In this document: piece by piece, positions 1 through 24,000 of the stretch
Position numbering within the stretch: the first letter of the stretch is position 1
Layout: the number at the start of each line of letters is the position of its first letter
NCBI GenBank assembly: GCA_052390275.1
Contig: JBQTHD010000019.1
Span: 36-24,035, forward strand
From: Acidimicrobiales bacterium
GTDB lineage: Bacteria; Actinomycetota; Acidimicrobiia; Acidimicrobiales; AC-14
Reading direction: 5' to 3'
DNA length: 24,000 bases
Program-made: the position numbers and the translations under genes
Notes under the pieces: model-generated
Seen by the model: the letters and a program-made list of their open reading frames with translations, nothing else
Told to the model about the DNA's origin: nothing
Databases searched by the model: none

Positions 1-24
1 CTCCAACGGGAATGCTTTAGCCAT
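1..24 (-). CDS. 5' end (first 8 codons, MAKAFPLE...) of an unidentified CDS running off the left edge
   Basis: Minus-strand ATG at 24..22, preceded 7 nt upstream by the AGGAG core (complement of 32-36) of GAAGGAG (complement of 32-38). A second in-frame ATG lies at 30..28. Truncated by the window edge, so the product cannot be identified. Confidence 0.3.
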
Positions 25-414
25 GATCATGCTCCTTCTAGTGAGGAGAGGCCCTCACGTTAGTCGGAGTCAACCGATATAGGGGCAGACCCACCCAGCG
101 GCCGTCGGCTGCTGATGACAGCTGTGCCTCGCAGCGGTTCCTAGTGGTCTGTCTGCAAATTGGCTGGGTGGGTACGGCGAGCCACTCGGCGTTCATGGCA
201 AGGCGCGAGGTCGAGGGAATACCCGTAGGTCTTTCGAGGCCGAGCAACGCCGCCAGGGGCGCCGATGGCCGTCGTAACCACCAGATCAATTCGGCGACAG
301 ACCACTAGTTCCGCACCTTCAGCACAAAGGGACACGCTGGACGGCCACGAAGCTCAAGATGATTGATCATTCTGCCGAGGCGGGTCTGGGAATCCAGCCG
401 GCGCAGGGCCACGG
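25..414 (-). promoter_or_regulatory. long non-coding region, candidate structured 5' leader (or independent ncRNA) of unknown class
   Basis: About 390 bp with no convincing ORF; the track ORFs here are Arg/Pro-rich with no motifs. The region looks less GC-rich than flanking genes. Perfect 13-bp inverted repeat CTAGTGGTCTGTC (141-153) / GACAGACCACTAG (296-308). Perfect 11-bp inverted repeat 89-99 / 163-173. Two mutually exclusive hairpins lie next to the SD: 32-36/44-48 and 41-46/53-58. Confidence 0.3.
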
Positions 415-458
415 CAAAAGCAAGACCCCGCCGGCGAACCGGCGGGGTCTTGTCGTTT
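415..458. terminator. bidirectional rho-independent terminator
   Basis: Perfect 14-bp stem CAAGACCCCGCCGG (421-434) / CCGGCGGGGTCTTG (439-452) with a CGAA loop. It is flanked by CAAAAG (415-420, a U-tract for the minus strand) and TCGTTT (453-458, for the plus strand). It sits 31 nt downstream of the stop of the minus-strand lipoprotein gene. Confidence 0.75.
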
Positions 459-488
459 ACGGCGTGGCGGCCAGAGGCCGCCGATGGG

Positions 489-1760
489 CTATGAGGAGAA
501 CTTCTCGGGGAACTTCTTGACAGTCGCCTCGGCCAGCACGTCGGCGGTGTCCGACATGTGGGCCACGGCCGCACGGAGAGCCTTGGCCGTCCCGGGGGCG
601 TCCTTGGCAGCCTGGGCGTCGATCACGGCGGCCAGGGTGGTGATGTGCATGGTGACGGCTTCCTCGACGGCTGCGGCCGGGAGGTTGCTGTTGACCGTGT
701 TGATGGTCTCACCAAAGGTCTTGGCGTAGGCCAAAAGGTCGGCAACGGCCTTGTCGGCCCCCGCCTTGTTGTTGGCGGCCTTGGCCTGGGTGTAGGCGAC
801 GACGGCCGGGATGTGGCCGTTGGAGCGCCACAGACCATCGAAGGCGGTTCCGACTTCGGAGCCGTAGACGCTGCCCACGGCGGCCGTCAGGTCGGCGGTG
901 TTGCTGCCGGTGAGGCCGTTCAGGGCAGTGGCGGCGGCGTTGAACTGGGGCGTACGGCCTCCCAGGGCACCACCGGTGGCGCTGGCCGCCAGCAGGACGT
1001 GCTCCCGCAGCAGCGAGGTCAGGCCCGAGCGCAGCTCTGCGGCCTTGGAGTCAGCGGCGCCGTCGAACTTCTCGGGGAACTTGGCGGCGGTGGCCCCGGC
1101 CAGAGCGGTGGCCAGATCACCCATGTGGGCGTAGGCGGCCCGGAGAGACGTGTACACCTTGGTCTGGTCGCCAGCCTTCTGTGCGTCGATGACCTCCTTG
1201 AGAGTGGTGATGTGCATCACGACACCCTCTTCGACCGCAGCGGCAGGCAGGTTGGAGTTGACGGTGTTCAGGGTCTCACCGAACGTCTTGGCGTAAGCCA
1301 AAAGGTCGGCAACAGCCTTGTCGGCGCCCGCCTTGTTGTTGGCGGCAATGGCCTGGGTGTAGGCGACCACGGCCGGGATGTGGCCGTTGGAGCGCCACAG
1401 ACCGTCGAACGCCTTGCCAACCTCAGAGCCGTAAGCCGAGGTGACGGCTGCAGTCAGGTCCGCGGTGTTGGAGTCGGTAGGCCCGTTGAGGGCGGTGGCG
1501 AATGCGGTGAAGCCGGGCGTGTCGCCCCGCAGAGCGGCGCCGGTGGCCAGAGCGGCCAGGTAGACGTGCTCGGAGAGCAACCCGGTGAGGCCGGCACGGA
1601 GAGTGGCGGCGCCGGTGGTGGAGGTGGCGACCTCCGTGGCGGGAGCCGTGGTCTCGGTGGTCTCGCCAGCGGTGGTCTCGGTGCTCTCTTCCTCAGTGCT
1701 GCCACCGCAGGCGGTGGCAGTGAGGACCAGAGCAAGGGCCCCCCCGGTCAGCTTGGTCAT
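489..1760 (-). CDS. secreted lipoprotein of unknown function built from two tandem ~179-aa helical repeats
   Basis: ORF 489..1805; I place the start at the ATG at 1760 (MTKLTGGALALVLTATACGG, a signal peptide plus lipobox-like Cys). A Thr/Glu-rich linker follows, then two homologous units, each ending FPEKF. I do not recognise the family. Confidence 0.75.
   Translation of the reverse strand: MTKLTGGALALVLTATACGGSTEEESTETTAGETTETTAPATEVATSTTGAATLRAGLTGLLSEHVYLAALATGAALRGDTPGFTAFATALNGPTDSNTADLTAAVTSAYGSEVGKAFDGLWRSNGHIPAVVAYTQAIAANNKAGADKAVADLLAYAKTFGETLNTVNSNLPAAAVEEGVVMHITTLKEVIDAQKAGDQTKVYTSLRAAYAHMGDLATALAGATAAKFPEKFDGAADSKAAELRSGLTSLLREHVLLAASATGGALGGRTPQFNAAATALNGLTGSNTADLTAAVGSVYGSEVGTAFDGLWRSNGHIPAVVAYTQAKAANNKAGADKAVADLLAYAKTFGETINTVNSNLPAAAVEEAVTMHITTLAAVIDAQAAKDAPGTAKALRAAVAHMSDTADVLAEATVKKFPEKFSS
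498..1601 (-). repeat. intragenic tandem duplication, period 567 nt (189 codons)
   Basis: Unit A is 1065-1601 and unit B is 498-1034. The core 730-835 versus 1297-1402 differs at about 5 positions by eye. Shared peptide: DGLWRSNGHIPAVVAYTQA.AANNKAGADKAVADLLAYAKTFGET.NTVNSNLPAAAVEE. Confidence 0.9.
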
Positions 1761-1879
1761 TACCTTGCGATTCACTCTGTTCGGTCCTCCATGGTCCGTT
1801 GGCATCTTGGGGTCGTGCGGTGGAACTTAGAACTGCGGGTACTGCGGTACAACGAACTCGCCGTCGCGGCCTGGGCCGA

Positions 1880-2323
1880 TCAGGCGACTGTGACTTCCCC
1901 GGTCATGGTGGCCGGATGGATCTCACAGAAATAGGGGAAGGTTCCAGGCTCGGAAAACTCGAACTCGTAGGTCTCGCCCTTCTCCAGATTGGCCGAACTG
2001 AACTTGCCATCGGAGTTGGAGGTGACCCCTGACCCCCCCTGGGTCACGGTGCCCGAAGTCACGGTGTGAAAACCCGCATCCTTCTGGGTCCACGTCACCG
2101 TAGTGCCCGGCGACACGGTGAGCTTGGCTGGCTTGTAGGCAATGAGGGACATCTCCACCGCCGAACCCCCACTGGCGCCCTCGCCACTGGTGGATCCCGT
2201 GCTGCCGGGGTCGTCGGTGGCCGATTCGCCGCCGCCGCCACAGGCCGCCCCCACCAGTGCCAGGGCCGAGATTGCGCACAACCAGGTTCGTCTCACGTGC
2301 CTTTCTACGGCGCCACCTGGCAT
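1880..2323 (-). CDS. cupredoxin (plastocyanin/azurin-like type 1 copper protein), lipoprotein
   Basis: Signal/lipobox LCAISALALVGAACGG. Candidate copper ligands are FHTV (His) and the C-terminal YFCEIHPATM (Cys-x2-His-x3-Met), followed by a final beta strand GEVTVA. An alternative GTG start lies at 2296. Confidence 0.85.
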   Translation of the reverse strand: MPGGAVERHVRRTWLCAISALALVGAACGGGGESATDDPGSTGSTSGEGASGGSAVEMSLIAYKPAKLTVSPGTTVTWTQKDAGFHTVTSGTVTQGGSGVTSNSDGKFSSANLEKGETYEFEFSEPGTFPYFCEIHPATMTGEVTVA

Positions 2324-2362
2324 GTGGATGGATTCAGCGCCAGCACCATCTGGCGCAGAGTT

Positions 2363-3610
2363 CTAAACCAAGGAGATCTCGTGACAGAAGGGACGGCCGT
2401 CGAAGGAGTGAGGGGCCGCGCCCGTCACGACCGCCTCGGCCAGGACGACATCGGTCGGTTGGGCCCACAGTCCCTTGAGGGCCGAGGCCAGCGGGTCGGC
2501 GACGTCGAGCCCCAGGGAAAGGAACGAGTACCCGGCCCCCACCCCCCGGTTGGCCGCCCCAACCACCAGGGCCCGGGCCACGTCCATGCGGTCGTCGGAG
2601 ACACAAAGGTGGACCAGGCTGAGGTTGCGCAGGGCCTGTCCGGGAGCGGGCAGGCGGGTGGCCCTGACCAGGGGTGCGGCCAGGTTGAACACCCGGCGCA
2701 CCATCGCCAGGCGGGAGGAGTAACCCGTGACCCGGAATCGCTTGAACGAGTCGGTGTCCCAGACCCCGGCCAGGCCGACCAGCCGCCCGGACCGATCGCG
2801 AACCAGCAGATAGGACGGGTAGTCGAGACCGGGGGCCGCATTGATGAAGGCGTCGAGGCCAGCCTCGTCCAGGCATCCCCTGAGTTGGCGCGACGGTGCC
2901 CACCGCCGCCACAGATCGGCCATCTCCGCCAGGTCGGACGGCGCCGCCGGGGCGGTGGACAACTCACCAGGCAAACGTCGCCGCAGGAGCAGGGGGAGGC
3001 TGTAGGCCCGGATGGTGGTCAGAGGGTGGACCCGGGGAAGCCCTCGCGGGCCCTCGAAGCGCTTCTCCATCGCCTGATTGCCGCCCAGCACGGTCATGAC
3101 CACCAGCCCCGTCGGGCCGACCGCCTCCAGGCAACGCTTGGTCGCCCAGCGGCTGAGGGCATCGCCGACGCCTTGGCCCCGGAACTGCGGAAGTACCTTC
3201 AGGTCGCTCACATACATCGCCGAGGTTGGCCGCCCGTCGTGGTGAAGACGTCGCAGGGCGACGGCAATGCAGCCCACTACACGGTCGTCAATCTGAACTA
3301 CTCCGGCCCGCCACGGCTGCGTCCACCCCGGGGGGAGCGAATCGTCATAATCCGCTGCCACCTCGGACTCGAGGCGGTTGAGAACGAAGAAATCCGGCGC
3401 CCGATCCGACGCCAGGGCGATGTCGCCCTCCATGGGACACGCAACCGAAAGCGCCACCAGATCGGGATTGTCCGCCTCCTGGCCCTCTCGTACCTCCCAG
3501 GCGTCGTGGCCTTTGCCGTCGGGATTGAAATGGTCGTTGACCAGTCCTTCAACCGCGTCGTCGTCCGCCGGGTCCGCCTCGTCACCGGCGGATCCAGGGA
3601 CAATCGTCAT
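2363..3610 (-). CDS. two-lobed GNAT-family acyltransferase (415 aa)
   Basis: Acyl-CoA-binding motif VLPQFRGQGVGDALSRWATKRC in the N-terminal half, and a second GNAT-sized lobe in the C-terminal half. The start ATG overlaps the upstream gene's stop (ATGA at 3607-3610). Confidence 0.65.
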   Translation of the reverse strand: MTIVPGSAGDEADPADDDAVEGLVNDHFNPDGKGHDAWEVREGQEADNPDLVALSVACPMEGDIALASDRAPDFFVLNRLESEVAADYDDSLPPGWTQPWRAGVVQIDDRVVGCIAVALRRLHHDGRPTSAMYVSDLKVLPQFRGQGVGDALSRWATKRCLEAVGPTGLVVMTVLGGNQAMEKRFEGPRGLPRVHPLTTIRAYSLPLLLRRRLPGELSTAPAAPSDLAEMADLWRRWAPSRQLRGCLDEAGLDAFINAAPGLDYPSYLLVRDRSGRLVGLAGVWDTDSFKRFRVTGYSSRLAMVRRVFNLAAPLVRATRLPAPGQALRNLSLVHLCVSDDRMDVARALVVGAANRGVGAGYSFLSLGLDVADPLASALKGLWAQPTDVVLAEAVVTGAAPHSFDGRPFCHEISLV

Positions 3611-4764
3611 CCGGTCACTCGGCAGGCGGCCAAACGGCGCTGCACGGCGCTGCGGTCGGCCAGAATCAGCGTCTCCCCGCGAGGGCGATCCTCCTCGATC
3701 CGGCCGGCCCAGGCGGGAGGTATCTCCGTCCAGCCCAGGAAGTTGCGGATCACCAGAGGGGCTCCGGCGACAGCGGTACGCACCACCTGGGCGAGCAGTT
3801 CATGCAGTTGCACGGCAGTCAGCCACTCGCAGATGTTCGACAGGGCGAAGCCGTCAACGCTCTGGGCCGGCTGCGTGGCCAGGTAGGACGCCACGTCGGT
3901 GGCCACCAGCGTGAGTCGCCCCAGGGCGTCATCGCCCCCTGAGGAAGCCGACGCGTCACTGCCCCGCCTGTCCGGGTCGGGGCTCAGGTAGGGAGGGACC
4001 CCGCCGGACTCGGTCCCTGGGTACCGCCCGGTGAGCATGTGGTGAACGAAGTAGTTGGTGGCGATCGGAATGGCAGTGAGGGTGTGGTCGGCTGCGGCGC
4101 GAAAATGGCGTGCGAAGCTGGGGTTGTCGACGTGGGCGAAGAAGGCCGGGTCATAGGCCCGGCGAAGGACCGCCCGGTTGAGCAGCACCGCGAAGAAGGC
4201 CCTCCAGCGTGGGGTGTCCCACTCGGAAGCGAACAGGCGCTGCTGGGCCTCGAGAGTAGGGGCGGCCAGCATGCGTTCGATCCGGCCGGTCGGGTGAACG
4301 CCGGTCCTGAGAGCGGCAACCACCGTGGCGATGAATCTCTCGGTCACGCCGGAGCCCAGCACCCCCTTGTCGATGGCCCGGGAGTGGAGGCTCCAATAGG
4401 AACGGGCGGCGGGGGACAACCCGGGGGCCAACCGAGAAAAGGCCCGACGCCGTTGTTCGGGCCGGGCGCCATGGCCACCCAGAAAGGCCGTCGCCTCCTC
4501 GTGCCCCAGTTCGCCAACAGCCAGGGCCTTCAGTTCCACCAGGTGGAGTTGGGTGCGGTTCAGGTCGACCGCCACCACCTGTCCCTGGCCCCGATGCAGG
4601 AGGGACAAAGCGGTGCACCCTCCTGACGCCACCACCACCACCCTCCCGTCGAGGGCAGGCGCCAGGACGTCGAGTTCGAGGAGGGGATCCTCCCTGACCT
4701 GGGCGAAGAACAGCCGGTCGTCCTGGCCTCCTCCCGGATCGAGCCGACGGATCGGCCCGGTCAT
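3607..4764 (-). CDS. DUF3419 / BtaA-like protein (homolog of SAM:diacylglycerol 3-amino-3-carboxypropyl transferase)
   Basis: N-terminal FAQVREDPLLELDVL followed by a Rossmann-like VVVVASGGCTALSLL, the pattern I associate with DUF3419/BtaA. ATG at 4764. Confidence 0.7.
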   Translation of the reverse strand: MTGPIRRLDPGGGQDDRLFFAQVREDPLLELDVLAPALDGRVVVVASGGCTALSLLHRGQGQVVAVDLNRTQLHLVELKALAVGELGHEEATAFLGGHGARPEQRRRAFSRLAPGLSPAARSYWSLHSRAIDKGVLGSGVTERFIATVVAALRTGVHPTGRIERMLAAPTLEAQQRLFASEWDTPRWRAFFAVLLNRAVLRRAYDPAFFAHVDNPSFARHFRAAADHTLTAIPIATNYFVHHMLTGRYPGTESGGVPPYLSPDPDRRGSDASASSGGDDALGRLTLVATDVASYLATQPAQSVDGFALSNICEWLTAVQLHELLAQVVRTAVAGAPLVIRNFLGWTEIPPAWAGRIEEDRPRGETLILADRSAVQRRLAACRVTG

Positions 4765-4829
4765 CTGCCGGTGCCCATTGGCTCAGCCATGGGTAGTGGT
4801 GTAACACCTTCGGGCGCGCGGAGCGGCGG

Positions 4830-6710
4830 ATGCAGTCGGGGCCCTTCGGTCGTACCATCGAACAGATGGTCAACCGGATGGACGTGCTGTCCGGATGGCT
4901 GACTGAGGGGAATCGGCCGGGCCGTGAACGCCCGGCTATCGAGCACGCTCAGAATCGCCAGCCTTCGCTCACCGGTTCGGGTCTGGTTGGTGCGGTCGAG
5001 GCCATTGACAACGACCTCGCCGCCCACGGTGCTGGCCCCGGCGACCGGGTGATCCTGTGGGACGAGCCCGGCCCCGCCTGGCTGGCCGCCTGGTTGGGAG
5101 CGCTTCGCCGGGGATGCGTGACAGTTCCCCTCGATTCACGCTTGACCGACGCCGAGGCTCGATCCCTGATCGACCGGTCCCAAGTGACCGCAGCGGTTAC
5201 CGGGCCGACGTTCGCCAGCCGCTGGGCGGCCGCGGGGCACCGACCGGCAATCTTGGCCTGGGAGCACGTATCTGCCGCCGCCGGTACCGGGCCCACCATC
5301 GAATCGAACCAAAGCGCCGAGCCCGGACAACTCCCGGAGTCCCCCGGGGCCCTGGAGGTTGCGGCGGCCGACCCGGTCACCTTGGTATGGACCTCAGGCA
5401 CCACGGGAGCGCCTCGCGGGGTGCTGCTCTCTGGCCTCAACCTGGCCTATGTCGTGGAACAGGTGGCGACGGGTCAGACCTTGAGCGCGTCCGACCGGTG
5501 GCTATCGGTTCTGCCCCCCAACCACCTCCTGGAGTTGGTGTGCGGGTTGCTGCCGGCCTTGTCCACCGGCGCCTCCACCATCGTGGCCGGGACACTCATG
5601 CCCGGTGACCTGGTCACCATGGTGGCCGAGAAGGCCATCACCCACATGGTGGTCGTCCCGGCCGTGCTGGCCGGACTGGCGAAATACCTGCAGGCGGGCT
5701 CCGCTGACGCCACGGCCGACGGTCGGTTGTCGAGCCTGAAGGCCGTCTACTGCGGCGGGGCGGCGCTGGACCCGGGTATCGCCCTGGCCATGGAACGGGT
5801 CGGCGTCGTCGTGTACCCGGGCTACGGATTGACCGAGACCAGCCCCGTGGTGGCCATGTGCGCCCCGGGGTCGATTCGATACGGGTCCGTCGGGCGGCCG
5901 TTGGCCGGTACCGAGGTCCGCCTCAGGGCGCCCGATCGCCAGGCAGCAGGGGCGCCCACAGATGACCCGGCGACGGCTGCAGAAGTGATCCGGGCCGAGG
6001 CGGACCATCCCGGCGAGGGGGAACTCTGCGTCCGCGGGCCTGGGGTGATGCTCGGCTACTGGAACGACCCCGAGGCCACCGCCAACGCCATCGATACCCA
6101 GGGATGGCTGGGAACGGGGGACCTGGCCACGATCGATCCCCAGGGTTTCATCACCATTACCGGACGGGTTTCGGTTCGGATCGTTCTCATCTCGGGGAAG
6201 AAGGTGGATCCCACCGAGGTTGAGAACGCGCTCACCGCCGATGGCACCTTTGCCGAGGCCTGCGTCCTTGCCTGGCCGCCGCCGGCCCGCCCCGGGGTCG
6301 GGGGCGGGGGCAGGGGCGGGGCGGCCAAGTCCGTCGAGGTGATCGGCATCGTTCGCCCCAGCGGTGATTACCTCCTCGCCGGCACCGGACCGGTATCTAG
6401 ACCGGTCCCTGGCACTTCGGTCGTTGCAACCGGGCCTGCTGAATGGGCAACCGAGGTTGCCACTGGCCTAGTGGGCCGGCTCAGCCCCTACAAGCGCCCC
6501 CATCGCATCCTGGTTCATCCCGGTCCTCTGCCGCGAACCGCCAAAGGCACCGTTCGGCGGGGCGAAGTCGCGGCCTGGCTGGCGCGGACTCTCGATCCCG
6601 CTGTCCAGGAACACCATGAGGCTGGAGACCCGACGACGACCCGAATTGACGACACCTCACGTCACCGGATTGTCGACACGGCAAGCGGATCGTCCGGGAC
6701 GGCTGGCTGA
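4830..6710 (+). CDS. adenylate-forming acyl ligase (fatty acyl-AMP/acyl-CoA/acyl-ACP ligase family)
   Basis: Motifs LVWTSGTTGAPRGVLLS, YPGYGLTETS, GWLGTGDLATID and C-terminal PRTAKGTVRR. Start uncertain (4830, 4866 or 4878). Its stop overlaps the next start (TGATG 6708-6712). Confidence 0.85.
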   Translation: MQSGPFGRTIEQMVNRMDVLSGWLTEGNRPGRERPAIEHAQNRQPSLTGSGLVGAVEAIDNDLAAHGAGPGDRVILWDEPGPAWLAAWLGALRRGCVTVPLDSRLTDAEARSLIDRSQVTAAVTGPTFASRWAAAGHRPAILAWEHVSAAAGTGPTIESNQSAEPGQLPESPGALEVAAADPVTLVWTSGTTGAPRGVLLSGLNLAYVVEQVATGQTLSASDRWLSVLPPNHLLELVCGLLPALSTGASTIVAGTLMPGDLVTMVAEKAITHMVVVPAVLAGLAKYLQAGSADATADGRLSSLKAVYCGGAALDPGIALAMERVGVVVYPGYGLTETSPVVAMCAPGSIRYGSVGRPLAGTEVRLRAPDRQAAGAPTDDPATAAEVIRAEADHPGEGELCVRGPGVMLGYWNDPEATANAIDTQGWLGTGDLATIDPQGFITITGRVSVRIVLISGKKVDPTEVENALTADGTFAEACVLAWPPPARPGVGGGGRGGAAKSVEVIGIVRPSGDYLLAGTGPVSRPVPGTSVVATGPAEWATEVATGLVGRLSPYKRPHRILVHPGPLPRTAKGTVRRGEVAAWLARTLDPAVQEHHEAGDPTTTRIDDTSRHRIVDTASGSSGTAG

Positions 6711-7711
6711 TGGTCGCCGTATATCGGGATCCGGCCTACCTCGATGGGATCGGATGGTGTCTGGGAAGCCAGCGCCAAACGGTTCCTGAGGCCCTGGCCG
6801 CCGGTCGGGTCCGGGCCAGCGCGCAGGCGTTCGCGTCGGCCGGCTTCGTCAGCCATCACGTCTGCAGCGACGGTGAAACGGCCTACGACCTGGCCCTGGC
6901 CGCCGCCACCCAGGCCGGGGAAAAGGCGATGACGGGCGTGGGGGCCATCATCTATTCCACGTGCCTGCCGACCAACGCCAACCTGGCCGGGCCCGCTGAG
7001 TTCGCCTCCAGCCGGGACGTGAAGCACCTCATGGACTTCCCCGCCAGCCGCCTGCAGCGAGACCTGGATCTCCCCGATGCGTTCGTGATCGGGCTTACCC
7101 AACAGGCCTGTACGGCCATGTTGGGGTCACTTCGCCTGGGCACCGCCCTGCTCGGCTCCGAAGCCGGCTTGGATGCGATCCTGTGCGTCACCGCCGACCG
7201 GTTCCCCCCGGGGGCCCTTTACGAACAGGCCTACAACCTGGTCTCCGACGGGGCCGCTGGCTGTGTGGTCTCCCGGAGCCCCGGTCGGTACCGGATCCTT
7301 GCCGCCCACCATCTGACCCGGGGTGGCCTGGTTCACGCCGGCGACGACGAGACCATTGGCGCCTTTTTCGCCGCCACCGGGCAGTTGATGACAGAACTGA
7401 TGGAGGGCTGCGGACTCCAGCCTGCCCAGGTTCACCGGGTGGTGACGCAGAACACCGACCCACGGGCGTGGCGAATCTTGGGGCCCACGCTGGGATTCGG
7501 TCCGTCACAGATCTGGGCGCCCACTCTGGCCGAGGTCGGTCACGTGATCAGCGCTGACAGCCTCATCAACCTGGCCGCACTTGACGACGTCGACCGTGCC
7601 GGGGGAGGGGCCCAACCGGGCGATCTGATCATCCTGGTCATGGCCGGTTACGGCCTGAATACCCAAGCCGTCCTGCTCGAGCGGGTGGCCGCCGCCGGTC
7701 CGGCGGCCTGA
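6710..7711 (+). CDS. KAS III (FabH)-like enzyme with a non-canonical catalytic triad
   Basis: Thiolase-fold pattern: GLTQQACTAMLGSL (Cys nucleophile context), VSDGAAGCVV, and C-terminal VMAGYGLNTQAVLLE. The FabH HQAN motif reads VTQNT and the GNTSAAS motif reads GHVISAD (alignment by eye). Confidence 0.75.
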   Translation: MVAVYRDPAYLDGIGWCLGSQRQTVPEALAAGRVRASAQAFASAGFVSHHVCSDGETAYDLALAAATQAGEKAMTGVGAIIYSTCLPTNANLAGPAEFASSRDVKHLMDFPASRLQRDLDLPDAFVIGLTQQACTAMLGSLRLGTALLGSEAGLDAILCVTADRFPPGALYEQAYNLVSDGAAGCVVSRSPGRYRILAAHHLTRGGLVHAGDDETIGAFFAATGQLMTELMEGCGLQPAQVHRVVTQNTDPRAWRILGPTLGFGPSQIWAPTLAEVGHVISADSLINLAALDDVDRAGGGAQPGDLIILVMAGYGLNTQAVLLERVAAAGPAA

Positions 7712-8604
7712 TGAGCACCCCTTCCGGCCGGGCAGGCCAACCTTTACCGGAGTTGGCCCGACGCCTCGCCGCGGCTTCGGTCCGCAGCCGCAGGGATCCC
7801 GAGACCGCCATCGACTGGCCGGCCTCGATCGATCCCGCCGCCTGGTTCATGCGCCCGGAGTGGGTCTCGGCCTACGACACCCCGTGGTGGGAGGCCCTCG
7901 ACACCCCGTCCCGCCAGCGCCTCAGCTTCTACGAGGCCGTCAACTTCTTCAGCCTCAACATTCACGGCGAGCGCCAACTCATGGCCGGCCTGGCACGGCG
8001 TCTGTATGCGCCGGGCCTGGAGGGGGTGAGCCCGTACATCCATCACTTCCTGGCCGAGGAGAACAACCACAGCCTGTGGTTCGCCACCTTCTGCACCCGT
8101 TACGCCGGCGCCATCTATCCCGACCGCGCTGTCACCTTTCCCAGCCATGCGGCTCCCGGTCAGGACGACGTTTGCTTCTTCGCCCGCGTGGTGATCTTCG
8201 AGGAGATCGTCGACCGCTACAACCAGGCCATGGCCGCGGACGACCGGGTAGAACCGGTGGCCCGCCAGATCAACGCCAACCACCATGCCGAAGAGATCCG
8301 CCACCTCGCCTTCGGGCGCCGCCTGGCACTCGAGTTGTGGGCGCAGTGGGCGCCGACCTGGAGTGACGAGGTCCGCGCTGAGGTGAGGACGCACCTCGAC
8401 GGCTTTGTCGAGGACACCTGGCGATCGTTCTACCGGGCCGAGGCCTACCGGGATGCCGGCTTGGCCGAGCCATGGGCCCTTGCACGGCGGATCTGGTCAT
8501 CCCCGGCCGCTGTGGCCCATCGGGAACGGGTGAGCGCCGAAGCCCTGGCTCCGCTGGTATCGGCCGGAGTCCTGACCCTGCCCGGACCCCCGGCCCCAGG
8601 CTGA
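7711..8604 (+). CDS. AurF-type di-iron carboxylate oxygenase
   Basis: Four-helix di-iron ligand pattern: NIHGERQ (E), LAEENNHSLWF (ExxH), VIFEEIVDRY (E), HHAEEIRHLAFG (H-x3-E-x2-H, the extra His typical of AurF/CmlI-type N-oxygenases). TGATG overlaps at both ends. Confidence 0.65.
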   Translation: MSTPSGRAGQPLPELARRLAAASVRSRRDPETAIDWPASIDPAAWFMRPEWVSAYDTPWWEALDTPSRQRLSFYEAVNFFSLNIHGERQLMAGLARRLYAPGLEGVSPYIHHFLAEENNHSLWFATFCTRYAGAIYPDRAVTFPSHAAPGQDDVCFFARVVIFEEIVDRYNQAMAADDRVEPVARQINANHHAEEIRHLAFGRRLALELWAQWAPTWSDEVRAEVRTHLDGFVEDTWRSFYRAEAYRDAGLAEPWALARRIWSSPAAVAHRERVSAEALAPLVSAGVLTLPGPPAPG

Positions 8605-8873
8605 TGACCTCGGCCGCATCCGCCGAAACCATCCGCCAGGCCCTGATCGGATGGCTGGTCAAACACAACCCGGGCCTTGAACCGGCCGGGGTGTCCGATG
8701 ACTCCCGCCTGATCGAGAACCGCTGGCTCACGTCGGTTCAGATCCTGGACCTCCTCGGCCTGCTGGAGGAGTTGCGCGAGGAGGCCATCCCACTCGACGC
8801 GCTGCGCCCCGGGTCCTTCGCCACCATCGGAGTGATCATCGACACCTTCTTCGGACCCGCGGCTCGATCATGA
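8604..8873 (+). CDS. carrier protein 1 (ACP/PCP-like, 89 aa)
   Basis: Size and helix pattern of a carrier protein. Candidate phosphopantetheine Ser in RWLTSVQILDLLGLLEE. The start ATG at 8604 overlaps the upstream stop, and its own stop overlaps the next start (ATGA 8870-8873). Confidence 0.65.
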   Translation: MTSAASAETIRQALIGWLVKHNPGLEPAGVSDDSRLIENRWLTSVQILDLLGLLEELREEAIPLDALRPGSFATIGVIIDTFFGPAARS

Positions 8874-9751
8874 ACCTGCCGGCCGGTCAACCCGGGACAC
8901 CCGACCCCCTGGTGGCAGCCGGGCCGGGGGGGGTGGCCGTCTTGACCCCGGACCTGGTGGCATTCCTCGATGGCCTCGATGCCCACCTGGTGGCACTGGC
9001 TCGCCGATGGTGGGCGGAGGAGTTCCGGTTCGGGCCGTTGCTGGCGGCCGACGTGGTGGATCGCATGGACTGGCTGACCGGGTTTCCCCAGTTGGCCACC
9101 TTCCCCGCCACCCTCGACGCCGCACCCGACAACCTCGACGCCTTCTGCGCCGGGCCGCCCCGATCCGACGACGGGACCATCCGACTCACCTCCCTCGCCC
9201 CATTGGCCCAGGTCCTGGCCCCGGCTGCCTGCTATCACCTTTACGACCACCTTGCCGGCGGAAACTTCGACACCCCGCAATGGTTCACCGTTCGGGCGCC
9301 CTGCTTTCGGCGGGAGGAGGACTATGTGCCCCTGGAGCGCCAGTGGGCCTTCAACATGCGCGAGATCGTGTGCGTCGGTCCGCCCGGGCCAACTTCGGAC
9401 TTCGTTGACGAGGCCACCCTGATGATCTCCGACCTGGCCCGCCATCTCGGACTCGACGTCGACTGGAACCGGGCGACTGACCCGTTCTTTAGACCCACCC
9501 GTCACCCGGGTTACCTGCTGCAGTTGGTGGACCCCACCAAACACGAGTTGCTGTTTCAGAACCGTCTGGCCCTGGCCTCGACCAACCTGCACCACGACCA
9601 CTTCGGACGGGCCTTCGCTCTGACCTCCGACGGAAAGCCGGCCCGAACAGCCTGCGTGGCCTTCGGCCTGGAAAGGTGGGCGGCGGCCATGATGGCCACC
9701 CACGGCTCTCCGGATCGTTGGCCGGTGCCGCCGGCCGCCGCCGGTCCGTGA
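8870..9751 (+). CDS. truncated class II aminoacyl-tRNA-synthetase-like protein; probable amino acid:[carrier protein] ligase
   Basis: 293 aa, catalytic-core size only. SerRS-like motif 2 RAPCFRREE...RQWAFNMREIVCVG, and motif 3-like TACVAFGLERWAAAM. Cys/Glu/Cys (AACYH, REIVC, TACVAF) sit where a Zn site would lie in methanogen-type SerRS homologs. No tRNA-binding arm. Coupled to an upstream carrier protein. Confidence 0.6.
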   Translation: MNLPAGQPGTPDPLVAAGPGGVAVLTPDLVAFLDGLDAHLVALARRWWAEEFRFGPLLAADVVDRMDWLTGFPQLATFPATLDAAPDNLDAFCAGPPRSDDGTIRLTSLAPLAQVLAPAACYHLYDHLAGGNFDTPQWFTVRAPCFRREEDYVPLERQWAFNMREIVCVGPPGPTSDFVDEATLMISDLARHLGLDVDWNRATDPFFRPTRHPGYLLQLVDPTKHELLFQNRLALASTNLHHDHFGRAFALTSDGKPARTACVAFGLERWAAAMMATHGSPDRWPVPPAAAGP

Positions 9752-10941
9752 CTTATCGCGTACGCCCGGACCCCGACAGCGTCCGCTCCGGATCAAGGGA
9801 CCGCAAGGTTGACCCCGACCCGCTCGGCGGTGCCGGAGCGGAGACCGACGCTCGGCTGGCTGGGCATCGCGAGCCCTGGGACGATCGGGTCGTACTGGTG
9901 ACGGGGGCATCGGGATACCTGGGCGCGCTGGTGGCAGCCAGGTACCGGGCCGCGGGGGCGACCGTCATCGCCCATGGCCGGCGGCCGGTGCCGATACCAC
10001 AGGGTTCGGGGCAATGGGTGTCCGTGGTGGGAGACCTGACCAGCGACGACGCTTTCGCCGGACTCAAGCCATCCTGGCGGCGCCAGATCACCGCCGTAGT
10101 CCACGCAGCAGCCCTGACCCGCTTCGACGCCACCGCCGAGGAGGCCGACGCCGTCAACGTCGAAGGGACGCGCCGAGTGTTGGACCTGGCCTTGGCGTGT
10201 GAGAACCTGACCGCCTTCGGGCACTTGAGCACCGTGTACGCCTCGGGGCTGCAGGGCGGCACCATCGCCGAGGAACTGAGGCCGGCTACCGCCGGGTTCG
10301 CCAACCACTACGAGCGGTCCAAGTCCGAGTCCGAGCATCTGGTGGCTCTGGCCGGCCCGCCGAGGTGGCGCATCCTGCGGGCCGCCACCGTTATCGCCGA
10401 CGGCGAGGACGGAACCGTCAGCCAGTACAACGCTTTCCACGAGACCCTCAAACTGTGGTTCGGCGGACTGCTCCCGCTCATCCCCGGCCGGGCGGCCAGC
10501 CCGCTCTACCTGACCACCGGCAACTTCACGGCGGAAGCCATAGTCGCCCTGATGGATCATCCGGCGGCCGGCGGGCAGGTGTATCACCTGACCCCCACCA
10601 CCTCGGCCTGCCTCACGCTGGCCCAGGCCGTCGCCCTGGTGTCGGGGACCTTCGGAGAGAGCGCCGGATACCGAAGGCGGGGAGTCCTGACCCCGCCGCT
10701 GGTGGATTGGGCGAGCTTCGAACTCCTCGGCGCCGGGGTGGAGGCCTTCGGCGGGGCCCTGGTCCGGCGGTCCCTGGCCGCCCTCACGCCCTTCGCCCGC
10801 CAACTGGGAGTGGAGAAGGACCTTGTCAACCAGGCCTTTTGCGCGCTGCACCCGCGACAGCATCCGGACCTCGGCCCCCTGGTCGTGGCGGTGTGCCGTC
10901 ATCTGATGGCAACGTCGTGGGGACGCCGTGAGGCCGGATGA
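9748..10941 (+). CDS. thioester-reductase-type SDR (NAD(P)H-dependent, terminal-reductase-like)
   Basis: VLVTGASGYLG Rossmann motif, VVHAAALTRFD, NVEGTRRVLDLA, LSTVYASG, YERSKSESE (YxxxK). I place the start at the GTG at 9748 overlapping the upstream stop (GTGA). The track start at 9676 would overlap the previous gene by 76 nt. Confidence 0.7.
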   Translation: MTYRVRPDPDSVRSGSRDRKVDPDPLGGAGAETDARLAGHREPWDDRVVLVTGASGYLGALVAARYRAAGATVIAHGRRPVPIPQGSGQWVSVVGDLTSDDAFAGLKPSWRRQITAVVHAAALTRFDATAEEADAVNVEGTRRVLDLALACENLTAFGHLSTVYASGLQGGTIAEELRPATAGFANHYERSKSESEHLVALAGPPRWRILRAATVIADGEDGTVSQYNAFHETLKLWFGGLLPLIPGRAASPLYLTTGNFTAEAIVALMDHPAAGGQVYHLTPTTSACLTLAQAVALVSGTFGESAGYRRRGVLTPPLVDWASFELLGAGVEAFGGALVRRSLAALTPFARQLGVEKDLVNQAFCALHPRQHPDLGPLVVAVCRHLMATSWGRREAG

Positions 10942-11641
10942 ACTCATCGAGGTGGCCGAGTGGGCGTCGGCCGCCCTGGGGTGGGAGGTCCGTCTGGCCA
11001 TGACCACAGACGGCCTGGCCCCCGGGAACATGACGGCGGGGGAGCGGCGGCAGTTTCAGGTATTCGACTCCCCGCAGCGCCGGGCGGACTGGTCCCGGGG
11101 CAGGGCTGCGCTGAAGAACCTTCTGGGCGGGGCCGATACCTCGACGGTGACCTTCCCCCACCCCTGGCTGTCGATCTCGCACTCCGGGTCGGTGGCCGTG
11201 GCCGCCGCTCTTCCCGGGCTGGGGGACGCCGCCTGCGGGCCTGGACTGGGAGTGGACTATGAGGCTTCGCGCTCCGTCGACGACCGGGCGATCCGGTTCT
11301 TCCTCCACCCCCATGAGGTTCCGGAGGCGGGTGCGAGCCGTTCCCCCGGCGGCGATGCCACGTTCCGTCCACTCGGATTCCCGGGGGCCGGTTGCCCGCC
11401 GAGGTCGACCGACCCGCCGGCGGGGTGCCTGCTGGCCGCATGGACTGCCAAAGAGGCTCTCTTCAAAGCGTCCGGTCCCGCCAACCAGGGACGGACTCTC
11501 CTCGATGTCCACCTCACCGGCCCGGCTGCGCCCATGGGGCGGGCGATCGGGCCTGCCGGCTCGGATATGGCCTACGTGAGCGCCGTGGTGTCTTCCGGAT
11601 GCCTGTCGGTGGCCGTGGGCCGGAACCGGCCGGTCCGGTGA
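10928..11641 (+). CDS. Sfp-type 4'-phosphopantetheinyl transferase
   Basis: LSISHSGSVAVAA, GVDYE and AWTAKEALFKA motifs. The GTG start overlaps the upstream gene by 14 nt, and internal starts are possible. Confidence 0.8.
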   Translation: MRPDELIEVAEWASAALGWEVRLAMTTDGLAPGNMTAGERRQFQVFDSPQRRADWSRGRAALKNLLGGADTSTVTFPHPWLSISHSGSVAVAAALPGLGDAACGPGLGVDYEASRSVDDRAIRFFLHPHEVPEAGASRSPGGDATFRPLGFPGAGCPPRSTDPPAGCLLAAWTAKEALFKASGPANQGRTLLDVHLTGPAAPMGRAIGPAGSDMAYVSAVVSSGCLSVAVGRNRPVR

Positions 11642-12378
11642 AGCGGGGCAGCACAGAACGGGCGGCCGGGCCGGTCGGCGACGACGAACACTGGCTGCTC
11701 AGCTACTACCGGACGTCGGAGATCAACGGGTCCCTGTTCTTCGGCCGGCTGGCCCGCAGCATGCGCCCGGGTCCCATCCAGCACGACCTGACCCGGCACT
11801 TTGCCGATGAGGCCCAACACGCCTGGTACTGGACAGACTGCCTTGCAAAGCTGGATCTTCGACCCATCAAGCTCTCCGACGCCTACCAGGACCAGTACCT
11901 GGAGGCGGCCGGCCTACCCATGAACCTGATGGAGGTTCTGGCCATCACCCTGGTCTTCGAGCGACGGGTGGTGAACCAGTACACCCGTCACCTGGCCGCA
12001 CCCACCATCCGCCCCGAGGTGGCCACCACCATTGCCACCATCATGGCCGACGAGCGCTGGCACGTCCGCTGGGTCCGAGACGCCCTGGAACGGATGGAGG
12101 AGCGCTACGGCGCCTCCACGGTGGCCGAGACCCTCCATCGCTACAAGGAGGCCGACCGGGAGGTCTACGCCCACACCCTGGCCGAGCACGAGGCCCGACT
12201 GGCCTTCCTGTTCGAGCGTCAAAAAGGGGTTCCGTCGCCGGTTCAGCCGGCCGAGATGAGGATCGAGGATCGGGTCGGGACCATGGGCGACATCGATCCA
12301 CATCGGTCAGGGCAACCCGACCCGCCAAGCGCGCAGTCAACCAGCCCGCGATCACTACGCAACGAGGAGCGGACATGA
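11638..12378 (+). CDS. ferritin-like di-iron carboxylate protein (246 aa), unrelated in sequence to 7711-8604
   Basis: E / ExxH / E / ExxH pattern: SEINGSLFF, ADEAQHAWYW, LVFERRVV, MADERWHVRW. I place the start at the GTG at 11638 (GTGA overlap with the PPTase stop). The upstream part of the track ORF (11392-) lies inside the PPTase gene. Confidence 0.7.
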   Translation: MKRGSTERAAGPVGDDEHWLLSYYRTSEINGSLFFGRLARSMRPGPIQHDLTRHFADEAQHAWYWTDCLAKLDLRPIKLSDAYQDQYLEAAGLPMNLMEVLAITLVFERRVVNQYTRHLAAPTIRPEVATTIATIMADERWHVRWVRDALERMEERYGASTVAETLHRYKEADREVYAHTLAEHEARLAFLFERQKGVPSPVQPAEMRIEDRVGTMGDIDPHRSGQPDPPSAQSTSPRSLRNEERT

Positions 12379-12611
12379 ACCCCACCCCCGAGGACGTCCG
12401 GCGGCACATGGCCAAACTCCTTGAGCGGCCCGAGGCCAAGGTGGCCACAGCCGCCGTCCTGACCGACCTGGTAGCCGACAGCTTCCGCTTGGTGGAACTG
12501 GCCATCGAACTCCAGGACGACTTCGACGTGGTCCTGACCCAGGCCGATCTCTCCGTGATCAACACCGTGGGCGACCTGGCCCAGTTGGTGGCCTCTAGGG
12601 CGCGGGGCTAG
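12375..12611 (+). CDS. carrier protein 2 (ACP, 78 aa)
   Basis: LTDLVADSFRLVELAIELQDDFDV, a classic DS(F/L) phosphopantetheine site followed by an acidic helix. ATGA overlap at 12375-12378, with GAGGAG at 12364-12369. Confidence 0.8.
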   Translation: MNPTPEDVRRHMAKLLERPEAKVATAAVLTDLVADSFRLVELAIELQDDFDVVLTQADLSVINTVGDLAQLVASRARG

Positions 12612-13008
12612 ATGCCGGGGTGGAGAGCGAGCGCAGTTGGCCCATGAGGCCGACCACCAGGTCCCGCATGGAGAAGACGCCCAGCAGGTCACCGTCGTCG
12701 TCCACGACGACCAGGTGACGGAAGCCCTTCTCCCGCATGGTCCGGGCCGCCTCGAGCATGTCGGTCTCGGGCTCCGCAGTCATCAGACGGCCGGAGACGA
12801 AGTCGGCCACCGTCAGGCCTTCGTAGCCGCCCTCCCGGGCCACCGCACGCAGGGCGTCCCTGTCGGTGATAAGGCCGGTGGGTCGGCCGTTGGTGACCAC
12901 CACCGCCGAGCCCACACCCCTTTCCACCATCAACACCGCCGCCTCGACGAAGGACTCCGTGGCCTCGACTGTGAGTACCGCCCGGCTCATCAGCGAACCG
13001 ATCTCCAT
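12595..13008 (-). CDS. CBS-pair domain protein
   Basis: Two CBS-like units (SLMSRAVLTVEATESFVEAAVLMVERGVGSAVVV... and RLMTAEPETDMLEAARTMREKGFRHLVVVDDDGDLLGVFSMRDL). I place the start at the ATG at 13008, which has GAGGAG upstream. It overlaps the end of carrier protein 2 by 17 nt in convergent orientation. Confidence 0.85.
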   Translation of the reverse strand: MEIGSLMSRAVLTVEATESFVEAAVLMVERGVGSAVVVTNGRPTGLITDRDALRAVAREGGYEGLTVADFVSGRLMTAEPETDMLEAARTMREKGFRHLVVVDDDGDLLGVFSMRDLVVGLMGQLRSLSTPASSPAP

Positions 13009-13025
13009 GGGTCTCCTCTGTGCTT

Positions 13026-13080
13026 GATCGTCCCGACTTGATCGTCCCGGTTTGACCGTCCCGGTTTGACCGTCCCGTGG
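13026..13080. repeat. non-coding tandem repeat, 14 bp x 4
   Basis: GATCGTCCCGACTT / GATCGTCCCGGTTT / GACCGTCCCGGTTT / GACCGTCCCGTGG, 18-72 nt upstream of the CBS gene start. The period is not a multiple of 3. Confidence 0.9.
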
Positions 13081-13272
13081 ATGGGCCGGCAAATGGGGTG
13101 GAAAACGGCATCCGCAAGGACCGGCTGACCCTACCAAAGGGCCTGGTTGAGAGCCCGGTGAGTGTCGCCTCCCCTTTCAACGGGGCTGCCCCCCCGCTGG
13201 CACCGGGCAACGAGAAGGGGGCGGAGCGGACCTTCCTGGCGGGTGCTGGGCCTACGGGGCCGGGCGCAGAAG

Positions 13273-13290
13273 TTGTGAACGTGAACACAA
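13273..13290. promoter_or_regulatory. imperfect Rex-type operator upstream of the NuoF-like gene
   Basis: TTGTGAA-CGTG-AACACAA versus the Rex consensus TTGTGAA-N4-TTCACAA: the left half is perfect and the right half matches 5/7. It lies in an AT-richer patch 27 nt upstream of the ATG. TAGTTT (13305-13310, TANNNT) sits 6 nt before the ATG with no SD, which suggests a leaderless transcript. Confidence 0.4.
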
Positions 13291-13316
13291 TCACCAGCCA
13301 GGACTAGTTTGCTTCC

Positions 13317-14729
13317 ATGCCATTGGTCCACCGGGTCCTGTATCCCCGGGCCATCGTGTCCCTGGAGGACCATGTGGGCCGGGGTGGAGGCAAAGGCCTG
13401 GCCGCCGCCCGGGACATGACGCCCGATCAGATCATCGAGGCGGTGTTGGCCTCGGGCCTGCGAGGCCGAGGGGGAGCGGGCTTTCCCACCGGCCGCAAGT
13501 GGCGCACGGTGGCCGACAACGCGGCCGGGGTCGGCCCCCCGACGGTGGTTGTCAACGCAGCGGAGGGAGAGCCGGGAACCCTCAAGGACCGCACCATCCT
13601 GCGCCGCAACCCCTTTGGAGTGGTGGAGGGCGCGTTGGTGGCAGCCCGGGCCACCGGGGCTGACCTGATCGTCTTCGCCACCAAGGAGGCGTTCTCCGGC
13701 GAGGTCGACCGGCTTCGGGAGGCGGTGGAACAGGCCGAGGACGCCGGTTGGTCCGAAGGCGTGGCCATGACCGTCTTTGAGGGCCCCGACGAGTACCTCT
13801 ACGGCGAGGAGAGCGCGCTGCTGGAAACCATCAGCGGACGCTGGCCCTTCCCCCGGGTGGTGCCGACCTTTCGCCGGGGGGTCACCGGGGGCGAGGGTCC
13901 CACCCCGCCGGCGCTGGTCAACAACACCGAGACCCTGGCCAACGTTGCCCGGATCGTGGCCCGAGGATCGGCCTGGTTCCGCACCATGGGTACCGAGGAG
14001 TCCCCGGGCACCGCCGTCTGCACCGTCACCGGCGACACCCACCATCACGGCGTCGGCGAGGTCCAGATGGGCACACCCTTGGGGGAGGTGATCGAGTTGA
14101 TCGGCGGCGGGCCCAGGGAGGGTCGCAAGATCAAGGCGGTCATGTCCGGGGTGGCCAACGCCATCATGGGCCCCGAAGCCCTCGACGCCCCGGTCAGCTA
14201 CGAGGGGTTGCGGGGCGCGGGCAGCGGCATCGGGTCCGCCGGGTTCATCGTCTTCGACGAAACAGCCGACATGGTGGCGGTCGCGGCGGGGGTATCGAGG
14301 TTCTTGGCGGTGGAGTCCTGCGGCCAGTGCGCGCCCTGCAAGATCGACGGGGCCAGCCTGGCCCAGACGCTGTTGAAGATTGCGGCGTCGCAGGCCATCG
14401 ACCACGACCGCCAGTTGCTCGACCGCAAACTCTCCACGGTGGCCGACCGGGCCCGCTGCTTCTTGGCCACCCAGCAGCAGGTGATGATCACCAGCATCCT
14501 GTCCAGGTTCCCCGAAGAGTTCGAGGGCCGAATGGACCGCAGCCGCGAACCGGTGTCCTCCGCCCTGATCTCTGAACTGATCGACATCCGCAACGGCAAA
14601 GCCGTTCTCGACGAACGCCATCGCCGCAAGCAGCCCGACTGGACCTACAACAAGCGGGACTCGGGCACCGTCCCGGTTGAGCGCTACGCCAGCCTTACCC
14701 CCCCCTGGGGCCTCGGCGCCCTCGCCTGA
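13317..14729 (+). CDS. stand-alone NuoF-like NADH-binding FMN/4Fe-4S flavoprotein
   Basis: GLRGRGGAGFPTGRKW, NAAEGEPGT, the cluster motif ESCGQCAPCKIDG, and a later C in RARCFL. No nuoE/nuoG neighbours are present. Confidence 0.85.
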   Translation: MPLVHRVLYPRAIVSLEDHVGRGGGKGLAAARDMTPDQIIEAVLASGLRGRGGAGFPTGRKWRTVADNAAGVGPPTVVVNAAEGEPGTLKDRTILRRNPFGVVEGALVAARATGADLIVFATKEAFSGEVDRLREAVEQAEDAGWSEGVAMTVFEGPDEYLYGEESALLETISGRWPFPRVVPTFRRGVTGGEGPTPPALVNNTETLANVARIVARGSAWFRTMGTEESPGTAVCTVTGDTHHHGVGEVQMGTPLGEVIELIGGGPREGRKIKAVMSGVANAIMGPEALDAPVSYEGLRGAGSGIGSAGFIVFDETADMVAVAAGVSRFLAVESCGQCAPCKIDGASLAQTLLKIAASQAIDHDRQLLDRKLSTVADRARCFLATQQQVMITSILSRFPEEFEGRMDRSREPVSSALISELIDIRNGKAVLDERHRRKQPDWTYNKRDSGTVPVERYASLTPPWGLGALA

Positions 14730-14810
14730 CCCTTCGTGGCGCACAGCCGAACGATCAGCCGTAGGCCGGGTCGGCTTCTGCCTCTTTGAACCCCGGACGG
14801 GGTCGACCCG

Positions 14811-15194
14811 TCAGACCGTGGCCCGGCGGGTGGTGACGGCTCGGGCGGCCAGGATGGCGACGATGGCGCCGACTTCGGCGGCCACCGTCTGGGCCGCCTC
14901 GGGGGTCCATCCCTCCAAGAAGCCGAAAAAACCAACGGTGCGAGACAGGGTCAGCGCCACCAGGGAGGACACCGCCAGGCCCAGACCGGCGGCGACCACC
15001 CAGCGGTTGACGCTGACGACCACGGCCACCGCCACCAGAACCGAGGCGGCGGCGTTGACCAAGAATGACGGCCCCACCACCGGAATCGCCCGGTAGGTCT
15101 GGGACCACAGGGACAGATGGATCGCACCGCCGGCCAGCACCAGCGCCGCCGCTATCAGTCGAGGTGTGAATGCCAACAAGCGTCCCGAAGTCAT
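14811..15194 (-). CDS. small integral membrane protein (about 4 TM), unknown function
   Basis: 127 aa with four hydrophobic segments. ATG at 15194 with GAGGAA upstream, only 7 nt after the cydB stop. Confidence 0.55.
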   Translation of the reverse strand: MTSGRLLAFTPRLIAAALVLAGGAIHLSLWSQTYRAIPVVGPSFLVNAAASVLVAVAVVVSVNRWVVAAGLGLAVSSLVALTLSRTVGFFGFLEGWTPEAAQTVAAEVGAIVAILAARAVTTRRATV

Positions 15195-15201
15195 CGTTCC
15201 T

Positions 15202-16260
15202 CTACGGAGCCGCCGGCTGAGCCGTACGGGCCGGGCCGGTCGACGCTTCGTCCAGGTCCCCGCGCTGGGCCATCCACAGCAACACCACCAGGGCGGGAAT
15301 GAACAGGACGGCCCCGATGGCCAGGCTGATGAGCATGGCCACCAGCGCTGCCCGGCTGCCGGCGGCGGCTTCGATGCTCAACTGCCCAACCAGCATCTCC
15401 GGGTACTGCCCGGCCGCCCATCCCCACAGCACGGCACCCACGGCGACGGCCGCGCTCCATCGGCTGAGCCGGTAGCGACGGGCCGCCAGGAGCCAGAAGG
15501 AGGTTCCCGCCCCCGCCGCCGACACAACCAGCAGCGGCAGAGCCCGACCCGAAAGACCGTCGAAGAGTCGGGGGGCGTCGGAGGCGAGCACGGCGATTCC
15601 GACCAGGGCCACCACCCCCGATAACACCCCCGTGGCCATGGCCCGGCGCCGGAACGCCTCCGCCAGAAGGGTCTCCTGGCGACGGGCGGCCTCGGCGGTC
15701 AGGTAGGTGGCCGCCAGATAGGCGCAGACCAGCACGGCCATCGTCCCCCCCAACATCGAAGTCGGGTTCCACCAGGAGCCGATGGGATCGATGGGAGCGG
15801 CCGCCGCTCCCCGTTGGTAGGCGGTCACCCGCCCGGAGGCCACCGCTCCCACCACCGTCCCGAGGAAGAACGGAGTCAGGACAGACGAGAGGGCAAAGGC
15901 CACGCCGTAGGTCCGCTTGGTGGCGATCGGCACCACCGCCTTGCGAAAGGCAAACGCCGAGCCCCTGGCGATGATGCCCACAGCCGCCAACGTGAGGGGG
16001 ATGTACAACGTTCCCATGACCGCCGCGAAGGCGGAGGGAAACCCGCTCCACAAGATGACCAGGGCGAAGATCAGCCAGACGTGGTTGGCCTCCCACACGG
16101 GCCCGATGGACTTCTCGATGAGGGCCCGGGCCGGCGCCCCCGAGCGGGTGCGGCCCGAGAGCAGGTCCCAGATTCCGGCTCCGAAGTCAGCCCCGCCGAA
16201 GACGGCGTAGAGCGTGCCTCCGGCGAACATCACCACCAGCACCCCCTCGGCCAGGGTCAT
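15202..16260 (-). CDS. cydB: cytochrome bd oxidase subunit II
   Basis: I place the start at the ATG at 16260 (MTLAEGVLVVMFAGGTLYAVFGGADFGAGIWDLL, the typical CydB N-terminus). Polytopic membrane protein located downstream of cydA. Confidence 0.9.
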   Translation of the reverse strand: MTLAEGVLVVMFAGGTLYAVFGGADFGAGIWDLLSGRTRSGAPARALIEKSIGPVWEANHVWLIFALVILWSGFPSAFAAVMGTLYIPLTLAAVGIIARGSAFAFRKAVVPIATKRTYGVAFALSSVLTPFFLGTVVGAVASGRVTAYQRGAAAAPIDPIGSWWNPTSMLGGTMAVLVCAYLAATYLTAEAARRQETLLAEAFRRRAMATGVLSGVVALVGIAVLASDAPRLFDGLSGRALPLLVVSAAGAGTSFWLLAARRYRLSRWSAAVAVGAVLWGWAAGQYPEMLVGQLSIEAAAGSRAALVAMLISLAIGAVLFIPALVVLLWMAQRGDLDEASTGPARTAQPAAP

Positions 16261-16288
16261 TCGTGGGCCCCGTTCGCCCCGGCGAGAA

Positions 16289-17785
16289 TCATTTGAGGTC
16301 CGCCTCAGGGGCCATCGAAGCCATTTGGACCTCCGCCTCAGGTCGGGCGGCCGGATCTGTCGACGACAATGGCGATGACGCGGGGGGTCCGCCGGATTCC
16401 TCCGGGCCGATGGGGGCAGGTTCGGACTCGGGTGCCCCGGAGGCACCGCCAGGTCGGATCATCCGCCGCAGAACGGTGATCACCGCCACCGTCAGGGCGA
16501 CGTAGACCACGATGAGCCCGTAGTAGCCAAACCGGATCCCCGGGGCCCGGGTCACCGCCTCGTCCACCCGCATCACTTCGTAGACGATCCAGGGTTGGCG
16601 GCCGACCTCGGTGGCCACCCATCCCGCCTCCATCGCCACCGCGGCCAGCGGGCCGGCTGCGGCCGCCGCCCACAGGAAGACCCGGGCAGCCGGCAGGTCC
16701 CGCCGCCGCCACCACGACCATCCCAACCAGACACCCAACCCCAGGAGAAAGAAGCCAATGGCCACCATCACCTGGAAGGCCGCCCGAACGATCGGCACCG
16801 GCGGGCGCTCGTCGGCGGGGACCTGGTCCAACCCGGCCACCACCGCGTCAACGTCACCGTGGGCCAACCACGACAGCCCGCCGGGGATCTCCAGGCCGTA
16901 GCGAACCTCGCCGTCGATGTAGAGACCGCCAATGGTCAGAGGAGCGCGAGGTTGGGTCCGCAGCACACCCTCCAGAGCGGCCAGCTTCACCGGCTGATTT
17001 TCGGCCAGGAAGCGGGCGGCCCAGTCGCCGACCACGATCTGGGCCGGGGTCAGGGCGGCGGCAAAGGCGAAGGGAAGAAGGAATCCAATCCGGTTGTACC
17101 GGTCTCGCCGACCCCGCAGCAGGCCCCAGGCGTAGATCGATGCGACCAGGAACCCGGCCACCATCAGCGCAGCCAGCACCATGTGGGTGGTCTGCACCGG
17201 AGTGGCCGGATTGAACATGGCCGCCACCGGATCGACGTTTCGGACCTGGCCGGTTTCGCGATAGTGGTCGATGTCGAAGCCGGTCGGCTGGTTCATCCAG
17301 GCGTTGGCCGTGACCACGAACCAGGCCGAGGCAATCCCGGCGATGGGCACGGGCAGGCCCACCAGCAGATGCTGGCGAGGGGTCAGGCGGCGGCGGCCGT
17401 AGAGGTAGATCCCCAGGAAGATGGCCTCCAGGAAGAAGGCCACACCCTCGATGGCAAAGGGAAGTCCCCAGACGTCGCCGAAGGTACCCATGAGGTCAGG
17501 CCAGAGGATTCCAAGCTCAAAAGAGAGAATTGTGCCGGACACGGCGCCGACGGCAAAGAGCACGGCGAAGGCCTTGCTCCACCGGTAGGCCAACTCGGCG
17601 AACACCGGGTCCCCGGTGCGGATACCCCGCCATTGGGCCAGGAGGATAAGGATGGGGAAACCCACCCCGAGGCTGGCAATGACGATGTGCCAACCCAGAG
17701 AAAGCGCCATCTGCTGGCGGGCGGCCCACAGATTGGCCTCAAGGACCGAGTCGCTCGTCGCCAGGAGGTGGGCCAGGCCCATCAT
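16289..17785 (-). CDS. cydA: cytochrome bd oxidase subunit I
   Basis: AGWVATEVGRQPWIVY signature, a multi-TM profile, and an N-terminal WAARQQMALSLGWH resembling the usual CydA start. ATG at 17785 (the track start at 17806 is TTG). Carries a Pro/Ser/Glu-rich C-terminal tail. Confidence 0.9.
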   Translation of the reverse strand: MMGLAHLLATSDSVLEANLWAARQQMALSLGWHIVIASLGVGFPILILLAQWRGIRTGDPVFAELAYRWSKAFAVLFAVGAVSGTILSFELGILWPDLMGTFGDVWGLPFAIEGVAFFLEAIFLGIYLYGRRRLTPRQHLLVGLPVPIAGIASAWFVVTANAWMNQPTGFDIDHYRETGQVRNVDPVAAMFNPATPVQTTHMVLAALMVAGFLVASIYAWGLLRGRRDRYNRIGFLLPFAFAAALTPAQIVVGDWAARFLAENQPVKLAALEGVLRTQPRAPLTIGGLYIDGEVRYGLEIPGGLSWLAHGDVDAVVAGLDQVPADERPPVPIVRAAFQVMVAIGFFLLGLGVWLGWSWWRRRDLPAARVFLWAAAAAGPLAAVAMEAGWVATEVGRQPWIVYEVMRVDEAVTRAPGIRFGYYGLIVVYVALTVAVITVLRRMIRPGGASGAPESEPAPIGPEESGGPPASSPLSSTDPAARPEAEVQMASMAPEADLK

Positions 17786-17970
17786 GGACCGGTCCACCGG
17801 CGGCAAATGCCGTCAAGCCCGCCTCGAACCGCCGTTTTCGCCCGGGCCGCACCATCACCACCAGGCCCAGGCATCGACAACGAAGCAGTGGGGGAGAACC
17901 CCGCGACCCCCCATCCGAGACTGGCCAAATACTCCATGGCGAACCTCCCGGGCGGACCCTAACACCCCTC

Positions 17971-17988
17971 TTGTGAAACGATTCACAA
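17971..17988. promoter_or_regulatory. Rex (redox-sensing repressor) operator, perfect palindrome
   Basis: TTGTGAA-ACGA-TTCACAA is an exact match to the Rex operator consensus TTGTGAA-N4-TTCACAA. It lies in the divergent region between cydA (start 17785) and the M20 gene (start 18060). It also satisfies TGTGA-N6-TCACA (CRP/FNR-type). Confidence 0.7.
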
Positions 17989-18059
17989 GTCTCTTCCCGG
18001 GTTTTGGGCGCCTGGCTGCGGCCCGGATCGCCCGGCGGCCGGCCATTAGCGTGCAGGCG

Positions 18060-19307
18060 ATGCCGTCACCCGAGGACTCCGCTGCGGCTCGGGTCCGGGC
18101 AGATGACCCCCAGGCGTCCGGCACGGAGATCCCGTCGGAAACGGTGGTGGCCCTCAAGGAGCAGGTGACCGAGGAGGTCCTGCGCCGGGCCGGCCAGTTG
18201 GCCGAGGTGTCCCACCTGATCCACGCCCGCCCGGAGTTGGGCTTCGAGGAGCACTACGCCGCTGGTCTTCTCACCCAGGCGCTGGCCGATGCCGGGTTGG
18301 AGGTCACTCCCGGAGTCGGGGGCCTGCCCACCGCCTTCACCGCCACCGCCGGCCCGATCGGGGGCCCGGCGGTGGGCATCATGTGTGAGTACGACGCCCT
18401 TCCCGGCCTGGGCCATGGCTGTGGCCACAATGTCATCGCCGCCGCCGGCCTCGGAGCTGGCCTGGGGGCGATGGTGGCGGCTGAGGCCCTGGGCGGCCGG
18501 TTGGTGGTCATAGGTACGCCGGCCGAGGAAGGGGGCGGGGGCAAGGTCGCCCTGCTGGAGGCCGGCGTGTTCGACGGCCTGGTGGCCGCCCTGATGGTCC
18601 ACCCGGCCGCCGCCGATCTGGCCGAGGCCCAGGTTGTGGCCATCTCCACCTTCTCGGCCACCTACGCCGGCCGGGCCGCCCACGCCGCGGCCGCCCCCTG
18701 GGATGGGCGCAACGCCCTCGACGCTGGCGTCCTCGGCTACATGGCCGTCGGCGCTCTCCGCCAGCACATCCGCTCGGACGAACGGGTCCACGGCATCTTC
18801 ACCCACGGGGGCGACAAGCCCAACATCGTCCCCGATCGGGTGGTGGCCGAGTGGTACGTGAGGGCGCCCACCGCGACGGGGGCCGGGGTCCTGCGGGAAC
18901 GGGTCGTGGCCGCCCTGGCCGGGTGCGCGGCCGCCGCCGGCTGCACCATGGAGATCGCCCCGCTGGGCCCCGACTACACCGAACTGGTCAGCAACCAGCC
19001 GTTGCTGGACTGCTACCGGGCCAACAGCGCCGCCCTCGGCCGACCGGTGGCCGACCCCACCCCCCAGTCCCGCCTGGTGGCCAGCACTGACGCCGGCAAC
19101 GTCAGCCTGGCTGTACCCACCATCCACCCCATGGTCAAGGTGGCGCCGGCGGGCGTGGCCCTGCACTCTGAGTCCTTCGCCCGGGCGGCCATCTCCGCCG
19201 AAGCCGACCAGGCCATCGTCGAGGCCGCCGGGGCCATGGCCATGACCGCCGTCGATATTTGGGCCAGTGGCCAACTGCGGGCCGCGGTGAGCCAGGCCCA
19301 CGGCTGA
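18060..19307 (+). CDS. M20-family amidohydrolase/peptidase (M20D-like)
   Basis: LIHARPELGFEEHYAA, MCEYDALPGLGHGCGHN, VIGTPAEEGGGGK. I place the start at the ATG at 18060; the upstream part of the track ORF is antisense to cydA. TAGCGT lies 7 nt upstream of the ATG with no SD. Confidence 0.85.
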   Translation: MPSPEDSAAARVRADDPQASGTEIPSETVVALKEQVTEEVLRRAGQLAEVSHLIHARPELGFEEHYAAGLLTQALADAGLEVTPGVGGLPTAFTATAGPIGGPAVGIMCEYDALPGLGHGCGHNVIAAAGLGAGLGAMVAAEALGGRLVVIGTPAEEGGGGKVALLEAGVFDGLVAALMVHPAAADLAEAQVVAISTFSATYAGRAAHAAAAPWDGRNALDAGVLGYMAVGALRQHIRSDERVHGIFTHGGDKPNIVPDRVVAEWYVRAPTATGAGVLRERVVAALAGCAAAAGCTMEIAPLGPDYTELVSNQPLLDCYRANSAALGRPVADPTPQSRLVASTDAGNVSLAVPTIHPMVKVAPAGVALHSESFARAAISAEADQAIVEAAGAMAMTAVDIWASGQLRAAVSQAHG

Positions 19308-19314
19308 CGCCAGG

Positions 19315-21165
19315 GTGAGCGACGGGGCACCGACCTATCGGGTCGAAGAATGGACCGAGGCGGAGGCGGCGGTCTTGCGCCGGTACTTCACCAACCTGAC
19401 CGGGCCGGTGTTCGCCCTGGTCAACCTGCCTGAAGTGGTCAAGGGTGCCCTTTTCGCCCGGTACTCCCGCTCATCCAAGAGCCTGCGTCGACTGTTCCTG
19501 GACGAGTTCGCCGACCACCTCGACCCAGATCCGACTTCCAGCCCCTCGCCGTCGACACCGACACAGAGGGCCGGTGGCGGTGACGTCGGGTTGGCGCGAG
19601 CCCAGGACCTCTACCAGCGGGTGTTCCACGAGTACGGGGACGACTCGGTGGCCCAGTTGGGCGGGGTCCATCTGGCCTGCGAGCAGGTCTCCAACCTGTT
19701 GTCCAAGATCCTCGAGTGGGGTCGGCTCATGTCCTACCTGGAGCAGTCGACGCGCTACATCGCCTACGACGATCGACCGGGAGGCCGGTTCCGCTACCAC
19801 CGGGACCCGGAACTCGTCGCCAGCCCGCTGGGCCCGCGCTACCAGGCAGAGATGGACGCAATCTTCACCACCTACACCCAACTGATCCCACCCACCATCG
19901 CCGACCTGACCCGACGATTTCCCCCGGCCCCCGGTGAGCAACCCGGGGTGCACCGCCGGGCGATCAGGGCCCGAGCGCTGGACGCCCTCCGGGGTCTACT
20001 CCCCGCGGGCACCCAGTCCAACCTGGGGATATACGGATCCGGCCAGGCCTACGAGGCCCTACTGCTGAGGATGAGGGCCGATCCGCTGCCCGAGGCCCGG
20101 GCCTATGCGGATCTGATGCTGCCCGAACTGCGCCAGGTGATCCCGTCCTTCCTGACCCGGGTGGATCGGCCCGACCGGGGAGTGGCCCATTCGTCCTACC
20201 TGGCCGCCACCCGACAGAACAGTGCCCGGTGGGCGGCCGGCGCTGGTCTGGACCGCCCGGACGGGGTCGATCCACAGCGGCTTGATCCGGAGCGGCTTGA
20301 TCCGGAGCGGCTTGATTCTGAGCGGCTTGATCCGGAGCGGATCGGCCCTGGAGAGGTGGGCCCAGGGAGAATCGACCCGGGGGAGAAGGAACTGCGGCGG
20401 CCCGGCCCCGGCGGGAGCCGGTTCGGCGGGGCGGAGGTGTCCCTGTCGAGGTTCGATCCTCAGGCTGAGGACGACCTCCTGGTCGCCATCCTGTACCCCC
20501 ACAGCCACCGCAGCGAGGAGTCACTAGCCCGCCAGGTGGCCACCATGAGCGCCCAGGACCGGACCCGTCTTCTGGCCGCCTGGACGGGGGAGCGAGGCAA
20601 CCGTCGCCATCGTCCGGGGCGGGCTCTGGAGTTGGTGAGCTACCGCTTCGACATCGTCAGCGACTACGGGGCGTTTCGCGACCTGCAACGTCATCGGATG
20701 CTCACCATCCAGTGGCAGACACTCAGCCCCTGGCACGGCTTCGATGTTCCCCCGGACGTGTCCATCGCCGGGGTCGAGGCCCAGTACCGCCGGGCCATGG
20801 AGCGCTCCGGCGACCTGTACCGGGACCTGGTCGGGTCCTTCGGGCCCCAGGCCCCTTATGCCCTGGCGCTCGGCTACCGCATTCGTTACTCGATGCATCT
20901 CAATGCCCGGGAAGCCATGCACATGCTCGAACTGCGGACGACGCCGGCGGCCCACCCCTCCTACCGGGCCATCTGTGTGGAGATGCATCGCCAGATCGCC
21001 GAGGTGGCCGGCCACCGGGCCATCGCCGCCATGATGAGCTTCGTCGGCCCGATCACTGACGGTCAGGGCAGCGCCGAGGTGGGCCGGTTGGACTCTGAGC
21101 GCCGGGCTTTCGAGCGTCGAGGCGCAGTCGTCGCCGACGCGGGCCCTGGGCTAACCCTCAACTGA
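19315..21165 (+). CDS. long ThyX/Thy1-like (flavin-dependent thymidylate synthase-like) protein with a low-complexity insert
   Basis: N-terminal LPEVVKGALFARYSRSSKSLRRLF and C-terminal DYGAFRDLQRHRMLT resemble split ThyX signature elements (S.RY and RHR). 616 aa is far longer than canonical ThyX. GTG start. The family assignment comes from memory of motifs only. Confidence 0.5.
   Translation: MSDGAPTYRVEEWTEAEAAVLRRYFTNLTGPVFALVNLPEVVKGALFARYSRSSKSLRRLFLDEFADHLDPDPTSSPSPSTPTQRAGGGDVGLARAQDLYQRVFHEYGDDSVAQLGGVHLACEQVSNLLSKILEWGRLMSYLEQSTRYIAYDDRPGGRFRYHRDPELVASPLGPRYQAEMDAIFTTYTQLIPPTIADLTRRFPPAPGEQPGVHRRAIRARALDALRGLLPAGTQSNLGIYGSGQAYEALLLRMRADPLPEARAYADLMLPELRQVIPSFLTRVDRPDRGVAHSSYLAATRQNSARWAAGAGLDRPDGVDPQRLDPERLDPERLDSERLDPERIGPGEVGPGRIDPGEKELRRPGPGGSRFGGAEVSLSRFDPQAEDDLLVAILYPHSHRSEESLARQVATMSAQDRTRLLAAWTGERGNRRHRPGRALELVSYRFDIVSDYGAFRDLQRHRMLTIQWQTLSPWHGFDVPPDVSIAGVEAQYRRAMERSGDLYRDLVGSFGPQAPYALALGYRIRYSMHLNAREAMHMLELRTTPAAHPSYRAICVEMHRQIAEVAGHRAIAAMMSFVGPITDGQGSAEVGRLDSERRAFERRGAVVADAGPGLTLN
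20269..20343 (+). repeat. in-frame 15-bp tandem repeat x5 (pentapeptide DP(Q/E)RL)
   Basis: GATCCACAGCGGCTT, GATCCGGAGCGGCTT x2, GATTCTGAGCGGCTT, GATCCGGAGCGGATC. These encode DPQRL DPERL DPERL DSERL DPERI inside the ThyX-like CDS. Confidence 0.9.
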
Positions 21166-21752
21166 TGGTGGAGGGTGGTGGATACACTGGTCCTGACCAG
21201 CCATAACCGACAAAGTGGCTGCTAGAGCAGGCCATAATCCGCCTTGCGCCCGGCGACCGGGCCGACAAAGGTTGGGACCGTCCACGACGCCCCAGACCCC
21301 CGGGTCGTGGGCTTCGGTGCCACCTTCGGGCGGCGCCGAGGGGGCGGTCAAGGGCAGCGCGGATTCGGGGGACCGAGTAGAGAACGTTCTGACAACCCCA
21401 GCGGCCGGGCGGACAACCACCACCCGGGCTCTGAGGGCCAACCGAACGGCGCCAAAGGTCTCCCGGGTCCCGTCATGTCGAAACCGGGGCCACGGCTCAG
21501 GCCGAGTGCCCCGGCTACCCCACGTCGGCCCGATTTCGTTTCGGTGGGGCATGGCCGGGCGTGCTCTATGCTCCCGCCTTCGCCCCCGACCACACCCCTC
21601 GCCGCCGACCCGCCACCGCTTTTCCCACTCCTGATCGTCCGATCGACTCCACCGAATGACCGCCTGCTGCGGGGCGGGTATGCCGAAAGGACGATGACGG
21701 ACTCAATGCTGGGGACTTCCCCGAGGGAACGGAATCCGAGGACTTCGACGCC

Positions 21753-22283
21753 ATGAACAGTGGACTGATCGCCGGAGACGACGACCTCGAGGGTGATGAC
21801 CTGGAGGTCGAACTTGAAGCCGACGACCTCGACGGCTTGGAGGACGAGGCCGACGAGGTGGGCCTCGACGACGACGCCGTGTTGGACGACGAGGTCAGCC
21901 TGAACGACGCTGGCCTGGACGACGCTGGCCTGGACGATGCCGACGACTCCGGCCTGGACGATGAAGTCGACGAAGTCGTAGCCGCCGTTGCCACCAAGGA
22001 CGAGGTGGCCGACGACGAAGAGGACGACGAAGAGGACGAGGACGAGCTTGACGACGACGTGGAGGCCAGCCTCGACGTGATCCTCAAGGACCGTCTGGTG
22101 GTCGTTGACGACGAAGTCGACGACGACGAGGACGACCCCGGGGGTGCCGAGGACCGGGCGGAGCCGTCCACCAAGGTTCCAACGAAGAGGCCGGAGGAGT
22201 TCGTCTGCCAGTCCTGTTTTCTGGTCAAGCACCCCGGTCAGTTGGCGGATGCCACCCGGATGTACTGCCGGGACTGCGTGTAG
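21753..22283 (+). CDS. DUF4193-like protein: hyper-acidic N-terminal region plus C-terminal CxxC...CxxC zinc ribbon
   Basis: C-terminus EEFVCQSCFLVKHPGQLADATRMYCRDCV matches the DUF4193 pattern common in Actinomycetota. Preceded by about 130 aa dominated by Asp/Glu. Confidence 0.65.
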   Translation: MNSGLIAGDDDLEGDDLEVELEADDLDGLEDEADEVGLDDDAVLDDEVSLNDAGLDDAGLDDADDSGLDDEVDEVVAAVATKDEVADDEEDDEEDEDELDDDVEASLDVILKDRLVVVDDEVDDDEDDPGGAEDRAEPSTKVPTKRPEEFVCQSCFLVKHPGQLADATRMYCRDCV

Positions 22284-22290
22284 AACCGCA

Positions 22291-22908
22291 ATGACGGCTC
22301 CGCGGCGCCCCTCGGATCTGGCGGCCGACGTGTTCATCCACGCCCCGTTGGGCCTGGCCATGGCCGCTGCTGAAATGTTCCCCTCCCTTAGCGCCAAGGG
22401 TCGCCGAGAACTGGCTTCCCGCCGGGCCACCGCCACCATGGTTGGCAGGGTCGCCACCGAGCAGGGCCTGAACCTGTTGAAAGCCCGGGTCGGCTCGCTG
22501 CTCGACACCCGCCGGCCTGCTTCCACGGGGCCCGCTTCCACTGGGCCTGCTTCCACTGGGCCTGCTTCCACTGGGCCTGCTTCCACTGGGCCTGCTTCCA
22601 CTGGGCCTGCTTCCACTGGGCCTGCTTCCACTGGGCCTGCTTCCACTGGGCCTGCTTCAGTCGCCCCGATGGAGCCCGGGATAAGGGCCGATACTTCCGA
22701 GCAGGAGTCCGCCGGGACCGAGCCCACATGGGCTGAGGTGCTTCCCGGCTACGACTCGCTGGCGGCATCGCAGATCGTGGCCCGATTAGGCGCCCTGGGA
22801 CCGGTGGAACTTCGGGCCATCTCCGCCCGGGAATCTGCCGGCCGGTCCCGCCGCAGCATTCTCCGTAGGATCGACCAGTTGCTCGACGCCCCGCCGGATG
22901 GCCACTGA
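22291..22908 (+). CDS. hypothetical protein with a central (PASTG)9 repeat and a conserved-looking C-terminal helical module
   Basis: I place the start at the ATG at 22291, 8 nt after the DUF4193-like stop. N-terminal amphipathic helices, a PASTG x9 linker, and C-terminal YDSLAASQIVARLGALGPVELRAISARESAGRSRRSILRRIDQLL. Family not recognised with confidence. Confidence 0.55.
   Translation: MTAPRRPSDLAADVFIHAPLGLAMAAAEMFPSLSAKGRRELASRRATATMVGRVATEQGLNLLKARVGSLLDTRRPASTGPASTGPASTGPASTGPASTGPASTGPASTGPASTGPASTGPASVAPMEPGIRADTSEQESAGTEPTWAEVLPGYDSLAASQIVARLGALGPVELRAISARESAGRSRRSILRRIDQLLDAPPDGH
22516..22659 (+). repeat. in-frame 15-bp tandem repeat, 9 full copies plus a partial copy
   Basis: Unit CCTGCTTCCACTGGG. 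Seven consecutive copies (22546-22650) are nucleotide-identical; the first two differ by 1-2 nt. Confidence 0.95.
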
Positions 22909-22964
22909 GCGCGCCCCTGCCTCGACCGGATGCCCCCGGCGAGGCACCCGGTGCCAATTGGTCG

Positions 22965-23456
22965 GTGGAGAGCTCTCGCCCGGCTCGGGCCGGTGATCTG
23001 GGTCGGATAGCCGAGCTGGCCCGGATGGCGGTGACCGAGTTGACCCCCATGCGGGGGGGTGCCGTTTGGCGGGCTGGAGAAGCACGCTTTGATCCGATGG
23101 AGCCGGAACTGAACAAGCTGCTGGACGACGAGGACCGACTGGTCCTCGTCGCGACCCTGGACGAGGCCATCATGGGCTACGCCGTTGGCGCCGCCCGCCG
23201 TCTTCACGACGGGTCACTCCTGGGGGTGATCACTGACATCTTCGTAGAGGAGGGCGCCCGGTCCATAGGACTCGGAGAAGCGATGCTCGACGACCTGATC
23301 AGTTGGTGCCGGGGCCGGGGATGTATCGGGATCGACTCGATGGCCCTGCCCGGGCATCGCAGCACCAAGAACTTCTTCGAAGAGGCCGGTTTCACCGCCC
23401 GGCAACTGATCATGCACAAGCACCTCTCGCCGCCTGACCCAAGCGCCTCCGCGTAG
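22965..23456 (+). CDS. small GNAT-family N-acetyltransferase
   Basis: [28 protein letters not shown] (acetyl-CoA motif) and [12 protein letters not shown] start. Confidence 0.85.
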
Positions 23457-23466
23457 TCCCCAACAC

Positions 23467-23880
23467 GTGGCGATGGCCCGGCCCGAGTTGTGCGTGAGTG
23501 CCCTCGTCGCCGAGGACGGCCGGGTCCTCCTCGTTCGCCGGGGTCCGGGCCCCGCCGGGGGGCAGTGGTCCCTTCCTGGAGGCCGAGTCGAGGCCGGCGA
23601 GTCCCTGGCTGAGGCCGTAGTCAGAGAGGTGCTCGAGGAAACCGGGCTCAGTGCGGTGTGCAACCACCTCGTCGGGTGGGTCGAAAAGGTCGGTGACCCG
23701 GGGTGGGTCATCCTCGCCTTCGCTGTGACCCTCCTCGACCCCCACGACTCTGCCCCGCGAGCCGGCTCCGATGCAGCCGAGATCCGCTGGGTAAGCCTGG
23801 ATCAGGTGTCCGAACTGGACCTAACAGACGGTCTGGTCGATCTCCTGGCCGGCCAGGACCTGTTCCCCGGGTTCGTGTGA
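23467..23880 (+). CDS. Nudix hydrolase
   Basis: Nudix box [24 protein letters not shown]. Start is the GTG at 23467 or the ATG at 23473. Confidence 0.85.
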
Positions 23881-24000
23881 GCCAGCAGGGGGTGCTCCCT
23901 CCCCGGCTGCGGCTTCGGGCACCTGGGCTTCGGGCACCTGGGCTTCGGGCACCTGGGCCAGCGGCGACTGGGGTTCGGAGACGGCGTTGCCCGAGTTCAC
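23821..24000 (-). CDS. possible 3' end of a minus-strand CDS entering from the right edge
   Basis: An open minus-strand frame from 24000 to the TAG at 23823..23821 (…[31 protein letters not shown]…) with G/C-rich third positions. It would overlap the Nudix gene by 60 nt in convergent orientation. No start codon is in the window and it is not in the ORF track. Confidence 0.3.
23911..23955. repeat. 15-bp tandem repeat x3
   Basis: GGCTTCGGGCACCTG x3, all identical. On the minus strand this reads as the pentapeptide (AQVPE)3 in the frame with the best third-position GC. Confidence 0.9.

What the first reader, a model, noticed from the sequence alone, without database searches (positions are those of the whole stretch)
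4830..12611. Orphan nine-gene carrier-protein pathway loaded by an aaRS-like ligase instead of an NRPS A-domain
Nine consecutive plus-strand CDSs are joined by start/stop overlaps, so they form one translationally coupled unit:
- TGATG at 6708-6712, 7709-7713 and 8602-8606.
- ATGA at 8870-8873 and 12375-12378.
- GTGA at 9748-9751 and 11638-11641.
- A 14-nt overlap at 10928-10941.

Motif-level content, in gene order:
- Adenylate-forming ligase (TSGTTGAPRG, GYGLTETS).
- KAS III-like enzyme (QQACTAM).
- AurF-type di-iron oxygenase (EENNH, HHAEEIRH).
- Carrier protein 1.
- Truncated class II aaRS-like ligase (CFRREE, GLERW).
- Thioester-reductase-type SDR (TGASGYLG, YERSK).
- Sfp-type PPTase (WTAKEALFKA).
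- Second, unrelated ferritin-like di-iron protein (DEAQH, ADERWH).
- Carrier protein 2 (ADSFRLVEL).

There is no condensation domain, no KS/AT pair and no PLP enzyme. It is therefore not a canonical NRPS, PKS or FAS set. The simplest chemical reading has four steps: an amino acid is tethered to carrier protein 1 by the aaRS-like ligase; it is oxidised by a di-iron enzyme; it is joined to a fatty acyl unit supplied by the adenylating ligase and carrier protein 2 via the KAS III-like enzyme; and it is released reductively as an aldehyde or alcohol. A pathway-specific PPTase makes the unit self-contained.

I do not recognise this gene set as a characterised pathway. To my knowledge the physiological products of aaRS-like amino acid:carrier-protein ligases were unknown when the family was described. 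From memory, and as an analogy only, the Burkholderia fragin/valdiazen (ham) route also combines an AurF-like oxygenase with a carrier-bound amino acid and reductive release, but there through an NRPS.
Basis: partly seen in the sequence, partly recalled or inferred. Interest (0 to 1): 0.9.

Follow-up and report, generated by a model that had tools for sequence, protein, structure and literature searches.

The report
Widespread tRNA-synthetase-like lipid/amino-acid gene cassette
This is a real eleven-gene unit, conserved in many bacterial phyla but uncharacterised, in which a cut-down tRNA-synthetase relative rather than an NRPS probably loads an amino acid onto a small carrier protein for oxidation, fatty acylation and reductive release.

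Summary
Nine + strand genes (4830-12611) are joined by the stated start/stop overlaps, every quoted motif is present, and HMM, PDB or fold evidence supports each assignment.

Three corrections:
- The unit is not an orphan. The order KASIII-like, AurF-like, carrier protein, aaRS-like, SDR, ferritin-like recurs in 72 of 83 non-redundant loci from many phyla, among them Actinomycetota, Cyanobacteria, Myxococcota, Nitrospirota and Bdellovibrionota.
- It extends left to 2363. A divergent, translationally coupled DUF3419 (betaine-lipid-synthase family) and GNAT pair belongs to it. This pair is fused in some relatives and mutually exclusive with an ICMT-type methyltransferase in others.
- The KASIII-like enzyme keeps its Cys but has Gln and His where FabH has His and Asn. 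It is probably an acyltransferase, not a decarboxylating condensing enzyme.

The triad AurF-like, carrier protein, aaRS-like also travels as a module into other clusters, twice next to nitronate monooxygenase. That supports N-oxygenation of the tethered amino acid.

No characterised cluster matched. The closest by gene content are lipothrenin (lit) and ham/pvf. The chemistry is inferred, and neither the product nor the amino acid is known.

I rate it a new variant of a known kind, with interest about 0.7.

The parts
2363..3610 (-). GNAT-domain acyltransferase (415 aa), second gene of the divergent operon; 4-nt overlap with the DUF3419 gene
   Evidence: Acetyltransf_1 6e-7. It co-occurs only with DUF3419 (16 of 16 GNAT loci). 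It is fused to DUF3419 as one 756-aa protein in L002/L003.
3607..4764 (-). DUF3419 protein (385 aa), the family that holds betaine-lipid synthase BtaA/BTA1; a candidate SAM-dependent 3-amino-3-carboxypropyl transferase
   Evidence: PF11899 6e-51, above the cut-off. Found beside the cassette in at least 20 loci, and directly after the SDR gene in Catellatospora-type loci. A BTA1 homologue is annotated DUF3419 (PMC10685587).
4765..4829 (.). 65-bp divergent intergenic region between the two operons; presumed shared promoter region
   Evidence: Sequence. No sigma-70-like site was found, which says little for a high-GC actinobacterium.
4830..6710 (+). Adenylate-forming ligase (626 aa), fatty-acid-ligase-like, with a Gly/Pro-rich insertion in the C-terminal subdomain
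   Evidence: AMP-binding 2e-64. Best NCBIfam match is long-chain-fatty-acid-CoA ligase at 1e-68. TSGTTGAPRG, GYGLTETS and a C-terminal PRTAKGTVRR are present. Present near the cassette in 62 of 83 loci.
6710..7711 (+). KAS III-like thiolase-fold enzyme (333 aa) with Cys134/Gln247/His278 in place of FabH Cys/His/Asn; probable acyltransferase
   Evidence: invariant C134, Q247, H278. Model pLDDT 91.5. Top folds are DpsC, NatS, FabH, ChlB3 and CerJ at about E 1e-20.
7711..8604 (+). AurF-family di-iron oxygenase (297 aa), probable N-oxygenase of the CP1-bound amino acid
   Evidence: PF11583 2.8e-38. Invariant E87, E117, H120, E164, H191, E195, H198. H191, E195 and H198 align with the AurF H..E..H stretch, and the first His is missing in R2. 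It travels with CP and ligase in other clusters.
8604..8873 (+). Carrier protein 1 (89 aa), presumed aminoacyl carrier
   Evidence: No Pfam hit, only a weak AsbD match. Conserved directly upstream of the ligase in 78 of 83 loci. The Ser in 'LTS(V/L)Q' is conserved in at least 90% of 80 copies.
8870..9751 (+). Amino acid:[carrier protein] ligase-like protein (293 aa): class II aaRS core of the methanogen-SerRS type, without a tRNA-binding domain
   Evidence: NF005479 1e-40, below the 357-bit cut-off. PDB Bll0957 5.7e-35 over residues 19-286, and type-2 SerRS 7e-7 matching its residues 213-504 only. Invariant C121, R147, E149, E165, C262, R269.
9748..10941 (+). Stand-alone SDR of the NAD_binding_4 / thioester-reductase type (397 aa)
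   Evidence: NAD_binding_4 7e-23 and TIGR01746 3e-22, below its cut-off. MxaA terminal reductase 4u7w at 4e-6. TGASGYLG and YERSK are present. Present in 79 of 83 loci.
10928..11641 (+). Sfp-type phosphopantetheinyl transferase (237 aa)
   Evidence: ACPS 1.3e-6. Fused to ACP2 in L006 and L087.
11638..12378 (+). Ferritin-like di-iron protein (246 aa; conserved core about 190 aa plus a non-conserved 55-aa tail); function unknown, probably modifies the ACP2-bound acyl chain
   Evidence: Invariant E28, E58xxH61, E99, E108, E139xxH142. It is the most conserved protein of the set, at 46-76% identity. Model pLDDT 82. Only weak fold matches, to PaaC/PaaA, aldehyde-deformylating oxygenase and CmlI, at E >= 4.5e-3.
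12375..12611 (+). Acyl carrier protein 2 (78 aa)
   Evidence: PP-binding 8e-8 and ACP NCBIfam models at 1e-9. The DSF motif is at residue 35.

Best explanation
An NRPS-independent pathway with two carrier proteins that makes an N-oxygenated, fatty-acylated amino-alcohol (or aldehyde) derivative, probably a cell-envelope lipid or lipophilic signal. All steps below are inferred.

1. The Sfp-type PPTase primes CP1 and ACP2.
2. The aaRS-like ligase adenylates an amino acid of unknown identity and thioesterifies it to CP1.
3. The AurF-type di-iron enzyme oxidises the tethered alpha-amino group, to a hydroxylamine or further.
4. The fatty-acid-type adenylating ligase loads an acyl chain on ACP2. The small ferritin-like di-iron protein modifies that chain.
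5. The KAS III-like enzyme takes the acyl group on Cys134 and transfers it to the CP1-bound (hydroxy)amino acid. It has no His/Asn decarboxylation pair.
6. The thioester-reductase-type SDR releases the product as an aldehyde or alcohol.
7. In this genome, the DUF3419 enzyme adds a 3-amino-3-carboxypropyl group from SAM to a hydroxyl of the product, and the GNAT acylates the new amine. Other lineages have an ICMT-type methyltransferase here, often with an MmpL or ABC exporter nearby.
For: Family assignments.

Catalytic residues are conserved across phyla:
- Ligase C121/E165/C262 and class II motifs.
- The AurF seven-ligand pattern.
- The CP1 serine.
- The ferritin-like ExxH pairs.

Synteny: KASIII-like, AurF-like and SDR genes lie next to the ligase in 72 of 83 non-redundant loci from many phyla.

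The AurF-like, CP, ligase triad is a mobile module. It recurs at 34-40%, 32-34% and 34-37% identity in other clusters, twice followed by nitronate monooxygenase and once by an NRPS. This ties the oxygenase to the tethered amino acid and to N-oxidation.

AMP ligase, ACP2, PPTase and the ferritin-like gene are all absent in the Micromonosporaceae loci. There the order is KASIII-like, AurF-like, ligase, SDR, DUF3419, GNAT.

DUF3419 and ICMT are mutually exclusive: 0 loci with both, 37 ICMT only, 20 DUF3419 only (Fisher p = 1e-8). GNAT occurs only with DUF3419 and is fused to it in L002/L003.

An MmpL exporter occurs in 16 loci.

Precedents: HamC oxidises valine tethered on HamD, which is then released by reduction (PMC11659414). 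The lipothrenin cluster makes an N-hydroxy-N-acyl threonine using a FAAL, an ACP, an AurF-like LitN and an essential 311-aa 'hypothetical' LitL that follows the 85-aa LitK (PMC10616846).
Against: - No biochemical, transcript or metabolite data exist, and the window comes from a MAG.
- The ligase and SDR score below NCBIfam's curated cut-offs.
- The AurF-like family is as distant from AurF/CmlI (E 0.06-0.14) as from R2/R2lox proteins (E 0.009-0.05) in PDB profile searches. Hydroxylation or desaturation is therefore not excluded.
- The Cys/Gln/His set of the KASIII-like enzyme has no characterised precedent that I could cite, so its chemistry (N-, O- or C-acylation) is open.
- The SDR could be a ketoreductase or epimerase.
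- The ferritin-like protein has no informative structural neighbour.
- The amino acid is unknown.
- LitL could not be fetched, so its homology to the ligase is only a guess from sizes and gene order.
- The mutual-exclusivity statistic ignores phylogenetic non-independence.
Confidence: 0.5

Rival explanations
1. C-acylation instead of N-acylation. The AurF-like enzyme oxidises the tethered amino acid fully to an alpha-nitroacyl thioester. Its acidic alpha-carbon (a nitronate) attacks the acyl-Cys134 enzyme in a Claisen condensation that needs no decarboxylation. This gives a 2-nitro (or 2-amino) 3-oxo long-chain thioester, which the SDR reduces to a sphingoid-like or nitro-alcohol lipid backbone.
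For: The KASIII-like enzyme keeps its Cys but lacks the His/Asn pair that FabH uses for malonyl decarboxylation. A pre-activated carbon nucleophile would not need that pair. The same AurF-like/CP/ligase triad sits next to nitronate monooxygenase in two other clusters, which implies a nitro or nitronate intermediate there. Bacterial ceramide clusters also combine an ACP, an acyl-ACP synthetase, an SDR-type reductase and a GNAT-like acyltransferase (from memory, not tested).
Against: There is no precedent for a nitronate Claisen reaction by a thiolase-fold enzyme. The structural neighbours include several pure acyltransferases: DpsC, ChlB3 and CerJ. The only related natural product found, lipothrenin, has an amide/hydroxamate link.
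Confidence: 0.2
2. There is no N-oxygenation. Both di-iron proteins hydroxylate or desaturate carbon, either the beta-carbon of the amino acid or the acyl chain. The product is then a plain N-acyl amino alcohol or aldehyde (a lipoamino alcohol), tailored afterwards by DUF3419 and GNAT.
For: The AurF-like profile matches R2/R2lox-type proteins at least as well as AurF/CmlI. The ferritin-like protein resembles PaaAC and aldehyde-deformylating oxygenase only weakly. Di-iron enzymes of this fold commonly do C-H chemistry (established knowledge).
Against: It belongs to Pfam's AurF family at 2.8e-38. It has the extra His of the H-x3-E-x2-H stretch, which aligns with AurF and is absent in R2. The triad is linked to nitronate monooxygenase. 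LitN is required for N-hydroxylation in lipothrenin.
Confidence: 0.15
3. The AurF-like/CP/ligase triad mainly supplies nitrite or a small reactive N-oxide unit, and the lipid genes are an unrelated neighbouring function.
For: The triad occurs alone with nitronate monooxygenase in Tistrella and in a Streptomyces plasmid.
Against: The window has no nitronate monooxygenase. All nine genes overlap start to stop. The KASIII-like and SDR genes flank the triad in 72 of 83 loci.
Confidence: 0.05

Closest known systems
Amino acid:[carrier protein] ligases Bll0957 / Atu2573 (Mocibob et al. 2010; PDB 3MEY, 4H2S)
   Same: Same fold and length class: a methanogen-type SerRS catalytic core with no tRNA-binding domain. 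E 5.7e-35 over the full length. The Cys/Glu/Cys positions and class II motifs are conserved, and a small dedicated carrier-protein gene lies adjacent.
   Different: About one third identity, and below NCBIfam's equivalog cut-off. The genomic context differs. Bll0957-type genes sit in ACP, acyl-CoA dehydrogenase, ligase, DUF1839 operons. This subfamily sits behind an AurF-like oxygenase and a carrier protein.
ham / pvf pathways (fragin, valdiazen, pyrazine N-oxides)
   Same: An AurF-like di-iron N-oxygenase acts on a carrier-tethered amino acid, which is then released by a thioester reductase (PMC11659414).
   Different: There, loading, carrier and reductase are one NRPS (A-T-R). Here they are three separate proteins, and the A domain is replaced by an aaRS-like ligase. 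No HamA/B/E-type genes are present. This cassette adds the acyl-supply and KASIII-like genes.
Lipothrenin (lit) cluster of Streptomyces aureus LU18118
   Same: The gene content overlaps: FAAL, ACP, KAS III, an R2-like di-iron protein, an AurF-like N-oxygenase needed for N-hydroxylation, and an 85-aa plus an essential 311-aa 'hypothetical' pair whose sizes match CP1 and the ligase. The product is an N-hydroxy-N-acyl amino acid.
   Different: It has no reductase, and the product keeps its carboxylate. It has no DUF3419, GNAT or ICMT. LitB behaves as a true FabH. The LitK/LitL sequences could not be obtained, so homology is untested.
KAS III-like acyltransferases (DpsC, ChlB3, CerJ)
   Same: Thiolase/FabH fold with the active-site nucleophile kept, and among the best structural neighbours. 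They transfer acyl groups between carrier proteins or onto O/N acceptors rather than condensing.
   Different: This family has an invariant Cys/Gln/His set at the FabH triad positions. Sequence similarity to any solved member is marginal: one PDB hit at E 5e-5.
Betaine-lipid synthase BtaA / BTA1 (DUF3419)
   Same: Clear Pfam DUF3419 membership at 6e-51.
   Different: The acceptor here cannot be assumed to be diacylglycerol. The gene is coupled or fused to a GNAT rather than to a BtaB-type N-methyltransferase, and it is embedded in a carrier-protein pathway.

Membership tests
Amino acid:[carrier protein] ligase (AMP-forming), aSerRS-homologue family | Homology to the catalytic core of methanogen-type SerRS, with no N-terminal tRNA-binding domain | tested here: met
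   293 aa. Aligns to Bll0957 at 5.7e-35 (residues 19-286) and to type-2 SerRS residues 213-504 only. NF005479 1e-40.
Amino acid:[carrier protein] ligase (AMP-forming), aSerRS-homologue family | Class II motifs 2 and 3, and the Cys/Glu/Cys positions shared with Bll0957 (its zinc ligands, from memory) | tested here: met
   C121, R147, E149, E165, C262 and R269 are invariant in 16 diverse members. They are identical to the aligned Bll0957 residues.
Amino acid:[carrier protein] ligase (AMP-forming), aSerRS-homologue family | Adjacent gene for a small dedicated carrier protein with a phosphopantetheinyl serine | tested here: met
   CP1 at 8604-8873. It is conserved upstream of the ligase in 78 of 83 loci, and the Ser is conserved in at least 90% of 80 copies.
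Amino acid:[carrier protein] ligase (AMP-forming), aSerRS-homologue family | Score above NCBIfam's curated equivalog cut-off | tested here: not met
   139.7 bits against a cut-off of 357. This is a divergent subfamily, not an equivalog of Bll0957.
Amino acid:[carrier protein] ligase (AMP-forming), aSerRS-homologue family | ATP-dependent aminoacylation of holo-carrier protein, and no tRNA charging | not testable with these tools
   Needs an enzyme assay.
AurF/CmlI-type di-iron N-oxygenase (PF11583) | Pfam family membership above the gathering score | tested here: met
   132.1 bits against 29.6, E 2.8e-38.
AurF/CmlI-type di-iron N-oxygenase (PF11583) | Seven-ligand site, including the extra His of H-x3-E-x2-H | tested here: met
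   E87, E117, H120, E164, H191, E195 and H198 are invariant. H191, E195 and H198 align to the AurF 'HLRDETAH' stretch. R2 lacks the first His. That alignment has a weak E-value of 0.06.
AurF/CmlI-type di-iron N-oxygenase (PF11583) | N-oxygenation of an amine substrate | not testable with these tools
   Only contextual support: nitronate monooxygenase lies next to the homologous triad.
KAS III (FabH) condensing enzyme | Thiolase fold with an active-site Cys | tested here: met
   Model pLDDT 91.5. FabH, DpsC and ChlB3 match at about E 1e-20. C134 is invariant.
KAS III (FabH) condensing enzyme | His and Asn of the Cys-His-Asn triad, needed for decarboxylative condensation | tested here: not met
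   The FabH 'PHQAN' His aligns with invariant Q247. The 'GN' Asn aligns with invariant H278. I therefore do not file it as a FabH.
Thioester reductase (TR) type SDR | Rossmann TGxxGxxG, a catalytic YxxxK, and NAD_binding_4 membership | tested here: met
   TGASGYLG at residue 52 and YERSK at 188. PF07993 7e-23. MxaA TR at 4e-6.
Thioester reductase (TR) type SDR | Score above the TIGR01746 cut-off, or fusion to a T domain | tested here: not met
   79 bits against 213. The protein is stand-alone. Reductive release is inferred, not shown.
Canonical NRPS / type I-II PKS / FAS | Condensation domain, or a KS/AT pair, or a KS/CLF pair | tested here: not met
   None among the window ORFs scanned.
Betaine-lipid synthase family (BtaA/BTA1, DUF3419) | Pfam DUF3419 domain above the cut-off | tested here: met
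   174 bits against 28.2.
Betaine-lipid synthase family (BtaA/BTA1, DUF3419) | SAM-dependent 3-amino-3-carboxypropyl transfer to a lipid hydroxyl | not testable with these tools
   No NCBIfam or PDB match carries a function.
Lipothrenin (lit) type cluster | Homology of LitK/LitL/LitN to CP1, the ligase and the AurF-like protein | not tested
Only sizes, order and annotations were compared.

The most novel reading that the evidence does not exclude
The cassette is a widespread, NRPS- and PLP-independent route to a previously unknown class of N-oxygenated lipoamino-alcohol lipids, and the first physiological role for the aaRS-like amino acid:carrier-protein ligases. In Acidimicrobiia and some actinomycetes, the DUF3419 and GNAT pair would turn the product into a two-chain, phosphorus-free homoserine-ether membrane lipid. 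The KASIII-like enzyme, with its Cys/Gln/His site, would be a new type of thiolase-fold coupling catalyst, possibly forming a C-C bond with a nitronate.
Probability: 0.25. Interest if true: 0.85.

Novelty: new variant of a known kind. Interest (0 to 1): 0.7.

Why it matters
The aaRS-like amino acid:carrier-protein ligases were described biochemically and structurally in 2010-2013. I found no physiological product for them in the searchable literature. This cassette places a distinct subfamily of them in a conserved, self-contained operon found in hundreds of species, some of them culturable: Thermomonospora cellulosilytica, Catellatospora, Streptomyces, Nocardia stercoris and Mycobacterium simulans.

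That turns an open question into direct experiments. It also suggests three further things:
- A reusable 'oxygenase, carrier, ligase' module for N-oxidised amino-acid building blocks.
- An unusual thiolase-fold active site.
- In Acidimicrobiia, which are abundant and mostly uncultured, a link to betaine-lipid-type head-group chemistry.

Tried and rejected
- Literature searches for a characterised equivalent found no matching cluster. Only lipothrenin and ham/pvf came up as partial analogues.
- The Mocibob 2010 paper is not held.
- The LitL/LitK sequences could not be obtained, and the supplement holds only strain tables.
- A single-sequence PDB search with the AurF-like protein found nothing. 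The profile search gave only marginal hits.
- The fold search with the ferritin-like model gave only generic ferritin-superfamily matches at E >= 4.5e-3. An aldehyde-deformylating-oxygenase role was considered because the SDR and ferritin-like genes are adjacent in most loci. I set it aside because the gene is lost together with ACP2, the AMP ligase and the PPTase, not with the SDR.
I repeated it with database homologues.
- Promoter/terminator and Rfam scans found nothing.
- A sphingoid-base route via aminomalonyl-CP was considered and down-weighted. It needs decarboxylative condensation, and the His/Asn pair is missing.
- The upstream cupredoxin and IDO-like genes, and the downstream NuoF-like and cydAB genes, are not conserved next to the cassette. 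I excluded them.

Full report
**Observation**

The window is high-GC (0.66-0.74). It comes from an Acidimicrobiales MAG: the protein of 8870-9751 is identical to NCBI ACT4OS_05815 on a 76.7-kb contig.

They have third-position GC of 0.79-0.90, and they are joined exactly as described. TGATG lies at 6708, 7709 and 8602. ATGA lies at 8870 and 12375. GTGA lies at 9748 and 11638. There is a 14-nt overlap at 10928-10941. A convergent CBS-domain gene (12595-13137, minus strand) ends the operon.

Upstream lie two minus-strand genes, 3607-4764 and 2363-3610. They overlap each other by 4 nt and are separated from the first + gene by only 65 bp.

**Family assignments**

- Gene 1 is an adenylate-forming ligase. 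AMP-binding scores 2e-64, and the best NCBIfam models are long-chain fatty-acid ligases.
- Gene 2 is weakly KAS III-like by sequence. Its AlphaFold model (pLDDT 91.5) matches DpsC, NatS, FabH, ChlB3, CerJ and BioZ at about E 1e-20.
- Gene 3 belongs to Pfam AurF at 2.8e-38.
- Gene 4 has no Pfam hit. It is an 83-92 aa protein conserved immediately upstream of the ligase, with a Ser conserved in at least 90% of 80 copies.
- Gene 5 matches NCBIfam 'amino acid--[acyl-carrier-protein] ligase' at 1e-40, below the equivalog cut-off. It matches the crystal-structure protein Bll0957 at 5.7e-35 over its whole length, and only the catalytic core (residues 213-504) of a type-2 SerRS.
- Gene 6 is an NAD_binding_4 / thioester-reductase-type SDR, with the myxalamid terminal reductase MxaA among its few PDB hits.
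- Gene 7 is an ACPS-superfamily PPTase and gene 9 an ACP.
- Gene 8 has no significant family hit. It carries an invariant E...ExxH...E...ExxH set and folds as a ferritin-like helical bundle.
- The two divergent genes are a DUF3419 protein (6e-51) and a GNAT-domain protein. DUF3419 is the family of betaine-lipid synthase BtaA/BTA1 (PMC10685587).
- No condensation domain, KS/AT pair or PLP enzyme was found among the window ORFs scanned.

**Not an orphan**

The ligase has 360 database relatives at about 45-60% identity, mostly from Acidimicrobiales and other Actinomycetota MAGs.

In the 80 best loci, plus those fetched by exact protein look-up, I mapped the eleven window proteins by tblastn and by all-against-all ORF clustering. 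Of 83 non-redundant loci:

| Gene | Loci |
|---|---|
| SDR | 79 |
| CP1 | 78 |
| AurF-like | 76 |
| KASIII-like | 75 |
| Ferritin-like | 68 |
| AMP ligase | 62 |

72 loci have the KASIII-like, AurF-like and SDR genes together, in the same order and strand. The taxa include Acidimicrobiia, Streptomyces, Catellatospora, Kineosporia, Nocardia, Mycobacterium simulans, Thermomonospora, Nostoc/Stigonema, Obscuribacterales, Polyangiaceae, Bdellovibrionota, Nitrospira, Acidobacteriota, Planctomycetota and Omnitrophota. The ferritin-like protein is the most conserved member, at 46-76% identity.

**Sub-structure of the unit**

(a) DUF3419 lies next to the cassette in at least 20 loci, and GNAT in 16, always together with DUF3419. 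In L002/L003 the two are one 756-aa protein. In seven Micromonosporaceae loci they follow the SDR gene directly. They therefore belong to the pathway, and the unit in the window is 2363-12611.

(b) 37 other loci instead carry an ICMT-family membrane methyltransferase. No locus has both (0 / 37 / 20 / 15; Fisher p = 1e-8; phylogeny not corrected). This suggests two alternative SAM-dependent alkylations of the same acceptor.

(c) In those same Micromonosporaceae loci the AMP ligase, ACP2, PPTase and ferritin-like genes are all missing. These four therefore form a separable acyl-supply sub-module, and the ferritin-like enzyme more probably acts on the ACP2-bound chain than on the amino acid.

(d) An MmpL transporter (16 loci, for example Thermomonospora cellulosilytica) or an ABC transporter accompanies the cassette. 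This fits a lipophilic exported product.

**Active sites**

- Ligase. C121, E165 and C262 and the class II motifs (R147, E149, R269) are invariant, and identical to the aligned Bll0957 residues.
- AurF-like. E87, E117, H120, E164, H191, E195 and H198 are invariant. In a profile-to-PDB alignment, H191/E195/H198 fall on AurF's H-x3-E-x2-H stretch and E164 on the preceding Glu. The R2 protein that also matches lacks the first His. These PDB matches are marginal (E 0.009-0.14), so the N-oxygenase call rests on Pfam membership, the ligand pattern and context.
- KASIII-like. Cys134 is invariant. The FabH His position is an invariant Gln247, and the FabH Asn position an invariant His278. It is therefore not a canonical decarboxylating FabH. 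Its structural neighbours include the acyl-transferring KAS III homologues DpsC, ChlB3 and CerJ.

**The triad is a module**

More distant relatives of the ligase on plasmids sit in the same order, di-iron oxygenase, small carrier protein, ligase. Identities to the window proteins are 34-40%, 32-34% and 34-37%. Their partners differ:

- Nitronate monooxygenase in Tistrella mobilis pTM2 and in a Streptomyces plasmid.
- A type II KS/CLF set in another Streptomyces plasmid.
- An NRPS in Polyangium.

The recurrence of the triad ties the oxygenase to the tethered amino acid. The nitronate monooxygenase partner argues for oxidation at nitrogen.

By contrast, the biochemically characterised Bll0957 type sits in ACP, acyl-CoA dehydrogenase, ligase, DUF1839 operons. 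The window protein therefore represents a different subfamily and context.

**Most likely mechanism (all steps inferred)**

1. The PPTase primes both carriers.
2. The ligase loads an unknown amino acid on CP1.
3. The AurF-like enzyme oxidises its amino group.
4. The fatty-acid-type ligase loads ACP2, and the ferritin-like enzyme modifies that chain.
5. The KASIII-like enzyme transfers the acyl group via Cys134 to the CP1-bound (hydroxy)amino acid.
6. The SDR releases an aldehyde or alcohol.
7. DUF3419 adds a 3-amino-3-carboxypropyl group to a hydroxyl, and the GNAT acylates the new amine. Other lineages methylate instead.

The main rival keeps the same parts but has the oxygenase make an alpha-nitro thioester. 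Its nitronate carbon is then acylated, forming a C-C bond. That would explain why the decarboxylation residues are dispensable. A second rival denies N-oxygenation altogether.

**Comparison with known systems**

In ham/pvf, an AurF-like oxygenase acts on NRPS-tethered valine before reductive release (PMC11659414). Here the A-T-R protein is replaced by three separate proteins with an aaRS-like loader.

The lipothrenin cluster (PMC10616846) makes an N-hydroxy-N-acyl threonine. It encodes a FAAL, an ACP, a KAS III, an R2-like protein and the AurF-like LitN, which is required for N-hydroxylation. It also encodes an essential 311-aa 'hypothetical' LitL preceded by the 85-aa LitK. These sizes and this order match the ligase and CP1, and PGAP also calls Streptomyces members of this ligase family 'hypothetical'. 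I could not obtain the sequences, so this remains a lead. The lit cluster lacks the reductase and the DUF3419, GNAT and ICMT genes.

No paper in the searchable library describes this cassette.

**Verdict**

The feature is real, the annotation is largely right, and the cassette is widespread and uncharacterised. All parts belong to known enzyme families, and the logic resembles known carrier-protein pathways. I therefore rate it a new variant of a known kind rather than categorically new.

Its value is that it gives the aaRS-like carrier-protein ligases a concrete and testable physiological context, and that it points to an unusual thiolase-fold catalyst and a possible new lipid class. Interest is 0.7. 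Confidence in the general scheme is about 0.5.

Noticed in passing
L088 10896-13844; L091 8772-12057 (plasmid loci): The homologous triad of di-iron oxygenase, small carrier protein and aaRS-like ligase is followed directly by a nitronate monooxygenase, both in Tistrella mobilis pTM2 and in a Streptomyces sp. NBC_01431 plasmid. This could be a carrier-protein-based route to a nitro intermediate or to nitrite.
   Followed up: partly
L043 8825-20798 (Polyangium sp. y55x31): The AurF-like and aaRS-like genes are followed by a class I methyltransferase and a multi-module NRPS (C-A-T, C-A...). An aaRS-like loader may therefore feed a canonical NRPS there.
   Followed up: partly
related loci, e.g. 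L004 5714-6313, L087 17980-18549: An ICMT-family membrane methyltransferase accompanies the cassette in 37 loci and never co-occurs with DUF3419 (20 loci). The window has the DUF3419 and GNAT version.
   Followed up: yes
window 12200-12378 (residues about 190-246 of the ferritin-like protein): The window's copy has a 55-aa C-terminal tail (pLDDT mostly below 60) that the other Acidimicrobiales copies and most other homologues lack. The AMP ligase likewise has a Gly/Pro-rich insertion (about residues 495-560) and a long C-terminal tail.
   Followed up: partly
window 12595-13137 (-): A convergent CBS-domain gene. The listed ORF, which includes its stop codon, overlaps the last 17 nt of the ACP2 gene. 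No terminator-like hairpin lies between the two.
   Followed up: partly
window 19315-21165 (+): A 616-aa ORF whose ThyX (Thy1) domain matches begin only after residue 400. The long N-terminal part has no family hit.
   Followed up: no
window 15202-17806 (-) and 17616-19307 (+): The cytochrome bd genes cydB and cydA overlap on paper by about 160 nt. An M20-peptidase ORF overlaps the cydA 5' end by about 190 nt. The true starts probably lie downstream of the first start codons.
   Followed up: no
window 489-2323 (-) and 13317-14729 (+): The flanking genes are a weak IDO-like protein, a plastocyanin-type cupredoxin 40 bp downstream of the GNAT gene, and a stand-alone NuoF-like flavoprotein. None is conserved next to the cassette in other genomes.
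   Followed up: partly
L002/L003 13405-15479: In a related Acidimicrobiales genome, an Exo_endo_phos-family (sphingomyelinase/phosphatase-type) gene and a Na+/H+ exchanger follow ACP2 with overlapping stops. They may be extra members of the operon there.
   Followed up: no

What the first reader, a model, noticed from the sequence alone, without database searches (positions are those of the whole stretch)
7711..8604. AurF-type (H-x3-E-x2-H) di-iron oxygenase placed directly upstream of a carrier protein
The ligand pattern is E (NIHGERQ), ExxH (EENNH), E (FEEIV) and HxxxExxH (HHAEEIRH). This includes the additional His that distinguishes AurF/CmlI-type arylamine N-oxygenases from ordinary ferritin-like di-iron proteins.

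No aromatic-amine biosynthetic genes are present here. The nearest amine would be the alpha-amino group of a carrier-tethered amino acid. That raises the possibility of N-oxygenation (hydroxylamine, nitroso, nitro, or an N-N precursor) on an aliphatic, carrier-bound substrate.
Basis: partly seen in the sequence, partly recalled or inferred. Interest (0 to 1): 0.6.

Follow-up and report, generated by a model that had tools for sequence, protein, structure and literature searches.

The report
Carrier-protein-linked diiron N-oxygenase in lipid operon
This gene encodes an AurF-like two-iron oxygenase that most likely oxidises the amino group of an amino acid held on a small carrier protein, and it sits in an uncharacterised nine-gene operon, found in more than a dozen bacterial phyla, that probably makes an N-oxygenated lipid.

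Summary
Bases 7711-8604 encode a 297-aa PF11583 (AurF family) protein. Its E / ExxH / E / HxxxExxH ligand set is invariant in all relatives examined. Its stop codon overlaps the start of an 89-aa carrier protein.

The gene always travels with a carrier protein and a tRNA-synthetase-like amino acid:carrier-protein ligase. Relatives are fused to carrier domains. The sister group (31-41% identity) sits beside nitronate monooxygenases or methyltransferases. That matches the published route from carrier-bound glycine to a nitronate.

The idea itself is not new. PvfB, HamC, the althiomycin oxygenase and the enteromycin oxygenase already act on carrier-tethered aliphatic amino acids.

What remains open is the operon: acyl-AMP ligase, Cys-only KASIII, oxygenase, carrier protein, ligase, thioester reductase, PPTase, a ferritin-like protein with an aldehyde-deformylase-like fold, and ACP. 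It is syntenic in 245 species genomes from at least 12 phyla. I found no characterised product for it.

CylC halogenases and the whole Pfam family carry it too.

This scan already noted the same operon in another genome (e1-5250123) and called it orphan.

The parts
7711..8604 (+). AurF-family (PF11583) ferritin-like diiron oxygenase, 297 aa (P0001). This is the finding.
   Evidence: Pfam E 2.8e-38. AF2 model has pLDDT 91.5. VIA Z is 20.5 to CmlI and 19.8 to AurF. The ligands are invariant.
7969..8304 (+). Codons of the proposed metal ligands: E87 (7969-7971), E117 (8059-8061), H120 (8068-8070), E164 (8200-8202), H191 (8281-8283), E195 (8293-8295) and H198 (8302-8304). The second-sphere residues are E116 and E194.
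   Evidence: All are invariant. The C-terminal four are aligned to AurF E196/H223/E227/H230 by HMMER.
8604..8873 (+). Carrier protein CP1, 89 aa. The proposed phosphopantetheine attachment site is Ser44, in the motif WLTS.
   Evidence: Its start overlaps the oxygenase stop. Ser44 is conserved in at least 90% of 67 orthologues. It is homologous to a PF00550-positive carrier protein. The fused carrier domain of P0238 matches CP1 (E 6e-5) and not ACP2.
8870..9751 (+). Amino acid:[carrier protein] ligase, a class II seryl-tRNA-synthetase-like catalytic core of 293 aa.
   Evidence: NCBIfam NF005479 at E 1e-40. PDB Bll0957 (3mey) at E 5.7e-35. ATGA overlap with CP1.
6710..7711 (+). KASIII-like enzyme that keeps the catalytic Cys (QQACT). 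The FabH His position holds Thr and the FabH Asn position holds His.
   Evidence: Pfam ACP_syn_III_C. Alignment to FabH 2ebd. Family-wide conservation.
4830..6710 (+). Acyl-AMP / acyl-ACP ligase (AMP-binding family), 626 aa.
   Evidence: PF00501 at E 2.3e-64. Syntenic in 58 of 80 loci.
9748..10941 (+). Stand-alone thioester reductase (NAD_binding_4). The mechanical ORF begins at 9676. The GTG at 9748 overlaps the ligase stop.
   Evidence: PF07993 at E 8.8e-23 and TIGR01746 at 4e-22. Syntenic in 69 of 80 loci. The homologue P0175 fuses a reductase, an alpha/beta hydrolase and an AurF domain.
10928..11641 (+). 4'-phosphopantetheinyl transferase.
   Evidence: PF01648 at E 1.3e-6. Found in 43 of 80 loci.
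11638..12378 (+). Second, small ferritin-like diiron protein (E / ExxH / E / ExxH). It is the best-conserved protein of the operon.
   Evidence: 47-76% identity across phyla. Only weak Rubrerythrin and DUF455 hits. The best fold matches are proteins with reported aldehyde-deformylating activity: 5ux2 at Z 18.2 and 8fhc at Z 17.7, against 15 or less for ferritins.
12375..12611 (+). Acyl carrier protein ACP2, 78 aa, with a DSF motif.
   Evidence: PF00550 at E 7.7e-8. Found in 57 of 80 loci.
2363..4764 (-). Divergent DUF3419 (BtaA-like) and GNAT gene pair. These are neighbours specific to certain lineages, not core parts of the operon.
   Evidence: PF11899 at E 6e-51 and PF00583. Present in 24 and 20 of 80 loci, mostly Actinomycetota.

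Best explanation
P0001 is a carrier-protein-dependent ferritin-like diiron N-oxygenase. The proposed pathway has six steps.
1. The PPTase primes CP1.
2. The tRNA-synthetase-like ligase loads a small amino acid, probably glycine, as a thioester on CP1.
3. The reduced diiron site of P0001 binds O2 and oxidises the alpha-amino group of aminoacyl-S-CP1. The first product would be the hydroxylamine, and the reaction possibly runs on to the nitroso/oxime or nitro/nitronate level.
4. In this operon the oxidised unit is then joined to a fatty acyl group. The acyl-AMP ligase activates that group onto ACP2, and the Cys-only KASIII-like enzyme transfers it. A preformed nitronate or N-hydroxy nucleophile would need no decarboxylation, which fits the loss of the FabH His and Asn.
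5. The thioester reductase releases the product as an aldehyde.
6. The small diiron protein with an aldehyde-deformylase-like fold may process that aldehyde further.

Shown here: the family, the fold, the ligand set, the gene linkage and the phylogenetic neighbours. Inferred: the substrate, the oxidation level reached, the order of steps and the final product.
For: Family, fold and ligands:
- PF11583 at 132 bits.
- CmlI and AurF are the top fold matches at Z 20.5 and 19.8.
- The 3-His/4-carboxylate set is invariant.
- The second-sphere carboxylates are E116 and E194, as in AurF (D135, D226). They are not Gln, as in the halogenases (PMC12101540).

Linkage to the carrier protein and ligase:
- Start/stop overlaps join KASIII, oxygenase, CP1 and ligase.
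- The operon is syntenic in 80 loci from at least 12 phyla: ligase in 74, CP1 in 63 and KASIII in 77 of 80, with many loci cut by contig ends.
- Thirty of the 30 best Streptomyces loci have the ligase adjacent.
- AurF-carrier domain fusions exist (P0156, P0230, P0233, P0238), as does a reductase-hydrolase-AurF fusion (P0175).
- The fused carrier domain resembles CP1, not ACP2.

The substrate is not a fatty acyl chain:
- Minimal cassettes have only oxygenase, carrier protein, ligase and a nitronate monooxygenase with or without a methyltransferase.

N-oxygenation:
- All carrier-linked oxygenases form one clade (SH-aLRT 99).
- That clade contains the nitronate-monooxygenase/methyltransferase-linked group.
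- 5 of 30 Streptomyces loci carry a nitronate monooxygenase and 14 of 30 carry two methyltransferases.
- This fits published chemistry: glycine on a carrier protein plus a diiron oxygenase gives a nitronate, which is then O-methylated (PMC12183544, PMC9967187, citing He & Ryan 2021). It also fits oxidation of tethered valine by HamC and PvfB (PMC11659414).

The ligase is a Bll0957 homologue.
Against: - No enzyme activity was measured.
- No sequence of a biochemically characterised carrier-dependent oxygenase (PvfB, HamC, AlmD, the enteromycin enzyme, LitN) could be placed in the tree. The link to nitronate chemistry therefore rests on RefSeq annotation of neighbouring genes.
- The nitronate-monooxygenase/methyltransferase-linked sister group has Ile where this protein has the first Glu ligand (NVHGI versus NIHGE). 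The two groups may therefore differ in their chemistry.
- The window and its 96%-complete genome have no nitronate monooxygenase above the Pfam cut-off.
- The 3-His motif also occurs in C-H halogenases (PMC12101540).
- The amino acid loaded by the ligase is unknown.
Confidence: 0.65

Rival explanations
1. The oxygenase N-hydroxylates an amide after acylation. On this reading the KASIII-like enzyme first N-acylates aminoacyl-S-CP1 with the fatty acyl group. P0001 then hydroxylates the amide nitrogen to give a lipid hydroxamate, as proposed for LitN in lipothrenin biosynthesis.
For: The lipothrenin cluster lists the same kinds of parts: KASIII LitB, acyl-AMP ligase LitD, ferritin/RNR-like LitE, ACP LitF, an 85-aa LitK, an essential 311-aa LitL and the diiron N-oxygenase LitN. 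Deleting litN removes N-hydroxylation (PMC10616846). The nine-gene operon has both acyl and aminoacyl arms.
Against: Relatives in minimal cassettes work with no acyl-transfer genes at all, so the ancestral substrate is the free amine of aminoacyl-S-carrier protein. No lit sequence was available, so homology between LitN and P0001, or between LitL and the ligase, was not tested. None of the 30 best Streptomyces loci has the lit gene order.
Confidence: 0.15
2. The enzyme oxidises carbon, not nitrogen. It would perform alpha/beta-hydroxylation, desaturation or halogenation of the tethered amino acid.
For: Ferritin-like diiron enzymes perform C-H oxygenation, desaturation and halogenation. CylC-type halogenases share the HxxDExxH 3-His motif and act on carrier-bound substrates (PMC12101540, PMC12154687).
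Against: The halogenase signature QExxH is absent; the protein has EExxH. The fourth carboxylate, E164, is invariant. The best fold matches are N-oxygenases. Sister-clade genes sit beside nitronate monooxygenases, which consume N-oxidised products.
Confidence: 0.12
3. The enzyme acts on the fatty acyl chain carried by ACP2, as a desaturase, hydroxylase or halogenase. Its position next to CP1 would then be incidental.
For: An acyl-AMP ligase and an ACP are in the same operon, as in the CylA/CylB/CylC system (PMC12101540).
Against: The gene is translationally coupled to CP1, not to ACP2. The fused carrier domains resemble CP1. Close relatives occur in cassettes with no acyl-AMP ligase or ACP2. 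A different diiron protein is coupled to ACP2.
Confidence: 0.05

Closest known systems
Glycine-nitronate-forming diiron oxygenase of the enteromycin carboxamide pathway and related 'nitronate' cassettes (He & Ryan, Nat Chem 2021; the paper is not held and is cited through PMC12183544, PMC9967187 and PMC12154687)
   Same: It is a ferritin-like diiron oxygenase acting on a carrier-protein-bound small amino acid. Homologues at 31-41% identity to P0001 lie in cassettes with a carrier protein, the same tRNA-synthetase-like ligase and a nitronate monooxygenase and/or methyltransferase. They share one clade with P0001. They also share H192 and E116, which the rest of PF11583 lacks.
   Different: The window operon has no nitronate monooxygenase or O-methyltransferase. 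Instead it has an acyl-AMP ligase, a KASIII-like enzyme, a thioester reductase, a second diiron protein and a second ACP. P0001 keeps Glu87, where the nitronate-cassette group has Ile. I could not check the published enzyme's sequence, or whether the published cassette uses this type of ligase.
PvfB / HamC (Pseudomonas pvf and Burkholderia ham clusters)
   Same: These are AurF-homologous diiron N-oxygenases that oxidise an aliphatic amino acid (valine) tethered to a carrier domain. A reductase then releases the product as an aldehyde (PMC11659414, PMC10194917).
   Different: There the amino acid is loaded by an NRPS A-T-R protein. Here the loading, carrying and reducing functions are three separate proteins, and loading is by a tRNA-synthetase-like ligase. 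Sequence relatedness was not testable because no PvfB or HamC sequence was available.
AurF / CmlI arylamine N-oxygenases
   Same: Same Pfam family and the same fold (Z 19-20.5). Same 3-His/4-carboxylate ligand pattern with second-sphere carboxylates.
   Different: Identity is only 13-15%. There is no phmmer hit, and the profile E-value is only 0.08. AurF and CmlI act on a free aromatic amine, whereas this protein has a carrier-bound aliphatic context. No aromatic-amine genes are in the window.
Lipothrenin cluster (LitN with LitB/D/E/F/K/L), Streptomyces aureus
   Same: On the paper's gene table it has the same parts list: KASIII, acyl-AMP ligase, ferritin-like protein, ACP, a small 85-aa protein, a protein of about 311 aa and a diiron N-oxygenase. 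Its product is an N-hydroxylated N-acyl amino acid (PMC10616846).
   Different: It has no thioester reductase, a different gene order, and additional ThiF and DUF4873 genes. The resemblance comes from annotation only; no sequence comparison was possible.
Amino acid:[carrier protein] ligases Bll0957 / Atu2573
   Same: The neighbouring ligase is a clear homologue (E 5.7e-35 to 3mey) and has its own dedicated carrier protein.
   Different: As far as I know, no downstream chemistry or product has been assigned to those founding examples. Here the ligase is tied to a diiron oxygenase.

Membership tests
PF11583 / AurF-like ferritin-like diiron oxygenases | Match to the family HMM above the curated cut-off | tested here: met
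   132.1 bits against a cut-off of 29.6, covering profile positions 6-270 of 282.
PF11583 / AurF-like ferritin-like diiron oxygenases | Helical-bundle fold closest to solved AurF and CmlI | tested here: met
   AF2 model at pLDDT 91.5. VIA gives CmlI at Z 20.5, rmsd 3.5, 265 residues aligned, and AurF at Z 19.8. The next matches, RNR R2 and R2lox, are at Z 17 or less. Foldseek also ranks CmlI and AurF first.
PF11583 / AurF-like ferritin-like diiron oxygenases | Seven-ligand 3-His/4-carboxylate site (E, ExxH, E, HxxxExxH) | tested here: met
   E87, E117, H120, E164, H191, E195 and H198 are invariant. The C-terminal four are aligned to AurF ligands by HMMER. The N-terminal three are assigned by motif and spacing only.
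Arylamine N-oxygenase subgroup (AurF, CmlI, AzoC, Dob3-like) | Significant sequence similarity to AurF or CmlI, and an aromatic-amine pathway context | tested here: not met
   phmmer finds no PDB hit at E of 1 or less. The family profile gives only E 0.078 and 0.12. Structural identity is 13-15%. No aromatic-amine genes are in the window.
Carrier-protein-dependent aliphatic amino acid N-oxygenases (PvfB, HamC, AlmD, enteromycin oxygenase) | Genetic linkage to a carrier protein and an amino-acid-loading enzyme | tested here: met
   Overlapping stop and start codons. The ligase is present in 74 of 80 loci and adjacent in 30 of 30 Streptomyces loci. Carrier-domain fusions exist.
Carrier-protein-dependent aliphatic amino acid N-oxygenases (PvfB, HamC, AlmD, enteromycin oxygenase) | Common ancestry with a biochemically characterised member | not testable with these tools
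   No sequence of a characterised member could be obtained. Only neighbours annotated as nitronate monooxygenase or methyltransferase place the sister clade.
Carrier-protein-dependent aliphatic amino acid N-oxygenases (PvfB, HamC, AlmD, enteromycin oxygenase) | N-oxygenated product on the tethered amino acid | not testable with these tools
   This needs in vitro reconstitution.
Nitronate cassette (oxygenase with nitronate monooxygenase or nitronate O-methyltransferase) | Adjacent nitronate monooxygenase or O-methyltransferase | tested here: not met
   Neither was found among the window ORFs. There is no PF03060 match above the cut-off in the 96%-complete genome.
CylC-type dimetal-carboxylate halogenases | QExxH with HxxDExxH, and the fourth carboxylate displaced from the metal site | tested here: not met
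   The protein has EExxH, with E116 invariant, and its E164 is invariant. The motif definition comes from PMC12101540.

The most novel reading that the evidence does not exclude
The nine-gene operon makes a class of natural product not yet described. A tRNA-synthetase-like ligase and a diiron oxygenase turn carrier-bound glycine into a nitronate or N-hydroxy nucleophile. A Cys-only KASIII enzyme then acylates that nucleophile directly, with no decarboxylation. Reductive release and aldehyde deformylation follow. The product would be a long-chain nitro, alpha-nitroketone or N-hydroxy-amide lipid, made by bacteria of more than a dozen phyla.
Probability: 0.3. Interest if true: 0.75.

Novelty: new variant of a known kind. 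Interest (0 to 1): 0.55.

Why it matters
Diiron N-oxygenation of carrier-tethered aliphatic amino acids is known from only a handful of pathways: pvf/ham signals, althiomycin and enteromycin-type nitronates.

This work shows three things.
- One well-supported clade of these enzymes is regularly paired with a tRNA-synthetase-like ligase rather than an NRPS.
- That clade occurs in about a fifth of the sampled Streptomyces genomes.
- One branch of it is embedded in a strongly conserved nine-gene lipid-type operon. The operon is present in Acidimicrobiia, Streptomyces, cyanobacteria, Melainabacteria, Nitrospirota, Acidobacteriota, Myxococcota, Bdellovibrionota, Planctomycetota and other groups.

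A conserved operon of this breadth with no known product is a concrete target for discovering a new N-O-containing lipid. It would also give a physiological role to the long-orphan amino acid:carrier-protein ligases. Culturable hosts exist, including Streptomyces orinoci NRRL B-3379, S. fildesensis and Catellatospora species.

Tried and rejected
Genomic contexts came from the search for related loci, the genome search and the plasmid collection instead.

2. The primary papers are not held: He & Ryan 2021 and Morgan & Li 2020. I used secondary statements.

3. I tried to obtain AurF and CmlI sequences for the tree through a PF11583 search of 301 Streptomyces genomes. That search returned a near-universal 'core' family scoring 320-365 bits, not identifiable AurF or CmlI orthologues. 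The tree therefore contains no characterised enzyme.

4. A mixed profile (A2) against the PDB, meant to map the N-terminal ligands onto AurF, hit only a VlmB homologue (6d9f, E 1e-3) and an R2lox, and only in part. The question is unresolved.

5. All-against-all clustering of raw ORFs from 80 loci was blurred by antisense ORFs in high-GC DNA. It showed only that nothing beyond the nine genes and the DUF3419/GNAT pair is widely conserved.

6. I looked for a lipothrenin-like gene order (carrier protein, ligase, ThiF, oxygenase) among the 30 best Streptomyces loci and found none. The lipothrenin link is untested by sequence.

7. For the second diiron protein, Pfam and PDB sequence searches gave only weak generic ferritin or rubrerythrin hits.

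8. I considered and rejected a fusion of oxygenase and ligase in the nitronate-monooxygenase-type Streptomyces loci. The long open frames there are not in the same frame as the ligase match.

9. The careful maximum-likelihood search did not finish. The tree cited is the quick IQ-TREE search, with SH-aLRT support only.
Full report
**The gene and its motifs.** The ORF at 7711-8604 (+) gives a 297-aa protein, P0001. It matches Pfam PF11583 (AurF) at E 2.8e-38, 132 bits, almost end to end. It has no NCBIfam match. In an alignment of 21 homologues at 45-59% identity, E87, E117, H120, E164, H191, E195 and H198 are invariant. So are E116 and, as D or E, residue 194. The same holds in 27 rows drawn from many phyla.

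**Relation to solved structures.** The protein is far from the solved arylamine oxygenases in sequence. phmmer finds nothing in the PDB, and the family profile reaches AurF and CmlI only at E 0.08 and 0.12. That weak alignment does put E164, H191, E194, E195 and H198 on AurF E196, H223, D226, E227 and H230. An AlphaFold2 model (pLDDT 91.5) matches CmlI (Z 20.5, rmsd 3.5, 265 residues) and AurF (Z 19.1-19.8) best. RNR R2 and R2lox follow at Z 17 or less, and Foldseek agrees. The assignment of E87 as the first ligand rests on invariance and on its 30-residue spacing from E117. A mixed profile failed to give a residue-level alignment.

**The operon.** Nine plus-strand genes are joined by overlapping stops and starts:
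- acyl-AMP ligase, 4830-6710
- KASIII-like enzyme, 6710-7711
- the oxygenase, 7711-8604
- an 89-aa carrier protein CP1, 8604-8873
- an amino acid:[carrier protein] ligase, 8870-9751 (NF005479 at E 1e-40; Bll0957 structure 3mey at E 5.7e-35)
- a thioester reductase, ending at 10941
- a PPTase, 10928-11641
- a second small E/ExxH/E/ExxH protein, 11638-12378
- ACP2, 12375-12611

CP1 has no Pfam hit of its own. Its Ser44 is conserved in at least 90% of 67 orthologues, and it is homologous to PF00550-positive and RefSeq-annotated carrier proteins. The KASIII-like enzyme keeps the Cys. It has Thr at the FabH His position and His at the FabH Asn position, both here and across the family.

**Distribution.**
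- A scan of one genome per species found 245 loci that encode a relative. The best 80 are 42-62% identical.
- They come from Acidimicrobiia and other Actinomycetota, Streptomyces, Catellatospora and Nitrospirota.
- They also come from Melainabacteria, Nostoc, Stigonema, Planktothrix, Acidobacteriota and Myxococcota.
- Further sources are Bdellovibrionota, Alpha- and Gammaproteobacteria, Planctomycetota, Omnitrophota and a Marinimicrobia/Fidelibacterota MAG.

tblastn with the window's proteins shows the same gene order throughout. Of the 80 loci, KASIII is present in 77, the ligase in 74, the reductase in 69 and CP1 in 63. The second diiron protein is in 61, the acyl-AMP ligase in 58, ACP2 in 57 and the PPTase in 43. 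Many loci are cut by contig ends. The divergent DUF3419/GNAT pair is present in only 20-24 loci. The window's own genome has a single PF11583 gene.

**What the oxygenase acts on.** Four observations point to aminoacyl-S-CP1.
1. Some homologues are fused to a C-terminal PP-binding domain (P0156, P0230, P0233, P0238). One is fused to a thioester reductase and a hydrolase (P0175). The fused carrier domain of P0238 matches CP1 (E 6e-5), not ACP2.
2. On annotated plasmids, relatives at 31-41% identity sit in small cassettes with no fatty-acid genes.
 - Tistrella mobilis pTM2 has diiron oxygenase, an 84-aa protein, an aminoacyl-tRNA-ligase-related protein, a nitronate monooxygenase and a SAM methyltransferase.
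 - Streptomyces sp. NBC_01431 and Agrobacterium vitis have the same core plus a nitronate monooxygenase and a PPTase.
 - Azospirillum has an A domain, an ACP, a methyltransferase and the oxygenase next to NRPS/PKS genes.
3. In 401 Streptomyces genomes, 81 carry a member of this clade. All 30 of the best loci have the ligase adjacent. Three are of the nine-gene type, five have a nitronate monooxygenase and fourteen have two methyltransferases.
4. In a quick IQ-TREE tree of 70 rows, all carrier-linked oxygenases form one clade (SH-aLRT 99, stem length 1.95). This clade is apart from the 'core' PF11583 proteins of Streptomyces and Mycobacteriales, which have no ligase. The nitronate-monooxygenase/methyltransferase-linked group (support 100) lies among the nine-gene-type rows. 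H192 and E116 are shared only by these two groups.

**Which chemistry.** Published work fits N-oxygenation.
- FDO N-oxygenases carry a characteristic seventh histidine ligand and make nitroso, nitro and nitronate groups (PMC12154687).
- Glycine on a carrier protein is turned into a nitronate by a diiron oxygenase and then O-methylated in enteromycin carboxamide biosynthesis (PMC12183544, PMC9967187, both citing He & Ryan 2021).
- Tethered valine is oxidised by HamC and PvfB (PMC11659414, PMC10194917).

Nitronate monooxygenase neighbours make sense only if the oxygenase product is N-oxidised.

There are limits to this reading.
- The sister group has Ile at the position of Glu87.
- The window genome has no nitronate monooxygenase.
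- CylC halogenases also carry HxxDExxH, although with QExxH rather than the EExxH seen here (PMC12101540).
- PF11583 occurs in 294 of 301 Streptomyces genomes. That count includes one unpublished genome, G525, from which no sequence is used. The Pfam name alone therefore says little.

**The rest of the pathway (inferred).** The second diiron protein is the best-conserved gene of the operon. Its best fold matches are proteins deposited as having aldehyde-deformylating activity (5ux2 at Z 18.2, 8fhc at Z 17.7, 5uwz at Z 16.7), moderately above ordinary ferritins. It stands next to a thioester reductase that should make an aldehyde. A Cys-only KASIII enzyme suits acyl transfer to a preformed nucleophile. 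These steps are proposals, not findings.

**Closest characterised operon.** On its published gene table, the lipothrenin cluster has a similar parts list and makes an N-hydroxy-N-acyl amino acid (PMC10616846). I could not compare sequences with it.

**Verdict.** The enzyme type is known. The nine-gene operon is, as far as I could find, uncharacterised. An earlier follow-up in this scan, on another genome, reached the same view.

Noticed in passing
L109, L110, L111, L142-L144, L024, L025 (column of window residue E87, 7969-7971): All eight oxygenases of the nitronate-monooxygenase/methyltransferase-linked sister group read NVHGI where the nine-gene type and the core family have a Glu (NIHGE / GIWFE). 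Either another carboxylate replaces the first ligand, or these enzymes have an open coordination site.
   Followed up: partly
window 11638-12378: The second small diiron protein is the most conserved gene of the operon (47-76% identity across phyla). Its best fold matches are proteins deposited with aldehyde-deformylating activity (Z 16.7-18.2). It follows a thioester reductase, which suggests an aldehyde-making and aldehyde-consuming pair.
   Followed up: partly
window 6710-7711: The KASIII-like enzyme keeps the Cys (QQACT) but has Thr at the FabH His position and His at the FabH Asn position. This is conserved in 77 orthologues. It looks like an acyltransferase or a non-decarboxylating condensing enzyme.
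   Followed up: partly
P0175; P0156, P0230, P0233, P0238 (metagenomic homologues): Natural fusions exist. One joins a thioester reductase, an alpha/beta hydrolase and an AurF domain in a 974-aa protein. Others join an AurF domain to a PP-binding domain in proteins of about 380 aa.
   Followed up: partly
L007, L011, L012, L019, L022, L023 (Streptomyces): Many Streptomyces genomes carry a divergently oriented pair of PF11583 paralogues with no ligase nearby. The second copy lacks the equivalents of H191 and E164, so it may not bind two metals. PF11583 as a whole is in 294 of 301 sampled Streptomyces genomes.
   Followed up: no
L024, L155, L156, L159, L163-L174 (Streptomyces): A conserved cassette (LCM-type methyltransferase, class I methyltransferase, oxygenase, ligase, PPTase, carrier protein) recurs in 14 of the 30 best Streptomyces loci. 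It looks like an O-methyl-nitronate (enteromycin-type) module.
   Followed up: partly
window 2363-4764 (- strand): A BtaA-like DUF3419 gene and a 415-aa GNAT gene are divergently transcribed from the operon. They accompany it in only 20-24 of the 80 loci, mostly Actinomycetota, and may be a lineage-specific tailoring module.
   Followed up: no
window 13317-14729: A stand-alone NuoF-like flavoprotein (FMN and 4Fe-4S domains) lies just downstream of the operon. It is not conserved next to the operon elsewhere. It could still be a local electron donor for the two diiron enzymes.
   Followed up: no

What the first reader, a model, noticed from the sequence alone, without database searches (positions are those of the whole stretch)
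8604..9751. Carrier protein coupled by ATGA to a tRNA-arm-less class II aaRS catalytic core
The 293-aa protein retains SerRS-like motif 2 (APCFRREE ... RQWAFNMREIVCVG) and a motif 3-like GLERW segment. It has no room for an N-terminal coiled-coil or an anticodon-binding domain. Cys/Glu/Cys residues (AACYH, REIVC, TACVAF) sit at the positions where methanogen-type SerRS and the described amino acid:carrier-protein ligases bind Zn.

Its start overlaps the stop of an 89-aa carrier protein, which has an unusual Ser context (WLTSVQ rather than DSL). That is the arrangement expected if the enzyme aminoacylates the carrier protein rather than a tRNA. The described family members came from alpha-proteobacteria and preferred Gly or Ala, so an actinobacterial copy embedded in a full tailoring operon would give the family a pathway context.
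Basis: partly seen in the sequence, partly recalled or inferred. Interest (0 to 1): 0.75.

Follow-up and report, generated by a model that had tools for sequence, protein, structure and literature searches.

The report
Amino acid–carrier protein ligase pair
A stripped-down relative of a tRNA-charging enzyme sits fused, start-on-stop, to its own small carrier protein, and this pair lies at the centre of an uncharacterised eight-to-eleven-gene cassette found in many bacterial phyla, which gives this enzyme family a testable pathway role.

Summary
An 89-aa carrier protein (CP1, 8604-8873) ends in an ATGA overlap with a 293-aa class II aaRS catalytic core (8870-9751).

The core is a real homologue of the Bradyrhizobium amino acid:[carrier protein] ligase Bll0957 (sequence E 6e-35; AlphaFold/Foldseek TM 0.8, 34% identity). 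Methanogen-type SerRS is the next-best match. Motif 2, motif 3 and the Cys/Glu/Cys zinc triad are invariant, and there is no tRNA-binding domain.

CP1 misses Pfam PP-binding. Its family profile matches the type II peptidyl carrier proteins PltL and PigG, and an invariant Ser aligns with their phosphopantetheine site.

The pair is not an isolated actinobacterial curiosity. At least 574 species genomes carry relatives. In the 80 loci fetched, spanning about ten phyla, CP1 lies directly upstream in 76 of the 77 loci where both genes were found.

Almost all of these loci carry one cassette: KAS III-like enzyme, ferritin-like diiron oxygenase, CP1, ligase and thioester-reductase-like SDR. A second diiron protein, a second ACP, a fatty-acid ligase and a PPTase are often added.

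This clade is distinct from the canonical Bll0957 clade and its context. Sister cassettes pair the same oxygenase-CP-ligase trio with nitronate monooxygenase, which points to oxidation of a carrier-bound glycine. That step and everything after it are inferred.

The parts
8870..9751 (+). Amino acid:[carrier protein] ligase-like enzyme, a class II aaRS catalytic core without tRNA-binding domains (293 aa). Zn triad C121/E165/C262; motif 2 R147/E149; motif 3 R269.
   Evidence: NCBIfam NF005479 E 1e-40. PDB Bll0957 E 5.7e-35 and type-2 SerRS 7e-7. AF2 pLDDT 88.5. Foldseek best match Bll0957, TM 0.79-0.80. Invariant residues.
8604..8873 (+). CP1, a stand-alone aminoacyl (type II peptidyl) carrier protein of 89 aa. 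Predicted phosphopantetheinyl Ser44 sits in the atypical context R-x-L-T-S-V-Q. Its stop overlaps the ligase start (ATGA).
   Evidence: No Pfam hit on its own. The family profile hits PltL 3.6e-10, PigG 2e-7 and the Bll0957-cognate carrier 4h2s_C at 0.08, with Ser aligned to the PltL NSM serine. Ser44 and Glu55 are invariant in 78 orthologues. Adjacency holds in 76 of 77 loci.
7711..8604 (+). Ferritin-like diiron oxygenase (Pfam AurF family), 297 aa. Candidate ligands are E75 or E87 (first carboxylate; E87 is >=95% conserved in the cassette clade, while E75 but not E87 is invariant in the wider 31-sequence alignment), E117-x2-H120, E164, H191 and E195-x2-H198. Its stop overlaps the CP1 start by 1 nt. 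Predicted to oxidise the CP1-tethered amino acid.
   Evidence: Pfam PF11583 E 2.8e-38. Conserved ligands. 40% identical to the Tistrella oxygenase in an oxygenase-CP-ligase-nitronate monooxygenase cassette. Present in 50 of 51 full cassettes.
6710..7711 (+). KAS III (FabH)-like enzyme, 333 aa. It keeps the nucleophile Cys134. FabH His244 is replaced by Gln247 and Asn274 by His278, both invariant.
   Evidence: Pfam ACP_syn_III_C/ACP_syn_III. Profile against PDB hits FabH 4.5e-18, ChlB3, CerJ and DpsC. Conservation. Fused to the oxygenase in L001.
9748..10941 (+). Thioester-reductase-like SDR with a Rossmann GxxGxxG motif and Y144-x3-K148 (numbering from residue 9880). The proposed GTG start at 9748 overlaps the ligase stop (GTGA).
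   Evidence: Pfam NAD_binding_4 8.8e-23. TIGR01746 Thioester-redct 4.2e-22, below cut-off. Conserved Y/K. Start inferred from the sequence. Present in 48 of 51 cassettes.
10928..11641 (+). Sfp-type 4'-phosphopantetheinyl transferase, 237 aa.
   Evidence: Pfam ACPS 1.3e-6. Present in 28 of 51 cassettes.
11638..12378 (+). Small ferritin-like diiron protein with E13, E43-x2-H46, E93 and E124-x2-H127 (numbering from residue 11683). The proposed GTG start overlaps the PPTase stop (GTGA).
   Evidence: Weak Pfam DUF455, Rubrerythrin and Ferritin_2 hits. Conserved ExxH pairs. Start from the sequence. Present in 40 of 51 cassettes.
12375..12611 (+). CP2, a canonical AcpP-like acyl carrier protein of 78 aa with a DSF motif. 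ATGA overlap with the preceding gene.
   Evidence: NCBIfam acyl carrier protein models 1.4e-9. Sequence. Present in 40 of 51 cassettes.
4830..6710 (+). AMP-binding fatty-acid ligase, 626 aa. Its stop overlaps the KAS III-like start by 1 nt.
   Evidence: Pfam AMP-binding 2.3e-64. NCBIfam long-chain-fatty-acid-CoA ligase 1.1e-68, below cut-off. Sequence.
3607..4764 (-). DUF3419 (BtaA-like, SAM-dependent) protein, transcribed divergently. An accessory tailoring gene of the cassette.
   Evidence: Pfam PF11899 6.2e-51. Present next to the cassette in 16 of 51 loci and never together with the ICMT-like methyltransferase.
2363..3610 (-). GNAT-family acyltransferase, 415 aa, downstream of DUF3419.
   Evidence: Pfam Acetyltransf_1 6.1e-7. 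Travels with DUF3419 in 13 loci.

Best explanation
Core claim, high confidence. The 293-aa protein is an ATP- and zinc-dependent amino acid:[carrier protein] ligase. It adenylates a small amino acid and transfers it to the phosphopantetheine thiol of holo-CP1. CP1 is the 89-aa carrier protein translated immediately before it and is primed by the PPTase in the same operon. No tRNA is involved.

Inferred, medium confidence. The amino acid is most likely glycine. The aminoacyl-S-CP1 thioester is the substrate of the ferritin-like diiron oxygenase encoded just upstream, which oxidises the tethered amino group. By analogy the product is a nitroacetyl/nitronate species.

Speculative, low confidence.
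- The KAS III-like enzyme keeps its Cys but has Gln and His in place of FabH's His and Asn. It may join a fatty acyl group to the CP1-bound intermediate. The fatty acyl group would be activated by the AMP-binding ligase and carried on CP2.
- The thioester-reductase-like SDR may release the product reductively.
- DUF3419 plus GNAT (here), or an ICMT-like methyltransferase (in other phyla), may tailor a lipid-like product.
For: Ligase identity:
- NCBIfam aa-[ACP] ligase E 1e-40.
- Bll0957 E 5.7e-35 over residues 19-286.
- The AF2 model (pLDDT 88.5) matches Bll0957 best (E 6e-25, TM 0.8). Methanogen-type SerRS comes next, with TMt only 0.44 because its tRNA-binding domain has no counterpart here.
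- Catalytic Arg residues and the Zn triad are invariant.

Partner CP1:
- ATGA overlap.
- CP1 is directly upstream in 76 of 77 loci, with a 4-nt overlap in 56.
- Eight full cassettes that lack CP2 still keep CP1.
- The profile matches PltL/PigG carrier proteins with Ser in register.
- A PPTase is in the operon.

Known family behaviour: aa:CP ligases load Gly or Ala on an operon-encoded carrier protein and do not charge tRNA (PMC5370406; PMC9437257).

Oxygenase step:
- The oxygenase-CP-ligase trio recurs with nitronate monooxygenase in Tistrella, Streptomyces and Agrobacterium vitis.
- The same oxygenase subfamily and a CP1-like ACP sit in an A-domain/methyltransferase/NRPS/PKS cluster in Azospirillum.
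- Carrier-bound glycine is oxidised to a nitronate by a diiron oxygenase in enteromycin carboxamide biosynthesis (He & Ryan 2021, as summarised in PMC9967187, PMC12154687 and PMC12183544).

Lipid character: a fatty-acid ligase plus an AcpP-like CP2, and FAAL, MMPL and ABC/HlyD exporters near cassettes in other genomes.

Operon unity: all eight genes from AMP-binding to CP2 overlap stop-on-start.
Against: - No biochemistry exists for this clade.
- The protein scores far below the NCBIfam equivalog cut-off (139.7 vs 357 bits) and is only 34% identical to Bll0957, so its specificity cannot be transferred.
- CP1 fails Pfam PP-binding.
- The window has neither a nitronate monooxygenase nor a class I nitronate O-methyltransferase.
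- The oxygenase family profile does not reach AurF or CmlI in the PDB. It gives only weak RNR-R2/R2lox matches, so its chemistry could be N-oxygenation, beta-hydroxylation or desaturation.
- 'Nitronate monooxygenase' (PF03060) also covers FabK-like reductases.
- The KAS III-like enzyme is equally compatible with N-, O- or C-acylation.
- No riboswitch or T-box gives away the amino acid.
Confidence: 0.75

Rival explanations
1. The ligase and CP1 work as proposed, but the diiron oxygenase is not an N-oxygenase. It would hydroxylate or desaturate carbon, either on the amino acid side chain or on the fatty acyl chain. The cassette would then make an N-acyl amino aldehyde or amino alcohol lipid: KAS III-like enzyme as N-acyltransferase, SDR as releasing reductase, and DUF3419 adding a homoserine-type head group as BtaA does in betaine lipids.
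For: - The oxygenase profile does not reach AurF or CmlI in the PDB.
- KAS III-like acyltransferases such as CerJ and ChlB3 are among the profile hits.
- DUF3419 is the BtaA family.
- Exporters of MMPL type occur near cassettes.
- The cassette sits among housekeeping genes in L001.
Against: - The closest contexts of this oxygenase subfamily outside the cassette are oxygenase-CP-ligase plus nitronate monooxygenase, and an enteromycin-like A/ACP/MT/oxygenase/NRPS/PKS cluster.
- The oxygenase gene is always glued to CP1 and not to CP2.
Confidence: 0.3
2. The ligase adenylates an amino acid but its physiological acceptor is not CP1. The acceptor would be CP2, CoA or another thiol, or an amine on a lipid or sugar. 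CP1 would carry something else.
For: Characterised aa:CP ligases also aminoacylate free CoA and cysteine in vitro (PMC5370406). Aravind and co-workers proposed an amide-forming end use for the canonical system (PMC2922099).
Against: - CP1-ligase adjacency holds in 76 of 77 loci, with overlapping codons.
- CP1 is retained where CP2 is absent.
- CP1 resembles aminoacyl carrier proteins (PltL, PigG, 4h2s_C), whereas CP2 resembles fatty-acid AcpP.
Confidence: 0.06
3. It is a minimal, atypical seryl-tRNA synthetase, or another tRNA-charging paralogue, that supplies aminoacyl-tRNA to the pathway as VlmL does for valanimycin.
For: It has a class II core related to methanogen-type SerRS. Several sources label relatives 'seryl-tRNA synthetase'.
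Against: - There is no N-terminal tRNA-binding domain. The 293 aa cover only the catalytic core.
- The nearest characterised relative does not charge tRNA.
- No aminoacyl-tRNA-dependent transferase of the Fem/MprF/CDPS kind was detected in the Pfam scan of the cassette genes. The GNAT has only generic acetyltransferase matches.
- A dedicated carrier protein and a PPTase are present.
Confidence: 0.02
4. It is a catalytically inactive, scaffold or regulatory paralogue, in the way HisZ is for HisRS.
For: None specific. Low scores to curated models.
Against: All ATP-binding, motif 2, motif 3 and Zn residues are invariant across phyla.
Confidence: 0.02

Closest known systems
Bradyrhizobium japonicum Bll0957, glycine:[carrier protein] ligase 1 (PDB 3MEY, 3MF1, 3PZC, 4H2S; Mocibob et al. 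2010, 2013)
   Same: - Same fold and size.
- 34% identity over the whole core.
- Motif 2, motif 3 and the Cys/Glu/Cys zinc triad are in register.
- A carrier-protein gene lies in the same operon.
- No tRNA-binding domain.
   Different: - Separate clade in an NJ tree and below the NCBIfam equivalog cut-off.
- The region 204-226 (DPFFRPxxxPxYLxQxVDPTKxE) is family-specific and differs from Bll0957. In Bll0957 the engineered 4H2W variant changes this same stretch.
- The cognate carrier protein is of PltL type, with T/R/S-S instead of the usual D-S.
- The canonical context is ACP, acyl-CoA dehydrogenase, ligase, DUF1839 and glycosidase. Here it is KAS III-like, diiron oxygenase, CP, ligase and reductase.
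Methanogen-type (type 2) seryl-tRNA synthetase (M. kandleri 3W3S, M. barkeri 2CIM)
   Same: Zinc-dependent class II catalytic core. It is the second-best sequence and structure match.
   Different: SerRS has about 200 extra N-terminal residues for tRNA binding (TMt 0.44). Identity is only 17-23%.
Glycine-nitronate system of enteromycin carboxamide and related 'denitrifying' cassettes (He & Ryan, Nat Chem 2021)
   Same: - A carrier-protein-tethered small amino acid is acted on by a ferritin-like diiron oxygenase.
- The window oxygenase is 32-40% identical to oxygenases in oxygenase-CP-ligase-nitronate monooxygenase cassettes and in an A/ACP/MT/oxygenase/NRPS/PKS cluster.
   Different: - The window has no nitronate monooxygenase and no class I O-methyltransferase.
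- It adds a KAS III-like enzyme, a reductase, a second diiron protein, a second ACP and a fatty-acid ligase.
- In the enteromycin-type clusters I could inspect, loading is done by an NRPS A domain and not by an aaRS-like ligase.
- I could not read the original paper, so I do not know whether it already describes the aaRS-like loaders.
PvfB/PvfC and HamC/HamD (pyrazine N-oxides, valdiazen, fragin)
   Same: An AurF-family diiron N-oxygenase acts on an amino acid tethered to a carrier domain, followed by reductive release through a thioester reductase (PMC11659414).
   Different: There the loading, carrier and reductase functions are one NRPS (A-T-R) and the substrate is valine. Here the three functions are separate proteins and the A domain is replaced by a class II aaRS core. 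Homology of the oxygenases beyond the Pfam family was not tested.
PltF/PltL and PigI/PigG (stand-alone adenylation enzyme plus type II peptidyl carrier protein)
   Same: CP1's family profile matches PltL (3.6e-10) and PigG. The Ser aligns with their phosphopantetheine site, and the preceding residue is likewise not Asp.
   Different: Those carriers are loaded with proline by ANL-superfamily adenylation enzymes, not by an aaRS-like ligase.

Membership tests
Amino acid:[carrier protein] ligase (aa:CP ligase; Mocibob 2010) | Class II aaRS catalytic core with motif 2 (fRxE) and motif 3 (GxGx[DE]R) | tested here: met
   FRRE 146-149 and GLER 266-269 align with Bll0957. They are invariant in the family. 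The fold is confirmed.
Amino acid:[carrier protein] ligase (aa:CP ligase; Mocibob 2010) | No tRNA-binding (N-terminal or anticodon) domain | tested here: met
   293 aa, of which residues 19-286 align with the Bll0957 core. TM 0.79 normalised on Bll0957 against 0.44 on SerRS.
Amino acid:[carrier protein] ligase (aa:CP ligase; Mocibob 2010) | Active-site zinc bound by Cys/Glu/Cys | tested here: met
   C121, E165 and C262 align with Bll0957 chain residues C151, E196 and C299 and are invariant. Metal binding itself was not measured.
Amino acid:[carrier protein] ligase (aa:CP ligase; Mocibob 2010) | Cognate carrier protein encoded in the same operon | tested here: met
   ATGA overlap. Adjacency in 76 of 77 loci.
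Amino acid:[carrier protein] ligase (aa:CP ligase; Mocibob 2010) | Reaches the curated NCBIfam equivalog score (NF005479, 357 bits) | tested here: not met
   139.7 bits. It is a homologue outside the curated equivalog.
Amino acid:[carrier protein] ligase (aa:CP ligase; Mocibob 2010) | ATP-dependent aminoacylation of the phosphopantetheine thiol, and no tRNA charging | not testable with these tools
   Needs ATP-PPi exchange, MS of holo-CP1 and tRNA charging assays.
Amino acid:[carrier protein] ligase (aa:CP ligase; Mocibob 2010) | Canonical neighbourhood (ACP, acyl-CoA dehydrogenase-like, DUF1839/Atu2574-like) | tested here: not met
   That neighbourhood is seen in Rhizobium and described in PMC2922099. 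It is absent from the window.
Methanogen-type seryl-tRNA synthetase | N-terminal tRNA-binding domain and full-length (about 500 aa) architecture | tested here: not met
   Only model positions 253-498 of 518 are matched. The protein is 293 aa.
Phosphopantetheine-dependent carrier protein (PP-binding, type II PCP) | Matches Pfam PF00550 at gathering score | tested here: not met
   No hit for the window protein. Only 2 of 40 family members give weak hits.
Phosphopantetheine-dependent carrier protein (PP-binding, type II PCP) | Profile-level homology to solved carrier proteins, with the modified Ser in register | tested here: met
   PltL 3.6e-10, PigG 2.3e-7, 4h2s_C 0.08. The family Ser aligns with the PltL NSM Ser. 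Ser44 is invariant in 78 of 78 sequences.
Phosphopantetheine-dependent carrier protein (PP-binding, type II PCP) | Four-helix carrier fold | not tested
Glycine-nitronate cassette (He & Ryan 2021) | Ferritin-like diiron oxygenase encoded next to the carrier protein and its loading enzyme | tested here: met
   Oxygenase-CP1-ligase are contiguous with overlapping codons. 40% identity to the Tistrella cassette oxygenase.
Glycine-nitronate cassette (He & Ryan 2021) | Nitronate monooxygenase or nitronate O-methyltransferase partner | tested here: not met
   None in the window. Other cassettes carry an ICMT-like methyltransferase of unknown role.
Glycine-nitronate cassette (He & Ryan 2021) | Glycine as substrate and nitronate as product | not testable with these tools
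   Requires enzymology. The original paper is not held.

The most novel reading that the evidence does not exclude
The cassette is a widespread bacterial route, present in at least ten phyla, in which an aaRS-derived ligase loads glycine on a dedicated carrier protein. A diiron oxygenase turns it into a carrier-bound nitroacetyl/nitronate carbanion. A FabH-like enzyme that has lost the decarboxylation residues then uses that carbanion for C-C bond formation with a fatty acyl (or fatty aldehyde) unit. Reductive release follows. This would be a PLP-independent, nitronate-based way of making 2-nitro/2-amino-3-oxo(hydroxy) long-chain lipids resembling sphingoid bases.
Probability: 0.12. Interest if true: 0.9.

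Novelty: new variant of a known kind. Interest (0 to 1): 0.6.

Why it matters
aa:CP ligases have been known since 2010. In everything I could read here, the role and product of the canonical Bll0957-type enzymes are still only conjectured.

This locus shows that a large, distinct clade of them is locked into one conserved, translationally coupled cassette. The clade is present in at least 574 species genomes, and the family as a whole comprises about 1,000 clusters at 50% identity (945 with E <= 1e-10). The cassette combines a diiron oxygenase, a FabH-like enzyme, a releasing reductase and fatty-acid loading genes.

That turns 'what are these enzymes for?' into a concrete, reconstitutable pathway. 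It shows an aaRS core standing in for an NRPS adenylation domain. It also flags an orphan, probably lipid-like, metabolite made by Acidimicrobiia, Streptomyces, Mycobacteriales, cyanobacteria, Nitrospirota, myxobacteria and others. Several carriers are cultured strains, so the prediction can be tested directly.

Tried and rejected
- Pfam on CP1 alone gave nothing. The question was resolved only with a family profile.
- The weak NCBIfam hit of CP1 to the 'ACP for OlsHI' model suggested ornithine-lipid synthesis. The OlsHI pathway depends on a GH3-like enzyme and is unrelated, so I rejected it.
- I looked for a glycine riboswitch or T-box to reveal the amino acid. There were no Rfam matches in the window or in seven other loci.
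- I tried to read the specificity code of the A domain in the enteromycin-like Azospirillum cluster as a proxy for the oxygenase substrate. By eye the code is roughly DLFSLCLIAK. It does not resemble the canonical Gly code as I recall it, so it is uninformative.
- The oxygenase family profile against the PDB did not reach AurF or CmlI. It gave only weak RNR-R2/R2lox hits. The N-oxygenase assignment therefore rests on gene context, not on sequence.
- The KAS III-like profile hits FabH best, with CerJ, ChlB3 and DpsC much lower. This does not decide between acyltransferase and condensing enzyme.
- Mocibob 2010 and He & Ryan 2021 are not in the library. What I take from them is second-hand or from memory and is marked as such.
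- The IDO-like gene at 489-1805 is not conserved next to the cassette and is left out of the system.


Full report
**Observation.** The window is about 68-70% G+C. Its ligase protein is identical to a hypothetical protein of an Acidimicrobiales MAG.
- An 89-aa ORF (8604-8873) and a 293-aa ORF (8870-9751) share the four bases ATGA at 8870-8873.
- The pair sits inside a run of eight same-strand genes, each overlapping the next stop-on-start by 1, 1, 1, 4, 4, 14, 4 and 4 nt: AMP-binding ligase, KAS III-like, diiron oxygenase, CP1, ligase, SDR, PPTase, small ferritin-like protein and a second ACP.
- A DUF3419 gene and a GNAT gene are transcribed divergently.

**What the 293-aa protein is.**
- Pfam gives only a sub-threshold class II core hit.
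- NCBIfam gives 'amino acid-[acyl-carrier-protein] ligase' at E 1e-40 and methanogen-type SerRS at 4e-10.
- Against PDB sequences the best match is Bll0957, the Bradyrhizobium glycine:[carrier protein] ligase (E 5.7e-35, residues 19-286). The M. kandleri type-2 SerRS follows at 7e-7.
- An AlphaFold2 model built on 40 family members is confident (pLDDT 88.5, pTM 0.86).
- Foldseek against the PDB puts ten Bll0957 chains first (E about 1e-24, TM 0.74-0.80, 32-34% identity). Methanogen-type SerRS comes next and then other class IIa synthetases.
- TM normalised on SerRS is only 0.44, because the tRNA-binding domain has no counterpart here.
- C121, E165 and C262 align with the three residues I recall as the zinc ligands of Bll0957. 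Together with motif 2 R147/E149 and motif 3 R269 they are invariant.
The enzyme looks catalytically intact.

**What the 89-aa protein is.**
- It misses Pfam PP-binding.
- I extracted the gene immediately upstream of the ligase from 77 related loci. Ser44 and Glu55 are invariant. The motif is R-x-[LIV]-[TRS]-S-[LVI]-[QH], and Asp never precedes the Ser.
- A profile of 40 of these sequences matches the type II peptidyl carrier proteins PltL (3.6e-10) and PigG (2e-7). It matches the Bll0957-cognate aminoacyl carrier protein more weakly (0.08).
- The family Ser aligns with the serine of the NSM motif in PltL.
- The unusual Ser context is thus real. It has precedent in stand-alone aminoacyl carriers and may explain the dedicated PPTase in the operon.

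**Is the coupling meaningful?**
- The 80 best loci come from Acidimicrobiia, Mycobacteriales, Streptomyces, Micromonosporaceae, cyanobacteria, Melainabacteria, Nitrospirota, Myxococcota, Bdellovibrionota, Acidobacteriota, Planctomycetota and Proteobacteria.
- CP1 is directly upstream of the ligase in 76 of 77 loci, with a 4-nt overlap in 56.
- Counts among the 51 loci with enough flanking DNA:

| Gene | Loci (of 51) |
|---|---|
| Diiron oxygenase | 50 |
| CP1 | 48 |
| KAS III-like | 48 |
| SDR | 48 |
| Small ferritin-like protein | 40 |
| CP2 | 40 |
| PPTase | 28 |
| AMP-binding ligase (window type) | 24 |
| FAAL-type ligase | 37 |

- Eight cassettes lack CP2 but keep CP1. This argues that CP1, not CP2, is the ligase's partner.
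- An exhaustive search of 1.84 billion cluster representatives found 945 clusters at E <= 1e-10.

**Relation to the described family.**
- In an NJ tree without bootstrap the cassette ligases form one clade.
- Their sister is a small clade from Tistrella and Streptomyces plasmids. The canonical Bll0957/Rhizobium enzymes are a separate clade.
- The canonical context is ACP, acyl-CoA dehydrogenase family protein, ligase, DUF1839 and glycosidase. This matches the neighbourhood described by Aravind and co-workers (PMC2922099).
- None of those neighbours is in the window.
- The protein is also below the NCBIfam equivalog cut-off.
- The conserved segment 204-226 differs from Bll0957 exactly where the engineered 4H2W variant differs from wild type. 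From memory, this region belongs to the carrier-protein interface. That is a lead, not a test.

**Pathway context.**
- The sister-clade ligases sit in oxygenase-CP-ligase trios followed by a PF03060 'nitronate monooxygenase'. Examples are Tistrella pTM2, Streptomyces NBC_01431 and Agrobacterium vitis F2/5.
- The window oxygenase is 40%, 38% and 32% identical to those oxygenases, respectively.
- The same oxygenase subfamily, next to a CP1-like ACP (E 2.9e-7 to CP1), occurs in an Azospirillum cluster of A domain, ACP, SAM methyltransferase, oxygenase, NRPS and PKS.
- That layout matches what the literature describes for enteromycin-class compounds. Glycine on a carrier protein is oxidised by a diiron oxygenase to a nitronate, which is then O-methylated or, in cryptic cassettes, denitrified. 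The source is He & Ryan 2021, as summarised in PMC9967187, PMC12154687 and PMC12183544.
- HamC/PvfB give a second precedent for an AurF-family enzyme oxidising a carrier-tethered amino acid before reductive release (PMC11659414).
- From this I infer that the oxygenase acts on aminoacyl-S-CP1, that the amino acid is probably glycine, and that the aaRS-like ligase replaces an NRPS A domain.

Caveats:
- The oxygenase profile does not reach AurF or CmlI in the PDB.
- PF03060 also contains FabK-like reductases.
- The window itself has neither a nitronate monooxygenase nor a class I O-methyltransferase.

**Downstream steps (speculative).**
- The KAS III-like enzyme keeps Cys134. Gln247 and His278 stand where FabH has His244 and Asn274, and both are invariant.
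- This disfavours a standard decarboxylative condensation. It is compatible with acyl transfer or with a non-decarboxylative Claisen-type reaction on an acidic carbon such as a nitroacetyl thioester.
- The SDR has the Tyr/Lys pair and matches thioester-reductase models.
- The AMP-binding enzyme resembles long-chain fatty-acid ligases, and CP2 resembles AcpP.
- FAAL, MMPL and ABC/HlyD exporter genes accompany cassettes elsewhere.
- An ICMT-like membrane methyltransferase (29 loci) and DUF3419, usually with GNAT (16 loci), never co-occur. This suggests alternative SAM-dependent tailoring of one intermediate.
- Together these features suggest an amino-acid-derived lipid. No step after CP1 loading is shown.

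**Comparison and novelty.**
- The mechanism of the pair is that of a known kind, the aa:CP ligase, and most defining features that can be checked in silico are met.
- It differs in five ways: it belongs to a distinct, very widespread clade; it fails the curated equivalog score; it has a different type of carrier protein; it is locked to a diiron oxygenase; and it sits in a conserved cassette for which I found no description in the searchable literature.
- I rate it a new variant of a known kind with moderate-to-high interest.
- The main risk to novelty is that He & Ryan 2021 may already report aaRS-like loaders in their cryptic cassettes. I could not check that.

Noticed in passing
L001:7964-9754: In one Acidimicrobiia-type locus the KAS III-like enzyme and the diiron oxygenase are fused into a single 596-aa product. 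This implies that they work together.
   Followed up: partly
L019:5308-5868 and 28 other loci; window 3607-4764: An ICMT-like membrane methyltransferase (29 of 51 cassettes) and DUF3419/BtaA-like, usually with GNAT (16 of 51), never occur in the same cassette. They may be alternative SAM-dependent tailoring of one intermediate.
   Followed up: partly
L090 (Agrobacterium vitis F2/5 plasmid) 6654-11347; L085 7772-12082; L087 5924-11542: Compact cassettes of carrier protein, diiron oxygenase, 'nitronate monooxygenase', aaRS-like ligase and PPTase. A. vitis adds a TauE/SafE exporter and Tistrella adds a methyltransferase. They are probably the denitrifying glycine-nitronate cassettes of the literature, here with an aaRS-like loader.
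   Followed up: partly
L084 (Streptomyces sp. NBC_00335 plasmid) 738-13062: The oxygenase-CP-ligase-PPTase module is embedded in a type II PKS/FAS-like cluster (two ACPs, KS, CLF, KS, FabI, ketoreductase) without the reductase. This is a third kind of context for the trio.
   Followed up: no
window 19315-21165: A 616-aa ORF carries a ThyX (Thy1) domain only at residues 409-565. The long N-terminal part has no Pfam match.
   Followed up: no
window 489-1805 (- strand): A 438-aa ORF with a weak, sub-threshold indoleamine 2,3-dioxygenase-like match (E 1.5e-5). It is not conserved next to the cassette in L002.
   Followed up: partly
window 13317-14729; 15202-17806 (- strand): A stand-alone NuoF-like flavoprotein (FMN and 4Fe-4S domains) and a cytochrome bd oxidase CydAB pair lie downstream of the cassette. 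These are ordinary housekeeping neighbours that mark the cassette boundary.
   Followed up: no
P0122, P0130, P0177, P0182 and others; L088:6710-7894: Many relatives of the ligase are 380-420 aa and carry an extra N-terminal region of about 100 aa of unknown function, for example on a Bacillus mycoides plasmid next to an ACP.
   Followed up: no
window 4830-6710: The AMP-binding ligase is 626 aa, about 60-125 aa longer at the C-terminus than orthologues in L002 (501 aa) and L019 (566 aa). The extension has no domain match.
   Followed up: no
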